Shown in pieces: positions 1 through 64,000 of a DNA stretch of 64,000 nt. This stretch comes from Blastocatellia bacterium (GTDB lineage Bacteria > Acidobacteriota > Blastocatellia > UBA7656), in the NCBI GenBank assembly GCA_963765495.1, contig CAVXWP010000008.1, forward strand, positions 1 through 64,000, given 5' to 3'. Under the pieces are notes generated by a model. The model did not search any database and was not told the DNA's origin. It was given only the letters and a program-made list of their open reading frames with translations. A program made the position numbers and the translations under genes. How positions within the stretch are numbered: the stretch's first letter is position 1; each line of letters starts with the position of its first letter.

Positions 1-2
1 TA

Positions 3-1127
3 GCAGAGCGGGTAGCAGACCGCCGCACCCTTGACTTGGTTGAGCGCTTCTTGAAATCGGGAGTGATGGAGAACTGCCTGTTCAAGCATACCGAGATCGG
101 TACGCCGCAGGGCGGGTTGTGCTCCCCACTTCTGGCGAACATCTACTTGCACCAGCTAGACCTCTACTGGTGGAACAAGTACGGAAGCCTTCACCGCAAA
201 GTCAAGGAGCGCCGCAGGAGAGAGCACATTGGCAACTGCGCGCTCATCCGATACGCCGACGACTGGCTGCTGTTGACCAACGGCGGCAAGCAAGAAGCGT
301 ATCGCCTGCGGGATGAGTTCCAGAACTTCCTTGCGGAAGAACTGAAACTCGAACTGTCGGTCGAGAAGACGCACGTGACGCACGTCAACGACGGCTTCGA
401 CTTTCTCGGCTTTCACGTCCGCCGCTACGTCAGCAAGGACGACCGACCCAAGTTATTGGTCACACCGAGCGACAAAACGCAGGCACGGTTGAAAGCCAAG
501 ATAAAGGAAATGACCGCCAGAAAGCGGTTCCTCGATCAGCCGCTGCTCAAGTTCAACGCGCTCAATGCGGTGCTGCGAGGCTGGATCAGCTACTACCGTC
601 ACTGTAACGCGAAGGAAGTTGCCAAAGACCTGGACTACTGGGTCAACGAGCGGCTTTTTCTCTGGTTACAAAAACGGCATCGACTCCCAGCGAGAAGGAT
701 CCTTGCCCTTTATAAGCAGCGCCAAAATGGTACGCGCGACAACTGGGGAATCCGCAGTGGGGAGCAGATGCTTTACCTCTATCGGATGAGTGACCAGCCG
801 ATCACCAAGTATCGGTCACGGAAGCTCGCCAATCCCTACATCACGGATGACTGGACGACAGAGCTTGAAACGGCAGAAGCACCGCTGCCCGAATATGTCT
901 GGGTCGGCAATGCCGAGAACAACGAGAAGTGGCGCGAAATCAAAGCTGAGGTGAAAGCAGAGCGCGGGGCGAAGTGTGAACTCTGTGGCAATCGGATGAA
1001 TCTCGACCTTCATCACCTGAAAGCCCGCCGTTATGGTGGGCAGGATGCCAAAGAGAATGCACAACTGCTTTGCGAGTCCTGCCATGTGCAAACGCCGACG
1101 TATGGAGACCATAGCCGGATGCAATGA
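3..1127 (+). CDS. ltrA: Group II intron reverse transcriptase/maturase with C-terminal HNH endonuclease (5' part off window)
   Basis: GTPQGGLCSPLLANIYLH, RYADD, GFDFLGF, maturase X (LRGWISYYR) and CELCG..LHH..CESCH HNH; frame stays open to the left edge. Confidence 0.95.
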   Translation, partial: AERVADRRTLDLVERFLKSGVMENCLFKHTEIGTPQGGLCSPLLANIYLHQLDLYWWNKYGSLHRKVKERRRREHIGNCALIRYADDWLLLTNGGKQEAYRLRDEFQNFLAEELKLELSVEKTHVTHVNDGFDFLGFHVRRYVSKDDRPKLLVTPSDKTQARLKAKIKEMTARKRFLDQPLLKFNALNAVLRGWISYYRHCNAKEVAKDLDYWVNERLFLWLQKRHRLPARRILALYKQRQNGTRDNWGIRSGEQMLYLYRMSDQPITKYRSRKLANPYITDDWTTELETAEAPLPEYVWVGNAENNEKWREIKAEVKAERGAKCELCGNRMNLDLHHLKARRYGGQDAKENAQLLCESCHVQTPTYGDHSRMQ

Positions 1128-1129
1128 GG

Positions 1130-1230
1130 GAAAGCCGTGTGAGATGGAAACTCTCACGCACGGTTTGGAGAGAGGAGTGGAGAAACACGTATGTTGCAAG
1201 ATATAAAAGTGCGCTCTGCTCCTACTCTAT
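1130..1230 (+). ncRNA. Group II intron A ribozyme domains V-VI
   Basis: GAAAGCCGTGTGAGATGGAAACTCTCACGCACGGTTTGG hairpin with AGC triad and GAAA loop; DVI ends in AY. Confidence 0.9.
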
Positions 1231-1895
1231 TCAGTCCGGTGCTGGCAAACCTGTTTCTACATTATGCGTTCGATGTCTGGATGAAGCGAACCTACCCACG
1301 GCTTCCCTGGTGCCGGTATGCAGATGACGGGCTTGTGCATTGCAGAAGCGAGCAGGAAGCGCAGGCTGTTAAAGCAGCGCTATCGGCAAGACTAAAGCAA
1401 TGTGGCCTGGAAATGCACCCGGACAAGACCAAGATAGTCTATTGCAAGGATGGCAGTCGAAAAGGGAAGTATCCGAACACGAAGTTTGACTTCCTGGGCT
1501 ACACCTTTCGACCACGAGTGGTGAAGAATCGCAAGAGCAACAGAATATTTGTGAGCTTCACGCCTGCGGTAAGCAAGGCGGCTGTCAAGGAGATGCAAGA
1601 AAAGACACGCAAGCTGAACTACCGAAATCGGACGGAACTGAGCTTGGAGGATATCTCGCGGCTGCACAATCCAGTCCTGAGAGGATGGATGGAGTATTAC
1701 GGGAGATACGCACCATCGGCGATGTATCCGGTCCTGAGGCACTTCAACAAGACGTTGGTGGCTTGGGCGATGAGGAAGTACAAACGACTGAAAGGGCACA
1801 AGAGGCGAGCAGGACTGTTTGTCGAAGCAATAGCAAAGAGACAGCCGGGACTGTTCGTACACTGGCGGCGAGGAATGACAGGAGGGTTTGCTTGA
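1231..1895 (+). CDS. ltrA: C-terminal half of a class D (RmInt1-like) group II intron RT/maturase, interrupted by intron A
   Basis: SPVLANLFLHYAFD, RYADDGLVHC, FDFLGYTF, NPVLRGWMEYYG, PGLFVHW; no endonuclease domain. Confidence 0.92.
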
Positions 1896-1897
1896 TA

Positions 1898-1972
1898 GGA
1901 GCGGTGTGAATCGAGAGGTTCACGCACCGTTCTGGGAGAGGCCGGGGGTGCAATTCCTCCGGCCTACTCACC
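1898..1972 (+). ncRNA. Group II intron B ribozyme domains V-VI
   Basis: DV hairpin with AGC triad and GAGA loop; DVI GGCCGG...CCGGCCTACTCACC. Confidence 0.9.
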
Positions 1973-2184
1973 ACAAGAGTCATTGGGTAAGGGATGTGAC
2001 CTATGATGAAGACCGCTCACAAGTGAGATGTGGAAGTATCCCAGAGGTAATGGCAGCATTAAGGAACACGGTAATAGGAATGATGAGGTGGGCAGGTGAA
2101 ACAAATATAGCAGCGGCGTGTGGACGTTTTGCTGCCCAGCCTTGGTCTGCTTTGGCTCTCATCGGCATTAAACCCGAAAACTGA
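1973..2184 (+). CDS. ISAs1-family transposase, C-terminal exon
   Basis: KSHWVRDVTYDEDRSQVRCGSIPEVMAALRN...NIAAA matches the ISAs1 HW-x-RDV-x-x-x-ED C-terminus. Confidence 0.88.
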
Positions 2185-2193
2185 ATAGCCCTG
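1973..2193 (+). mobile_element. ISAs1-family IS, right end
   Basis: Transposase stop followed by ATAGCCCTG (reverse complement CAGGGC, a typical ISAs1 terminus) ending at 2193. Confidence 0.75.
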
Positions 2194-2638
2194 TTCCAGT
2201 AATTCTTTCGTGCGTCGGATTTCAAGTGAGCGCTGGATTTCTGATCCTGGTGGTGATATAACCCAATGGTCAAACAGGTTGAACCAGCATGACCGTCTCA
2301 AGCCATCCGCAAAGCAGAAAGAATGATTTCTGTACCGGGGGGCGTAAGTGTCAAGGAAGCGTGAGTGGCACGAGGCGAAAGGCTCTGTGAGGCACCATGT
2401 AGCCGAGTTTTATCAAACTCTATCACTCTATACAAAGCTTGGTGTTCTTGCTTTGAGTTTATTGACTTGAGAAGAGGCGCATTCGAACTGCACGTGAATG
2501 GCCTGATCGAACAGGACTGCGTGATGGCAGATGACAAGCGCGACCGTGACAGGCTTCACGGAATCATTTTGGGAAGCAAATAAATTGATTGTCGCCGGAG
2601 AAATCCGATTCATCACTTTACATATTTAAGCTAATATC

Positions 2639-5600
2639 ATGATCTACCAAATCGCCAGACGACGGAAGTCGGTAAACCTAAACCCTGGTCTTTCAGCAAG
2701 AACTTTATCGCGAGCCGCTCTCTTAACTCTGCTTGCGGTGTCGATTTTTCTTTCAACCTACCTGATGCGGTCCTCGCTGGCAAGCGGGCCGGTCTCCGCG
2801 CCTTCGCCAACGAAAGCCGAGATTGCCGATCGCTATGGCAAGCTACCACTCAGCTTCGAAGGTAATGAAGGGCAAACCGACCCTGAGGTCAAGTTTATCT
2901 CGCACGGTCCCGGGTATGATTTGTTCCTCACCGCAACGGGCGCTGTGCTGACTTTGCGACAACCCCACTCGCAGGCCGATCAATTCGAGCCGCCGACACC
3001 GATCGGAGAGCGGACAAATAATCAGTTGCCTAACGTTTCCGTGCTTAAACTGAAAATGATCGGCGCAGCCCCGCAGGCGCACGCGCGGGGTGAGGAGCCG
3101 CTCCCGGGGAAGATCAATTACTTAATTGGCAATGATCCTCAGAAGTGGCATGTTAACATCCCGACCTACCGGAAGGTGTATTATACGGAGATATACCCAA
3201 AGATCGATCTGGTTTACTACGGGAATCGCACAGAACTGGAGTACGACTTTGTCGTTGCGCCGGGCGGCGATTTGCAAGCGATCAGGTTCCAGGTCGAAGA
3301 GACCGACCGGATGACGCTTGACGAAGCGGGCGATTTGCATCTGGGAGTCAAACAGAGCGAAGTCACTTTGCGCAAGCCGGTGATCTATCAGTTGACCGAT
3401 CAGGGTGATCGCCGTGAAGTGAAGGGCGATTACGTCATTAAAGGCAAAGAAGTCCGCTTCAAGACGGGGGCGTTTGACGCGCACAAGCCGCTCATCATTG
3501 ACCCGGTGCTCTCGTATTCCACGATGGTCGGAGGTGCCTCCGACGAATACGCCAACGGGATTGCCGTCGATTCATCGGGTAATGCCTACATTACTGGCAG
3601 CAACACGTCGGGCGGCTTCCCGACGACGCTCGGCGCGTTTCAAACCAACAGCTCATTCTACGGTAATGCCTTTGTAACCAAGCTCGACCCGACCGGGTCC
3701 AGTCTCGTCTACTCGACCTATCTCAATGGCAGCGGCTTCACAAGAGGAAACGCCCTCGCCGTGGACTCGTCGGGATATGCTTATGTCACCGGCAGAACAA
3801 ACGCGAGCGATTTCCCCACCCTAAACCCTTTCAGGAGCAGCACGACAAACTTCTACAAGAGCACCGACAGCGGGGGGCACTGGAACAGTCAGGTGATCGG
3901 GGCGCCGGACGGGGTGGTGAATGCTCTCGCCGTGGACCCGCTCGCATCCAACACCATGTATGCCGGAATGGCCCTGACCGGCGCGGGAGGCATATATAAA
4001 ACGACCGATGGCGGCAACACCTGGACCGCTCTCAACACCGGCTTGGCCAACGCCAATTGCGGAACAATCGTAATCAATCCGACGACGACGACGACGCTCT
4101 ACGCGACCCTGAGCGCGAATGGGTCATCATCAACCGGTCTCTATAAAAGCACCGACGGGGGGAGTAGCTGGGCGATACTCACAAACGGCTTGAGCGGGGT
4201 GAACTTAATCTCGCTGGCGATTGACCCATCATCACCGACCACCGTTTACGCGGGCGGGTCATTTGATGGCGTGTACAAGAGCACCAATGGAGGCGCGTCC
4301 TGGACGAAATACACGTCGGGTCTCACGTATGGAGGGCCTCGCGCGATTGTCGTCGACCCGGTGACTCCTCAAACGGTTTATGGATGCGCCGGCGGAGGCG
4401 GAGTCTTTAAGAGCACAAACGGCGGCAGCAGTTGGGCTCAGGTCAATACAGGGCTCACGACAACGTCGGTTCAGACGCTGAACATAGATCCTACCTCGAA
4501 AGTTTACGCCGGCACGTCTGGCGGCGGCGTCTTCAAGAGCACAAACGGCGGCGCCAGCTGGACTGCGGTTAACAACGGCATCACCGGCTACATTCAGGTT
4601 AGCTCACTTGCGATCAGTGCCTCCGCCTCATCGACGGTCTATTTGGGCATGGCAGATGGTAGGATCTACAAAACGGTCGATGCAGGAAATAATTGGACCA
4701 AGGTCTATGAGACGCTGACTCGGACCAACTTTTCGGCACTGGCGATCCGCCCCGGGTCATCGGCGACCGTTTATGCAGGAGCATACATCACTGGTGGCAT
4801 GCTCAATGATTATGAGGCGTTCGTCACCAAGCTGAAGACGGATGGCTCCGGTCTGATTTATTCAACTTACCTGGGCGGCAGCGGCGACGATTTTGCCAAC
4901 AGCATCGCGGTTGACTCGTCCGGCAATGCGCTGGTGGTTGGCCAAACCGCCTCGTCGAGCTTTCCCACGATCAATGCTTTCCAGTCCACGTTGTCCGGGG
5001 CAAACGATGCCTTCGTCACGAAGTTCAATACAACAGGCGATGCGCTGTTGTATTCGACTTTTCTGGGTGGCAGCGGCTCTTTAGACATCGCGTATGGTGT
5101 GGCTGCGGACTCGTCGGGCAATGCGTACGTCACGGGAACTACCACCTCGGCCAATTTCCCCACTCTCAACGCGTTTCAGCCGATCATCGGAGACACGTTT
5201 AACGGAGATGCCTTCGTGACAAAGCTGAGCAGCGGCGGGGCACTCACCTATTCCACTTTTCTTGGTGGCCCGGACGCGGACATTGGCTGGGGGATAGCGG
5301 TGAATTCGACAGGCAACGCCCATGTGACGGGTCAGGCAGGTTCCAACTTCCCTCAGGTCAATCCGATTCAGGCAACCAGTGTCGGCTATGACACCTTCGT
5401 CACTAAGCTGAACAACTCAGGCTCCGGCCTGATCTATTCGACGTATATCGGCGGGTCAGGCAATGAAGTCGGTCGTGGCATTGCCGTTGATTCGGCGGGC
5501 AACGCTTACGTGACCGGTTATACAAACTCGGCGGATTTCCCGGTTTTGCCCGGGGCTCTCAGAACCAAGAGCCCTTTTTTTCGGACGACGAATGGGGGCG

Positions 5601-8600
5601 GTGATTGGAACAACGACAACTACGGGTTGAAGGGTGACATCGTGACCACTCTCGCTTTGGATCCGGTCAATCCTTTAACTATCTATGCAGGAACGCGAAA
5701 CGGTGTTTACAAGAGCACGGATGACGGGCAAAGCTGGGGCACTATCAACACTGGGCTTGTACAGCCCAGTATCAATGTACTGGTAGTCAATCCTAAAACG
5801 CCATCAACAATTTACCTGGGTGTCAGATTCACCGATTTCAATAATAGCAGGGGTGTTTACAAAAGCACGAATGGGGGCAACACCTGGACCGCCGCAAACA
5901 CGGGTTTGAACCCTTTCGCTGTGTCTTCAATCGCTATTGATCCCGTGACACCTTCCAACCTGTATGTGGGCGGCGATGTCAGCGGCATCTATAAGAGCAC
6001 GGACAGCGGCGCTAGCTGGACACTCCAGGGTAGTCAGACGCTTTCGTTCATTAACTCGATAGTTGTTGATCCCGCGACGCCAACAACCGTCTATGCGGCC
6101 GGTATCTTTTCTAGCGGAGGCGTTTTCAAATCCACGAATGCTGGAGTAAGTTGGCAAAGGGTTACTAACGGATTGCCCGAGGGCTCCGTTTCCAGTTTGG
6201 CGATAGATCCGATAACCCCTACGATTCTTTACGCGAGCACAAATCAAGGTATATTCAAGACCATTAACGGCGCAGCCAGTTGGACGCTGCTTAACGCAGG
6301 CATGTCCGGTCTAATCATCATTGATCCGGTTACTCCAACCACGCTTTACTTATCCTCCAGCGAAGGCGTCTTCAAGAGCACCGATGGCGGTGTTAACTTT
6401 GCTCCGGCAAACAACGGGCTGAGGTACCTAAACGTCTGGTCATTGGTCATTAACCCGAAGACACCAACGAAAATCTATGTAGGGGTAAACGTGTCTCTGC
6501 TTGACGATGACGCCTTTGTAGTCAAGCTCAACCCTGCCGGGACCGCCCTGCTCTATTCGACGCTGCTCGGGGGCAGTCCTGCCTCTGGCGATTCACTTAA
6601 CATGAACGACGAGGGCAATGCCATTGCAGTGGATTCGGTGGGGAATGCTTACGTCGCCGGGCAAACCCGCTCGCCGGACTTTCCTGTTACCCCCAATGCT
6701 TATCAGCCCTTCAACCGCGGCTTCACCGACGCCTTTGTCTCGAAGCTGACGATGTCCTACATCATCAGTGGTCACGTGTATGAAGGAAACGATGCCCCGG
6801 TGAGCGGCGCAATCGTCATCCTGAGCGATGGCGTGTCTCTGAGTTCGGTCGTGACCGAGAGCGATGGCGCTTACCAGTTCGTGCGTTTGCGCGAGGGCGG
6901 GAACTTTACGGTCAGCGCCTCGAAACCTAACTTCACCATGACGCCCGCGTCGCAGAGCTTCAGCGACCTGCACAGCAACCAGACCGTCAACTTCATCGCT
7001 ACCCCCACGCAGACGCCTTTCTATAGCGTTAGTGGCCACGTCACCAATAATAGTGCGGCGCTCGCCGACGTAACCGTAACACTGAGCGGTTCACAGCAAG
7101 GTATCACGACGACTGACGGCAACGGCGCTTTCTCATTCACACTCGCAGGCGGCGGTAACTACACCCTGACGCCTTCGCTGCTGGGCTTCACATTCACACC
7201 GCCAGGTCGAACCTTCAACAACCTGAGCGCGAACCAGACTGCCGACTTCGCAGCAACCCGCCAGAACTTCATCGTGACCAACACCAACGATCATGGACCG
7301 GGAACGTTACGGCAGGCAATTATGGATGCGAACGCCACTGCGGGTCTGGATATGATCGTCTTTAACATTCCGGGCGCTGGAGTTCATACAATCGACCTTT
7401 TACTCGCGCTGCCGGATATCACCGACCCGGTAGTGATCGACGCGACCACGCAGCCCGGGTATGCGGGCGCACCCCTGGTCGAACTCAATGGGGCATCGAT
7501 AAACGCCGGTGTCGGTTTCCGCATCAGCGCCGGCGGCAGCACCATTCGCGGGTTCATCATAAATCGATTTAACTCAGGACTAGGAATCTATCTGAATGGC
7601 GGTAGTAGCAATGTGATTCAGGGGAACTATATCGGTCTTGATCAGGAGGGGATTCTGGGGCGAGGCAATCAAAATGGGATTGCGATCTACAACTCCACAA
7701 ACAACCTGATCGGCGGAACTACGCCTGAGGCGCGCAATATCATCTCCGGAAACGGGTTTGACGGGATTGAGGTGAACGGTTCGGGAAATCAGATCCAGGG
7801 GAATTTCATAGGAACAGATGTGCGTGGCAATGCGGCGGTGCCTAACGGGAGCACCGGCATCGAGATCATCAATTATTCCGGCGTTCCTCCGAGCACCAAT
7901 AATATTATTGGAGGAACAGTGCAAGGGGCGGGCAATCTTATTTCAGGAAACCCGCGAGGAATCACTTGCACCTCAGCCACTATGGTGCAAGGAAACCTTA
8001 TTGGCACGGACAAAAACGGCACGGCGGCCATCGGCAATGGCACAGGCATTTCGGCGAGCGGCCCGGACATCCTTATTGGCGGGACTCTTCCCGGCGCGCG
8101 CAACATCATTTCGGGCAACGACCTTGGTGTCCAGATCTCCGGAATGCAAAGTCGGGTCCAGGGTAATTTCATCGGGACCGACATCACGGGCACGGTCGCG
8201 CTCGGCAATACCGCTGGCGGTGTCGATGCCAGCGCTTACGCGTTAGTCGGCGGGACCACGCCTGAGGCGCGCAACATCATTTCGGCAAATGGCAGTTGGG
8301 GCAACGTCACGCTGGGCTTTAACGATGGTGGCGGCGAGATGGCCACAGTGCAGGGGAACTATATCGGCACCGATGTGACTGGCAAGATCGCTCTGGCCAA
8401 CCCGGGATCTGGTATCGCCGTCTTCTCGGACAATAACCTGATCGGCGGGACGACGCCCGGCTCTGGCAATGTGATCTCGGGCAACGGGGTGGGCATACAG
8501 ATAGGCGGCAGCACCTCGGCGACCCTCACAGGGAATCTGGTGCAGGGTAATCTTATCGGTCTTAATGCCCCAGGCGATGCGGCGCTGCCGAACCGGTTGG

Positions 8601-11600
8601 ACGGCGTGGCCCTTTCCAACGCTTCTAACAATAGTGTCGGAAGCGAAAGCACGGGGGGCAATACCATTGCTTTCAACGGCAGGAATGGGATCATTGTTTG
8701 GTCAGGCACAGGCAATCTGCTTCTCGGGAACTCCATCTTTTCCAATAGCGCCCTGGGAATCGATCTTGCCCCCCTGGGCGTGACGGCAAACGACCCGGGG
8801 GATGCAGACGCAGGTGCGAACGACTTGCAGAACTTCCCTGTGCTGACTTCCGCCAATGCTTCCGGCGCCAACACTACGATTCAAGGCACGCTCAACAGCA
8901 CACCCGGCCAGTCGTTCCGCATCGAGCTTTTCTCCAATGCCTCATGCAACGCAAGCGGCAACGGCGAGGGCCAGGTCTTTCTCGGTTTCACCAACGTCGC
9001 TACCGACGGCGCGGGCAACACGAGCTTCTCGCTACAGGTGCCGACGTCGTCGCTGGTCGGCCCTTCGATCACCGCCACCGCCACCAATCTTTCTACCAGC
9101 GCCACCTCGGAGTTCTCGCCCTGCTTCAACGCGAATCCGACCGCCGTCACCCTCGTTTCATTCAACGCGACTGCCTACGGCAAAGGCGTCTTCATCGAGT
9201 GGCGCACGGGCCTTGAGGTCAGTAATCTCGGGTTCCGCCTCTTCCGCGATCAGGGCGGCAAGCTCGAGTCGCTCACCCCACAACTCATCGCTGGCTCTGC
9301 CCTCAAGGCTGGCGCTGATCTGCAAAGCGGCGAAAGCTACGCATGGTGGGACGAGGCGTCCGACGAAGGAGCTACCTACTGGCTTGAAGATATTGACCTC
9401 GCGGAGCAGTCCACGTGGTGGGGGCCTTTCTATGCAAAGGCTGATCCCGGTGCGGCTCCTTCACGAGCAAAGGCTGTGGCGCTCGCATCTCTGGGCCAAT
9501 CGTCATCCGCCACTGAAGCGACGCGTCTGGTTGAACCGGTGCTGGCGGTCCCTCGTTCATCAGCGGCGCAACTGAGCGCACAGACTTCGCTGGCCGGGCT
9601 GACGGCACTGAAGATCAACATCAAGCGCGAGGGCTGGTACCGCATCAGCTTCTCTGAGATGGCGGCCTCGGGCTTCAACGCGGCGAGTGACTCCCGCCTG
9701 TGGCAACTGTTTGCCGAGGGCCAGGAGGTGCCGCTGCTAGTCACTACCTCCGGCAGCAAAGACAACGGCTCCGACTCTGCCTCGTCGATTGAGTTCTATG
9801 GCATCGGGCTTGATACGTCCACCACAGATACGCGCACCTACTGGCTGGTCTCTGGAAACCAGCCGGGCCGCCGCATCAAACTGACCGAGAGCAGCGGCTC
9901 ACCTGCAGCAGCGACGAGCTTTATGCAAACCGTCGAGCGGCACGACCGCACGATCTACTTCGCGGGGCTGCACAATGGCGAGACCGAGAACTTCTTCGGC
10001 GCGGTCGTCACTACCGAGTCGGTCGAGCAGGCCGTAGAGACGCGCCGCCTCGACATGTCCGCCTCCGAGCAAGTGACCATTGAGGCGCGCCTGCAAGGCG
10101 TGACTTTGTTGCCGCACCGCGTGAGCGTGCAACTTAACGATAGCCCACTCGGGGAGAGCGTTTTCAGCGGCCAGCAGCAGGGCGTGCTGCGCGTCGAAGT
10201 GGCCGCCTCAATGCTGCGCGAAGGAAGCAACAGCATCCGATTGACGTCCACAGGCGGTGCAGGCGATGTTAGCCTCGTTGATCGCATTCGCATCACCTAC
10301 CCGCACCGCTTCAGGGCCGATGATAACCAGTTGACGCTGACCGTCACTGACGGCCAGCGCGTTCAGATCGATGGCTTCACATCCGCAGCCATTCGCGCCT
10401 TCGACGTCACCAACGAGAAGTCGCCGCGCGAGATTGTCGGCCAGATCAGCGGCGGCAAGGGCGGCTACCAGATCAGCGTGGGTGCCACCGGCAGCGGCCC
10501 GCACCGATTGCTTGTAACGAGCGCAGAACGACTGAGCCACCCGGCTTCGTTGGCGATGAATTTGCCGTCCGCCTTGCGCACGCCGCGCCACGAAGCCGAC
10601 CTGCTGATCCTCACCCGCAGCGACCTTTTCGATGCGCTTCAGCCATTGCTGCGGCTCCGCGAGGCACAGGGGCTTAAGGTAGAGGTGGCTGACATCGAAG
10701 ATGTCTTCGACGAGTTCAGCTACGGCGAGCGCTCGCCGCAAGCGGTCAGGGAGATGCTGGCCTACGCACTTTCGCAGTGGGCACGGGCGCCGCGCTATTT
10801 GTTGCTGGTCGGCGACGCGTCTTACGATCCCCGTGATTACCTGGGCTATGGCAGCAACGATCTCGTGCCGACCAGGCTGATCGACACCAATTATCTGGAG
10901 ACTGCGAGTGACGACTGGCTGGCCGACTTCGACGGCGATGGTATAAGCGATATCGCCGTCGGGCGGTTGCCCGTGCGGACGTCGGAGGAGCTTACCGCCG
11001 TCGTAGCGAAGTTGCTGCGCTACGAGCAGACGGGAACACCGGCGGCGGCGCTGCTGGTGTCGGACCGCAACGAAGAGTATGACTTCGAGGCAGCAAGCGT
11101 CAACTTGCGAGGACTGCTCAGCGGTCTGCGCATTGGTGAGTTGCGGCGCGGGCAATTGGAACCGGAGGCGGCCAGGAAAGCGCTTTACACAGCCTTGAGT
11201 AGCGGACAGCGGCTGGTGAATTATATCGGCCACGGCTCGGCCAGTGTGTGGCGTGGCAATCTGCTGACGGACAAAGATGCACTGGCGTTAAACAATCCGC
11301 ACCTGCCGGTGTTTGTGATGATGACGTGTTTGAACGGCTACTTCGCCGAACCGGGGTTCGACTCTCTGGCCGAGGCACTGGTGAAAGCCCCAGACGGTGG
11401 CGCCATTGCGGCGTGGGCGTCGACGGGGGTGACGCTGCCGGAGACGCAGGCGGCCATCGACCAGGCGTTCTTCCGCTTGCTGCTGCAGAGTGGGCTGCGA
11501 AGCGCACGAGGGCTGACGCTGGGCGAGGCGGCGCGGCAAGCAAAGGCGGCGACAGGAGACATGAACGTGCGGCGAACGTGGGTGCTGCTGGGTGATCCTT

Positions 11601-11617
11601 CAATGCGTCTGCACTGA
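2639..11617 (+). CDS. Giant secreted multidomain protein: SBBP propeller with two inserted BNR/VPS10-like propellers, two carboxypeptidase-regulatory-like domains, parallel beta-helix, Ig-like linker, C25 (gingipain/PorU-like) cysteine peptidase
   Basis: N-terminal hydrophobic segment; PLSFEGNEGQ/IIDPVL; AYVTG repeats; xKSTxGGxxW repeats; GNxIGTD repeats; YLLLVGD, VGRLPV, YIGHG, MMTCLNG, LLGDP. Confidence 0.9.
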   Translation: MIYQIARRRKSVNLNPGLSARTLSRAALLTLLAVSIFLSTYLMRSSLASGPVSAPSPTKAEIADRYGKLPLSFEGNEGQTDPEVKFISHGPGYDLFLTATGAVLTLRQPHSQADQFEPPTPIGERTNNQLPNVSVLKLKMIGAAPQAHARGEEPLPGKINYLIGNDPQKWHVNIPTYRKVYYTEIYPKIDLVYYGNRTELEYDFVVAPGGDLQAIRFQVEETDRMTLDEAGDLHLGVKQSEVTLRKPVIYQLTDQGDRREVKGDYVIKGKEVRFKTGAFDAHKPLIIDPVLSYSTMVGGASDEYANGIAVDSSGNAYITGSNTSGGFPTTLGAFQTNSSFYGNAFVTKLDPTGSSLVYSTYLNGSGFTRGNALAVDSSGYAYVTGRTNASDFPTLNPFRSSTTNFYKSTDSGGHWNSQVIGAPDGVVNALAVDPLASNTMYAGMALTGAGGIYKTTDGGNTWTALNTGLANANCGTIVINPTTTTTLYATLSANGSSSTGLYKSTDGGSSWAILTNGLSGVNLISLAIDPSSPTTVYAGGSFDGVYKSTNGGASWTKYTSGLTYGGPRAIVVDPVTPQTVYGCAGGGGVFKSTNGGSSWAQVNTGLTTTSVQTLNIDPTSKVYAGTSGGGVFKSTNGGASWTAVNNGITGYIQVSSLAISASASSTVYLGMADGRIYKTVDAGNNWTKVYETLTRTNFSALAIRPGSSATVYAGAYITGGMLNDYEAFVTKLKTDGSGLIYSTYLGGSGDDFANSIAVDSSGNALVVGQTASSSFPTINAFQSTLSGANDAFVTKFNTTGDALLYSTFLGGSGSLDIAYGVAADSSGNAYVTGTTTSANFPTLNAFQPIIGDTFNGDAFVTKLSSGGALTYSTFLGGPDADIGWGIAVNSTGNAHVTGQAGSNFPQVNPIQATSVGYDTFVTKLNNSGSGLIYSTYIGGSGNEVGRGIAVDSAGNAYVTGYTNSADFPVLPGALRTKSPFFRTTNGGGDWNNDNYGLKGDIVTTLALDPVNPLTIYAGTRNGVYKSTDDGQSWGTINTGLVQPSINVLVVNPKTPSTIYLGVRFTDFNNSRGVYKSTNGGNTWTAANTGLNPFAVSSIAIDPVTPSNLYVGGDVSGIYKSTDSGASWTLQGSQTLSFINSIVVDPATPTTVYAAGIFSSGGVFKSTNAGVSWQRVTNGLPEGSVSSLAIDPITPTILYASTNQGIFKTINGAASWTLLNAGMSGLIIIDPVTPTTLYLSSSEGVFKSTDGGVNFAPANNGLRYLNVWSLVINPKTPTKIYVGVNVSLLDDDAFVVKLNPAGTALLYSTLLGGSPASGDSLNMNDEGNAIAVDSVGNAYVAGQTRSPDFPVTPNAYQPFNRGFTDAFVSKLTMSYIISGHVYEGNDAPVSGAIVILSDGVSLSSVVTESDGAYQFVRLREGGNFTVSASKPNFTMTPASQSFSDLHSNQTVNFIATPTQTPFYSVSGHVTNNSAALADVTVTLSGSQQGITTTDGNGAFSFTLAGGGNYTLTPSLLGFTFTPPGRTFNNLSANQTADFAATRQNFIVTNTNDHGPGTLRQAIMDANATAGLDMIVFNIPGAGVHTIDLLLALPDITDPVVIDATTQPGYAGAPLVELNGASINAGVGFRISAGGSTIRGFIINRFNSGLGIYLNGGSSNVIQGNYIGLDQEGILGRGNQNGIAIYNSTNNLIGGTTPEARNIISGNGFDGIEVNGSGNQIQGNFIGTDVRGNAAVPNGSTGIEIINYSGVPPSTNNIIGGTVQGAGNLISGNPRGITCTSATMVQGNLIGTDKNGTAAIGNGTGISASGPDILIGGTLPGARNIISGNDLGVQISGMQSRVQGNFIGTDITGTVALGNTAGGVDASAYALVGGTTPEARNIISANGSWGNVTLGFNDGGGEMATVQGNYIGTDVTGKIALANPGSGIAVFSDNNLIGGTTPGSGNVISGNGVGIQIGGSTSATLTGNLVQGNLIGLNAPGDAALPNRLDGVALSNASNNSVGSESTGGNTIAFNGRNGIIVWSGTGNLLLGNSIFSNSALGIDLAPLGVTANDPGDADAGANDLQNFPVLTSANASGANTTIQGTLNSTPGQSFRIELFSNASCNASGNGEGQVFLGFTNVATDGAGNTSFSLQVPTSSLVGPSITATATNLSTSATSEFSPCFNANPTAVTLVSFNATAYGKGVFIEWRTGLEVSNLGFRLFRDQGGKLESLTPQLIAGSALKAGADLQSGESYAWWDEASDEGATYWLEDIDLAEQSTWWGPFYAKADPGAAPSRAKAVALASLGQSSSATEATRLVEPVLAVPRSSAAQLSAQTSLAGLTALKINIKREGWYRISFSEMAASGFNAASDSRLWQLFAEGQEVPLLVTTSGSKDNGSDSASSIEFYGIGLDTSTTDTRTYWLVSGNQPGRRIKLTESSGSPAAATSFMQTVERHDRTIYFAGLHNGETENFFGAVVTTESVEQAVETRRLDMSASEQVTIEARLQGVTLLPHRVSVQLNDSPLGESVFSGQQQGVLRVEVAASMLREGSNSIRLTSTGGAGDVSLVDRIRITYPHRFRADDNQLTLTVTDGQRVQIDGFTSAAIRAFDVTNEKSPREIVGQISGGKGGYQISVGATGSGPHRLLVTSAERLSHPASLAMNLPSALRTPRHEADLLILTRSDLFDALQPLLRLREAQGLKVEVADIEDVFDEFSYGERSPQAVREMLAYALSQWARAPRYLLLVGDASYDPRDYLGYGSNDLVPTRLIDTNYLETASDDWLADFDGDGISDIAVGRLPVRTSEELTAVVAKLLRYEQTGTPAAALLVSDRNEEYDFEAASVNLRGLLSGLRIGELRRGQLEPEAARKALYTALSSGQRLVNYIGHGSASVWRGNLLTDKDALALNNPHLPVFVMMTCLNGYFAEPGFDSLAEALVKAPDGGAIAAWASTGVTLPETQAAIDQAFFRLLLQSGLRSARGLTLGEAARQAKAATGDMNVRRTWVLLGDPSMRLH

Positions 11618-12170
11618 AGGAAGTTGAAGGCCAGATGTGATTTACGTGAGCTCGACCTCACTCCGCTATCCCTATAGCGTTTTGCAAATGGATGCAGCTT
11701 GAAGGAACAACCCGAATGAATACATTTTATTGTGGTTGCCCGGATCGCCCGAGATGGCCTGAGATGTGCTTCGCACACGGCGGGCGATGAGTGCCCTCGC
11801 GCTTACGACGGATTCGGGCAGGGACAAGCCCGCGCCGTGCGAAGCACCGTTTGCGCCAATCGCCCCACAGCTACACGCAATTGCAAACAGCTATAATGCC
11901 CTGTCCACGGTTCTGAAAAATTCTTTTCCTATTCGATCGCTTCAGCCATCTATAATCTCCAGAGTCTCCTGCGAATCGCGCTACCGATAGCCGCTGCCAT
12001 CGGGTAAACTGGACCAGCCGTCGGCTCTGGCGGTACGATGGTCGGTTTACGCTCGCCGCCTTGCGTCCCGGAGCCGGACATAAAATGCGCCTCAAATTGG
12101 TAGAATACGGGTAGAAGTTCCTTGCCGTTAAAGCGGTCAGGCATGTCGGTCAAGCTTTATTTGGAGGCTT

Positions 12171-12740
12171 ATGTCATCTGATTCACCACACAACATAACG
12201 CAATTGCTGATCGCCTGGAATAATGGGGACCGGTCAGCGCTCGAACAGTTAGTCCCGATGGTGCACGCAGAGTTGTACAGGCTGGCCAGGCGCTACATGG
12301 GACGGGAGCGGGCAGGGCACCTGCTTCAACCGACAGCGCTGGTCAACGAAGCTTACATGAGATTGATAGATTGGAAGAATGTCGAGTGGAAAAACCGGGC
12401 GCATTTTTTCGGGGTTTCGGCGCAACTGATGCGGCGCATCCTGGTTGATTTCGCACGCCAGCGCCCGCGCTTCGCAGGCGAAACCGCGGCTCAGGTTACG
12501 CTCGACGATGACCTCCCGGGCGGCATGGGAAAGAACACTGACCTGATCGCTCTGGATGACGCACTCTCGAGCCTCGCGAAGATGGACGAGCGCAAAAGTC
12601 GGATTGTAGAGTTCCGCTTCTTCGGCGGGTTGAGCAATGAGGAGATTGCCGAGGTGCTCGAAATATCGACCATCACGGTGATTCGCGAATGGAACAAAGC
12701 GAAGGCATGGCTTTACCGCGAACTGAGCCGCCAGCCATGA
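12171..12740 (+). CDS. ECF sigma factor, TIGR02999/ECF43-like (kinase-associated)
   Basis: [45 protein letters not shown]; GGAGG RBS. Confidence 0.93.
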
Positions 12741-12759
12741 TCGCCTTATCCCTCCTTTT

Positions 12760-12995
12760 ATGGACGCTGAACGTTGGGCCAGAATAGCCCGTTTGCTTGA
12801 GCAGGCGATGGATTGTCCGCCGGAGATGCGCGCCGACTTCCTTGCCGCAAACTGCGCTGGCGATGACGAATTGCGGCGCGAAGTCGAATCTCTGCTCGAA
12901 GCTCACTCGCACTCTGAATCCTTTCTCAGCACTCCGGCCTTCTACACCCTCGCCAGACACATGGCCACGGAGAGAGGGCCTTCGCTGGTCGGGAA
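12760..12995 (+). pseudogene. N-terminal fragment of an ECF-associated Ser/Thr protein kinase, truncated before the kinase domain
   Basis: MDAERW...RADFL...CAGDDELRREVESLL leader, then unrelated sequence instead of the Gly-rich loop. Confidence 0.8.
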
Positions 12996-13103
12996 AAGAC
13001 CGCGAGCTTCTTCCTCTACTTTTGCCCTCGAATTTCCTGGAAATCAGCCTGAAAAGTCCGAGGTTGTTCAGGTTAAAATTTTACTGAGCCATCGACGAGC
13101 AGG

Positions 13104-13724
13104 ACATTTACTCCCAAAAGAATACGGCGATTGGAATGCTGTTTATAAACGCTTCGCGCGTTGGGCTAAAGCCGGTGTCTTCGAGCAATTGCACCAGTTT
13201 TTCGCCGGTGATCCAGATTTAGAGCACTTGCTAATTGTGTTATTCGTGCTCATCCCTGTGCCGCAGGGGCATTAAAAAAAGGCGGTCAACAAGCACAAAC
13301 CTTAGGCCGGAGTCGTGGTGGATTTTCAACCAAAATTCATATTGCAGTAGACGGGCTTGGCAATCCATTGCGACTGATTTTAACAGCTGGGCAGTGCCAC
13401 GATAGCCCACAATCCGAGGTGTTAATAGATGGTTACAGCATAGAAACGCTGATAGCTGACAAAGGCTACGACGATGCCAAGTTGATCAAATTGGTCGAGG
13501 CCAGAGGCGCACAGGCAGTGATACCGCCTCGGTCAAAACGAAAACAGCAACGAGACTACGACAAACATCTGTACAAGGAGCGACACCTCGTAGAGTGCTT
13601 CATCAATAAGATCAAACACTATCGCAGAGTGTTCAAGCGGTTTGAGAAGTTGTCAAAGACCTACTTGGGCTTTCTGAGTTTTGTCAGTGCCCTCATTTGG
13701 CTAGGATGAAATGTCAACAGAACC
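13104..13724 (+). mobile_element. IS5-family element, 5'-truncated and degenerate
   Basis: Transposase remnant followed by ATGTCAACAGAACC|TAG right end. Confidence 0.8.
13110..13709 (+). pseudogene. IS5-family transposase pseudogene
   Basis: LPKEYGDWNAVYKRFARW, frame break at the IDS motif near 13235, then GRSRGGFSTKIH, ADKGYD, YKERHLVECFINKIK. Confidence 0.85.
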
Positions 13725-13727
13725 TAG

Positions 13728-13793
13728 GAAGCGATTTTTCTCCACATTGGATTCGTGACTTACTTTCATAGACATTTCGGCGAAGTCGATTGA
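13728..13793 (+). pseudogene. 3' stub of a probable gene-cassette ORF cut by IS5
   Basis: Open frame EAIFLHIGFVTYFHRHFGEVD-stop ending 2 nt before a GCCTAAC attC core. Confidence 0.45.
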
Positions 13794-13804
13794 GGGCCTA
13801 ACTG

Positions 13805-15288
13805 CAATACCTGTCAAATAAGCCACGAGACGGCATTTATGGCATACTTTCGAGTTGATAGAAACGAAAGTTGTCAAGGAGCCGCCTCGCTTGAGTTACA
13901 AAATACGCCATATTACCGATGAACGAAAGTTCTGTGATCATCTCTCTATTGATGCCATCTCTGATGCCGTCTCTATTGAATTAATCCAAGAGGTTCTTGA
14001 TCTCCACAATGCCTCTCACAAACGACATCGCAAACTCACTATGAGCGCTGTCGTGCTCATTATCATCGCTATGAATCTGTTTTCACATTTCTCTATTGGA
14101 CATGTCGTGCGGAGAGTCTTTCAGGGTTTGCGTTTCATCTGGCCTGATCCTGACTTTCCTCCTCCTAAACACAATGCAATATCTTATCGTCGTTACCAGT
14201 TGGGGCCTCGTCCTTTAGTCTCATTGTTTCATCGTGTTGCACAACCTATGGCAACAGATGAAACTCGTGGCGCTTTTGCATTTGGACTGCGATTAATGGC
14301 CCTTGACGGCTCTATTGAAGAAGCCCCGGACACTCCGGAAAATGATGCTGCTTTTGGGCGGTTGGCTTCTGATCGCGGGAAGTGTTGCTTCGTGCAAATT
14401 CAGGCTGTCTACCTTGTAGAATGTGGCACTCATGCCATTATTGATGCAGGATTTTGGCCTGCAAAAAGCAGTGAACGAGTTGGAGGTTTTCGCCTGCTAA
14501 GAAGCCTGGGAAAAGGGATGCTTTTGATGTGGGATAGAGGCTTTCACTCCTATGATATGGTAGTTGCGACACTTGAGCGAGGGTCTCAATGTCTTGGTAG
14601 ATTGCCTGACAATGTGAAACCGGAACACCTTTGCACGCTAGAAGATGGAACGTGGTTAGGCTATATCAGACCAACACAAAAAGGACGGCGAAATAAAGAA
14701 GACAAACAGTTGGTTCGGATAATCTCTTACACTTTTACAGACCCGACCCAAGCAGGATACCAGAAGAGATACCGCATAGTCACAACACTATTGGATGAAA
14801 GGAAGTATCCGGCCAAAGAGTTGGTGTGTTTGTATCACGAGCGATGGGAAATCGAGATAGTCATAGATGAGATAGATACACATCAACGACTAGCAGGAAG
14901 GCCATTGAGAAGCCTAAAACCAGAGGGAGTCATACAAGAGTTATACGCATTATTGATAGCGCATTATGCAGTAAGAAAACTGATACACGAAGCAGCAAAT
15001 GAGGCAGAAGTAGACCCGGATCGGATAAGTTTTGTAGGAGCATTGAGGATAATCCAAGAAGCAATACCAGAATTCCAAATGGTAGAAAAGGAGCAAAAGG
15101 AGCAATTATACAAGAGGCTATTGAGAGATATAGGAGAGCAAAGGTTACCAGAAAGGCGAGCCAGATCGAATCCGCGAGTAGTGAAGAGAAAGATGAGTGG
15201 GTTCAATCTGAAGCGACCACAGCATTACAACTGGCCCAAGCCACAGCTACGATTTTGTGATGCTATTTTGCTTATTTGACAGGTATTG
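13805..15288 (+). mobile_element. Complete IS4-family element with 19-bp terminal inverted repeats and 10-bp target duplication
   Basis: CAATACCTGTCAAATAAGC (13805-13823) and GCTTATTTGACAGGTATTG (15270-15288); GGCCTAACTG at 13795-13804 and 15289-15298. Confidence 0.95.
13855..15279 (+). CDS. IS4-family DDE transposase (start codon uncertain)
   Basis: LMALDGS, LLMWDRGF, LYHERWEIE, LRSLKPEGVIQELY. Confidence 0.93.
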   Translation: MIETKVVKEPPRLSYKIRHITDERKFCDHLSIDAISDAVSIELIQEVLDLHNASHKRHRKLTMSAVVLIIIAMNLFSHFSIGHVVRRVFQGLRFIWPDPDFPPPKHNAISYRRYQLGPRPLVSLFHRVAQPMATDETRGAFAFGLRLMALDGSIEEAPDTPENDAAFGRLASDRGKCCFVQIQAVYLVECGTHAIIDAGFWPAKSSERVGGFRLLRSLGKGMLLMWDRGFHSYDMVVATLERGSQCLGRLPDNVKPEHLCTLEDGTWLGYIRPTQKGRRNKEDKQLVRIISYTFTDPTQAGYQKRYRIVTTLLDERKYPAKELVCLYHERWEIEIVIDEIDTHQRLAGRPLRSLKPEGVIQELYALLIAHYAVRKLIHEAANEAEVDPDRISFVGALRIIQEAIPEFQMVEKEQKEQLYKRLLRDIGEQRLPERRARSNPRVVKRKMSGFNLKRPQHYNWPKPQLRFCDAILLI

Positions 15289-15289
15289 G

Positions 15290-15374
15290 GCCTAACTGCT
15301 CATTCCAGCGGACGCGCTTTCCACCGTCTCGTGTTCCACAAGCTACCGGCGCGCCGCTGAACTCGTCGTTAGGC
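15290..15374 (+). other. Integron attC recombination site
   Basis: R'' GCCTAAC, 5-nt spacer, L'' ATTCCAGC with extrahelical base, GC stem, L' GCTGAAC, 5-nt spacer, R' GTTAGGC. Confidence 0.85.
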
Positions 15375-15591
15375 TTCCGCGTAAACCACCAGAACATTGG
15401 TATTAATAAACCGAAGCAATTCAGATTTTTTCAGCCGAATTCGCCAACCCCAATTGATTATCTGGACTATTCTACGTAGAGTCATTGCTCTTTAGGATGC
15501 ATATGTGGAGGTTAGGCGCTAATCCTTTGTACGCTTGTTATTCGCTTGCGGTGGAGGTAAAATCTGAACTCTCGAAGCCTTAAATTGGGAG

Positions 15592-16908
15592 ATGTATATG
15601 ACCCAACAAAGAAAGCCCTTTAGGCTTACCTTAACCATGCGTCACTGCATTAGTTTCTTATTCATGCTCCTGCTTCCGATTTTGGTAGCGGCGCAGATGA
15701 AGAAGGTCGCCGAGATAGACGCTTATGTCAAACCCTTGGTGAGAGTCAATCAATTTTCGGGCGTTATCTTGGCATCCTACAAAGGCAAGGTCATTTACGA
15801 AAAAGCCTTCGGCTTAGCCCAAGCGGAACTTGGCGTGCCGAACCGGGCCGACACCGTTTTCGGCATCGCTTCCGTAACAAAGCCCATGACAATGACCATT
15901 GCCTTGCGCCTGATTGAAGAAGGTAAGTTAGGGCGGCAAGATAAGCTGAGCAAGTGGCTGCCTGACTTTCCAAAAGGAGATCAGATTACTGTTGAGATGT
16001 TGATGCTTCACCGTTCGGGCATCCCCCACCGGGGCACCAACCCCGAAGAAGAATCCTTGCGCTATTCGGCAGCCGACATGGTCGCAAAAGCCAAGCAGGT
16101 GCTGTTTGACTTCCAGCCCGGTGAACGCGAGGGGTATAGCTCGTTGGGCTATTCCGTGCTCGCGAGAGTTTTAGAACTTGCTTCAGGTAAAAGTTTTGCG
16201 CAGCTCTTGCGGGAATACGTCTTCAACCCCGCGGGAATGAAGGACAGCACGGAGTTCAAGGGCGAAACGATACTGCCGCGCCGGGCGCAGGAGTATTTTT
16301 TGGAGCCGTTGGGCTGGGTTCACGCCCCACTCAAAGATTATTCGTTCCTGGTCGGGGCGGGTTCGGTCTTCAGCACGGCACATGATGTTTTTAGATTCGG
16401 AGAGTCAGTTACCAACGGAACATACGGCGCGAGTGTGAAAAAAGAACTGACTGATGAAACTGGGTTTGGAGAAAACGGCGTCAGTAACGGCTTCCGTTGT
16501 TATGTTGACACGGAAAAAGATTTTGGCTTCGTCGTCATCTCCAACTTACAATCCGGAGCCAATGATTTACTCGTGCGCGATTTACCCCGTATTTTGCAAG
16601 ACAAGCCTGTTACTCCTCCCGTTCCTCCCAATTTCAATTTCATCAAGCTTTCTAGAGAGCAGATGAAGGAATATGTGGCCGATTATAAATTCCCTAAATT
16701 CACAAACACGGTAATTCTCACAGATGACCAGTTAATTTCCGGCGACTACAAAATCTATCCCATTGGTAAGGACCGTTTCTTTCGTCTTGCCGATTATGCC
16801 ACGCTTACTTTTGTCCGTAATGCGGACGGCACAATCAAAGGCCTGGAGTGGGACGGTATAAGGGGCGGCAAAGTAGCCGGGATTGGTCAACGACAAAAAG
16901 GCTCTTGA
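15592..16908 (+). CDS. Secreted serine hydrolase, beta-lactamase/AmpC-like family, probable gene cassette
   Basis: Signal peptide, FGIASVTK (SxxK), HRSGI, YSSLGY; lies between attC cores. Confidence 0.9.
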   Translation: MYMTQQRKPFRLTLTMRHCISFLFMLLLPILVAAQMKKVAEIDAYVKPLVRVNQFSGVILASYKGKVIYEKAFGLAQAELGVPNRADTVFGIASVTKPMTMTIALRLIEEGKLGRQDKLSKWLPDFPKGDQITVEMLMLHRSGIPHRGTNPEEESLRYSAADMVAKAKQVLFDFQPGEREGYSSLGYSVLARVLELASGKSFAQLLREYVFNPAGMKDSTEFKGETILPRRAQEYFLEPLGWVHAPLKDYSFLVGAGSVFSTAHDVFRFGESVTNGTYGASVKKELTDETGFGENGVSNGFRCYVDTEKDFGFVVISNLQSGANDLLVRDLPRILQDKPVTPPVPPNFNFIKLSREQMKEYVADYKFPKFTNTVILTDDQLISGDYKIYPIGKDRFFRLADYATLTFVRNADGTIKGLEWDGIRGGKVAGIGQRQKGS

Positions 16909-16946
16909 TTGGAATCAAAAGGCACAGGCGCATGATCGGAGGCCGC

Positions 16947-16956
16947 GCCTAACAAC
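16947..16956 (+). other. Truncated attC (R'' half GCCTAACAAC)
   Basis: GCCTAAC 38 nt after the hydrolase stop, cut a few nt later by the IS701-like left end. Confidence 0.55.
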
Positions 16957-16962
16957 TTAAGA

Positions 16963-18083
16963 ACTGATGTTACGCGGTAAAGAGGGCCGATGTTAAACTT
17001 GACAAATGAACAAGTCACTTTTGGATCTCTACACCGATTACTTGATTAGCTCTTTTGGGCCGACTACAGCCACTGGGCTTTCTCAGTTGTTGGACGGAGA
17101 AGTTAGCCATGATCAGGTGACCAGATTTCTTGCTTCTCCGGCCAAATCCTCCGCCCAGTTGTGGCGAATTGTTAAACCCATGATTCGTCAAGTCGAAAAC
17201 GACGATGGTGTGATGATCCTTGATGACAGCATCGAGGAGAAACCCTACACAGACGAAAATGATCTCATTTGCTGGCATTGGGATCACTCTAAACAACGTA
17301 ATGTTAAAGGAATAAACTTCCTGACGGCTTTCTACTCTACCGAAGAGATCGGCTTGCCTGTAGGCTTCGATCTGGTGACTAAGACCGAACTCTACATTGA
17401 CTCAAAGTCTGGAAAACAGAAACGTCGTAGCCACCTGACAAAGAATGAGCGGTATCGAATGCTGTTACAAATAGTTGTGCATAACCAGCTCAAGTTTCGC
17501 TATGTCCTAAACGACTCGTGGTATTCATCAGCCGACAACATGAACTTCATCCATCTCGACTTAAAGAAGGACTTTGTGATGCCGGTGAAAGCAAATCGCA
17601 AACTAGCCTTGAGTGAAGAAGATAAACAAGCAGGTCAGTACAAGGCAGTCTCGACGCTCTCGTTGCCAGAAGGCGAAACCCAAATGGTTTGGCTAGAAGA
17701 GGTGAACTTTCCATTGCTACTGGCCAAAGAAGTCTTCACAAACGAAGACGGCAGTCAGGGTGTGCTCAATCTAGTAACGAGCGATTTGGCGCTCAGTTAT
17801 GACCAGATGACCTCACTCTACCAAAGACGGTTCAAGATAGAGGGTTATCATAAATCACTCAAGCAGAACGCAGGGTTGGAGAAAAGCCCAACCCGCACCG
17901 AGACAACGCAGAGGAATCATTTCTTTGCGAGTCTATGCGCATACATCAAGCTTGAAGGACTGAAGATCAAGACCGGCATCAACCATTTTGCATTGAAGTC
18001 AAAGATCTATATGTCTGCCTTGCAGACGGCTTATAGAGAACTTGTCAAGCTAAATCCGCAGTCTCTTATTGCGTAACATCAGT
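16963..18083 (+). mobile_element. IS701-like insertion sequence
   Basis: 13-bp inverted repeats ACTGATGTTACGC / GCGTAACATCAGT around a transposase; no matching target duplication. Confidence 0.85.
17006..18076 (+). CDS. IS701-like DDE transposase
   Basis: SHDQVTRFL, ILDDSIEEKP, VLNDSWY, YQRRFKIEGYHKSLKQ. Confidence 0.9.
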   Translation: MNKSLLDLYTDYLISSFGPTTATGLSQLLDGEVSHDQVTRFLASPAKSSAQLWRIVKPMIRQVENDDGVMILDDSIEEKPYTDENDLICWHWDHSKQRNVKGINFLTAFYSTEEIGLPVGFDLVTKTELYIDSKSGKQKRRSHLTKNERYRMLLQIVVHNQLKFRYVLNDSWYSSADNMNFIHLDLKKDFVMPVKANRKLALSEEDKQAGQYKAVSTLSLPEGETQMVWLEEVNFPLLLAKEVFTNEDGSQGVLNLVTSDLALSYDQMTSLYQRRFKIEGYHKSLKQNAGLEKSPTRTETTQRNHFFASLCAYIKLEGLKIKTGINHFALKSKIYMSALQTAYRELVKLNPQSLIA

Positions 18084-18092
18084 GAATAATCT

Positions 18093-19109
18093 TTACTTCG
18101 TGGCCAGTATCAAAGGCGACGGGCCGGGAACGTCGATAGTTGTGACCCTCTTAAATCCAGCGGCTTTGAGCCATTCGCGATACTCCTTCATCGTATAGAC
18201 ATCGCCTTGTTCTGTGTGGATAAGCATGTTAAGCCCGAAGATCAAAGGTAGCTCCGGGCCGGTTCGCTTATCGTTCGGGATCATATCGGCTATCAGGAGT
18301 TGCCCGCCTTCTTTCAGCGTCTGGTAGGATTTCTTGATCAGTTTACTACCCCACTTCGCGCCTTCGGAATGGATGATGTGACCGAGAATTACCAGGTCAT
18401 ATTTGCCGCGTGGCAGCTTAACTTCTCGCAGGTTGCCCTCTATGTAATCGTAACGGTCGGCCACGCCGAATTTTTCCGTAAACTCGCGGGCGATGGGCGT
18501 AACTTCGGGGAAATCGAGGACCGTCACCTGTGCGTCGGGAATTGCCTGCGCGAAAGCAAGCGACCACGCAGCCGACCCGGCAGCTATGTCGAGGATCGTC
18601 TTGATTCGCTTGCGGCTCTTTTCGGAGAGGGAAGCCGCGGCGGCGCGACCGGCGGCATAGCTCATAGGAAAGATGGCTTTAACGAGCTTTGGGAAAAACT
18701 CCCGCCCCTCTTCTTCCGCATCTACTTTGGTGACCGGCTTCCCCGTCTTGACTACTTCGGGAAGTCTTGCCCACGCATCCCAGTTGAGCCTGCTCTCAAA
18801 CGCAAATCCGCCTATGAAGGGCTCGCGCCCGCGTACCAGAAAAGCCCCGGCTACGGGCTCCAGATCGTAGTTGTCGCCTCTCTTTTTCAGGTAGGTCATC
18901 GCGACCAGCGCATCGAGCAATCGCCTTGTTGCATCCTTGTCGGTACCGGCTGCGCGCGCAATCTCTTTCGGGCTATGATTGCCCGCCGCTATCTGAGTAA
19001 AAAGATCGAGTTCTATTCCTGCTATGAGCGTCAACGTCCTGCGCGCCGCCCAAAAATCCTGCATTATCTGTTCTGGACTTGGTCCCTTTTGTTCTCTTGC
19101 TTCTGCCAT
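18093..19109 (-). CDS. SAM-dependent O-methyltransferase with dimerisation domain
   Basis: GIELDLF N-terminal domain, ILDIAAGS, YDLVILGHIIH, LNML..T..G. Confidence 0.9.
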   Translation of the reverse strand: MAEAREQKGPSPEQIMQDFWAARRTLTLIAGIELDLFTQIAAGNHSPKEIARAAGTDKDATRRLLDALVAMTYLKKRGDNYDLEPVAGAFLVRGREPFIGGFAFESRLNWDAWARLPEVVKTGKPVTKVDAEEEGREFFPKLVKAIFPMSYAAGRAAAASLSEKSRKRIKTILDIAAGSAAWSLAFAQAIPDAQVTVLDFPEVTPIAREFTEKFGVADRYDYIEGNLREVKLPRGKYDLVILGHIIHSEGAKWGSKLIKKSYQTLKEGGQLLIADMIPNDKRTGPELPLIFGLNMLIHTEQGDVYTMKEYREWLKAAGFKRVTTIDVPGPSPLILATK

Positions 19110-19147
19110 TTTCAGTCTTTCTCCTTTTCTTAATCACACTAAAACTT

Positions 19148-20275
19148 TCACTTTTTCCGCTGAATGAGTACGCGGAAATTATCACTTACGCCGCCGGGGA
19201 CGAACAAGTTCTTAATAGCGAGGCGATCCTTTAGATCGTTTATTGCGCCGCCCGAGCGGGCTTCCATCGCGGCTATCTCTTCGATCAAACCCATGCGCAT
19301 TAGAAACTGCACCTGTCGCTCGAAGCTCACCATCTCGAATCCGAAATCGCGTCCATACTCGATAAGCGCGGTAAAGTTGACGCTCGCCGTGATGTCCTGC
19401 TGGCCCGGTCGCTCAAGCGGAGCCTCCACAAGCATGTGTCTGTGGAATGATCGCAATGTTCCCCGTGGCCTGTCCGGCCCCCAGAGGTGAGCGGCTATGT
19501 CTCCATAATCTATAGTCACAAGGAAGCCTCTGTTCAAAACGCGAGAGATTCGCTTGAGCCAGGAAATCGCGTCGAGATTGATCTCAACCGGCTTCCCATC
19601 GAGCGGGCCTGTGCCGATTCGCTCGATATAATCAGCGATGCGCGATGTTGACGGGGTGTCCCAGACCGCGACTAACCTTTCTCGCTCCGGTTCTGATTCC
19701 GGGTTTGCGACCATTTCAACCGTCACATACATCTCTTCGAGCCGCGCGCCAAAAGAGCGGACTACGTGAACGGGCATCGCGTCAACAAGCTCGTTTGAAA
19801 AGATTATGCCCGCAAGCGGGCTTGCCGACAGGTCATCAATATCTTGCCAGATGATGAGGTTGGCGAAACGGGCAAGCCTTTCCCTTTGCAGCCTTCGCAT
19901 AGCGGGACTCGTTTCCACTATCACATAGCGCAAGGGGTTGAAATGCGTCGGGTATCTGGTCTCGATAGCCGTGAGTACATCGAATGCAAGTTGCCCGGTT
20001 CCAGCGCCTATCTCAATCAGGGTGAGAGCTTCATGAGAAAAGAAGGAGTCCCACATTTCGATTAATGCGCGGGCAAGCAAAGCGCCGAAGGCCGAATGCG
20101 TGTTGCTTGAAGTGTAGTAATCGCCCGCCGGGCCTATCTTTGATCGTTCGGTGTTGTAGTAACCTCGCGCCGGGTCATAGAGCGCTTCCTGCATAAAATC
20201 GCGAAATGTCATCGGGTCGCTGCGTCGAAGCCGCTCTATCAGAATGGTTTCAAGTGAGATGTTTGATTCGGGCAT
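19148..20275 (-). CDS. MidA/NDUFAF7-family SAM-dependent methyltransferase (DUF185)
   Basis: FRDFMQEALY..GYY, GDYYTS, EIGAGTG, SNELVDAMP, TIDYG, QDITASVNF. Confidence 0.9.
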   Translation of the reverse strand: MPESNISLETILIERLRRSDPMTFRDFMQEALYDPARGYYNTERSKIGPAGDYYTSSNTHSAFGALLARALIEMWDSFFSHEALTLIEIGAGTGQLAFDVLTAIETRYPTHFNPLRYVIVETSPAMRRLQRERLARFANLIIWQDIDDLSASPLAGIIFSNELVDAMPVHVVRSFGARLEEMYVTVEMVANPESEPERERLVAVWDTPSTSRIADYIERIGTGPLDGKPVEINLDAISWLKRISRVLNRGFLVTIDYGDIAAHLWGPDRPRGTLRSFHRHMLVEAPLERPGQQDITASVNFTALIEYGRDFGFEMVSFERQVQFLMRMGLIEEIAAMEARSGGAINDLKDRLAIKNLFVPGGVSDNFRVLIQRKK

Positions 20276-20285
20276 CGGAAAAGAA

Positions 20286-20318
20286 GAAGCGCAGGGGGAT
20301 TTCGACCCCTGCGCTTTC
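20286..20318 (-). terminator. Intrinsic terminator after nuoB
   Basis: Minus strand GCGCAGGGG-loop-CCCCTGCGC followed by TTCTTCTTTT. Confidence 0.6.
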
Positions 20319-20380
20319 AATTCTACATTGGTAATTATAGAGTCGTTCTCAGGCTCCAACATCTTTGACGCCATTTATAA

Positions 20381-20950
<570 letters not shown>

Positions 20951-20999
20951 TTTGATTTCCTTTAATCCTTATTATAACAGAAGAAGCGTTGTCCGGTTT

Positions 21000-21425
21000 T
21001 TAAGCCCACTCGAGCGCGCCCTTGCGCCAGGCGTAGTAGTAACCGACAACCAGTATGGCTATAAAGACGAGCATCTCAACCAGACCAAAGACTGCCAGCC
21101 GATCATAGATGACTGCCCAGGGGAACAGGAAGACTACCTCTACGTCGAAGACCAGAAACAGCATTGCCACGATGTAGAAACGCACCGATATGCGCTCGCG
21201 GGCATCGCCTATCGGATCAATGCCGCATTCATAAGGGAGCAGTTTTTCTCGCTCGTAGACGCGGCGGTGCAAAAGCCTTGAGGCCCCCAGAAGGGCAACC
21301 GGCAACAGCACGGCTATCAGAAAAAAGATGATGATAGGGATGTAGCCGAAAATAGGGGCATCGGTCGTGGTTTGCGTGGAGGTCTGGCTCTGCGTTTGTA
21401 GCAAAAGGGCCGGAATCTGTATCAT
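21000..21425 (-). CDS. nuoA: NADH-quinone oxidoreductase subunit A
   Basis: PYECG, FYIVAMLFLVFDVE, WRKGALEW. Confidence 0.96.
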   Translation of the reverse strand: MIQIPALLLQTQSQTSTQTTTDAPIFGYIPIIIFFLIAVLLPVALLGASRLLHRRVYEREKLLPYECGIDPIGDARERISVRFYIVAMLFLVFDVEVVFLFPWAVIYDRLAVFGLVEMLVFIAILVVGYYYAWRKGALEWA

Positions 21426-21645
21426 TGACTCACCTGTTAAAGATAAGGGATTTAATACCTTCGAGCGCATCCATCTTAGTTTTGCATTCGATGCGTTGTC
21501 AAGATCAGGGAGCCGATCCTTTCAGTTTTTGGGAAGCTCGTAAAGAGCTTCCCGGCTTCCTCAAACGCTTCTGTTCGTGAGCCTTTACCGGAGCCCGTTC
21601 GGTTTCAGCCGGACTCCGTACCACAGGGATTTCATAAGGCAACGT

Positions 21646-22734
21646 TTAAGGAGACTGTTGCATTTTGCCGCCCTTAGCTGAGAGCATCAACTTGACCAGT
21701 TCTTCGGTAATGTTTGGCTCAAGTCCTTCGGTATGGCCCTTGTCAATGCGTACGACATCGGCGACAACCCTGCTGTCCTTGCAGTCGGGATAGACATACA
21801 CCTGGGCCTTGCCGGGTGCCGGCAGGAGTCCCCAGGAGGGATTGGGCGGATTTTGGCGTGTGCTGTCATATACATAGCCAGCTTTAGTATCGTCAATTTC
21901 CACCGGCTTTCGCCGAGGGCCGCAATTGTACTTAGCGGCCAATTCCGAAGTCTCTGGCAGCCCTTTGTCATCCATTTCACGCCGACCTGTTTCATAGATA
22001 AACGAAAAATCATTGGCCGGAAGCTCGCGCAAGGCCGCAAGGGCGGCAGCAAACGCAGAGGGACTCGGTCTATTTCCGCTGCCGGTCGCGCCGGATGAAG
22101 CAGCGCTTGAAGCTCCTGTGCGTGGAGGACCGAAACTCGCGGCGCGACCGGGGTTCCCGCCCAGTCGACCGCCGGACAGGCTGAGCCATCCGTCTACCTT
22201 ATCCTTAAAAAAGTTCGTACGCACGATCCGATTGGATGTCAGGCCCCCCTGAGAATGCCCGACCAGCCAGAAAGCCTTGATGTTTTCCTTACCTATCTGT
22301 TCGATCACCGAGTTGACTATGTTTTGAAGATACTCGTCATCAGCCTCTGTCCATACCCTCGTCGGGGAGTTTGGGGTAGCTATGACCAGTCGGTATTTGC
22401 CCTTGAAATCCATTATCGGGAAATAGTGACGCTGCCAGTTCCCGTACGAGCCGCCACCATGGAGACTGAGGATAAAGGTGATTTTTTCTCCAGGTTTCAA
22501 ATCGCACGGATAATCCAGGAAGTATGTACGTCGAGTCTTCGTCTCGACCACGGGGCCGGGGTTTATCACTCTGTCGCCTGTGCAGTCCTTGTCGGGACAG
22601 TGCAGCCAGGGCGGGGAGGTGCAGGGCGCTCCTGCGAGCTGGACGGGTTGTTCTTGCGCGAGAGCGTATCCCGTGGATGCCGCTACGACGCCGATCATGG
22701 CCAGCAACCTGATCATATTGCGTGCCTTTATCAT
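21646..22734 (-). CDS. Secreted alpha/beta hydrolase (esterase-like)
   Basis: Signal peptide, LHGGG, GHSQG nucleophile elbow, GHTEG; GGAGG RBS. Confidence 0.8.
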
Positions 22735-22993
22735 ATAGTTTCCTCCTATGCGGTTTTGATTCGCCGTTTTGGCCGGAGTCTGATCTCTAATCGGCAGGCA
22801 CAACAGATTAGTTCGAATCTTTTCAACCTACCGGTTGGTCAGTAAGCGATTCGGATTCTAACGGCGACGCGTCTCGGTGTCAATCGGAAGATAAGGCTGC
22901 TCACAAGATTGAAAGGCTGAGATGTCTTCAGGGAGTATGGTTTAGTTGCAAATCTCAGAGGTTTTCGATTATCGTAATTATCTTTGGTTTTTT

Positions 22994-23075
22994 GCGAGAG
23001 TGGCGGAATTGGCAGACGCGCCAGACTTAGGATCTGGTACCGTAAGGTGTGGGGGTTCGAGTCCCCCCTTTCGCA
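22994..23075 (+). tRNA. tRNA-Leu (anticodon TAG), CCA not encoded
   Basis: GCGAGAG/CTTTCGC acceptor, TGGCGGAATTGGCAGACGC D arm, CCAGA-CTTAGGA-TCTGG anticodon arm, long variable arm, GGTTCGAGTCCC. Confidence 0.97.
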
Positions 23076-23132
23076 TTGATAGGTAGTTATATTCCTCAGA
23101 AAAAATGATAACCGGTATTTGATCTGTTATCT

Positions 23133-24665
23133 ATGAAAGGCGATAAGAACTTGAACGTAACCGTAACCGATCAGGAAAATTGTAAAAAACTGCTGCGGAT
23201 CGAAATTCCCGGCGATGCCGTCCGTTCAGAGCTTGATAAGCTTGCCGCAAAATATGCCCGGAGTGTGATGATAGCCGGTTTTCGACGCGGGCACGTGCCG
23301 GTCTCGGTCGTCAAAACCAGATTCCGCAAGGAGCTGCGCGAAGAAGTGAAGGCCGAATTGATACCCAAAGCCTTTGAAGAGGCAGTGTCTGAAAATAAGC
23401 TGAAGGTTGTCGGCGAACCGAGATTTGACGAACTCAAACTGGGTGATGATGATTCGCTCAACGCCTCTATCACCGTGGAAGTCTTGCCGGAATTCGAACT
23501 GGCTAACTATAAAACCATCCCGCTCAGAAAACACGTCTATAATGTGCGCGACGAAGATGTGGAAAAGAACATCGCCCAGTTGCGTGATGCGCAGGCCGAA
23601 CTGGTTCCGGTCGAAGAGCGGGGCGCGCAAGACGGCGATATCCTCACCATAAACATAACCGGGCAGGTCCCCGTAGCCGCCAGAGCCGAGGCAGAAACCG
23701 AAGCCGAGAACGGGGCTCAAGGGCAGGAGACTGCTGAAAAGCCTGATGCTGAAACTGATGATGCAGCGCCGGTCGAAACGCCTGAGCAATCCTCGCAATC
23801 GGAGGAAGCAAGCGCGGTCGAAGGTGAAGGGAGCGAAATTGAAGAGATAAAACAGGAAGATGTAGATATCGAACTGGGCGGCAAAGGGGTGCTAAAGGAA
23901 TTTAACGAGGCGCTTGCCGACGTTCGCCCCGGTGATCAAAGAACTCTCACCGTCGAATATCCAGAGGAATACGATAACGAAAGGCTCGCAGGCCGCACAG
24001 TCAACTACACGGTTGATGTCATAGCGGTGCAGATAAAGGAATTGCCCGAGGCCAACGACGAGTTTGCTCAAAGTGTCAAAGAGGAATACAAGACTATAGA
24101 AGACCTTCGGGCGGATATCCGCTCAAGGCTCGAAGACCTGGCGAGACGGAAATCTGAAGAGGAGCTGCGCTCGGCGGCCTCCGAACAACTCGTTGACCGC
24201 AATCGTTTCGATGTGCCCGAATCGGTAGTCGCAAATCAGATGAAGACGCGTTTCAATATGTTTATTCAGGATCTGGCCGCGCACGGCATGGACCCGCGAG
24301 GGATGGATCTGGATTGGGAGTCGATGTTTGAGACGCAACGTGAAGGGGCTACACGCGATGTTCGCCGCTCGCTCATACTCGACCGTATCGCCGAAGCCGA
24401 AGAGATTGAGGTGAGCGATGAAGAGCTTGATCAGGAGATTGAGAGACTGGCAACCGCTCGAAATCAGACGGCAGCCGTCCTGCGGGCGCGCTTGACAAAG
24501 GAAGATGCGCTGGATAGTATCAAAGAGCAGGTCAGAACCCGAAAAGCCCTTGATTTTGTGATAGATTCAGCCGAACTCCGAACCGAAGAAGTAGACGGAT
24601 TGGAGACGAGCGCGGCTACGACCGGCGACGGGGATGAACAAGCTGAGGAGGGTGCGGGTTCCTGA
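23133..24665 (+). CDS. tig: Trigger factor
   Basis: GFRRGHVP ribosome-binding motif, FKBP and C-terminal domains, position upstream of clpP. Confidence 0.95.
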   Translation: MKGDKNLNVTVTDQENCKKLLRIEIPGDAVRSELDKLAAKYARSVMIAGFRRGHVPVSVVKTRFRKELREEVKAELIPKAFEEAVSENKLKVVGEPRFDELKLGDDDSLNASITVEVLPEFELANYKTIPLRKHVYNVRDEDVEKNIAQLRDAQAELVPVEERGAQDGDILTINITGQVPVAARAEAETEAENGAQGQETAEKPDAETDDAAPVETPEQSSQSEEASAVEGEGSEIEEIKQEDVDIELGGKGVLKEFNEALADVRPGDQRTLTVEYPEEYDNERLAGRTVNYTVDVIAVQIKELPEANDEFAQSVKEEYKTIEDLRADIRSRLEDLARRKSEEELRSAASEQLVDRNRFDVPESVVANQMKTRFNMFIQDLAAHGMDPRGMDLDWESMFETQREGATRDVRRSLILDRIAEAEEIEVSDEELDQEIERLATARNQTAAVLRARLTKEDALDSIKEQVRTRKALDFVIDSAELRTEEVDGLETSAATTGDGDEQAEEGAGS

Positions 24666-24820
24666 TTTTATCCGCGATTTTCAGATTGTTTACGAGCGTG
24701 GCGGATTCCAGGGATTCGCTATGAAAAACGGCTCTCTCAATGCCACAAGAAAAAAGTAACTTCCGGCAATGGGCAAATCGAAGTATAATTAAACACATGA
24801 GAAGCAGGGGTAGGAATCCT

Positions 24821-25426
24821 ATGGAATACGATCCGCAGATGGCCCTGGTGCCAATGGTAGTCGAACAGACCGCGCGTGGCGAGCGCGCATTTGATATTTA
24901 TTCGCGTCTTCTCAAAGATAACATCATCTTTATAGGAACGCCGATTGACGACACCATAGCCAATCTGGTCGTTGCTCAATTGTTGTTCCTTGAAGCTGAA
25001 GACCCCGACCGAGATATCTCGCTTTACATCAACAGTCCCGGCGGTTCGATCACTGCCGGTATGGCTATTTACGACACGATGCAGTTTATACGCCCCGATG
25101 TAACCACGATTTGTGTCGGGCAGTGCGCCTCGATGGGCGCGTTGTTGCTGACGGCAGGAGCCAAGGGCAAGAGATTCGCATTGCCGAATTCACGAATACT
25201 GATCCATCAGCCTTCGATAGGCGGGATTTCGGGGCAGGCAACCGACATCCGCATCCACGCTGAAGAGATCATGCGCATGCGACAGCTTACGAGCGAAATT
25301 CTGGCCAAGCACAGCGGGCAGTCTCTTGAAGTGATTGAGCGCGATGTCGAGCGCGACCGCATCATGAGTGCTGTTCAGGCCAAAGAGTACGGGTTGATAG
25401 ATCAGGTGATAACTCACCGCGAATAA
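24821..25426 (+). CDS. clpP: ATP-dependent Clp protease proteolytic subunit
   Basis: [24 protein letters not shown]. Confidence 0.98.
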
Positions 25427-25470
25427 GAAGGAAGAAGGTTGAAGGATAAACAGGTCCTCAGGTATCGGGT

Positions 25471-25494
25471 TCATCCCTCATCCCTCATCCCTCA
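25471..25494. repeat. Heptamer tandem (TCATCCC)x3
   Basis: In the clpP-clpX spacer. Confidence 0.8.
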
Positions 25495-25544
25495 GAAATG
25501 CCGCACCGCGAAAGCGATTGAACTTCAGGAAGATCGGAGAACGG

Positions 25545-26777
25545 ATGAGACGAGGCGACGACACATTGCGTTGCTCGTTTTGCGGGAAATCGCAGAACGA
25601 GGTTAAAAAGCTGATTGCCGGCCCAACCGTTTATATATGCAACGAATGCATTGATATCTGTAACGAGATCATTACCGATGATCAGCAGCAAGAGACCGCC
25701 GCGAGGCGTCCTCCTCTGCCCAAGCCGGTTGAGATAAAAGAATTTCTCGACGATTACGTCATCGGTCAGGATGATACCAAGAAGAAACTGGCCGTGGCCG
25801 TCTATCAACATTATAAGCGCGTGGATATGATCAAGCGGCGCGCTTCCGATGTTGAGATTCAGAAATCGAACATAATGCTGATAGGTCCTACGGGGACCGG
25901 CAAGACTCTGCTTGCGCAGACGCTTGCCCGCATGCTGAACGTGCCGTTCACTATCGTTGACGCTACTACGCTGACCGAAGCCGGGTATGTGGGTGAAGAT
26001 GTCGAAAACATCATCCTCAAACTCCTGCAAGCGGCCAATGGCGATATTGAGCGAGCGCAAAACGGCATAATATACATAGACGAAATAGACAAGATTTGTC
26101 GCAAGGACGAAAATCCTTCTATCACCCGGGACGTTTCGGGTGAAGGCGTTCAGCAGGCGCTCTTGAAGATACTCGAAGGGACCGTAGCCAATGTCCCGCC
26201 GCAGGGGGGCCGCAAACACCCGCATCAGGAATTCTTCCCCGTTGACACAACAAACATTCTGTTTATTTGCGGGGGGGCCTTTGTCGGACTTGAAAAGGTG
26301 ATCGAAAAGCGCATAGGCAAGAAGGCGCTCGGCTTTAACGCAAATGTCAAGAGCGTGCGCAAACAGCGTTTGAGCGATACACTTGCTCAGGCCGAACCCG
26401 AAGACCTTATCAAGTTTGGGCTGATTCCTGAATTTGTCGGCAGGCTGCCCGTAGTCGGCACGCTGCACGAACTCGATGAAGCGGCGATGATCGAGATACT
26501 TACCCAGCCCAAGAACGCGCTCGTCAAACAGTATCAAAAGTTGTTTGAATACGAGGGCGTGAAGCTGCGCTTCACCGAGGATGCGCTTTCTGCCGTAGCC
26601 CGCATGGCCTGCGAGCGGAAGGTCGGCGCTCGCGGCCTCAGAATGATTCTTGAAGAGCTTATGCTCGATGTGATGTACATGTTGCCCTCATCTAAGAAGG
26701 TTAAGGAATTTGTTGTAACTCGCGAGATGGTTGAAAACCGCCGCGCGACATTCCCCGTCCTGGAGAAAGCAGGGTAG
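25545..26777 (+). CDS. clpX: Clp protease ATP-binding subunit ClpX
   Basis: CSFCGK zinc finger, [26 protein letters not shown]. Confidence 0.98.
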
Positions 26778-26859
26778 AAGCAGCTTCGCGATTTCAAACC
26801 TCTCTCAAATTTGAGATTTGAAATCGCGGTGCAGTTCAGCTTCAAGCCACGGTCTAGCC

Positions 26860-29295
26860 ATGAATGAATTCAGCGATAGCACACCCACAGACGTAGTTAA
26901 ATGCCCCATGGTCCCGATACGGGATGTTGTTGTATTTCCGTATACGATTGTTGCCTTCGTCATAGGACGGCCCGCCAGCGTTCGCGCACTTGAGGCCGCG
27001 CTCAATGGTGACAAGACGATCTTTCTTGCCACCCAGCACGACGCAACCGTTGATGAGCCGTCTATAGATCAGGTCTATTCCGTGGGTACGATAGCCAGAA
27101 TCACTCATAACCTGCGCCACCCGGACGGCAATATCAAAGTCATGGTCGAGGGCCTTGAACGCGCTCGCTCCGTGAGAGTAGAGGACTCGGGTGAGTACTG
27201 GCAGGCTACCTTGAGAAAAGCGCCGCAGTCGTTTGAGCCTCGCTCGCGCCTCAATGCCTTGATAGGTCGCATCGGTTCACTTGTGGATCAATATGTCCGT
27301 CAGTCGACCGAATTGACGAATCCCGAAACGCTCACCGCCGCGCTCAGAAATGATGAACCCGCGCGGCTCTGCGATGCCATTGCCTCGAATCTGAAGATCT
27401 CTGTGGAAGACAAGCAGGGGTTGCTTGAGATATTTCCTCTTCAGGACCGACTCGTTCGATTGATCGAAGTGCTTGAGGTCGAGCTTGAAAAGATTCAGGT
27501 AGATCGCGCAATCCACGGCCGGGTCAAGCGCCAGATGGAGCGCGCGCAGAAAGAGTACTACCTGAATGAAAAGATCAAGGCGATTCATAAGGAACTCGGG
27601 CGCAAGGATGAAAAAGCCGAACTCGAAGAGCTGAAGCAGAAGATCGAAACGGCCGGCATGTCGAAAGACGCTTTTGAAAAGGCTATGACCGAACTGCGCC
27701 GCCTTGAGCAGATGCCGCCGATGTCGGCCGAAAGCACCGTCTCGAGAAACTATCTCGACTGGCTGCTGGCTGTGCCGTGGAAAGATCGCTCCGAAGAAGT
27801 GCGCGACATAAGAGCCGCTCAGGATATTCTGGACGCGGATCACTATGGTCTGGATAAAGTTAAAGAACGCATACTCGAATATCTTGCCGTGCGTCAACTC
27901 GTAGACCGCCCGCGTGGCTCGATCCTCTGTCTCGTAGGCCCGCCCGGCGTCGGAAAGACAAGCCTTGGCCGCTCAATCGCCAAGGCCACAGGGCGCAACT
28001 TCGTCCGCCTGTCGCTTGGCGGAGTCCGCGATGAGGCCGAAATACGCGGCCACCGCCGCACCTATATCGGCGCGCTCCCCGGCCAGATTGTTCAGATGAT
28101 GAAGAAGGCCGGGACCGTAAATCCGCTCATAATGCTCGATGAAGTTGATAAACTGGGCATGGATTTTCGCGGAGACCCGTCATCGGCCCTTCTTGAAGTG
28201 CTCGACCCGGAACAAAACAGCACATTCCACGATCATTACCTGGATGTCGAGTATGATCTGTCGAATGTGATGTTTATAGCAACCGCCAATGTGCTTCATA
28301 CGATTCCGCCCGCGCTTCAAGACAGGCTTGAGATAACACGGCTTCCGGGTTATACCGAGCGCGAAAAGCTTGAGATCGCAATGCGCCACCTGTTGCCTAA
28401 ACAGTTGGAGGCAAACGGGTTGAGCCTCGAACAGATCGAATTCACCGAAGATGGGGTTCGGACGATCATTCAGTTTTATACGCGGGAAGCGGGCGTTCGC
28501 AATCTGGAGCGAGAGATCGCCTCCGTGCTCAGAAAGCTTGCCCGGAAGATGCTTACAAGCGATGATCCGCAGACCTTTCACGGGGTCGTGACGGGGGATC
28601 TCGTCAAAGAACTGCTCGGACCTATCCGCTTCCGACCGCAGGCCATCGCTCAAGAAAACGAGATCGGGCTTTCGACCGGGCTTGCGTGGACCGAGGTCGG
28701 CGGCGAAGTTCTCCATATAGAAGCCACACTCATGAACGGGCGCGGCAATATAACGCTTACGGGCAAACTCGGCGAGGTGATGCAGGAGTCTGCGCGAGCG
28801 GCGCTTTCCTGCGTGCGCTCTCGGGCAAAACGGCTCGGCATCTCGACAGATTTTTATAAGAAGTATGATCTTCACCTTCACGTACCCGAGGGAGCCATCC
28901 CAAAGGATGGCCCGTCGGCAGGCATCGCCATAGCGACCGCAATCGTTTCGGCGCTGACCAACGTACCCGTCAGATGCGATGTTGCGATGACCGGCGAGAT
29001 AACGCTTCGCGGCAAAGTCCTGCCAATCGGCGGGGTGAAGGAAAAACTCCTGGCCGCGCACCGGGTGGGAATCAGGGTAGCTATTCTGCCAAAGGAAAAC
29101 GCCAAAGACCTTGTAGAACTGCCCGATGATGTAAAGGAATCTTTAGAGATTCACACGGTTGAAACAGTAGACGAAGTATGGCGAATTGCGCTCGAAGATA
29201 CGCTTTCCAAGAGTGAGGTCCCAACGCCCGAAGTTCCGCTCTGGGGGCAGCAGCCCGCAAGCGATTCTCCTGCTTCGAATCAGATTATTGAGTAA
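26860..29295 (+). CDS. lon: Lon protease
   Basis: [33 protein letters not shown]. Confidence 0.98.
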
Positions 29296-29304
29296 GCAGT
29301 GAAA

Positions 29305-29392
29305 CGTGATTCGTGATTCGTGATTCGTGAGATTTGCGACGGGCCTGTGGCGAGCCTCAAGCTGAAAGTCACGAATCACGTATCGCGAATCA
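29305..29392. repeat. Heptamer tandem (CGTGATT)n with degenerate inverted arm
   Basis: 29305-29330 and TCACGAA-like units at 29369-29392. Confidence 0.85.
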
Positions 29393-29407
29393 TTGAACGA
29401 ATCACTG

Positions 29408-29989
29408 ATGAAGATCAAAAGCGCTGTTTTCGTAAAGAGCGCCACCGACCTTGAACATTATCCTCGCGATGGCCCGCCGGAAATAGCCTTTATGGGCCGC
29501 AGCAACGTCGGCAAATCCAGTTTGATAAATTCGCTGTTGAATGTTCGAGGGCTTGCGCGCACAAGCAATACTCCAGGGCGCACGCAGCTTATAAACTTTT
29601 TTTTGATAAATGATGCATTCTATTTCGTAGACCTGCCGGGCTACGGATATGCAAGAGTTCCAACGGAGGTAAAGAAGCTTTGGGGCCCGATGGTCGAGAA
29701 ATACCTTGCAACCCGGCCTAACCTTATGCTATCAATTCTGATCGCTGATTCGAGGCACGAGCCCACCAAGTTAGACCTGATGATGAGCAACTGGCTTAAA
29801 GAGAGGGGAAAACCATTCATCATCGCTGCTACCAAGGCTGACAAACTCAGCAGTAACAAGTTGAGGGCCAGTTTGAGCCGCGCGTCGGCGGTCTTTGGAG
29901 AGAAAGACCTGATTCCTTATTCATCGGTCACGCGGAGTGGGGCTGACCGCATCTGGGGAACCATATCTGAACATTTGAGCAATCGGTAG
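29408..29989 (+). CDS. yihA: Ribosome biogenesis GTPase YihA/EngB
   Basis: GRSNVGKSS, TPGRT, DLPGYG, TKADK. Confidence 0.97.
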   Translation: MKIKSAVFVKSATDLEHYPRDGPPEIAFMGRSNVGKSSLINSLLNVRGLARTSNTPGRTQLINFFLINDAFYFVDLPGYGYARVPTEVKKLWGPMVEKYLATRPNLMLSILIADSRHEPTKLDLMMSNWLKERGKPFIIAATKADKLSSNKLRASLSRASAVFGEKDLIPYSSVTRSGADRIWGTISEHLSNR

Positions 29990-30210
29990 CTTTACCAATC
30001 ACGCTGTTAGAGTTCGACTTCGAAGCGATCTGAGGGGAACGCTACAGGGACCCTGCCGATTGAAGCAAAAGACTGTTGGAGCCGCGTCCTTTTTGCCGCT
30101 CTTAGTGAATAATCCCTTTTACATCTGTTAGCGTTCAGACAGCGAGCGCTATCTGGCTCGCAAACGCCAGGTAATCAGTCCAATCAACCAGTGAGGTCAT
30201 TAGAAGAATT

Positions 30211-31488
30211 ATGGCAGAAGAAGTAAATGAACTGATGGACATCAGTGAATTAAAAGAGATGTCCATCTCAAAATTAACCCATATTGCGAAGGATCTTGAC
30301 ATCCCCGGAGCCACCGGGATGCGAAAGCAGGAGTTGATCTTCAAGATACTTCAGGCCCAGACCGAGAAAAGCGGCCTGATATTTTCCGAGGGCGTTTTAG
30401 AGACCCTGCCCGACGGATTCGGCTTTTTGCGCGCTCCCGATTACAACTACCTGCCGGGGCCGGATGACATCTACGTGTCGCCTTCGCAGATTCGCAAGTT
30501 CGATCTTCGCACGGGCGATACGATCTCGGGTCAGATTCGCCCGCCAAAGGAAGGCGAGCGTTATTTCGCACTCATCAAGGTCGAAGCCATCAATTTCGAG
30601 CCGCCTGAGCAGGCGCGTGATCGGGTCTTTTTCGATAACCTTACGCCGCTTTACCCGGACGAGAAATTGCGACTCGAGACCGATTCGGAAAACCTTGCCG
30701 GTCGCGTCCTCGACCTGATGACCCCGATAGGCAAGGGACAGCGCGCCTTGATCGTAGCGCCGCCGCGCACTGGAAAGACGATGCTCCTGCAAAACATCGC
30801 CAACTCCATCACGCGCAATCACCCGGAAGTGACGCTCATCGTGCTGCTGATAGATGAACGGCCCGAAGAGGTCACCGATATGCAGCGCTCCGTTCACGGC
30901 GAGGTGATTAGCTCGACTTTTGATGAGCCGCCTACGCGCCACGTTCAGGTCGCCGACATGGTGATTGAAAAGGCAAAGCGACTGGTCGAATACAAGCGCG
31001 ATGTGGTGATCCTGCTCGATTCCATCACGCGACTTGCTCGCGCGCATAACGCGGTCGTACCGCCCTCGGGCAAGATACTTTCCGGTGGTATTGACTCGAA
31101 CGCGCTTCAGAAGCCGAAACGTTTCTTCGGCTCTGCGCGCAACATCGAAGAAGGCGGGTCGCTCACAATAATCGCAACGGCACTTATCGACACTGGCTCG
31201 CGCATGGATGATGTGATCTTTGAAGAGTTCAAAGGCACCGGCAACCTTGAAATCAATCTCGACCGCAAGCTGACCGAGAAGCGCGTCTTCCCGTCCATAG
31301 ACATCAACAAGTCTGGAACGCGCAAGGAAGAACTGCTGCTTGCCCCCATGGATTTCAACCGCATCATCGTGCTCCGAAGAGTGCTGTCACAGCTTTCGCC
31401 TACCGAGGCTATGGAGTTGCTGTTGGAGAAGCTTGGAAAGACCCGGTCAAACTCCGACTTCCTCGACTCCATGCAGTCACAGCCTTAA
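30211..31488 (+). CDS. rho: Transcription termination factor Rho
   Basis: [41 protein letters not shown]. Confidence 0.99.
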
Positions 31489-31718
31489 GCCTCTACCTCA
31501 CTGCGTCTGGTTGGAACTCCGCCTGAGTGCGCCGTCTCCGTTATCGGGGACGGCGCCGAACGGCGTATGAGTATACGTATGTTCAATCGCTCCTTGGTGC
31601 CTGCGCTTGACGATTGAGTGTAGGTCAATCAGAATAGAGTAGCAGCGGCAGATAAATCCTGAACAATTGAATCAGGTAAGTGGTAACGCTCAAGGCATCA
31701 AACAAAGGAGAGAATCTC

Positions 31719-32393
31719 ATGCGTAAAATATCGTTGTTCGCAGCCGCCAGCGCGGTCCTGCTTACGCTGTCAATAGCGGGGGAGGCCCAGCATATTTCAG
31801 GCGATTATGTCGAGACGCGAAGCGCAGACGTATGGACCGGACCCTGTGTGGCAAACGGCGAAGTGAACCTGGCCGGAGATCAGGCAATTCTGGCCTGGCG
31901 CGTAAAAGAGGGCGCGTGGCAGGGCGTCTCGCTCGAAGGCTTGAGCGTCGTAGGCGTGGTGAAGGCCGGGGCAACCCTCGGCGATCCTTATACAAATCCC
32001 TACCCTGCAAAAGCCGTCTTGATCGTAGATCAGAGGGCTACGCCCGAACAACAAACGGCGCTTGTCGGATTTGCCCACGAGATGGGCGGAAAACTCCTGG
32101 GCAATGTCGTGCGAGTGGAAGTCGCTCCAATCGAGATGGAAGTGCATCACGAGGGGGGCCATCCAGGGAAAACAACTTTGCGCGCCGGAAATATCGCGGG
32201 CATAGAGACGCGCTCCATAGGAGCAAAGGATCACCTCTGCGGCAACGAAGAGACCTTCTATCCCCCGCTTTCCGAGTTGAGTCATTCGATGCCCGCCGTC
32301 GCTGAACTTGACCAGTATACGGGGTCGGACCTCGGAGTCTCGTGGACTCTGCGCGGCAAGCGAAGCGCATTTGTCGGTAGCTTCTCAAGATAG
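31719..32393 (+). CDS. Secreted DUF1326-like protein
   Basis: Signal peptide, GDYVETRSADVWTGPC..NGE, CGNE..FYPPL; AAGGAG RBS. Confidence 0.7.
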   Translation: MRKISLFAAASAVLLTLSIAGEAQHISGDYVETRSADVWTGPCVANGEVNLAGDQAILAWRVKEGAWQGVSLEGLSVVGVVKAGATLGDPYTNPYPAKAVLIVDQRATPEQQTALVGFAHEMGGKLLGNVVRVEVAPIEMEVHHEGGHPGKTTLRAGNIAGIETRSIGAKDHLCGNEETFYPPLSELSHSMPAVAELDQYTGSDLGVSWTLRGKRSAFVGSFSR

Positions 32394-32494
32394 ATAAATT
32401 GTCTCGCGGGAAGGAAAATGAACGGTTGGGAAGAGCGGTCCATGTCGTAGGCGTGGCGAGCGCTTCTTACAATCAGCGGTCTGGAGAGCAGTAG

Positions 32495-33157
32495 ATGTTT
32501 GTTAGAAAACTTGGCTTGTTATCCTTGATTTTGATCTTGCCTTTTGCGGCGCTTGGAGACGGCGAGAAGGTCGAAACCATCGGGCCTTTGACGGATCAGA
32601 GCGCAAGCGAAACTCTTCGCGGCGCTCTCGATTCGACGGGCTATCGGGTAAAGGCGGCAGACGGTTCAGAGGTCTGTGACATCTGGCTCAGAAAATCGGT
32701 TGCGTCTAAAGAGAACTCCACTACGCCAGGCGTGCTTTTATCCGAGGTTTCGGATTCGGCGCTTGTCGGAGTGATCTCATTTCCAAAAGCGACAACCGAT
32801 TTTCGAGGTCAGGCCCTAAAGGCCGGAACCTATACGATGCGTTATGGCCTGCATCCGACCGATGGCAATCATATGGGGATCTCCACTTACCGCGATTTCC
32901 TTATCCTCGTGCCCGTGGCTGATGATAAAGACCCCGACGCAAAAATCGAGTTCAAAGACCTGATGAAAATGAGCACAAAAGCGTCAGGGACCAATCATCC
33001 GGCCCCGCTCGATGTAGTCTATCCGCAGGGCCAGGGCGATTCGCCTTCCGTCACCGAAGACGATCAGGAGCATCTCGTCTTTGAAACAAAGCTCAAGACT
33101 CAGTCTGGAAACACTATGCCGTTCGCCTTCATAGTAAAAGGTATCGCCGAACAATAG
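32495..33157 (+). CDS. Conserved secreted hypothetical protein
   Basis: Signal peptide; DFRGQ..AGTYTMRYG.HP.DGNHMG...RDFL, GTNHP. Confidence 0.75.
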   Translation: MFVRKLGLLSLILILPFAALGDGEKVETIGPLTDQSASETLRGALDSTGYRVKAADGSEVCDIWLRKSVASKENSTTPGVLLSEVSDSALVGVISFPKATTDFRGQALKAGTYTMRYGLHPTDGNHMGISTYRDFLILVPVADDKDPDAKIEFKDLMKMSTKASGTNHPAPLDVVYPQGQGDSPSVTEDDQEHLVFETKLKTQSGNTMPFAFIVKGIAEQ

Positions 33158-33205
33158 CGAAGCGGCTCATCTGTGCGGCTGTTCGAAATTTTCGATCTGA
33201 TCTTT

Positions 33206-34375
33206 ATGGCTCGTATTGCGATATTAAAGCTCGGAGTTTTACTCGCGCTGGCGCTTGTTTCTTCGACCTTTGTTTTCTCGATCTTTGTGCGAGCCGACGA
33301 TACAAACAACGAGGCGTTCAAGTTGGATGTCCCGCTGGGCATCCCGGCCGATCTGTGGTCATACTACATTCCAAAAGACAACCCTCTGACAACAGCGAAG
33401 GTGAATCTCGGGCGGCAGCTTTTTTTCGATAAGCGACTGTCGGCCGATGCAAGCGTGAGTTGCGCTACCTGTCACGACCCGAAACTCGCTTTTACGGACG
33501 GCAGAAATCTCGCCGTCGGGATAGGCAACAGGGTTGGCAGGCGTAATTCACCTACTCTGCTCAACGCCATGTTTGTTTCGGGGCAGTTCTGGGATGGCCG
33601 GGTTGATTCGCTTGAAGCGCAGGCGAAGTTGCCGCTAATTGAATCAAATGAGATGGGCAATGAATCGCTTGAGCAAGTCGCCGCAAGGCTTGAGGCTGTG
33701 CCTGAATACGCCAGACAGTTCCGCGAAGTCTTTGGCGGCCCTGTGACTGTCGATTTCATAGCTAAGGCAATCGCGTCGTTTGAACGTACGCTGGTTTCCG
33801 CCAATTCGCCTCTTGATCGCTTTGTAAACGGAGACCGTGATGCCTTGAGCGAATCCGCCCGTCGCGGATTTGTGTTGTTTCGCACAAAGGGGAGATGCAC
33901 GATCTGTCATAACCTGAATCAGGCGTTCCCGTTTCTGACCGATCAAAATTTTCGCAACACGGGTGTAGCAGCCAACAGCCTGTCCTTTGACCGTTTTGCC
34001 AGGACCGCTATGCGGCTATCGAAAAGCGCCGACCTGAGTCTGACGCTAAAGGGGCTTGCCGCAGAAGAAGGGGCGGCAGAACTGGGGCGGTTTCTTGTCA
34101 CCGGGAGCGCGCTCGATATAGGCACTTTCAGAACGCCGTCGCTCAGAAACGTAGAGCTTACCGCGCCTTACTTTCACGACGGCAGCGCCGCCACGCTTGG
34201 GGATGTACTTCGGTTTTACATCAAGGGAGGAAACGAAAATCCGAGCAAGGATTGGGAACTTCAACCCCTAGACCTGAGCGATGATGAGCAGCATGACCTT
34301 ATAGAATTTCTGAAATCACTCACTAGCGACGATGCGCGGCAGACGAGCGAAATAGCCGCGAGTCTTTCTCATTAG
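33206..34375 (+). CDS. Diheme cytochrome c peroxidase superfamily protein, MauG-like
   Basis: CATCH and CTICH heme motifs, QFWDGR, FRTPSLRNV..TAPYFHDG. Confidence 0.92.
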   Translation: MARIAILKLGVLLALALVSSTFVFSIFVRADDTNNEAFKLDVPLGIPADLWSYYIPKDNPLTTAKVNLGRQLFFDKRLSADASVSCATCHDPKLAFTDGRNLAVGIGNRVGRRNSPTLLNAMFVSGQFWDGRVDSLEAQAKLPLIESNEMGNESLEQVAARLEAVPEYARQFREVFGGPVTVDFIAKAIASFERTLVSANSPLDRFVNGDRDALSESARRGFVLFRTKGRCTICHNLNQAFPFLTDQNFRNTGVAANSLSFDRFARTAMRLSKSADLSLTLKGLAAEEGAAELGRFLVTGSALDIGTFRTPSLRNVELTAPYFHDGSAATLGDVLRFYIKGGNENPSKDWELQPLDLSDDEQHDLIEFLKSLTSDDARQTSEIAASLSH

Positions 34376-34528
34376 CGCGGCTTGAAACCCTGATCGTATC
34401 TGCTCAGATAGAGAGAACAATTTGCCACAGAGACACAAAGAGACAGAGTTTTTTATTATATTTTCTCTGTGCCTTCGAGCCTCCGTGGCTTTTCTGAATT
34501 CTTTTGCCTGATCAAACCTTTAACTCAC

Positions 34529-35740
34529 GTGAAATCGAGCGAAGTCATTATCATCGGAGGCGGCATAGTAGGGCTGGCCACGGCTTACGATCTTTCTCAT
34601 CGCTATCCCGACAAACCCGTCATGGTCTTAGAAAAAGAGCATGAGCTTGCGGCGCATCAGACCGGGCGCAATTCAGGGGTGCTTCATTCAGGGATTTATT
34701 ACAAACCGGGATCGTTGAAGGCGTTTGCCTGCCGGGAAGGGAAGCGTGCCCTGGAAGCGTTTTGCGAGCGCGAAGACGTTCGGTTTCGTCTGTGCGGGAA
34801 GGTCATTGTCGCATGTGAAGAATCAGAACTTGACCGGCTGAATTTTCTCTACGAGCGAGGCAGGGCTAACGGCGTAGGGTGTGAAATAATTTCGCGCTCA
34901 CGCCTCGATGAGATCGAGCCTCACGCGAGAGGGCTGAAAGCCATTCACATCCCCGGGGCCGGGATAGTCGATTACGGGGAAGCGTGCGAGCGAATGGCGG
35001 CGCGGATTCGTGAGAGGGGCGGCAGCGTGATAACCGATGCGCGCGTGACAGGCATAGTTGAAAAAACGGATGAAGTAATTCTTGAGAGCACGGCGGGCGA
35101 TTTTTCTGCGCGCTACCTGATCAACTGCGCCGGGTTGCAGGCGGATCGCGTGACCGCTATGAGCGGCGCAAGGTCCCCGGTCCTGATAGTTCCATTCAGG
35201 GGTGAATACTTCAAGCTCAAGCCGAAGGCCGCCGGGCTCTGTCGGGGATTGATCTACCCCGTGCCCGATCCGAGATTTCCGTTTCTTGGAGTTCATGTTA
35301 CTCCTATGACCGACGGCTCGGTCGAGTGTGGCCCCGGGGCTATCCTCGCTTTTGCCCGGGAGGGCTATCAAAAGACCGATATAAACCTTGCAGATCTGGT
35401 AGAGACTTTGACTTATCCGGGGTTTCTCAGATTGGCGGCGCGTTACTGGAGAAAAGGGGCGGCCGAGATGTGGCAATCGCTCAATAAAGCGGCGTTTGTA
35501 AGAGCGGTTCAGCGCCTCGTGCCTGAAATAGAAGCGGAGGATATGATCCCCTCTCCGTCGGGCGTTCGCGCTCAGGCGCTCGCTCCTGATGGTACGATGG
35601 TGGACGATTTCGCTTTTCAGGAGCAGCCCCGAATCGTCAACGTAATAAACGCGCCTTCACCGGCCGCGACCTCTTCACTCGCGCTCGGCAAAATGATAGT
35701 CGAGCGCCTCGCAACCAGATTCGATGATGCGATGCCTTGA
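34529..35740 (+). CDS. lhgO: L-2-hydroxyglutarate oxidase
   Basis: GGGIVG, HQTGRNSGVLHSGIYY, PFRGEY, PFLGVH, NAPSPAATS. Confidence 0.93.
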   Translation: MKSSEVIIIGGGIVGLATAYDLSHRYPDKPVMVLEKEHELAAHQTGRNSGVLHSGIYYKPGSLKAFACREGKRALEAFCEREDVRFRLCGKVIVACEESELDRLNFLYERGRANGVGCEIISRSRLDEIEPHARGLKAIHIPGAGIVDYGEACERMAARIRERGGSVITDARVTGIVEKTDEVILESTAGDFSARYLINCAGLQADRVTAMSGARSPVLIVPFRGEYFKLKPKAAGLCRGLIYPVPDPRFPFLGVHVTPMTDGSVECGPGAILAFAREGYQKTDINLADLVETLTYPGFLRLAARYWRKGAAEMWQSLNKAAFVRAVQRLVPEIEAEDMIPSPSGVRAQALAPDGTMVDDFAFQEQPRIVNVINAPSPAATSSLALGKMIVERLATRFDDAMP

Positions 35741-35766
35741 TCTAAACCCAACTCCATAAATAGGGT

Positions 35767-35814
35767 AGTTGAAATAGACCACGGATGACGCGGATGCGGC
35801 GGATTTTCGCGGAT
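35767..35814 (-). repeat. Single arm of the dispersed CGGAT-unit palindrome
   Basis: Reverse complement of 42662-42709 with one mismatch. Confidence 0.85.
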
Positions 35815-35834
35815 CTGAACAAAGTTTTATCGGG

Positions 35835-36692
35835 TCAATCCTTAAGCAGAGCGCGAATGCGGGGCTCAAGCGCCGCGCGAATCTCGTCATCTGAGAGCGC
35901 GTATTCGATTACGGTTTTCAGATAATTTATCGGGTCGCCGATGGTGAGCCATTCGCCTCCGGTGACTGGAGCCGTCACAAAGCGTCCGCCACGTCGAACG
36001 TATTCGCGTACGGCATCGGTCAGCCACAGCTCGTTCGATTTGCCCAGAGGAATCTCGGTCAGGACTTGAATTATATCGGTAGACAGCAGGAAGCGACCGA
36101 ACATCGCGAGGTTTGAGGGCGCTTCTTCGCGGCCCGGCTTTTCAATGACATCAATCATCTCCCGGTCACGGTCGCCCGCTTTGAGCTTTACCATGCCGTA
36201 GCGGTCTACGTCTTCCCACGGCACTTCTTGAGTGCCCGCGACGAGCGCGCCCGTTCTATCATGGGCTTCGATCATTATCCGGGCGAATGGCCTGTCGCCT
36301 TTTATGATGTCATCACCATAGGAATATATGAAGCCCTCGCCTTCGGGAATGTGCGAACGTGCCACGATGAGAGGGGTGCCGTTTCCGTAAGGTCCTTGCT
36401 GGGCTTCGAAGATTATTTCTATGCCGGAGAGCTTATCAACAAACTCATCCAGGCGTGGGCGCTTGCCGCGCGGCGGCAGGTTGGAAAGATCGAATTGACG
36501 CTTGAGCGGTTCCGGGTTTTCGCCCGTTATGATTATGATCTTGTTCAGACCTGAGTCTATGTATTCTTCGATTATCAAATGTATCGCGGGTTTGTTTATG
36601 ATCGGCAAGAGTTCCTTGGGATAACCGAGTGTCACGGGAAGCATTCGCGTGCCCGAGCCTGCCGCTGCTATCACACCCGTTCTTACTTTCAT
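35835..36692 (-). CDS. galU: UTP-glucose-1-phosphate uridylyltransferase-like sugar nucleotidyltransferase
   Basis: AAGSGTRMLP..PKELLP, IEKP, ELWLTDA. Confidence 0.8.
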   Translation of the reverse strand: MKVRTGVIAAAGSGTRMLPVTLGYPKELLPIINKPAIHLIIEEYIDSGLNKIIIITGENPEPLKRQFDLSNLPPRGKRPRLDEFVDKLSGIEIIFEAQQGPYGNGTPLIVARSHIPEGEGFIYSYGDDIIKGDRPFARIMIEAHDRTGALVAGTQEVPWEDVDRYGMVKLKAGDRDREMIDVIEKPGREEAPSNLAMFGRFLLSTDIIQVLTEIPLGKSNELWLTDAVREYVRRGGRFVTAPVTGGEWLTIGDPINYLKTVIEYALSDDEIRAALEPRIRALLKD

Positions 36693-36778
36693 TTCGCTTT
36701 TCTCCTCCTATATGCTCTGCCTGTCGGCGATGTTAAAGTATAGCCTCTTGGGGCTCATCTCACCAATTAGCGGAAAGT

Positions 36779-37660
36779 ATGGCAAGAGCGAGTAACCATC
36801 AATCATGCGAATCTCGGTTGAACCGCATCGTAAATGTCGCGTCGGTTCGACACCTGAGCCCGTTCCGATATCCGGGCGGAAAAACATGGCTTGTTCCTCT
36901 GATAAGGCAGTGGCTGAAACGTCGTCCCACCGAGTTTATTGAGCCGTTCGCTGGTGGCGGCATCATAAGCCTCACGGTAGCCAGCGAAGAACTGTCCCGG
37001 CACGTGACGATGGCGGAACTGGATAATCAGGTGGCCGCCGTGTGGAAGACTATTCTGGTTAATAACGAAGCCGAGTGGCTTGCCGAAAAGATTATAAGCT
37101 TTGAGCTTACTCTTGAATCGGTTCTGAAGGAGCTTGCCAGACCACCCGAATCTACAGGTCAGAAGGCATTCCAAACCATTCTCAAGAATCGAACTTTTCA
37201 CGGCGGCATTATTGCTTCGGGCTCCGCGCCCGTAAGACGGGGCGAAAATGGCAGGGGAGTCAAGTCCAGGTGGTACGCAGAAACCCTCAGAAAAAGGATA
37301 TTGAATATTGCCGCTTTCAGTGAGCGGATCACTTTTATCGAAGGCGATGGTTTGGAACTTATCAAGCAAAATGCTCACCGATCCGATGTCGCATTCTTTA
37401 TTGATCCGCCGTATACGGCAGCGGGCAAGCGAGCGGGCAGACGGCTCTATACGCATTGCGAACTGAACCATGAGGAATTATTCGATAGCGTAGATACGGT
37501 CTCGGGCGATTTCTTGATGACTTACGATACGGCTGAAGGAGTGCAGGAGCTTGCTCGAAAACACAACTTCGATACGGAGCGGGTGGCGATGAAAAACACT
37601 CATCACGCCCGGATGGCCGAATTATTGATCGGGCGTAATCTCGATTGGGCCCGAGTGTAG
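36779..37660 (+). CDS. DNA adenine methyltransferase (Dam/D12 class), orphan
   Basis: SPFRYPGGK, EPFAGGG, FIDPPY. Confidence 0.9.
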   Translation: MARASNHQSCESRLNRIVNVASVRHLSPFRYPGGKTWLVPLIRQWLKRRPTEFIEPFAGGGIISLTVASEELSRHVTMAELDNQVAAVWKTILVNNEAEWLAEKIISFELTLESVLKELARPPESTGQKAFQTILKNRTFHGGIIASGSAPVRRGENGRGVKSRWYAETLRKRILNIAAFSERITFIEGDGLELIKQNAHRSDVAFFIDPPYTAAGKRAGRRLYTHCELNHEELFDSVDTVSGDFLMTYDTAEGVQELARKHNFDTERVAMKNTHHARMAELLIGRNLDWARV

Positions 37661-37666
37661 CCGACC

Positions 37667-37719
37667 TTTTATACTGGATTGACAGGATAAAAAGAGAGCC
37701 CTGTCAATCCAGTATAAAA
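37667..37719. terminator. Bidirectional terminator-like hairpin between convergent genes
   Basis: Perfect 20-bp inverted repeat TTTTATACTGGATTGACAGG / CCTGTCAATCCAGTATAAAA. Confidence 0.7.
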
Positions 37720-37736
37720 ACTTTAACCATACTGAT

Positions 37737-39731
37737 TCAAGGCAGAGCGAAGGCTACAACGTAATCGCCCATCTTTGTTCCAAGTTTGCCGTGACCACCG
37801 GCAGAAATCACTACGTATTGCTTGCCCTTTTCACTAACGCGATAACTCATAGGAGTCGCCTGTGCGCTTGCAGGCAGCTCGCCTTTCCACAATTCCTTTC
37901 CTGTTTCAACATCGAAGGCTCGCAGATATGTATCCATCGCGGCGGCTATAAAGACTACGCCGCCTGCCGTGACGATACCGCCCCCGAGGTTGAGCGATCC
38001 CCATTCGGAAGAATTTGGGATCATAGCCATCTGGGGAATAGCGCCGAGCGGCACCTCCCATCGCAGCTTGCCTGTTGAGAGATCAACCGCCGTCAAGGTT
38101 CCCCAGGGCGGGGCGTTGCACGGCACGCCGCTTGGCGCAAGTAACGGCTCACGATAAATTATCAGCTTGTCCGTCATTCGCCCGAATTCGCCTTTCAATC
38201 TGTTGTCTTCGGTAGTGTTTTTAAACTTTGCCACTTCTTCTCGCGCCATCAACTTCACAACCGTTGCCAGTCGGTTTGTGCTCGTGATCAGCAAATTGTG
38301 TCTGGAATCGAAAGCCATACCGCCCCAGTTTACGCCGCCCACATTCCCGGGGAACATAATGGTGCCTTCAAAGCTTGGAGGCGTGAAGATGCCCTCCGAA
38401 CGAAGAGATTTTATTCGCTCTCGACACCAGTCGCGATCTTTTTCATTGAATCCCCAGGCATCATCGGGCGAGAGTTTGCTTGGGACGATTGGAGGAGGAA
38501 GCACCGGAAACGGCTGAGTCGGGAAGGCCTCTTCGCCGGGAACGGAACTCTTACCGACGGCGCGCTCTTCGACCGGAAACAGGGATTTGCCCGTTTCGCG
38601 ATTTAGAACAAAGATATGCCCCATCTTTGTCGCTACGGCGACCGCCGGAATATCTCGCCCGTTTTTCCTGATGGTGATTAGCATCGGCTGCGCGGCGATG
38701 TCGTAATCCCAGAGGTCGTGATGCACTACCTGAAAGTGCCAGACGAGCTTGCCCGTTGAAGCGCGCAAAGCGACTACGGAATTGGCATAGCGATTATCTC
38801 CTTTGCGCTCGCCGCCGTAGAAATCGGGGCTGGGGCTTGACGTGGGGATAAAGACCATATCGTGCTGCGGGTCCGCAGAGATTATCGACCAGGCATTCGT
38901 GTCGCCTGTGCGAACCGCGCCGTCGCCTTGCCAGGACTTCCGCGCCTGTTCAGTGTCTTGCGCGGGTATCGGGTCCCAACTCCACTTCATCTGCCCTGTG
39001 CGCGCATCATAGCCGCGTACCACACCGCGTTCGACTTCGACCCCGCGATTGTCGCCTATCGAAGAGCCTACCACTACCAGATCGCCGATTATCGCGGGAG
39101 GCGAAGTGACCTGATACATGCCTTTTTCGGTCAGCTTTATACCCTGGGTCAAATCCACCTGCCCGTTTTGACCAAACTCTTTGCAAGGCTCGCCCGTGGC
39201 AGCATCAAGCGCGATCAACCGAGCGTCAACCGTACCCAGAAATATCCTTCGACGACCGGCGGCACCGGGCTTTGCACGGCTATCGAGCCAGGTCGAGACG
39301 CCTCTCGATGTGAGTTCGGAATAATTCACAGTCGGGTTCAACTTAGGATCAAACACCCATCTCTCCTTGCCCGTCTCGGGGTCGAGCGCCACAACGCGGT
39401 TGAAAGGAGTGCTGAGATAAAGAGTTCCGTCAACCATTATGGGAGTCGCTTCAAAGGCCGCCTTACCGGCCGAACGCGCCTTGATACTTGAGTCTCCAGT
39501 GCGGTAGGTCCAGGCGATCTTTAATTCTTTCACATTCTGCCGGTTGATTTGATCGATTGGGGCAAAGCGCGAGCCTCCTCCGTCCCGACCGTATGCGGGC
39601 CAATCCTCTCTCTTCCCGGCAGACTGACCATAGGCGCTGAAACGCTCCGACATCGGAATAATGGATTGGCCGAGCAAAAATATTGTCGCAAGCAGGAATA
39701 CGACCTTCGGGTTAATGCCTCTCAACTTCAT
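37737..39731 (-). CDS. PQQ-dependent dehydrogenase (glucose/quinate family)
   Basis: DWPAYG, QINRQNV, EATP, HHDLWDYD, PPWG, ATPMSY. Confidence 0.93.
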   Translation of the reverse strand: MKLRGINPKVVFLLATIFLLGQSIIPMSERFSAYGQSAGKREDWPAYGRDGGGSRFAPIDQINRQNVKELKIAWTYRTGDSSIKARSAGKAAFEATPIMVDGTLYLSTPFNRVVALDPETGKERWVFDPKLNPTVNYSELTSRGVSTWLDSRAKPGAAGRRRIFLGTVDARLIALDAATGEPCKEFGQNGQVDLTQGIKLTEKGMYQVTSPPAIIGDLVVVGSSIGDNRGVEVERGVVRGYDARTGQMKWSWDPIPAQDTEQARKSWQGDGAVRTGDTNAWSIISADPQHDMVFIPTSSPSPDFYGGERKGDNRYANSVVALRASTGKLVWHFQVVHHDLWDYDIAAQPMLITIRKNGRDIPAVAVATKMGHIFVLNRETGKSLFPVEERAVGKSSVPGEEAFPTQPFPVLPPPIVPSKLSPDDAWGFNEKDRDWCRERIKSLRSEGIFTPPSFEGTIMFPGNVGGVNWGGMAFDSRHNLLITSTNRLATVVKLMAREEVAKFKNTTEDNRLKGEFGRMTDKLIIYREPLLAPSGVPCNAPPWGTLTAVDLSTGKLRWEVPLGAIPQMAMIPNSSEWGSLNLGGGIVTAGGVVFIAAAMDTYLRAFDVETGKELWKGELPASAQATPMSYRVSEKGKQYVVISAGGHGKLGTKMGDYVVAFALP

Positions 39732-39786
39732 CTCTCCACCCTTTCTAAATCAATATTTTGTCTTCTGATAAATCACGCATCACGTA

Positions 39787-40314
39787 TCACGCATCACGTT
39801 TGCCTTCCCACATAGATCGGTCCATACCATAGACCAATACCTCGTGCGTCATTAATTCTGTCCTGCCTTCGAGTCGTTCTCCGAGTCTTTCGGCCACTCG
39901 AATCGAATTCGTATTTGCAGGTTGGATGAAGCTGATAATGTGAGGTGCGTGCAGTTCCGAGAACGCATAATCGAGTGAAGCAAACGCGGCTTCGGTGGCA
40001 AATCCCCGGCCCCAGTGATCGCGGCCTAACATCCAGCCGATTTCAAGCTCGGGCCATCCTTCTGGCATCCAGCATCCGATACGCCCGATCAGTTTTTGAG
40101 TGGCGCGCTCTTCAACGGCCCACAACCCGAAGCCGCGAATTTGCCAGTGGCCGATAATCATAGCTATGTGCCGCCATGCTTCCGCTCTGGACATTGGCCT
40201 GCCGTCGCCGAGATAACGCACTACTTCAAGGTCGGCGCACATCTCGGCGTAGGCGTCGAGATCCGACTCGCGAAACATTCGAAGCAATAGCCGATCTGTT
40301 TCGAGCGTCTTCAT
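39787..40314 (-). CDS. GNAT family N-acetyltransferase (RimJ/RimL-like)
   Basis: LETDRLLLR, EIGW, WGRGFATEA, N.NSIRVAERLG. Confidence 0.92.
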   Translation of the reverse strand: MKTLETDRLLLRMFRESDLDAYAEMCADLEVVRYLGDGRPMSRAEAWRHIAMIIGHWQIRGFGLWAVEERATQKLIGRIGCWMPEGWPELEIGWMLGRDHWGRGFATEAAFASLDYAFSELHAPHIISFIQPANTNSIRVAERLGERLEGRTELMTHEVLVYGMDRSMWEGKRDA

Positions 40315-40369
40315 ATCAACCCGGCCGCTTCAATCGATTCTCGCTTTTGGCAGGCGACGTGTCTGTCGA

Positions 40370-40873
40370 TTAGCTCTCGTCCGCAGACGGACCATAGAGC
40401 GCGGGAACCGGTATATCGTTCAGCCGCAGGTAGACGCTAAGCTGCCCGCGATGGTGGATGATGTGATTCATGATAAAGCTCCTCAACACCGCGACCCGAG
40501 GCAGCGTCATCACGGTATGCCCGCCGGAAAGAAGCGACCAGGAGGTTACGAGAAATTCGTCGCTTGCACCGGCGATTGCCGCTCGCGCGTCGGCTACGTT
40601 TTTATCAAAAATGGCGAGGACTTCTTCTGTTGAACCCGCCGGCGTAGCCTTCGGAGGCGGCCCGCCGCCGGGAGCCATGTCGAAGTTGTCGGAATTTATT
40701 GAGCGGCTCGCCCAGGTCGGAAGGTTGGCCAGGTGTGTGGCAAGGCTTCCCATAGACATAGACTTCTCGTGCGGTTTCCAATCCAACTTTTCATCGGGGA
40801 CTCGTTCGAGCGTTTTTCTAGTATTCGCCATTTCATAATCGAATTCCGGTAACAGTGCTTTTGTGATTGCCAT
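40370..40873 (-). CDS. DinB family protein
   Basis: WKPHEKSM, HIIHHRGQLSVYLR. Confidence 0.9.
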   Translation of the reverse strand: MAITKALLPEFDYEMANTRKTLERVPDEKLDWKPHEKSMSMGSLATHLANLPTWASRSINSDNFDMAPGGGPPPKATPAGSTEEVLAIFDKNVADARAAIAGASDEFLVTSWSLLSGGHTVMTLPRVAVLRSFIMNHIIHHRGQLSVYLRLNDIPVPALYGPSADES

Positions 40874-41054
40874 CTTATCCTCCAAAAATTAGATTCGCGC
40901 AAGAATGCGTGTGATTCCGGGTAAAAGCTTAATGGAATTGATTTGCGATGTCCATTCTGCGGGGGAAGGCAAACACCTGACAAACCGATTTAACCGGGCT
41001 CTTTGTCAGGCGCTTGTCTTTATTCGTGATTCGCACTTCGAGCAATGCTCGAAA

Positions 41055-42395
41055 TCACTTTGGAGCGGAAACCGAAGGAGCGAATTTTTCCGCATACTGA
41101 CTGGCTTTCAGGAATTCCTTACAGTCCTGTATTTGCAGTATATCCGAGACCGCCTGTTTCTTGTCGGCAGCATTTTTGTAGTAAGCCTCGCTGATTTTAT
41201 ACCCCATCCAATAGCCAAGGTCCACGGGGCGCTCTCCCTTTGCGATGCCGCCATAAAGCCAGCGAGATGTAACCTTGCCGTCCATTTCCTTCTGGAATTC
41301 TTCCCAGAGTTCGGCCTCGTGGGCATTGGCCCAGACATGTGTCTGTCGCATGCGAGTTATCAAACGGCCCGAAGTTAATTCGCCAAGAAAATCGGCGCTG
41401 CCCTCCATCAGACAGGCGCAGAGCAGACTACTTTGTGACGCGTATTTCTGCTGGAAGTGAATGGCTTCGTGAGCTACCAGAGGCGGTATCTCGCTCTGTT
41501 CCATCACCGCGTCTTTTTCCCAATCATTCAATTCCTGAGTCGGAAGATCCGATAGCCGGGTAAATAACTCAGCGCCCATTAACAGACCATTACTGCTTGT
41601 TGTCCCACCGCTTCTCATCTGGCCGATCACAAAATAGGAGTCCGGGAACATAGCCGCAGGGTAAATTCCCTTTAGTTTGCGAAACGCTTTTATCGTTTCT
41701 GTGCGCTGATCGTCGAGAGCGAGCGTCAGAGGGCGTATCGCCATGAAGAAATTAGGATGGCTTTTGATTGTTGCCGATAAGGTCGCAGCATCAAGGCGTC
41801 CGCTCTTGCTGAAATCCTTCAGCCCTACACTCCCCGGCTCTATATACTCTCGCTGGAAGATCGCGGGCCATTGTTCGGGAGCGGCAGCCAGGGCTTTATC
41901 GTACGCCTGCCAGAATAGATTTATATCCGTCGTATTGAATCGCGCTTTATTCGGATCGCTATGATCTTTGAGAAATTTTATCTGCTGCTGATCGCATGCT
42001 TCGACCGTCTTGGCCCATCGCGGGTCTTTATGCAACCCTTCCAGATCGCTGTCCTTCTTCAAATGCTCGACATTACGAAACCCGGTTTCAATTGCCTGGC
42101 CCAGGAACTGAAAGGCTCTCTCTTTATCGCCCGCAAGGGCCAGCGAGCAAGCCGTGTCATAGAGCGTCCCGGTATCGCGCTCCCCTTTCGCGACCGCTTC
42201 CTGTAACAGCTTTGCCGATTTAACGTAGTCCTTGTTTTGATAAGCGCCCATGCCTTCATTGAGCAACTGGGCTGCTCTCTTTTCTTCATATTGTGAAGGT
42301 TGTGGCGTGGCGCCCTGTTGGGCGAATGCTTCTCCGACAACTGACAGAAGCATCAACAGTATCGCAACCCGAATAATCAAATACTCTCCCATCAT
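41055..42395 (-). CDS. Secreted TPR plus putative Zn-dependent protease (DUF2268-like)
   Basis: YDTACSLAL TPR, HEAIH zincin motif, EGSADF, LGYWMGY. Confidence 0.8.
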   Translation of the reverse strand: MMGEYLIIRVAILLMLLSVVGEAFAQQGATPQPSQYEEKRAAQLLNEGMGAYQNKDYVKSAKLLQEAVAKGERDTGTLYDTACSLALAGDKERAFQFLGQAIETGFRNVEHLKKDSDLEGLHKDPRWAKTVEACDQQQIKFLKDHSDPNKARFNTTDINLFWQAYDKALAAAPEQWPAIFQREYIEPGSVGLKDFSKSGRLDAATLSATIKSHPNFFMAIRPLTLALDDQRTETIKAFRKLKGIYPAAMFPDSYFVIGQMRSGGTTSSNGLLMGAELFTRLSDLPTQELNDWEKDAVMEQSEIPPLVAHEAIHFQQKYASQSSLLCACLMEGSADFLGELTSGRLITRMRQTHVWANAHEAELWEEFQKEMDGKVTSRWLYGGIAKGERPVDLGYWMGYKISEAYYKNAADKKQAVSDILQIQDCKEFLKASQYAEKFAPSVSAPK

Positions 42396-42601
42396 TCCCT
42401 CCGTACCTGAGTAAGCCCCTCGCGTCTGTTCCTTTCATCGGGCAGCCGCGTGAGTGGACGACTGCCTGCGAGACACTGGTTTGGCAGATGAGTTTAATGC
42501 AGAAAGAACCGGCTTGCCAACAGCACAACTCAGTTGAAACCCTTCTGCTCCGGCCTATGCCTGGACCATTCAGTTTTCATGGTGTAGATGAGGAAAAGAG
42601 G

Positions 42602-42709
42602 AATAGGCCACGGATGACGCGGATGCGGCGGATCTACGCGGATCTGACAACTTATAGCCTAATCCGCGAAAATCCGCCGCATCCGCGTCATCCGTGGCCT
42701 ATTTCAACT
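42602..42709. repeat. Dispersed REP-like palindrome built from CGGAT units
   Basis: About 42-bp arms ATAGGCCACGGATGACGCGGATGCGGCGGAT... with reverse-complement right arm. Confidence 0.9.
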
Positions 42710-42867
42710 CACCTTTGCATCAAATCAACTTTTACCATTTCTTCCGCCTATTGTGCGCAACTCAAAAACTGAATGGCCTGGGTCTATGCCAGGCTTTTTC
42801 AAAGAGCAATCAATGATTGCCTGCGATCTCGGCAGGTCAATCTCAGAAAAAAATGGCCCTGCGGTCT

Positions 42868-42896
42868 TTGATCAATGCCGCATTTGTTGCTACTAT
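42868..42896 (+). promoter_or_regulatory. Sigma70-type promoter, probably leaderless
   Basis: TTGATC-17 nt-TACTAT with TG extension, 6 nt before ATG 42903. Confidence 0.55.
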
Positions 42897-42902
42897 CTCG
42901 TC

Positions 42903-43085
42903 ATGCTAAATATTACATTTGGGGATCAATCCACCGAGCTGGATTTGGACGGGTACAATCATAGCGACGACGACATCCGAGAGATAGTTGCCAAACATTT
43001 CGATGTCAGCATAGACACGCTCCAGGCTTATGAAATAGATCGCTACGGCAAGAACGTGGTTTTTCGTCCCGACTCAGACTCTTAG
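42903..43085 (+). CDS. Small acidic hypothetical protein (60 aa)
   Basis: Protein-like sequence MLNITFGD...VVFRPDSDS directly behind a promoter. Confidence 0.6.
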   Translation: MLNITFGDQSTELDLDGYNHSDDDIREIVAKHFDVSIDTLQAYEIDRYGKNVVFRPDSDS

Positions 43086-43264
43086 CCACGTGACTTCTGC
43101 TTGAATATATCGTCTAAAAAGGGCATAAATATCTGTTTGTTGTGAGGTTGTCACACTTGCCTGAAGGCGGAACTCGGCCGGAGCCTGAATTTGCTATTGC
43201 GTGGATCGCAAGGTAGACTTGGGCTGAGCACAGATCACAAAAGATAGGTGGAAGGAGAACAGGA

Positions 43265-43759
43265 ATGGAAGCTATTAAATCCCGTGCCGGTGGAGAGACG
43301 GCTCCGGATTGTTATTCAAATCAAGGAACCGTAAAGGTTTTTTCAAGGACTATCGAAGTCAGGACAGAGGAGAGGACCGATCTTGTCAATCTGACGGACG
43401 ACATTCGCTCGCTTGTCGACACCTCGGGTATCGTGGACGGCTATGTACAGGTTTCTTCGCTTCACACCACGGCAGGTCTGTTTATGAACGAGTGGCAGGA
43501 TGCGCTGCTTGCCGACATAAGATCAATGCTCGAAGGGATAGTGCCCAGAGAGACATATTATAAGCATAATGATCCGAAACACTCTGATTGCGACCGCAGT
43601 AATGCCGACTCTCATCTTAGAAATGTAGTGCTGGGTCACTCTTTGTCGGTCCCCATATCGCAAGGCAAGCTGGTGCTCGGCCAGTGGCAAAGTGTTATCC
43701 TTGCGGAGTTCGACGGCCCAAATCAGCGCAAAGTTTTTATGCAAGTCTTTGGAATCTGA
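43265..43759 (+). CDS. yjbQ: YjbQ/UPF0047 family protein
   Basis: HTTAG, NADSH, LGQWQ, EFDGP. Confidence 0.92.
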   Translation: MEAIKSRAGGETAPDCYSNQGTVKVFSRTIEVRTEERTDLVNLTDDIRSLVDTSGIVDGYVQVSSLHTTAGLFMNEWQDALLADIRSMLEGIVPRETYYKHNDPKHSDCDRSNADSHLRNVVLGHSLSVPISQGKLVLGQWQSVILAEFDGPNQRKVFMQVFGI

Positions 43760-43785
43760 TCTCCGAATTATTTGAGCGAATTATT

Positions 43786-43824
43786 TGAGGCGGGCTGCTG
43801 ACAGACACCCGAATGCCCGCCTCA
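43786..43824. terminator. Hairpin between convergent yjbQ and hpnE
   Basis: TGAGGCGGGC / GCCCGCCTCA inverted repeat. Confidence 0.5.
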
Positions 43825-43875
43825 TCCAAAGATTCCCTGTTCTTCAATTGGTCGGTTCTTCAAGCCGACCTCATC

Positions 43876-45219
43876 TCAAAAAGATAAAGCCGAACTGATG
43901 ATTTCAGCCGCCGTGTCCCCGCTCATAACCGCGCCTTCGATTGTTGCGGGAAGCCCCGTATTGGTCCAGTCTCCAGCAAGAATCAGATTTGGTATAGAGG
44001 TCCGAGCGTCGGGTCTGATGCGGTCGCTCGCAATTGTATGAGACAGCGTAGCCTCGCGCTCTTTGACCACGCGGCTGTGCAGGAGCTTTGCGTTTCGACT
44101 CTCAGGCACAAGCCTTTTCAACTCGCCGAGCGCCATCTCTACAAGCGCCTCCTTTGTCCAGTCTACGTGACCGCTTGCGGCGCTGATGACGAGCGCGATT
44201 TGATTCGACTTGTTCCCTGTCGAAAAGAGCAAGTCCTTGTTGAAGAGCCATTGAATATTTGTCCCAAGCAACCCCAGAAATTCGCGGTCAATGACGGGTC
44301 GGTCAAACCATAGGTTTATCGAAACTATGGGTGAAGTTTCGAGCAAGGCAAGAGGCGCAAATTCGCCTTCCCTCAGACTGTCGGGCAGCATTTGCAAGAG
44401 AGCCGCGTGAGGCACAGCCGTAATAAAATAATCGGCTTCGATTCGCTCTCCGTCCCTTAACTCCACAGAAATCGCGCGACCTGCCTGAACCTTCAACTTT
44501 GCTACTGCCGCATCGGTTCGCACCTGCCCCCCGTGTGATTCGATGTAGTCTTGCGCTCCAACGGTGTAGAGTTTGCTGAGCCCGACACGGGCGATCCCGA
44601 GACTTGAATCAGAACGGCTTCCGGCAAAGGCTTCTCTCAGCACCCGCGCCATCAACTTTGCCGAAGCAATTTCGGGAGACTCGTTCAACGTGGCTATTGC
44701 AATCGGATACCAGAATCTCTGTTTGATCCGTTCGGACTGACGGAGGCCGTCAAGCCATGCCGAAACCGTTTGCGGGGTTTCAGCCGCCCCATTTTTGTTC
44801 TGTTTGCGCCTGATGGCCAGTCCGACATTTATCGCCCGCAGCTTGTCGCGGAGTCCTATCCCACCCATTCGCATTAAACCCGCAAGCACATGAAACGGCG
44901 CAGGCAGGGAAGGGCATTCAAAGGTTTCGATGCCGTTGATTTCATCCAGGAATTCAACTCTGGGCGACTGCTGAAACCGCAACCTGTCGAGACAGCCTAT
45001 CTTTGTGAGGAAAGAGATCGTGTGATGATAGCAACCCATGAAGAGATGCTGCCCGTTGTCTACTACGTCACCGGTTTTTGGATCGTTGAAAGAGTAGGCT
45101 CGTCCTCCCAGGTGTTTGCGCCGTTCGAGGAGGATAACTTCGCGTCCGCGTTCGGTCAGGGCAACACCCGCGGCAAGTCCTGCAAATCCGCCACCAATTA
45201 TCGCTACGCGCTCGGCCAA
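43876..45219 (-). CDS. hpnE: Hydroxysqualene dehydroxylase
   Basis: GGGFAG, DNGQH, LAGDWT..GLPATIEGAV; follows hpnCD. Confidence 0.93.
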   Translation of the reverse strand: MAERVAIIGGGFAGLAAGVALTERGREVILLERRKHLGGRAYSFNDPKTGDVVDNGQHLFMGCYHHTISFLTKIGCLDRLRFQQSPRVEFLDEINGIETFECPSLPAPFHVLAGLMRMGGIGLRDKLRAINVGLAIRRKQNKNGAAETPQTVSAWLDGLRQSERIKQRFWYPIAIATLNESPEIASAKLMARVLREAFAGSRSDSSLGIARVGLSKLYTVGAQDYIESHGGQVRTDAAVAKLKVQAGRAISVELRDGERIEADYFITAVPHAALLQMLPDSLREGEFAPLALLETSPIVSINLWFDRPVIDREFLGLLGTNIQWLFNKDLLFSTGNKSNQIALVISAASGHVDWTKEALVEMALGELKRLVPESRNAKLLHSRVVKEREATLSHTIASDRIRPDARTSIPNLILAGDWTNTGLPATIEGAVMSGDTAAEIISSALSF

Positions 45220-45222
45220 GAA

Positions 45223-46095
45223 TTACCTCTTCAGCTTGCTTCTCAACCAGACGCTGAGAGCTATCTGCATGCGCCGCATCTTTGGCACGGTGATCCGATT
45301 GTGATAGACATCGAATCGTACGGCTTCGATGTCGTCGAGCAATTCCCGGTAGATTGCGCTCATGATTTCTGCGGCAAAAAGCGAAGATCGATCCTGAGCG
45401 GGAAGCGAAGCCGCTGCCTTGTCAAAGTAGCTGCGAGCGCGGGCGTGTTCAAATTTCATCAAGTTGATAAAAGGTGCATTGTAAAGATTGGCTCGCAAAT
45501 CCTTTTCAGAGTACCCGAAGCGATCCATATCTTCCAGCGGAATGTAAATCCTTTCGCGGGCGATGTCTTCTTTAAGATCGCGCAAGATATTCGTCAATTG
45601 CAGAGCCAGTCCCAGATTGACGGCATACTCGCGCGTGCGCGCAGATTCATATTCGAATATCTCTATGCAGATCAACCCGACAGCCGATGCCACCCGATAA
45701 CAATACTCGCGCAGGTCTGCAAAGGTCTGGTAGCTCTGCCATTGCAGATCCATTTCCATCCCCTCGATAATGTCGAGAAATGCATGTTTAGGAAGGCTGA
45801 ACTCTTCTATGGAATCCGTCAGCCGCTCGCCAAATTCGGTCTCCGGTTGCCCGCGAAAACATGCCTCCACCTCGCCTCGCCAGAATTCCAGTTCTTTGTA
45901 CGGGTCGCGCCCCGCCTGGTCTTTGTCAACAATGTCGTCAAGCAATCTACAAAAGCCATAGACATTCTTAATGGCCCTGCGTTTCGGTCCGGGAAGGAGC
46001 AGAAAAGAGTAATAGAAGTTCGAGCCTGCTGCGCGCACCATGCTCTTTGGCGCGGCCAGCACACGGGCCATAGCTCGGGTTCGATTGCTATTCAT
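45223..46095 (-). CDS. hpnD: Presqualene diphosphate synthase
   Basis: GSNFYYSF, DDIVD, YCYRVASAVG, QLTNILRD. Confidence 0.93.
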   Translation of the reverse strand: MNSNRTRAMARVLAAPKSMVRAAGSNFYYSFLLLPGPKRRAIKNVYGFCRLLDDIVDKDQAGRDPYKELEFWRGEVEACFRGQPETEFGERLTDSIEEFSLPKHAFLDIIEGMEMDLQWQSYQTFADLREYCYRVASAVGLICIEIFEYESARTREYAVNLGLALQLTNILRDLKEDIARERIYIPLEDMDRFGYSEKDLRANLYNAPFINLMKFEHARARSYFDKAAASLPAQDRSSLFAAEIMSAIYRELLDDIEAVRFDVYHNRITVPKMRRMQIALSVWLRSKLKR

Positions 46096-47041
46096 GCGAG
46101 CGGCGAAACCTTTCCTTCCTCAAGGCCATCAGCAATATATTCAACTTGTCGACAGACCTGATCGCGGGCCTTTGCGAAAATAGATCATAACGATTCTCTT
46201 CAAGTCGCTTCAGTATTTGCCAGCCTCCAAGCCACACTGCTCTCAACTCAATCCCGAGCCTCCCGCGCACCTCGGTGCAGAGCGGTTTTCCCCTGGCAAA
46301 CAGGCTGCGCGCGCGCGCCACCTCAAACTCCATCAACTTCTGAAAATCGTCGGTCACGTTCCGCTGTTTGAGGTCTTCGACGCTCACTCGAAACTGTTTG
46401 AGGTCCTCCATCGGCAAGTATACGCGATCTTTGTCCAGGTCTATGGCAACATCCTGCCAGTGGTTTGCCAGTTGGAGCGCCGTGCAAATATCGTCTGATC
46501 TGGCGTGCATATCAGGATCGCGATGGCCGAATAGCAACAGGATCAATCGACCTATAGGATTGGCCGAACGTCGGCAATAATCGAGCAATGCTTCGAAGCT
46601 TTCATAACGAGAGACGGTCACATCCTGAATGAATGCCGAGATCAAATCTTCAAACAATTCCCGGGGAAGTTCGAATTTGGAAGCAGTCTCGCCCAGCGCG
46701 ATAAAGATCGGGTGGTTTGCGCGTCCGTGAAAACTTTCTCCGAGCATTTCGCGCCATGATTGTAGTAGTTCAAGTCGCAGATTCTGGCTATAGCCGTCCT
46801 CATAGCCTTCATCGGCGAAATCATCCGCCGTTCTGGCAAACGCATAAATAGAGAAGAAATGTTTTCTCAGGTGGCCTGGGACAAGCAGAGAGCCAACGGG
46901 GAAGTTCTCATAATGGGAACGCGCCATATGCTCGCAGAACTCATAAGCCGATGCGAGCGTCCACGACCGCCCCGAAACGCGCTCGCCGTAAACAGCTTCT
47001 GCGAGCGAGCCTGATTTCTTTTGTATAGACGTGCTCATCAT
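46088..47041 (-). CDS. hpnC: Hydroxysqualene synthase
   Basis: HYENFPVGS, ARTADDFADE, YCRRSANPIG, QLANHWQD. Confidence 0.94.
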   Translation of the reverse strand: MMSTSIQKKSGSLAEAVYGERVSGRSWTLASAYEFCEHMARSHYENFPVGSLLVPGHLRKHFFSIYAFARTADDFADEGYEDGYSQNLRLELLQSWREMLGESFHGRANHPIFIALGETASKFELPRELFEDLISAFIQDVTVSRYESFEALLDYCRRSANPIGRLILLLFGHRDPDMHARSDDICTALQLANHWQDVAIDLDKDRVYLPMEDLKQFRVSVEDLKQRNVTDDFQKLMEFEVARARSLFARGKPLCTEVRGRLGIELRAVWLGGWQILKRLEENRYDLFSQRPAIRSVDKLNILLMALRKERFRRSHE

Positions 47042-47198
47042 CGAGTGATTTCGAAAGTCTAAGTATATTGGGTTTTTACTGGTGAAGAAAGCAGTTGGGA
47101 CTGCAAGTTTGCTGATCCTTTATCGAAACACAGAGCCGTTTAGTTCTCAAACTGCCCTGTCGGGGACCTGGAAAACCACTGATTGCTTGATTAAAAAG

Positions 47199-47279
47199 CT
47201 CTGCGTCTCTTTGCGGCTTTGCGGCTTTGCGAGAATCTGTTGCGAGAAAGTGTTGTTCGCAAAGCCGCAAAGTACGCAG
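47199..47279. repeat. Octamer (CTTTGCGG)n with inverted arm
   Basis: CTTTGCGGCTTTGCGGCTTTGCG ... CGCAAAGCCGCAAAG. Confidence 0.75.
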
Positions 47280-47518
47280 TGATTTTTCTGAATCTAAAAC
47301 GGCCAGGATCGAAACAGCGCCCTCAGATTCGATATGCGAGCCGGGGCAAACCCGTCCGGGGGCGGCATTAAGTATCGAAACCGGGTCGAGTGCGCGAGTA
47401 ATACAAGAGTTATCACACACACAAATCGATACGACTTTATCCGTCGTTTATTCAGTGTTCTAATTCTATCTGTTTATGAGGCCGGAGCGGGCCTGACATC
47501 CAGCCCATGAAAGAAAAC

Positions 47519-48076
47519 CTAGTGACCCGTCGCGGCATTTGACGGTTTGCTGACCGTCTTGCCGACTGCGACGTTATGCATATGCTCTGCACAACAAGAC
47601 TGCAACGCTTCATCCACCATCGGTTCGACCATCTTCTCATTCTTGCGACAGACAGTAGACAGTTCGCTGATGACCAGATAGCGCGCTCGCTCCAACATTC
47701 TCTTTTCACGGAACGATAAAGGCTTTTGCAACGATAAGTACGTAAGATTCTTTAAGACCTCGGCGACGTGGAATATGTCTCCGGTCTTCATCTTCTCCAA
47801 AAAATCTTTGTATCTGTCTTTCCAATCGAGCGGAGGACTCGTGAAGTCCGCCGAGAGCGCTTCCAATAACCTCTCGCACTGGTTGGACTTGATCGGAGAC
47901 CTCAGGCCGACCTCAACCGCGTTTGCGATGGGAACCATCACGGTTGATTCGGTCGCTTTCAATCGCAACAGGTAAAAACTGTTCTGCGCGCCCTGAATCT
48001 CTGTAGTTGTGATGCTTTCGATTACACCTATCCCGTGGTTTGGATAGACAACTTTCTCGCCTATTTTAAAGCTCAC
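47519..48076 (-). CDS. carD: CarD family transcriptional regulator
   Basis: FKIGEKVVYPNHG, WKDRY, LSFREK. Confidence 0.93.
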   Translation of the reverse strand: MSFKIGEKVVYPNHGIGVIESITTTEIQGAQNSFYLLRLKATESTVMVPIANAVEVGLRSPIKSNQCERLLEALSADFTSPPLDWKDRYKDFLEKMKTGDIFHVAEVLKNLTYLSLQKPLSFREKRMLERARYLVISELSTVCRKNEKMVEPMVDEALQSCCAEHMHNVAVGKTVSKPSNAATGH

Positions 48077-48396
48077 AGATACCTCCTTCTGAACTTTTGA
48101 GCGGAATCAGGCCCAGTCTGGCGGGCTTGATGGGTGAAATACCCTTATACATCGAGTTTCTCTTAAATTACCGACAAGCTGCGAACTTCTCTCGTCAGTA
48201 GGGGGGGTAATTGACAAGACGGACAAGTTCGATTTTTGAATCGCTCTCCTTGCCCAGTCCGTTTGTGCAACTGTTCGCAACATTAAGTTTACAATAGCTT
48301 CAAGAGCCGGTCAAGCAGAGATCGTTGAAAGGTTGCCTCGCAACATTTTTACAATTTTTTACAATTGCGCAATGCAGACGAAACCTTACAAGTTTG

Positions 48397-48437
48397 AAAA
48401 AGCGGGCGGCAGAACCTGTATCTGTCGCCCGCTTTTT
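48397..48437 (-). terminator. Intrinsic terminator after the HtrA gene
   Basis: AAAAAGCGGGCGGCAGA...TCTGTCGCCCGCTTTTT. Confidence 0.75.
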
Positions 48438-48444
48438 AAGTCCA

Positions 48445-49974
<1,530 letters not shown>

Positions 49975-50139
49975 CTAGGTTTCCTCCAAACCGGAACTTA
50001 TGCTTGAGGATTGGCAATAAGGGCTACCATTTTACCCTCGACGTCTTTGTTTCAAAGTCTCCCAACGGAAAGGTATCGGTCCCGGTCATTATATCAGACA
50101 GCAATTTTCGGTTCTAGCTTTGCTCGCATCATCTTCGGC

Positions 50140-51696
50140 CTACTGTGAGTGTTCCTGTTTTGGCGGGGCCTGTTTCGCGTTCTTGTCGAAAAAGTCCATC
50201 ACCGCCGGAAATGTAACTGCGACCACCGAGATGTTATCTGCCTCCGGCGCTTCTAGGTATGTGGCTTTCATCCCGGCTTTCTGCGCTGAGGCCACCGCCG
50301 CGCGCGAAAGAGCCGGCGGCACTACGCCGTCACGCGCTCCGTGAACAACAAGCGCGGGAAGAGCTTTTACCTTTTCGAGCACAGCCGCGACCTGCTGCGG
50401 TTGAGCGGGGCTGCCGCCTGACACCGGAGCGATGGCGGCAAACATTTCAGGATTCTGCGCCGCTGCCGTCCAGGTTCCCAACCCGCCAAGCGAATTCCCC
50501 GTAAGATAGATACGCGATTCCTCTATCTCGTAATTGCGGTCCACGTCCTTGATCACCTCAAACACATCTGCAAGCCCCTGATCGAAATAGCCGCCCAGAC
50601 GACCTCCGCCCTTTGGTGCCGCAAGCAGGTATCCCCGCCTCTCTGCTTCGCCTTTTATCACTGCCGGGTCGTAGAGGCCGCTGAAGTATGTGCGCTCGTC
50701 TCCGAGTACTCCGTGCAGCAGCACTACAAGAGGGAAGGGGGTCTTGCCGTCGTAGCTCTTTGGCACATAGACCCGATAAGGAACCAGCCTGCCGTCGGGC
50801 GCTCTGTAAGCGCGTTCGACTTCGCCGCGTTCATCCGTAAAAGGGTTCTGCCCGTTTCCGAGCGCCGCGAGTTCCGCTTCGATGCGATCAAATTCGGCCG
50901 GGACGTCAATCCTTACTTCGCCTGTGCTCTGATTAAGCTCGGCCAGGCGTTGCAATTGATATTCGGGTGTAGTCACAAGACCGGCAAATGCCTTTACACG
51001 CAAGACTGTCGAATTCTTTATGGCCGCAATCATTGTCTGATCGTCGGCAATGCGTTCGTTGAAGTCGCTGATGGCATAGACAGGTTTCTTGATCTCGGCC
51101 ACTACTCGCCCGCCGGATTCAATACGAGCCACGGCCCAGTAAACGCCATCGGGCAATCGCATGCGGCGGTTGGCATTGGTTATCGTCTCTCCAAGCGGCA
51201 CCCGTTCACCGATCACCTGCGGTTTCAATAGCTCAGCCGGGATTGACGGGTCGGCAGGCGAGGCCGGTACTATCTCGAAGGTTACAGCGGGCGTTGAGCC
51301 GAATACTTTATCCCCGTCAACCCGGAACATCTGCTCAAGCGAAAACTGCAAATCCTGGTTTGTCACGACCACTACGCGATTGGTGTTGAACGTTAACGAG
51401 GAGATGAATTTTTGTCTGTCGTCCCATTTCTTGCCCTCCATCAAGGCAATGCCTTCCCCCCATATCTCAAGCAAGGCCGGAACGTCGGGTTGCAGGAATG
51501 CCTGTTCGCCGCGTTTTCGCAACGCTTCGATTGCAGAGAGGTCTGCGCCCGCCTGCCGTTTCTCGGCATAGAGCCGGTTGAATTGCTCGAATCGCGATAC
51601 GAGTTCGGGAAGAAAGGGCACCTGCTGCGCCGTTGCGCCCAACGGGTTCAGAGCGATTAAAACGGCGAAAAACACGACGCTCAAAACTCTCTTCAT
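50140..51696 (-). CDS. Secreted protein with C-terminal alpha/beta hydrolase domain
   Basis: Signal peptide, PYRVYVP, LVVLLHG, GNSLGG, VHGARD. Confidence 0.85.
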   Translation of the reverse strand: MKRVLSVVFFAVLIALNPLGATAQQVPFLPELVSRFEQFNRLYAEKRQAGADLSAIEALRKRGEQAFLQPDVPALLEIWGEGIALMEGKKWDDRQKFISSLTFNTNRVVVVTNQDLQFSLEQMFRVDGDKVFGSTPAVTFEIVPASPADPSIPAELLKPQVIGERVPLGETITNANRRMRLPDGVYWAVARIESGGRVVAEIKKPVYAISDFNERIADDQTMIAAIKNSTVLRVKAFAGLVTTPEYQLQRLAELNQSTGEVRIDVPAEFDRIEAELAALGNGQNPFTDERGEVERAYRAPDGRLVPYRVYVPKSYDGKTPFPLVVLLHGVLGDERTYFSGLYDPAVIKGEAERRGYLLAAPKGGGRLGGYFDQGLADVFEVIKDVDRNYEIEESRIYLTGNSLGGLGTWTAAAQNPEMFAAIAPVSGGSPAQPQQVAAVLEKVKALPALVVHGARDGVVPPALSRAAVASAQKAGMKATYLEAPEADNISVVAVTFPAVMDFFDKNAKQAPPKQEHSQ

Positions 51697-51740
51697 AGCT
51701 TGCACATCCTGATCAAAATAGAGTTATTGAATGCAGTTTA

Positions 51741-54578
51741 TCACAATACATCGCGCAGGAAATGCCCCGTATGCGAGGCCGGGGATTTGATGATTGCTTC
51801 GGGGGGGCCTTCTACGACTATCCGCCCGCCTTCGTCGCCGCCTTCGGGGCCGAGATCGATTATCCAGTCGGCGCTCTTGATGACATCCAGATTATGCTCG
51901 ATTATGACTATCGAACCGCCCGCCTCGATCAATTGCTTGAAGGCCATCAGCAGCTTGTTTATGTCGTCGAAATGAAGCCCGGTCGTCGGCTCATCAAAGA
52001 TGTAAAGCGTGCGGTCGCCCGATCTTTTCGAGAGAAATGCCGCGAGCTTTACGCGCTGCGCCTCTCCTCCCGATAGAGTCGTAGCCGATTGTCCCAGCCG
52101 CAAATATCCGAGCCCCACATCGTCGAGCACCCTGAGCCGCGAGGCGATTCGATTGACGCTCGAGAAAAACAACAACGCTTCGCGCACAGTCATATTGAGA
52201 ACATCGTGTATGGAGCGCCCTTTATATTTCACATCAAGCAGGGCAGGCTTGAACCGCATCCCCTTGCACTCTTCACAGGTCAACTCGACATCTGCCAGAA
52301 ACTGCATCTCTTTTACTTCAATGCCGTTTCCCTCGCATCTGTCGCAACGCCCGCCCGGCACGTTAAAGCTGAAATGAGAAGCCTCGAACCCGTGCGCCTG
52401 AGCCTCACGCGTCTGAGCGAAAAGGTCGCGTATCGCATCGTAGACCTTTATGTAAGTGACCGGATTCGAGCGCGGTGTGCGACCAATCGGAGACTGATCT
52501 ACAAGCACAACGTCACTGACATTATGAATGCCTTCCAGCCTTGCGAATGAGCCCACGTGGCCGGTCCATTCGCCTCGCTGTTTCTTGATGCCTGCGTACA
52601 GGATGTCGTGCACAAGCGTAGACTTTCCCGAACCCGACACGCCCGTAATGCAAACGGTCAGGCCGAGAGGAATCTTTACATCAATGCCTTTCAGATTATG
52701 CTCGCTTGCTCCGCATACTTTTATCGCCAGAGCGCCCGGCTCTCGTCTGGTTTTCGGCGCTTTTATCTCAAGCTCGCCGCGCATGTATTTGCCCGTAAGC
52801 GACTGTCCCTTTGCGAGCATCTCTGTGGGTGTTCCGGCAAACACCGCCTCTCCGCCAAGCTCGCCCGCGCCCGGTCCGATGTCGATGATATGATCGGCCG
52901 ATCTTATCATCTCAGGCTCGTGCTCTACGACGAGGACCGTGTTTCCAATATCGCGCAGATTTTCCAGTATGCGAATTAACCTTTGATTGTCGCGGGCGTG
53001 CAAACCTATTGAAGGCTCGTCAAGCACATAGAGAGCGCCGACGAGCGAGGCTCCGAGATTTGTAGCGAGCTGAATGCGTTGCGCCTCACCGCCCGATAGA
53101 GTCGAGGCAAGTCGGTCGAGGGTAAGGTATTGGAGGCCGACATTATTCAAAAACTTCAGCCGATTGCGAATCTCTTCAAGCAAGCGCCCCGCTATATCCG
53201 CCTGCTCGGTATCAAGCCTAAGCTGATCAAAGAACTCTGCGGCTCCGGCGGCTGTCATAGAAGCGACTTCGGGCAGGGTCTTTCCGCCTACGTGAACAAG
53301 ACGAGCCTCAAGGCGGAGCCGCGCTCCACCGCAATCCGGGCAGAGCGTGTATCCGCGATACTTCGACAGAAAGACGCGGACGTGAAGCTTATATTTTTTG
53401 GTTTCGAGCCAGTCAAAAAAACCCAATACGCCATCAAATCCGTTGCGCCCCCCTATGATCTGGTCCTGCTGATCTCGGCTCAACTGGCCGAAAGCGGTAT
53501 TTGTAGGAATCTTCTCCTGTTTGCAAAACCTTATAAGGTCCTTCTGCGCCCACTGATACTGCGGTTTCATCCACGGCTCGACAGCCCCCTGCTGGAGGCT
53601 CAACTCACGGTTTGGTATCACAAGGTCCATATCCAGACCTATCGTGTTTCCAAAGCCCTGACAGGTAGGGCATGCGCCAAACGGGCTGTTGAAACTGAAC
53701 AGACGCGGCTCGGGCGCGGCGTACTTGATATTGCATCGCTTGCATTCGAACCCTTCGGAAAACTGCATCCTTACGCGCGTCTCATCAGCCGTTTCAATTA
53801 CGGCCTGCCCGTGCCCTTCCTGATAGCAGATTTCTAGCGAATCAATCAATCTGGCCCGAACATCGGGCCTTACCACAAGCCGGTCAACCAGAACAAATGT
53901 GTCGTCAAACGACGTTTCTTCAAAACTATCGGGCGTGGCAAGCTCTATCACGCGGCCCTCTTTGTAAAGCCGCGTAAACCCGCGTTGCATGAGACTCATC
54001 AGGTGAGCCTTGATTCGTGTCTGCTGGCTCGGGGCCGTTTTGCGGGCGGATTTTTTCTTCTTTGACTTCCCGCCGTTAGAACTTGCCTGAATCTCTTCCA
54101 TCCCGGCGCTTGCCGGAAACAGCACATAGATGCGCGTGCCTTCGGCAAGCCTCAGCACTTCGTCGGCTATCGAATCGGGAGTATCGCGCGTGACTTCAAG
54201 CCCGCAATTTGCGCAAAGGGTCACACCTATTCGGGCGTAGAGCAGTCGCAAGTAATCGTATATTTCGGTCTGCGTCGCCACGGTCGAGCGCGGGTTGCGA
54301 GTCGCATTCTTTTGCCTGATCGAAATCGGCGGGCAGATGCCTATCACCTCGTCTACATCCGGCTTATCCATCCGCTCAAGAAACTGTCGAGCATAGGCCG
54401 AGAGGCTTTCGACATAGCGCCTCTGACCTTCGGCGTAAATCGTATCGAATGCCAGGCTTGATTTGCCGCTCCCGCTCACACCCGTAATCACTGTGAGCCT
54501 GTCCACAGGTATATCTACGTCAATGTTTTTGAGATTGTGAACACGTGCGCCACGAACGCTAATGACTTCTTCGGACAT
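51741..54578 (-). CDS. uvrA: Excinuclease ABC subunit A
   Basis: HNLK, two GVSGSGKS, two LSGGEAQR, zinc fingers. Confidence 0.97.
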   Translation of the reverse strand: MSEEVISVRGARVHNLKNIDVDIPVDRLTVITGVSGSGKSSLAFDTIYAEGQRRYVESLSAYARQFLERMDKPDVDEVIGICPPISIRQKNATRNPRSTVATQTEIYDYLRLLYARIGVTLCANCGLEVTRDTPDSIADEVLRLAEGTRIYVLFPASAGMEEIQASSNGGKSKKKKSARKTAPSQQTRIKAHLMSLMQRGFTRLYKEGRVIELATPDSFEETSFDDTFVLVDRLVVRPDVRARLIDSLEICYQEGHGQAVIETADETRVRMQFSEGFECKRCNIKYAAPEPRLFSFNSPFGACPTCQGFGNTIGLDMDLVIPNRELSLQQGAVEPWMKPQYQWAQKDLIRFCKQEKIPTNTAFGQLSRDQQDQIIGGRNGFDGVLGFFDWLETKKYKLHVRVFLSKYRGYTLCPDCGGARLRLEARLVHVGGKTLPEVASMTAAGAAEFFDQLRLDTEQADIAGRLLEEIRNRLKFLNNVGLQYLTLDRLASTLSGGEAQRIQLATNLGASLVGALYVLDEPSIGLHARDNQRLIRILENLRDIGNTVLVVEHEPEMIRSADHIIDIGPGAGELGGEAVFAGTPTEMLAKGQSLTGKYMRGELEIKAPKTRREPGALAIKVCGASEHNLKGIDVKIPLGLTVCITGVSGSGKSTLVHDILYAGIKKQRGEWTGHVGSFARLEGIHNVSDVVLVDQSPIGRTPRSNPVTYIKVYDAIRDLFAQTREAQAHGFEASHFSFNVPGGRCDRCEGNGIEVKEMQFLADVELTCEECKGMRFKPALLDVKYKGRSIHDVLNMTVREALLFFSSVNRIASRLRVLDDVGLGYLRLGQSATTLSGGEAQRVKLAAFLSKRSGDRTLYIFDEPTTGLHFDDINKLLMAFKQLIEAGGSIVIIEHNLDVIKSADWIIDLGPEGGDEGGRIVVEGPPEAIIKSPASHTGHFLRDVL

Positions 54579-54753
54579 CTTACCCCGCTTGTCGGAAATC
54601 TATGAGCTGCATGCGAGCCCTGAGGCTCTAAAGCGAACCCACAATTTTAACATTTCTGAGGAGGCCGAAGCAATTTGCAGACGAGCAGTTTTGACCGGCA
54701 GGCATTCGGCGTCAGTGGAGTTAAAAGTTCATTTGAGGGGAAGGTAGGTGCGG

Positions 54754-54860
54754 ATAGGCCGGGACAGACGCGGATCGGGCGGATCTACGCGGATCTGATC
54801 GTGTTTGATCTAATCCGCGAAAATCCGCCCGATCCGCGTCCGTCCCGGCCTATTTCAACT
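54754..54860. repeat. Second full copy of the CGGAT-unit palindrome
   Basis: Same architecture as 42602-42709 with paired changes in both arms. Confidence 0.9.
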
Positions 54861-54900
54861 TCCTGTTTTACATTTTGAAAAACCGAACGGTCAGATCCAA

Positions 54901-55644
54901 TTATTTGCCTTTTGCAGGAGGCTGGAAGAATTTTTTCACCTCGCCCGGTTTTAGCTCTCTATACCGGCCCGAAGCGAGGCCCTTTTCGGAGAGGTGGCCT
55001 ATGCTGATGCGGCGAAGTTTTGTAACTGAATGGCCGATGGAATCAAACATACGGCGTATCTGCTGATTTTTGCCTTCGTGCAGTATTACCTCAAACCACG
55101 CGTTACCGCCTTCATTTGTGCGTTTGACCATCCTGATTTCAATCGGCGCGGTGCGCCCCGGAGATATGCGGATACCCCGTCGCAGGCGATCTATCTGCTC
55201 AACGGGAGGTGTGCCTTTGACTTTCACCAGATAGACTTTAGGCACGGTTTTCTCTTTTGTTATGAGTCTGGTCAATTCGCCGTCGTTTGTCAGGATGATC
55301 AAGCCTTCGGTGTTGAAATCCAGACGGCCTACCGGGTGCAGGCCGCGCCGCTCTGAGGCGGGAATAAGGTCCATCACAAGTGGGCGTTGTTTTGGGTCCA
55401 CAAGCGACGAGAGGTACCCCCGAGGTTTATGGACTAAAAAATATTTCTTCTCTCTAGCCGACACATGAGGGTTTATAAGTTTTCCCCTGACCTTGATATG
55501 ATCGCGTCCGGCATCCGCCTTTGAGCCAAGCTCGGTCACGCGCCTGCCGTTTACAGTGACCTCGCCGCGCAGGATCATCTCTTCGGCGGCCCTGCGCGAG
55601 CCGAGACCCGCAGCCGCGATTATTTTCTGAAGACGTTCTTCCAC
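54901..55644 (-). CDS. rluB: rRNA pseudouridine synthase (RluB-like)
   Basis: S4 domain RLQKIIA..SRR, GRLDFNTEG, EGKNQQIRRM. Confidence 0.9.
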   Translation of the reverse strand: MEERLQKIIAAAGLGSRRAAEEMILRGEVTVNGRRVTELGSKADAGRDHIKVRGKLINPHVSAREKKYFLVHKPRGYLSSLVDPKQRPLVMDLIPASERRGLHPVGRLDFNTEGLIILTNDGELTRLITKEKTVPKVYLVKVKGTPPVEQIDRLRRGIRISPGRTAPIEIRMVKRTNEGGNAWFEVILHEGKNQQIRRMFDSIGHSVTKLRRISIGHLSEKGLASGRYRELKPGEVKKFFQPPAKGK

Positions 55645-56178
55645 TTAACTCCCCATCAAATCTTCGAAGTCTTCCAGGTTTGGAAGCTCCGACAGATCGC
55701 TCAAACCGAAATGTATCAGGAATTCTTTTGAAGTCCCGTACATCATCGGGCGACCGACCACCTGTTTGTGCCCGCGAGCGACGATTAGCCTCCGGTCGAG
55801 CAATGTCTTTATGGCAGATGTCGAAGTTACGCCGCGAATTTCAAGGATTTCAGGTATGGTTATCGGCTGTTTGTAGGCGATGACCGCAAGCGTCTCAAGC
55901 GCCGCGAGCGATAATCGCGCCGAAGGCTGAGCCTTCAGATACCGGCGCACATATTCGCTGTATTCAGGCCGCGTAGAGATTCGATATCCGCCCGCGATCA
56001 AGCGCAACTCAAGCCCGCTTGCGCGGGCGTTGAACTCTTCCATCAACTGCTCGCAGCAGGCTTCGATATATTCCAGCGGCTCGTCTTCGATAAGATCGGC
56101 AAGCTGGCGCGCGCTTATCGGGTCTTCGGAAACGAAGATCAAGGATTCGAGAATCGGCTTCAGTTCTTCAATCGTCAT
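55645..56178 (-). CDS. scpB: SMC-Scp complex subunit ScpB
   Basis: LS.AALETLAVIAYKQP, IRGV, GRP..YGT. Confidence 0.95.
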   Translation of the reverse strand: MTIEELKPILESLIFVSEDPISARQLADLIEDEPLEYIEACCEQLMEEFNARASGLELRLIAGGYRISTRPEYSEYVRRYLKAQPSARLSLAALETLAVIAYKQPITIPEILEIRGVTSTSAIKTLLDRRLIVARGHKQVVGRPMMYGTSKEFLIHFGLSDLSELPNLEDFEDLMGS

Positions 56179-56233
56179 GGCTTTCTGATGCGTGAGATGA
56201 ATAGTTGATGAATCTCGGTCAGTTGTCTGAAAA

Positions 56234-57004
56234 TCACGCCTCACGCTTCACTAACATTATCTCCCCGAATAGCTCTCGCTGGACCAGGCGTACGGCAAGC
56301 TCTTTTACCAGTTCGAGCACCGACAGAAATATCAAGACAAGCTCGCGCCGCGTTTGCGCCCGTTCGAAAAGTTCGCGCACGCGCACCTCTGTCCCGCCCG
56401 CAAGCCGCGATTTGATCTCGATTATCTTTTCCGCCATAGTCATCTCATCGCGGGCGATCTCGATTTCAGTGATCGCCTTGCGGCGGTTCAGAACCTCTCT
56501 GAAAATTTCGAACAACTGAAAAGTAGTGGCGGCGATCTCCGGGTTGCTCTTATCTTCCTCGATGGCCGCGCGAGTAAAGGTTGCGGATTCTATAGTCGCT
56601 CGCTGGTGCAGCACGTTGGCTGCGGCCTTGAATTTCTGATGTTCGAGCAATTGATAAACAAGCTCTTTGCGCGGGTCTTCGATCTCATCTTCGGGCGCAT
56701 CTGGATCGCGCGGGAGCAGCATCTGAGACTTGATTTGAATCAACGTGGCCGCCATTACCAGGAACTCGCCTGCAACCCCTATATCGAGTTCCTCGAGAGC
56801 CGCCAGGTGTTGAAGGTATTGCTCGGTTATGCGCGCAATGGGGATGTCGTAAATCGAAACCTCTTCCTTGCGGATGAGGTACAGAAGAAGGTCGAGCGGC
56901 CCTTCAAAGACTTCGAGTCTTACCTTATACTGTTCGCCCTCGCCTGCAAGCGGCGGCTCAAGGGGCAACCCGGTCTCTTCGGATGTTGATAATGTCTCTT
57001 CCAT
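56234..57004 (-). CDS. scpA: Segregation/condensation protein A
   Basis: FEGPLDLLL, FLVMAATL..IKS, FLSVLEL. Confidence 0.95.
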   Translation of the reverse strand: MEETLSTSEETGLPLEPPLAGEGEQYKVRLEVFEGPLDLLLYLIRKEEVSIYDIPIARITEQYLQHLAALEELDIGVAGEFLVMAATLIQIKSQMLLPRDPDAPEDEIEDPRKELVYQLLEHQKFKAAANVLHQRATIESATFTRAAIEEDKSNPEIAATTFQLFEIFREVLNRRKAITEIEIARDEMTMAEKIIEIKSRLAGGTEVRVRELFERAQTRRELVLIFLSVLELVKELAVRLVQRELFGEIMLVKREA

Positions 57005-57032
57005 TCTCAAATCTCAAATCTCAAATCTCAAA
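57005..57032. repeat. Heptamer tandem (TCTCAAA)x4
   Basis: Fills the whole trpS-scpA spacer. Confidence 0.9.
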
Positions 57033-58073
57033 TCATCTGGGCCAGTCCATCTTGATTGCGTGGCGCACTTCGGTCATGGTTCGTTCGGCTTCCGCGCGAG
57101 CCGCGCGCGAGCCTTCCTCTATTACTGCTATGACCTGATCCGGGTTCTCGCGCAGTTGGCGGCTGCGCTCGGCAATGCTGCCGTATCGCGCGATGATCGA
57201 ATCGGCAAGCGCCCGCTTGCGGTCTACGCACCCTATTCGGGCGTTGCGGCAGTCGTCATCGAAACTGTCTGCCACTTCCTGGTCCACAAAGAAGCGGTGC
57301 ATCTGGCAAACATCGCAGCTTTCGGGGTGGCCCGGGTCTGTGCGGCGAATGCGTGTGCGGTCGGTTATCATCTGTCGCGCCTTTTCGCGAACCACATCGG
57401 CGGAGTCAACAAGATATATCGCGTTGCCGTAGCTTTTCGACATCTTTCGTCCGTCGGTTCCCGGCAACACCGGAACCTCGGTGTGAATCTCTTTCGGTTC
57501 AGGGAAGACCGGCCCGTAAAAATTGCTGAAGCGCCGAACTATTTCTCGCGTAAGCTCCACGTGCGAAGCCTGATCTTTGCCTACCGGAACATAATCGGCC
57601 TTGTACAATACGATGTCGGCCGCTTGCAGCACGGGGTAGCCGAGGAAGGCGTAATTGCCTATGTCTTTGTCGGTGATGTTTTCGCGCTGTTCCTTGTAGG
57701 TAGGCACGCGTTCCAGCCAGCCGAGCGGGGTAAAGGCCGAAAGGATCAGGTGTAATTCGGCGTGTTCCGGCACGATTGATTGGACGAATATGGTCGAGCG
57801 TTCGGGGTCAAGCCCCGCCGCAAGCCAGTCACTCACCATATCCATCGTATTCTGCTTGATCTTGCTCGTATCCGCGTAATCGCTTGTCAATGCGTGCAGA
57901 TCGGCGATAAAGAAGAAGCACTCGTACTCGCCCGAATCCTGGAACTTGATCCAGTTTTTGAGCGCGCCCTCGAAGTTTCCAAGATGGAGATTCCCGGTCG
58001 GGCGCATCCCGCTCACTATTCGCTTTTTTGGCGGGGTAGATTCGTTTATGATTTCAAGCTCGTTCTCAGACAA
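57033..58073 (-). CDS. trpS: Tryptophan--tRNA ligase
   Basis: SGMRPTG.LHLGN, YPVLQAADI, VPVGKDQ, KMSKS. Confidence 0.97.
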   Translation of the reverse strand: MSENELEIINESTPPKKRIVSGMRPTGNLHLGNFEGALKNWIKFQDSGEYECFFFIADLHALTSDYADTSKIKQNTMDMVSDWLAAGLDPERSTIFVQSIVPEHAELHLILSAFTPLGWLERVPTYKEQRENITDKDIGNYAFLGYPVLQAADIVLYKADYVPVGKDQASHVELTREIVRRFSNFYGPVFPEPKEIHTEVPVLPGTDGRKMSKSYGNAIYLVDSADVVREKARQMITDRTRIRRTDPGHPESCDVCQMHRFFVDQEVADSFDDDCRNARIGCVDRKRALADSIIARYGSIAERSRQLRENPDQVIAVIEEGSRAARAEAERTMTEVRHAIKMDWPR

Positions 58074-58090
58074 CTTTATTACCCTTTCGA

Positions 58091-58783
58091 TCAGGCCAGC
58101 AGCAATCTCAATATGAATATGGCTACCGGGGAGAAAATCACATCCAGCACCCGCAAGTACAACAAAATAATCAATAATAAAAAGCCGTATGGTTTTATCT
58201 GGTCGAAGGCCTGCGCCATCTCGTAAGGAAGCAGGCTTTCAAGCACATGGCTGCCGTCGAGAGGCGGGATAGGAATCAGATTGAAAATGCCGAGCGCCAG
58301 ATTCAGTATCAACATAATGCTCAGAAGCATCACGAGCGGCTGCATAAAAGCCGGCTGACCCGACACCGGCACAAGTATATCGTAATAGCTGGTAATGCTT
58401 TGATTGGTCGTCAGAATGCCGCTGAGGAGCATTATCTTGAGAGCAATGAAAGCAATTATCACCAGTATGAAATTGCTGATCGGTCCCGCCGCTGAAACAC
58501 AAATATTTGCCTTATTCTTGTCTCGCCACAATAGCGGGTTTGTCTCTACCGGTTTTGCCCAGCCGAGCAGAGGAACGCTCGTGAATATCATTATGAGCGG
58601 AAAGACTATTGTTCCTATGGGATCAATATGAGCGATAGGGTTTAGCGTAATGCGGCCCTGATGTCTGCCCGTGTAATCCCCGAACTTTTCTGATGTCCAG
58701 GCATGTGCCGATTCATGAAATGATAGGGAGAACAAAAACACTACGAACCATATAATAACGAAGCCAAAATCGATGTCTTTCAA
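58091..58783 (-). CDS. Site-2 protease family (M50) membrane metalloprotease
   Basis: HESAH, AAGP, FNLIPIPPLDG. Confidence 0.93.
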   Translation of the reverse strand: MKDIDFGFVIIWFVVFLFSLSFHESAHAWTSEKFGDYTGRHQGRITLNPIAHIDPIGTIVFPLIMIFTSVPLLGWAKPVETNPLLWRDKNKANICVSAAGPISNFILVIIAFIALKIMLLSGILTTNQSITSYYDILVPVSGQPAFMQPLVMLLSIMLILNLALGIFNLIPIPPLDGSHVLESLLPYEMAQAFDQIKPYGFLLLIILLYLRVLDVIFSPVAIFILRLLLA

Positions 58784-58940
58784 TCTTTCCCACTCCTGTG
58801 GCTACAGTAAACAAAATTCAAAAAAAGAAGCTAGCACGCGCTCCAGCACGTGTCAAACGGGGCTTCTCTCGAAGAAACAGGCTTCAATCGTCCCCGGCTC
58901 GGGCAAATATCCGAAAGGTGTGAAGTCTGTGATTTGAATG

Positions 58941-59969
58941 TTAGAAAGGCCAATATCCTTCGATTCCAAGCGGCACACGAAATAGCTCGCGATTCGAGGC
59001 CACGATCATATTGCGCTGATCGTCAAAGCACAATCCGACAAGCCCCACCCCGGCCACGACCATCTCGGCTTCGACATCCGGCGTTACGCGAATTATGCCG
59101 CGATGCCCCCGACGACTGGCGGCCACATAGAGATTCCCCGCGCGGTCAAAGGCCAACCCTTGCGGTCGCCCAAGCCCCGTAAAAAAGCGCGTCATCTCTC
59201 CCTCCGGGCTTATCCGTATCACCGAATCAAAACTCGACAGCGTAGGCCCCGTCACATACAAATAACCGTCCGGCCCGAACGCCAGATGAAACGCCGCCAT
59301 GCTCGGCTCTATCGTGGCAAACGTGACAGGCTCGCCTATTTCATTGACCCTGTAAATCGTCCCGCTGCGGTCGCCTACGAACATTCGCCCGTCGCGGTCA
59401 AATGCGATGCCCGTGGCTATCCCAAGGTTACGCGCAAAGACTTCGGCCTCTTTGAAAGGTGTCACCCGATAAACCGAGCCGTCCAAACGGCTTGTGACAA
59501 ACATCTCGCCGTCAGGGCTGAATGCAAGTCCCGTAGGATTTACCACATCGGTCAGGAACGGTTCGCGCTGGCCGTCGGGCGTGATCTTATAAACTGAGAC
59601 GGGGACCTTTTGACCGCGCGCCCCCGAAAGAGTCGTGTATATCGCGCCGTTATCGCGGTCGTAGGCGGGATTTGCTACGGGGTGGAGTTCTCCGGCAAGC
59701 TTCTGGCCTATGATAAAGGCTTCGCCTTTACTTACGGTGCCGTTTGTTTCGAGGGTGATAGTGGTCTGTCCGCCTTCGATAAGATTGCTTGAAGGGACGG
59801 GCGCAATCACACGCCCCGACGAAGCGCTTACGGGGCGGGTCTCGGTTCCGCCGAATTTTACGCGAGCCTGTTCATAGGTCGAGAAGACGAAATCCCTACA
59901 GGTTATTATGATTTCGCCACCTTCTATGCCCGCACCCGGCACAAGACTTTCAATCACAGGCTGAGCCAT
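58941..59969 (-). CDS. IPT/TIG plus gluconolactonase/NHL-like propeller protein
   Basis: N-terminal Ig-like segment; P.GLAF / GIAFD repeats. Confidence 0.75.
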   Translation of the reverse strand: MAQPVIESLVPGAGIEGGEIIITCRDFVFSTYEQARVKFGGTETRPVSASSGRVIAPVPSSNLIEGGQTTITLETNGTVSKGEAFIIGQKLAGELHPVANPAYDRDNGAIYTTLSGARGQKVPVSVYKITPDGQREPFLTDVVNPTGLAFSPDGEMFVTSRLDGSVYRVTPFKEAEVFARNLGIATGIAFDRDGRMFVGDRSGTIYRVNEIGEPVTFATIEPSMAAFHLAFGPDGYLYVTGPTLSSFDSVIRISPEGEMTRFFTGLGRPQGLAFDRAGNLYVAASRRGHRGIIRVTPDVEAEMVVAGVGLVGLCFDDQRNMIVASNRELFRVPLGIEGYWPF

Positions 59970-60058
59970 TCTAATTGCCTCTTATCTCTCTTCCTCATTG
60001 GTCAGTTAGAGATATATTACGATGAAGAGCGGACTATGTCCACACAGGCCCACGGAAA

Positions 60059-60092
60059 TGAGATTTGAGATTTGAGATTTGAGATCTCAAAT
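60059..60092. repeat. Heptamer tandem (TTTGAGA)n with short inverted tail
   Basis: Reverse complement of the 57005 unit. Confidence 0.85.
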
Positions 60093-60264
60093 GAGTGGGT
60101 GTGAATGAAATCAGTTTCAAGCATGCCAGGTTTTTAAAAACGCAAATAGGGGAACTGAATGTTTCTGGTGATTCTGCCGCACAATGGCGGTAATTTCAGG
60201 AGTTTGTTAAAATCTGGCTTCCGAAACCAATCTGCGCGACCTCTTTGAGAGCGAGGCAATACAT

Positions 60265-62583
60265 TTGACCGGCGACGACAAACAATCACGGGAAGAGCAG
60301 CATATCAGCCCGACCCCCGGGCCGGGACTGACCGAGCAGGGCCGCAAACGGCTGACGACGATCATCATCCTCTCGATAGTGATGATGCTGCTTTTGCTGC
60401 TCCTTGTGGCGCAAAGCGGCTTTAATCTGAGCCCGCTCGTGATGCCCGAGACGGCAAGCGAAACGCTGCTGTTTTACGCGCTCTCTTCGCTGAATTTCCT
60501 CGCATTTGTAACTTTGCTCTTCGTCCTGCTGAGGAACGTCTTAAAGCTTGTGCGCGAACGCCGCGCCCACCGCCTCGGATCGAAGTTCAAGGCCCGGCTT
60601 GTGAGCTTTGCCATAGGTCTTTCGCTTTTGCCGGTACTGCTGCTTTTCTTCTTCGCCTATGGATTGCTCAACCGCAGCATAGACCGATGGTTTGGCGAGC
60701 CCGCTCGCCAGGTCGTAGACGATGCTCAGGCGATCAAGGATAGTTATTTCGAAAAAGAACAGGATGAACTTCTAAATGTAGCCCGCGCGATTTCAGACAA
60801 ATTGTCGCTTGCTTCGATCAAAGTTTACCGAAGCCCTCAGCTTGACGAGCTTTTCAGGCAGCAGATGGCCGTCCACAAAATTTCGCTCCTCCGGGTCGTA
60901 GCCCCCGCTGAGCACGTAACGATTCAGAGCGAAGACAGGAAGGTCGAACCTGAAATCGAAGAGACGCTTGAGGCGGCTGAACAGCAGACGCTTGCGGGGG
61001 ATTCTTTTTTTGCCGGAACCGATGAGGGAGACAGCCCTCAGGTGATATACATAGTCGCTGCCGTAAAATTAACGGATGCGCCGACCGATTCCCGGGTGTT
61101 AATTCTGGCGCGGCAGCTACCGCCCGAACTGACTCAACGCGCCGCAAATATCGCCGCTCAACACGCCGCTTTTTATAGCCTGAAGGGAAAGATCAAGCGC
61201 ATAAAGTCAATGTACATATTGTTACTGGCGGCGGTGACATTGCTTTTGATCTTCGCTGCAAGCTGGCTTGCCCTTTACGTGGCGCGAGGGATCACCGTAC
61301 CCATACAGGCGCTGGCCGAGGCTACGGATCGCGTTGCTCACGGCGACTTCGAGCACAGGGTAGAGACCGTGGCCGAAGATGAACTTGCCGCGCTTGTGAA
61401 TTCTTTCAATCAGATGGCGCAACAACTGGCTGAAAACCGCGAACGGCTGGAACGCGCCGCCGAGGCTTTGAGCCGTACGAATCTGGAACTCGATAATCGC
61501 CGTCTCTATATCGAAACCGTGCTTGAAACCCTGTCAACAGGAGTCATCTCGACGGACGAAAACGCAGGTATAGCCACGCTCAATCGCGCCGCGCAATACA
61601 TGCTCGCGCTTGATGAGAAGCCCGATGTAGGCACACCCATAAATCGCATCATAGCCGGGACTCAGGGCGACGAACTGGCTACGCTTTGCCGCCGCGCAAG
61701 GCGAAGCGAAACCGCGCAGGCTGAAATACAATACAGGCGAGCGGACGGAAGCACGCTGCATACGGCGACGACCGCCATAGCTTTGAGGGATTCGGAGGGG
61801 GCGCTTGGAGGGTGGGTCATCGTCATCGAGGATTTGACCGATTTGATACAGGCCGAGCGGGCCGCGGCCTGGAGCGAAGTCGCACGCCGCATGGCGCACG
61901 AGATAAAGAATCCCCTCACCCCGATTCAGCTATCGGCGGAACGAATCATCCGCAATTATCGCCGCGCAGAAGGGCGTCAATCCCACGCGCGCTTTGACCA
62001 GATAGTAAATGAAGGCACGGCGACAATCGTCCGCGAAGTCGCCGCCCTTCAGCGTATGGTCGAAGAGTTTTCGCGCTTTGCCCGTCTGCCCGAAGCTCGA
62101 CTGGTAGACTCCAAACTAAACGACGTTGTGAGAGATGCCGTCCGGCTCTACGATGAACGATTGAACGGGATCAGGATCGAATGTCGCCTGGCCGACGAAC
62201 TGCCTCAGCTAAGGCTCGACTGCGAGCAGGTCAAACGAGTGCTTGTGAACCTGATAGATAATGCGTTTGAGGCGCTGACCTCGAACTCTGCACAGGGCAA
62301 CGGTGTGAAGAGCCGTTCTGCGGGCGAGAAATGGATCAGGATCGAATCCAAATATTTGCACGGAACCGATGTAGTGCGGCTCATCGTATCCGACACCGGT
62401 CACGGAATAAGCCCCACTGACCGCGACAAGCTCTTTTTGCCCAAGTTTTCGACCCGCGACCGGGGCACAGGGCTGGGGCTGGCCATCGTGAGTCATATCA
62501 TCGCAGATCACAAGGGCCGCATCTGGGTTGAAGACAATAAGCCGCGCGGCGCGAGGTTTATCATCGAATTGCCCGTTCATTAA
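60265..62583 (+). CDS. NtrY-like HAMP/PAS sensor histidine kinase
   Basis: Multiple TM helices, HAMP, AWSEVARRMAHEIKNPLTPIQL, GTGLGL. Confidence 0.92.
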   Translation: MTGDDKQSREEQHISPTPGPGLTEQGRKRLTTIIILSIVMMLLLLLLVAQSGFNLSPLVMPETASETLLFYALSSLNFLAFVTLLFVLLRNVLKLVRERRAHRLGSKFKARLVSFAIGLSLLPVLLLFFFAYGLLNRSIDRWFGEPARQVVDDAQAIKDSYFEKEQDELLNVARAISDKLSLASIKVYRSPQLDELFRQQMAVHKISLLRVVAPAEHVTIQSEDRKVEPEIEETLEAAEQQTLAGDSFFAGTDEGDSPQVIYIVAAVKLTDAPTDSRVLILARQLPPELTQRAANIAAQHAAFYSLKGKIKRIKSMYILLLAAVTLLLIFAASWLALYVARGITVPIQALAEATDRVAHGDFEHRVETVAEDELAALVNSFNQMAQQLAENRERLERAAEALSRTNLELDNRRLYIETVLETLSTGVISTDENAGIATLNRAAQYMLALDEKPDVGTPINRIIAGTQGDELATLCRRARRSETAQAEIQYRRADGSTLHTATTAIALRDSEGALGGWVIVIEDLTDLIQAERAAAWSEVARRMAHEIKNPLTPIQLSAERIIRNYRRAEGRQSHARFDQIVNEGTATIVREVAALQRMVEEFSRFARLPEARLVDSKLNDVVRDAVRLYDERLNGIRIECRLADELPQLRLDCEQVKRVLVNLIDNAFEALTSNSAQGNGVKSRSAGEKWIRIESKYLHGTDVVRLIVSDTGHGISPTDRDKLFLPKFSTRDRGTGLGLAIVSHIIADHKGRIWVEDNKPRGARFIIELPVH

Positions 62584-62601
62584 TCATACCGGAGGATCTT
62601 T

Positions 62602-64000
62602 ATGACCAGGAGCAAGAGCCTGATTCTTTCTATTATCCTGATGCTTGCAATGCTGTTGCCCGCGTCCGCGCAACAGCCCTCGGAGTCTCAAAAGGCGGCC
62701 GCTCAAATAGCCGGATCGGTTCTGGTCGAGGGCCAGGCCATGAGTTATCTGAGCCTGTTGTCTGATCGGTTCGGTCCCCGGTTGACCGGGTCCGCTTCAT
62801 ACAGGGGCTCAACCGAGTGGGCCATCGCGACCTTTCGCGCTATGGGAATTCAAAATGTGAAATTGGAGCCGTTTCAAATAGCAAATGCATGGGAGAGGGG
62901 AGCGGCGACCGGGCGAATTACAAGCCCCGTCGAGCGGACTCTGCATATTCAGTCGCTCGGCTGGACGCCTTCGACTCCGCCCGGGGGCATTAAGGGAGAG
63001 GTGAAAGAGCTTGATGACATTTCCTCCGAACATATCAAACAGGAGAGCGATGATATAAGAGGACACATCATTATGCTCGACCTGAGCAAGGTGTTTGCAG
63101 AGGGCATATCGGCATTTGGCCGTGTCATAGCCGCGCACAAAGAGCTAAAGGATGCAGGCGCTCTTGCCGTCATATGGCCCGATTTCGAAGCCAATAACGT
63201 GTTGAATGCTTTCTCGCCAAACTGGGGGACCGAAATCGCCCCGCTTCCCGTAGCTCAAATAGGCATGGAGGACGGCAAGCTCATTCGCCGTTTAGCTGAA
63301 TCGGGCGGGCCTACAAAACAGAAGCGGCACGAGGTACCGGTTGAGATCGAATTTCAATACGAGAACAGAGTGACGGGCCCGGTCGAGGTAAATAACGTCA
63401 TCGCTGAAATACCGGGTAGCGAGAAGCCCGACGAATGGATCATAATCGGGGCGCACCTCGATTCGTGGGATTACGGCACGGGCGCGCAGGATAACGGCTC
63501 GGGCGTTGCGATGGTGATGGAGGCCGCAAGGGCCATCGCCGCGTCGGGTCGCAAGCCTCGCCGCTCGATCAGGTTCGCTTTGTGGGGAGGAGAAGAGCAA
63601 GGGTTGCTCGGCTCTACGGCTTATGTTCACAAGCACTCGTCAGAACTCGGTAAATGCATCGCCGTCTTAAACACAGACAACGGCGCGGGCGAGCCGAAAG
63701 GCTGGAAGGTCGAAGGGCGAGAAGATGTAGCTCAAGCGTTGAAACCGATAAGCGAAACACTGCTGAAAGGTCTCGGCGGCAGCGGAATATCTATGGAACT
63801 CACGTTTGATACAGACCATGGCCCTTTTATGATCGAAGGCATTCCGGCCCTTGATCTGTGGGTTGATATGGAGCCTTACTCAAAGATTCATCACAAAACG
63901 AGCGATACTCTCGACAAGGTGAACGAGCATTACCTGACTACGGGAGCGGCGATCCTTGCCTTGACGGCCTTTACGGTTGCCGACAGCGCCGAACCGCTCG
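62602..64000 (+). CDS. M28 family metallopeptidase (carboxypeptidase Q-like), runs off the window; absent from the ORF track
   Basis: GGAGG RBS, signal peptide, FGPRLTGS, GAHLDSWD, DNGSG, GEEQG, TDHGPF. Confidence 0.9.
   Translation, partial: MTRSKSLILSIILMLAMLLPASAQQPSESQKAAAQIAGSVLVEGQAMSYLSLLSDRFGPRLTGSASYRGSTEWAIATFRAMGIQNVKLEPFQIANAWERGAATGRITSPVERTLHIQSLGWTPSTPPGGIKGEVKELDDISSEHIKQESDDIRGHIIMLDLSKVFAEGISAFGRVIAAHKELKDAGALAVIWPDFEANNVLNAFSPNWGTEIAPLPVAQIGMEDGKLIRRLAESGGPTKQKRHEVPVEIEFQYENRVTGPVEVNNVIAEIPGSEKPDEWIIIGAHLDSWDYGTGAQDNGSGVAMVMEAARAIAASGRKPRRSIRFALWGGEEQGLLGSTAYVHKHSSELGKCIAVLNTDNGAGEPKGWKVEGREDVAQALKPISETLLKGLGGSGISMELTFDTDHGPFMIEGIPALDLWVDMEPYSKIHHKTSDTLDKVNEHYLTTGAAILALTAFTVADSAEPL

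What the first reader, a model, noticed from the sequence alone, without database searches (positions are those of the whole stretch)
1..2193. Three-layer nesting: HNH group II intron inside a class D intron inside an ISAs1 transposase
Seen: intron A ends at 1230 and the sequence resumes mid-codon as TC AGT CCG (A|TC, the ISP of the RT4 GTPQGGxISP motif) of intron B's RT. Intron B ends at 1972 and resumes as AC AAG AGT CAT TGG (A|AC, the N-KSHW of ISAs1). Known: twintrons and class D introns in IS elements each occur. Inference: intron A homes to a highly conserved RT motif of another intron class, so it could parasitise many introns; B's maturase needs A to splice first, and the transposase needs both, which makes an ordered splicing cascade.
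Basis: partly seen in the sequence, partly recalled or inferred. Interest (0 to 1): 0.72.

Follow-up and report, generated by a model that had tools for sequence, protein, structure and literature searches.

The report
Intron inside intron inside transposase gene
The first 2.2 kb of this contig is the tail end of a stack of three selfish DNA elements (a self-splicing intron inside another intron's enzyme gene, itself inside a jumping gene's transposase), and the two introns belong to lineages that habitually land on conserved enzyme motifs of other mobile elements.

Summary
Rfam finds group II intron domains V/VI ending exactly at 1230 and 1972. After 1230 the frame resumes as (I)SPVLANLF, RT motif 4 of a second, endonuclease-less RT/maturase. 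After 1972 it resumes as (N)KSHWVRDV, the C-terminus of an ISAs1-family transposase whose right end lies near 2193.

The window is the start of contig C8, so the 5' halves of all three layers are missing. They were not found elsewhere in the assembly either. A complete parallel nest on contig C2 (IS3 transposase > TeI4h-like intron C > an identical copy of intron A) shows both junctions.

In 34 of 36 loci holding relatives of intron A's protein (25 other assemblies), at least one flank could be read. All 34 sit at the same codon of PQGG-x|-SPLLAN in another RT gene.

Intron B carries the class D C-terminal motif. Of 66 mapped relatives, 25 sit at W-x-[IV]-E|N of DDE transposases. An uninterrupted ISAs1 relative reads HWHIE-N-KSHW.

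Nested introns, homing into intron ORFs and class D introns in IS elements are all published, and this scan has logged similar nests on other DNA. The added value is the lineage-wide motif targeting and the cross-class invasion. Ordered splicing is inferred, not shown.

The parts
1..1230 (+). Intron A, 3' part (nt 1184-2413 of a 2413-nt group II intron); cut by the contig end
   Evidence: 100% identical to C2:557049-558280 and C9:2-1233. The full intron is defined on C2 as L001 2866-5278, with 5' GTGCG and 3' ...CTCTAT.
3..1127 (+). Intron A protein, residues 185-558 of 558 (RT motifs 4-7, maturase X, HNH endonuclease); stop codon at 1125-1127
   Evidence: Pfam RVT_1 3.7e-16, GIIM 9.4e-17, HNH 7.4e-8. 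Full 558-aa ORF at L001 3499-5175. Best solved relatives 6me0_C (219.9 bits) and LtrA 5g2x_C (198.1 bits).
1130..1230 (+). Intron A domains V and VI, 3' splice site after 1230
   Evidence: RF00029, 59.2 bits, full model 1-77.
1231..1972 (+). Intron B, 3' part (class D-like, no endonuclease domain); single copy in the assembly
   Evidence: blastn finds only itself plus a 67-70% relative at C9:~35 kb. Relatives L049 and L047 are full introns with Rfam D1D4-2 5' domains.
1233..1895 (+). Intron B protein, C-terminal 220 aa from S-P of RT motif 4 through maturase X and the class D C-terminal motif; stop codon at 1893-1895
   Evidence: Pfam RVT_1 1.3e-15 (profile positions 126-205), GIIM 9.6e-19, no HNH. 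TIGR04416 positions 187-352. C-terminus ...VEAIAKRQPGLFVHW against the motif in PMC4615759.
1897..1972 (+). Intron B domains V and VI, 3' splice site after 1972
   Evidence: RF00029, 53.3 bits. The same ...CCTACTCACC| end occurs in metagenomic relatives.
1973..2184 (+). ISAs1-family transposase, last 69 codons plus the AC of a split codon; stop codon at 2182-2184
   Evidence: NF033564 positions 279-313 of 314, E 5e-6, below cut-off because it is a fragment. 85% identical to the C-terminus of a 375-aa ISAs1 transposase in G198 that scores 229.8 bits.
2185..2193 (+). Right end of the ISAs1-type insertion sequence (approximate)
   Evidence: DNA similarity to the G198 copy runs from 1973 to about 2193 and then stops.

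Best explanation
Window 1-2193 is the 3' part of a real three-layer nest built by two successive site-specific retrohoming events. First, an ISAs1-family insertion sequence was invaded by a class D-like group II intron (B, no endonuclease domain). B sits just after the Glu codon of the transposase motif HWHIE|N. Second, B's own reverse-transcriptase gene, which lies in intron domain IV, was invaded at RT motif 4 (PQGG-x|-SP) by intron A. Intron A is 2413 nt long, encodes a 558-aa RT-maturase-HNH protein, and has at least three identical copies in this genome. Both introns belong to lineages whose normal target is a conserved enzyme motif of another mobile element: A's lineage targets RT motif 4 of other RTs, mostly group II introns, and B's closest relatives target the W-x-[IV]-E|N motif of DDE transposases. 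Target choice is probably RNA-guided: a conserved CCYUUG in A's domain I can pair with the conserved CARGG (Gln-Gly codons) of the target (inferred). Expression would have to run from the inside out. A splices first, using its own intact protein. That restores B's reading frame, so B's maturase can be made. B then splices and restores the transposase message. The anatomy is shown. The order of splicing and current activity are inferred from published twintrons.
For: Anatomy: (domains V/VI at 1130-1230 and 1897-1972; in-frame resumption of RT motif 4 and of the ISAs1 C-terminus). Complete parallel nest on C2: IS3 orfAB with rve domain | intron C (GTGCG at L001 1579; Rfam D1D4-7, 93 bits) | GTPQGGP + A|GTGCG... 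intron A ...CTCTAT|TC TCG CCG (ISPTLMN) | intron C RT-X-HNH and domains V/VI to 6350 | TAT ATA AAA, IS3 resumes. A second copy of that nest's 3' part starts contig C9. Empty sites: IS3 copy at C9 reads KYEDV-YIKGY; ISAs1 relative in G198 reads CAT ATA GAA A|AC AAG AGC CAT TGG; 74 of 79 assessable metagenomic relatives of B have an uninterrupted PQG...SP site. Lineage of A: 36 loci from 25 assemblies at 64-79% protein identity. 34 of 36 gave at least one flank (22 on the 5' side, 28 on the 3' side), and all read ...PQGG-x | SP[LT]L[AS][NS] (one reads DP). 22 of 33 loci scanned have a second same-strand domain V/VI downstream, so the hosts are usually introns. Lineage of B: class D motif; 78% identity to a Methylomagnum plasmid intron and 62.7% to copies on S. 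meliloti GR4 plasmids; of 80 metagenomic relatives, 66 had a mapped end and 25 of those sit at W-x-[IV]-E|N of DDE transposases, including ISAs1-type ...N-x-LHW.... Junction 1972/1973 is bridged by an 848-nt contig of run X1, which may be the source sample and so is not independent. All visible reading frames are open and both proteins keep YADD.
Against: The 5' halves of intron A, intron B and the transposase at this locus are not seen. The contig starts inside intron A, and searches of the whole assembly found no matching N-terminal RT half for B and no matching ISAs1 N-terminus. No RNA data bear on splicing. My EBS1 assignment is weak: own-exon versus other-exon pairing at the candidate loop was 4.33 versus 4.02, with 212 of 10,000 permutations as high, and the sequences are related. 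If B's lost 5' exon resembles its 93%-identical relative L059 (GGC GGG GTA A|), it would pair poorly with A's candidate EBS1, which fits intron C's site (GACCGA, 5 of 6 pairs). None of the 28 readable hosts of A's relatives, and none of 79 relatives of B, shows an A-type intron in a class D RT, so this pairing is a single case.
Confidence: 0.8

Rival explanations
1. The nest is real but inert. It is a graveyard of mobile elements in which the 5' parts are truncated or the outer layers are dead, so no splicing cascade operates and the transposase is never restored.
For: This ISAs1 type has no other copy in the assembly; the only other ISAs1 genes are five 419-aa paralogs at 38% identity. Intron B is single-copy, and its only relative in the genome (intron D, C9:~34.9-35.7 kb) is 5'-truncated next to another IS and frameshifted. 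The genome is full of IS copies. Among hosts of A's relatives elsewhere, 6 of 28 have a stop within 70 codons of the junction.
Against: Every reading frame visible in the window is open to its natural stop, and YADD and HNH motifs are intact. The three intron A copies are 100% identical over 1232 nt, which points to recent mobility. 15 of 28 host RT halves elsewhere stay open through all 250 codons read.
Confidence: 0.25
2. The junction at 1230/1231 is an assembly chimera: a repeat (intron A) was wrongly joined to a unique region at the contig end.
For: Intron A is a multi-copy exact repeat. C8 and C9 both begin at the same position of it.
Against: The join falls exactly at the intron's 3' splice site, in the codon phase and motif (x|-SP of RT motif 4) used by 28 of 28 readable 3' junctions of A's relatives. 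The shared sequence beyond the intron end is only 2 nt, too short to cause a misjoin.
Confidence: 0.04
3. Intron A reached intron B not by cognate retrohoming but by ectopic retrotransposition into a look-alike site, or by recombination between RT genes that already carried it.
For: A's candidate EBS1 loop fits intron C's site, not the site of B's closest relative L059. A-in-class-D was seen in 0 of 79 relatives of B and 0 of 28 hosts of A's relatives.
Against: The 3' junction is precise to the base and identical in phase to the lineage's normal site. B and C share no DNA similarity detectable by blastn that could support recombination. B's actual 5' exon is unknown.
Confidence: 0.15

Closest known systems
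Nested group II introns of Methanosarcina acetivorans (Dai & Zimmerly 2003; known to me through passages of Zimmerly & Semper 2015, PMC4424553; the original paper is not held)
   Same: Repeated site-specific homing of group II introns into other group II introns, giving nests of up to five and a perpetual homing site.
   Different: Those nests have no coding flanking exons. Here the outermost layer is a transposase gene, the inner and middle introns are of different classes, and the target is a defined RT motif shared across intron types. I could not check which site the archaeal introns use.
Thermosynechococcus elongatus twintrons and IS-borne introns (Mohr, Ghanem & Lambowitz 2010, PMC2882425, passages)
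   Same: Introns evolved to insert at a conserved site in another intron's RT ORF or in an insertion sequence. The inner copies are identical while the outer ones have diverged. Intron C here resembles the TeI4h-type RT (307 bits to 6me0_C; the identity of that chain as TeI4h is recalled).
   Different: There the inner introns are ORF-less and sit between the first two ATGs of the ORF, so the protein can still be made. Here the inner intron carries its own RT-HNH protein and splits the catalytic RT domain, so the host protein cannot be made without splicing.
Sequentially spliced twintron of Trichodesmium erythraeum (Pfreundt & Hess 2015, PMC4649490, abstract and passages)
   Same: A bacterial intron-in-intron whose parts splice in order.
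   Different: That one is in a host gene and was shown by RNA data. Here there is no RNA evidence and the host is a mobile element.
RmInt1 and relatives, class D (IIB3) introns in insertion sequences (PMC4615759, passages)
   Same: RT without D/En domains; C-terminal class D motif; natural targets inside IS transposase genes or IS ends. Intron B is 62.7% identical over 220 aa to copies on S. meliloti GR4 plasmids.
   Different: Intron B's close relatives target the W-x-[IV]-E|N motif of DDE_Tnp_1-type transposases (ISAs1 and others), not ISRm2011-2. That the GR4 hits are RmInt1 itself is inferred, because those records carry no annotation.
Porphyridium purpureum plastid twintrons (Perrineau et al. 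2015, PMC4476101, passages)
   Same: One inner RT-encoding intron (mat1f) found inside two different outer introns at the same domain IV site.
   Different: A plastid system in which the outer proteins are already remnants. There is no third layer.

Membership tests
Group II intron (intron A) | Domains V and VI with catalytic AGC and bulged A, 3' end AY | tested here: met
   RF00029, 59.2 bits against a gathering score of 40; ends ...CUCUAU at 1230.
Group II intron (intron A) | 5' end GUGYG and domain I-IV ribozyme | tested here: met
   Not in the window. In the identical C2 copy the intron starts GTGCG at L001 2866. The domain I-IV match to Rfam D1D4-5 is weak (19.5 bits, below gathering).
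Group II intron (intron A) | Intron-encoded RT + maturase (X) protein in domain IV | tested here: met
   Pfam RVT_1, GIIM, HNH. TIGR04416 383 bits for the full C2 copy.
Group II intron (intron A) | EBS-IBS base pairing with flanking exons | tested here: inconclusive
   Conserved CCYUUG (nt 212-217) can pair with conserved CARGG at -13..-9. The candidate EBS1 loop gives only a modest own-versus-other signal.
Group II intron (intron A) | Self-splicing / lariat formation | not testable with these tools
   No RNA run holds the stretch (see Tried and rejected).
Bacterial class D (IIB3) group II intron (intron B) | Protein lacks DNA-binding/endonuclease domains | tested here: met
   The ORF stops at 1893-1895, shortly after the GIIM domain, with no HNH hit.
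Bacterial class D (IIB3) group II intron (intron B) | C-terminal class D motif LX3AX3PXLF[V/A]HW (PMC4615759) | tested here: met
   V-EAI-A-KRQ-P-G-LFVHW: all positions fit except V for the first L. The paralog intron D (L-GRI-A-RDK-P-N-LFVHW) fits fully.
Bacterial class D (IIB3) group II intron (intron B) | IIB3-type 5' ribozyme domains | not testable with these tools
   The 5' half is absent from the window and the assembly. Relatives L049 and L047 match Rfam D1D4-2 at 101 and 116 bits, but I have no tool result linking that model to class D.
Bacterial class D (IIB3) group II intron (intron B) | Phylogenetic placement of the RT with reference class D proteins | not tested
   No labelled reference set was available. 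There is only similarity to rhizobial plasmid copies.
ISAs1-family insertion sequence (outer layer) | Transposase matching NF033564 above cut-off | tested here: inconclusive
   The window fragment scores 25.9 bits against a cut-off of 70, covering 35 of 314 positions. Its 85%-identical full-length relative scores 229.8 bits.
ISAs1-family insertion sequence (outer layer) | Complete transposase and both IS ends | tested here: not met
   Only the last 69 codons and the right end (~2193) are present. No matching N-terminus is in the assembly.
Twintron (intron within intron) | Both junctions of the inner intron lie inside the outer intron, and removal restores the outer sequence | tested here: inconclusive
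   For A in B, only the 3' junction is visible. For A in C on contig C2, both junctions are visible and removal gives GTPQGGP-I-SPTLMN in frame.

The most novel reading that the evidence does not exclude
Intron A represents a lineage of protein-coding, endonuclease-bearing group II introns that are obligate parasites of other retroelements. Their homing site is the DNA encoding RT motif 4 (PQGG-x|-SP), so they can cross between intron classes (here TeI4h-like, class D and, elsewhere, their own kind). Together with B's lineage, which lands on the catalytic W-x-[IV]-E|N motif of DDE transposases, and a serine-recombinase element seen in the same RT motif, this suggests a general rule: mobile elements preferentially target the most conserved catalytic-motif codons of other mobile elements' enzymes. 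The result would be stacks in which each inner layer gates expression of the layer outside it.
Probability: 0.4. Interest if true: 0.6.

Novelty: new variant of a known kind. Interest (0 to 1): 0.5.

Why it matters
Nested introns show how selfish elements find safe and always-available landing sites. Here the landing sites are the most conserved catalytic motifs of other selfish elements' own enzymes, which cannot easily mutate away. An inner intron that splits the catalytic domain of its host's reverse transcriptase makes that host dependent on the parasite's splicing. In turn, the transposase becomes dependent on both. If the cascade runs, it is a built-in, layered brake on intron and IS activity. 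The lineage-wide site specificity gives a simple system for testing how group II introns recognise a protein-coding motif across divergent DNA sequences, with 36 natural intron and target pairs in hand. It also warns annotators that RT and transposase "fragments" at contig ends in repeat-rich genomes may be halves of nested elements.

Tried and rejected
1. My first EBS1 guess (UCGGUC, intron nt 280-285) was rejected. That stretch does not covary with the -6..-1 exon bases in 22 relatives.

2. Upstream halves: Pfam RVT_1, TIGR04416 and NF033564 searches of the whole assembly found no N-terminal RT half for B and no matching ISAs1 N-terminus. A contig-end blast found no contig ending in intron A's 5' part.

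3. Reads: no RNA holder is listed for the stretch. In run X1 no listed contig covers 1232-1441, so the C8-type junction at 1230/1231 was not bridged. Contigs branch there into the C2-type exon and a further variant. A plant-metagenome contig (X3, record 9) covers 1893-1997 with 2 differences, but only 25 nt lie beyond 1972, too few to count as bridging.

4. The further 3' exon variant seen as a loose end in X1 is not next to an intron A end anywhere in the assembly. The two 13-mer matches on C1 and a 12-mer match on C4 are chance.

5. Solved structures: no match for B's half at E <= 1e-10, so there is no structural route to its class.

6. Dai & Zimmerly 2003 (PMC1370365) is not held, so I could not check which ORF site the archaeal introns use.

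7. Seven literature searches found no paper describing a lineage that homes to RT motif 4. The library lacks most subscription papers and supplements are closed, so this does not prove absence.

8. In one search my intron-A reference for typing hosts was cut in the wrong frame. The two self-type hosts (L034, L045) were recognised from the printed peptides instead.

9. Earlier-findings look-ups by place and by sequence returned nothing.

10. The short-ORF relatives of the ISAs1 C-terminus (for example in G174) carry no domain V/VI in the loci scanned, so they are not further examples of this nest.
Full report
WHAT IS THERE

The window is the first 64 kb of contig C8 of a 7.3-Mb, 17-contig assembly. 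Rfam's group II intron model (domains V/VI) matches 1130-1230 (59.2 bits) and 1897-1972 (53.3 bits). Both are full-length matches above the gathering score.

Window 3-1127 is an open frame running off the contig start. It encodes the last 374 residues of an RT + maturase + HNH protein (Pfam RVT_1, GIIM, HNH). Directly after 1230 the sequence reads TC AGT CCG GTG CTG GCA AAC. The frame then runs for 220 codons through the second half of an RT domain (Pfam profile positions 126-205) and a maturase domain. It ends without any endonuclease domain.

Directly after 1972 the sequence reads AC AAG AGT CAT TGG. The frame runs 69 codons to a stop at 2182-2184, with a weak match to the last 35 positions of the ISAs1 transposase model.

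WHY THE UPSTREAM TEST CANNOT BE DONE HERE, AND WHAT REPLACES IT

Base 1 is a contig end inside intron A. Window 1-1232 is 100% identical to C2:557049-558280 and to C9:2-1233, so the assembly broke in a repeat. Whole-assembly searches found no N-terminal RT half that could belong to intron B and no N-terminus for this ISAs1 type. The smallest contig is 29.7 kb, so the short piece between repeats was probably not retained.

Contig C2 holds a complete nest of the same design:
- An IS3-type orfA/orfB (rve domain) is interrupted after KYEEV by intron C. Intron C has 5' GTGCG and matches Rfam D1D4-7 at 93 bits.
- Intron C's RT frame runs to GTPQGGP and then meets GTGCG, the 5' end of intron A.
- Intron A is 2413 nt, with an intact 558-aa ORF, and ends ...CTCTAT.
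- Intron C resumes as TC TCG CCG (I-S-P-T-L-M-N), continues through RT, X and HNH to its own domains V/VI, and the IS3 frame resumes as Y-I-K-G-Y.

Contig C9 begins with a second copy of that nest's 3' part, with one mismatch in 2533 nt and a different flank.

The same intron A has thus entered two different introns at the same codon: intron C, whose protein resembles PDB 6me0 chain C at 307 bits, and intron B.

THE OUTER LAYER

A class-wide genome search found uninterrupted relatives of the 69-residue fragment. The best, in G198, is 85% identical and present in three copies. Its 375-aa protein scores 229.8 bits on NF033564 (ISAs1; cut-off 70) and carries DDE_Tnp_1. It reads ...ARQHWHIE-N-KSHWVRDVT..., and its DNA reads CAT ATA GAA A|AC AAG AGC CAT TGG.

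That is the empty site for intron B, and it confirms the predicted split Asn codon.

INTRON B IS CLASS D-LIKE, AND ITS KIN TARGET A TRANSPOSASE MOTIF

B's protein lacks an endonuclease domain and ends ...VEAIAKRQPGLFVHW.... The class D motif given in PMC4615759 is LX3AX3PXLF[V/A]HW. B fits it except for V in place of the first L. A decayed paralog, intron D at C9:~34.9-35.7 kb, fits it fully.

B's half is 78% identical to an intron on a Methylomagnum plasmid and 62.7% identical to copies on S. meliloti GR4 plasmids. The Methylomagnum copy is a full intron (Rfam D1D4-2, 101 bits) sitting at RWKVE| of a DDE transposase. A 56% relative in G024 sits at FIDE| of an IS630-like gene.

A metagenome scan kept the best 80 of 514 confirmed relatives, at 60-93% identity. 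With a crude end-mapping, 66 of the 80 gave at least one flank:
- 25 of 66 lie at W-x-[IV]-E | N (codons GAR A|AY) of DDE transposases. These include ISAs1-type exons such as [21 protein letters not shown].
- 8 of 66 lie at F-x-FLG[FY]| of other RT genes.
- 3 of 66 lie at SPxLANxxLH| of other RT genes.
- 30 of 66 were other or unclear.

INTRON A'S LINEAGE ALWAYS SITS IN RT MOTIF 4

A scan of one genome per species with A's protein gave 36 loci in 25 assemblies at 64-79% identity. By record title, 23 assemblies are cyanobacterial, one is a Chloroflexia MAG and one a Trueperaceae MAG.

I mapped intron ends by similarity to A's termini and read the flanks. 34 of the 36 loci gave at least one flank. 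L021 ends at both intron termini, and L038 showed no terminus.
- All 22 readable 5' flanks end ...PQGG-x.
- All 28 readable 3' flanks begin SP[LT]L[AS][NS]... (one reads DP).
- All are in the same codon phase as in the window.

Rfam scans covered 33 of the 36 loci (L021, L032 and L033 were not sent). They found a second same-strand domain V/VI downstream in 22, so the hosts are usually introns.

The host RT halves are diverse. 23 of 28 gave a blastp hit to intron C's half at 30-42% identity, always scoring higher than against B's half. The other 5 are too decayed to hit. Two hosts (L034, L045) are A-type RTs themselves, so the lineage also nests in itself, and L045 has three domain V/VI units in a row.

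Conversely, 74 of 79 assessable relatives of B have an uninterrupted motif 4, and none carries an A-type intron. The window's A-in-class-D combination is therefore a rare cross-class event.

MECHANISM: SHOWN AND INFERRED

Shown:
- precise junctions;
- identical inner copies in different hosts;
- empty sites for every layer;
- intact frames and catalytic motifs.

Inferred:
- Target recognition. A conserved CCYUUG at nt 212-217 of A and its relatives can pair with the conserved CARGG of the Gln-Gly codons at -13..-9. This would explain how one RNA finds a protein motif across divergent hosts.
- A hairpin at nt ~305-330 has conserved stems and a hypervariable loop. The loop is fully complementary to the intron's own -6..-1 bases in several relatives, for example L013, L025 and L027. 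Over 21 introns the own-versus-other difference is small: 4.33 against 4.02, with 212 of 10,000 permutations as high. Two rows, L041 and L044, were dropped because their domain I is replaced from that point, and the sequences are related. I treat this EBS1 assignment as tentative.
- Expression order. A sits in the domain IV ORF of B and splits B's catalytic RT domain. No intact class D protein is encoded elsewhere in the assembly. B's maturase can therefore only be made after A is removed, and the transposase only after B is removed. This follows published twintron behaviour (PMC4424553 section 'Twintrons'; PMC4649490), but there is no RNA evidence here.

INDEPENDENT SUPPORT FROM READS

In run X1, which may be the source sample, an 848-nt contig covers 1442-2289 and so bridges the 1972/1973 junction. 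The intron A part lies on a separate contig that branches at 1231/1232 into several 3' exons. What was not covered is listed under Tried and rejected.

COMPARISON WITH WHAT IS KNOWN

All of the following are published:
- twintrons;
- homing of introns into other introns' ORFs (Methanosarcina);
- introns at conserved sites of intron ORFs and IS elements (T. elongatus);
- ordered twintron splicing (Trichodesmium, Euglena);
- class D introns in IS elements (RmInt1);
- the observation that other introns and transposases are the commonest neighbours of bacterial group II introns (PMC7306698).
These rest.

This scan has also logged nests of this general kind on other DNA (for example e1-3115587, e1-1213170, e1-775528), though none with a look-alike of intron A.

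What I did not find in seven searches is a description of either of two things: a protein-coding intron lineage whose conserved homing site is RT motif 4 across intron classes, or class D relatives keyed to the DDE W-x-[IV]-E|N motif. The key 2003 paper and all supplements were out of reach, so priority is uncertain.

VERDICT

This is a real three-layer nest, of which only the 3' half is assembled. It is a new variant of a known kind, of moderate interest. That interest comes mainly from the lineage-wide targeting of conserved catalytic motifs, not from the nesting itself.

Noticed in passing
L093 970-2976 (minus strand) within L093 1-3814; also L063 659-2386, L062, L114: In 4 of 79 metagenomic relatives of intron B, the RT ORF is interrupted a few codons upstream of intron A's site by a non-intron insert. 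In L093 the RT reads GTPQGGVV|, then comes about 2 kb carrying a 668-aa large serine recombinase on the opposite strand, then |GGVISPVLAN. GGV[VI] is present on both sides. A small serine-recombinase element seems to target the same RT motif.
   Followed up: partly
L096, L097, L099, L100, L104, L107, L110, L111; L123, L124, L135: More distant class D-like relatives of intron B (61-69% identity) sit in other RT genes: 8 at F-x-FLG[FY]| and 3 at SPxLANxxLH|. Homing into conserved RT motifs therefore recurs in a second intron lineage.
   Followed up: partly
G000 C9:~34860-36150 (L008 2860-4150): Intron D is a 5'-truncated relative of intron B with a 1-nt deletion in the G-run of its PQGG codons. 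It abuts an IS3-type element and is inserted at ITY|IR of another IS3 copy. That IS3 copy is 71% identical to the C2 copy upstream of intron C's site and 99% identical downstream of it, so it looks chimeric.
   Followed up: partly
G000 C2:8389-9207, 10964-11782, 14927-15745 (minus strand): Three copies of an ~820-nt element with domain V/VI (64 bits each) and about 70% identity to intron C's 5' part, but no RT hit. They are probably ORF-less derivatives of a C-type intron, spaced 2.6 and 4.0 kb apart.
   Followed up: no
G000 C9:~32807-33405 (L008 807-1405): A run of roughly 500 A/T bases, read as poly-Lys or poly-Phe ORFs on the two strands. It is either an assembly artefact or a very long homopolymer.
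   Followed up: no
G000 C8:239427-239498 and C8:570592-570798 (minus strand): A further isolated domain V/VI match (46 bits) and an isolated N-terminal RT fragment (TIGR04416 positions 2-68). They are remnants of other group II introns on the same contig.
   Followed up: no
window 1231/1232, run X1 loose ends: Contigs of run X1 continue from intron A's 3' end into a further exon beginning T ATC GCC GCT GTT G (x-S-P-L-L). This exon is not next to an intron A end anywhere in the assembly, so at least one more RT gene in that sample carries this intron.
   Followed up: partly
window 2639-11617: A single 2992-aa ORF starts 450 nt downstream of the IS end. It has a signal-like N-terminus and long arrays of repeats (YSTYLGGSG...GNAYVTG and ...YKSTDGGxSW... 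types).
   Followed up: no
L045 3902-7144; L034: In Chroococcopsis gigantea, an intron-A-type intron sits in the RT motif 4 of another A-type RT (exon SPLLANIYLHQLDLYWWNKYG). L045 has three domain V/VI units in series, so it is a self-nest of at least three layers.
   Followed up: partly
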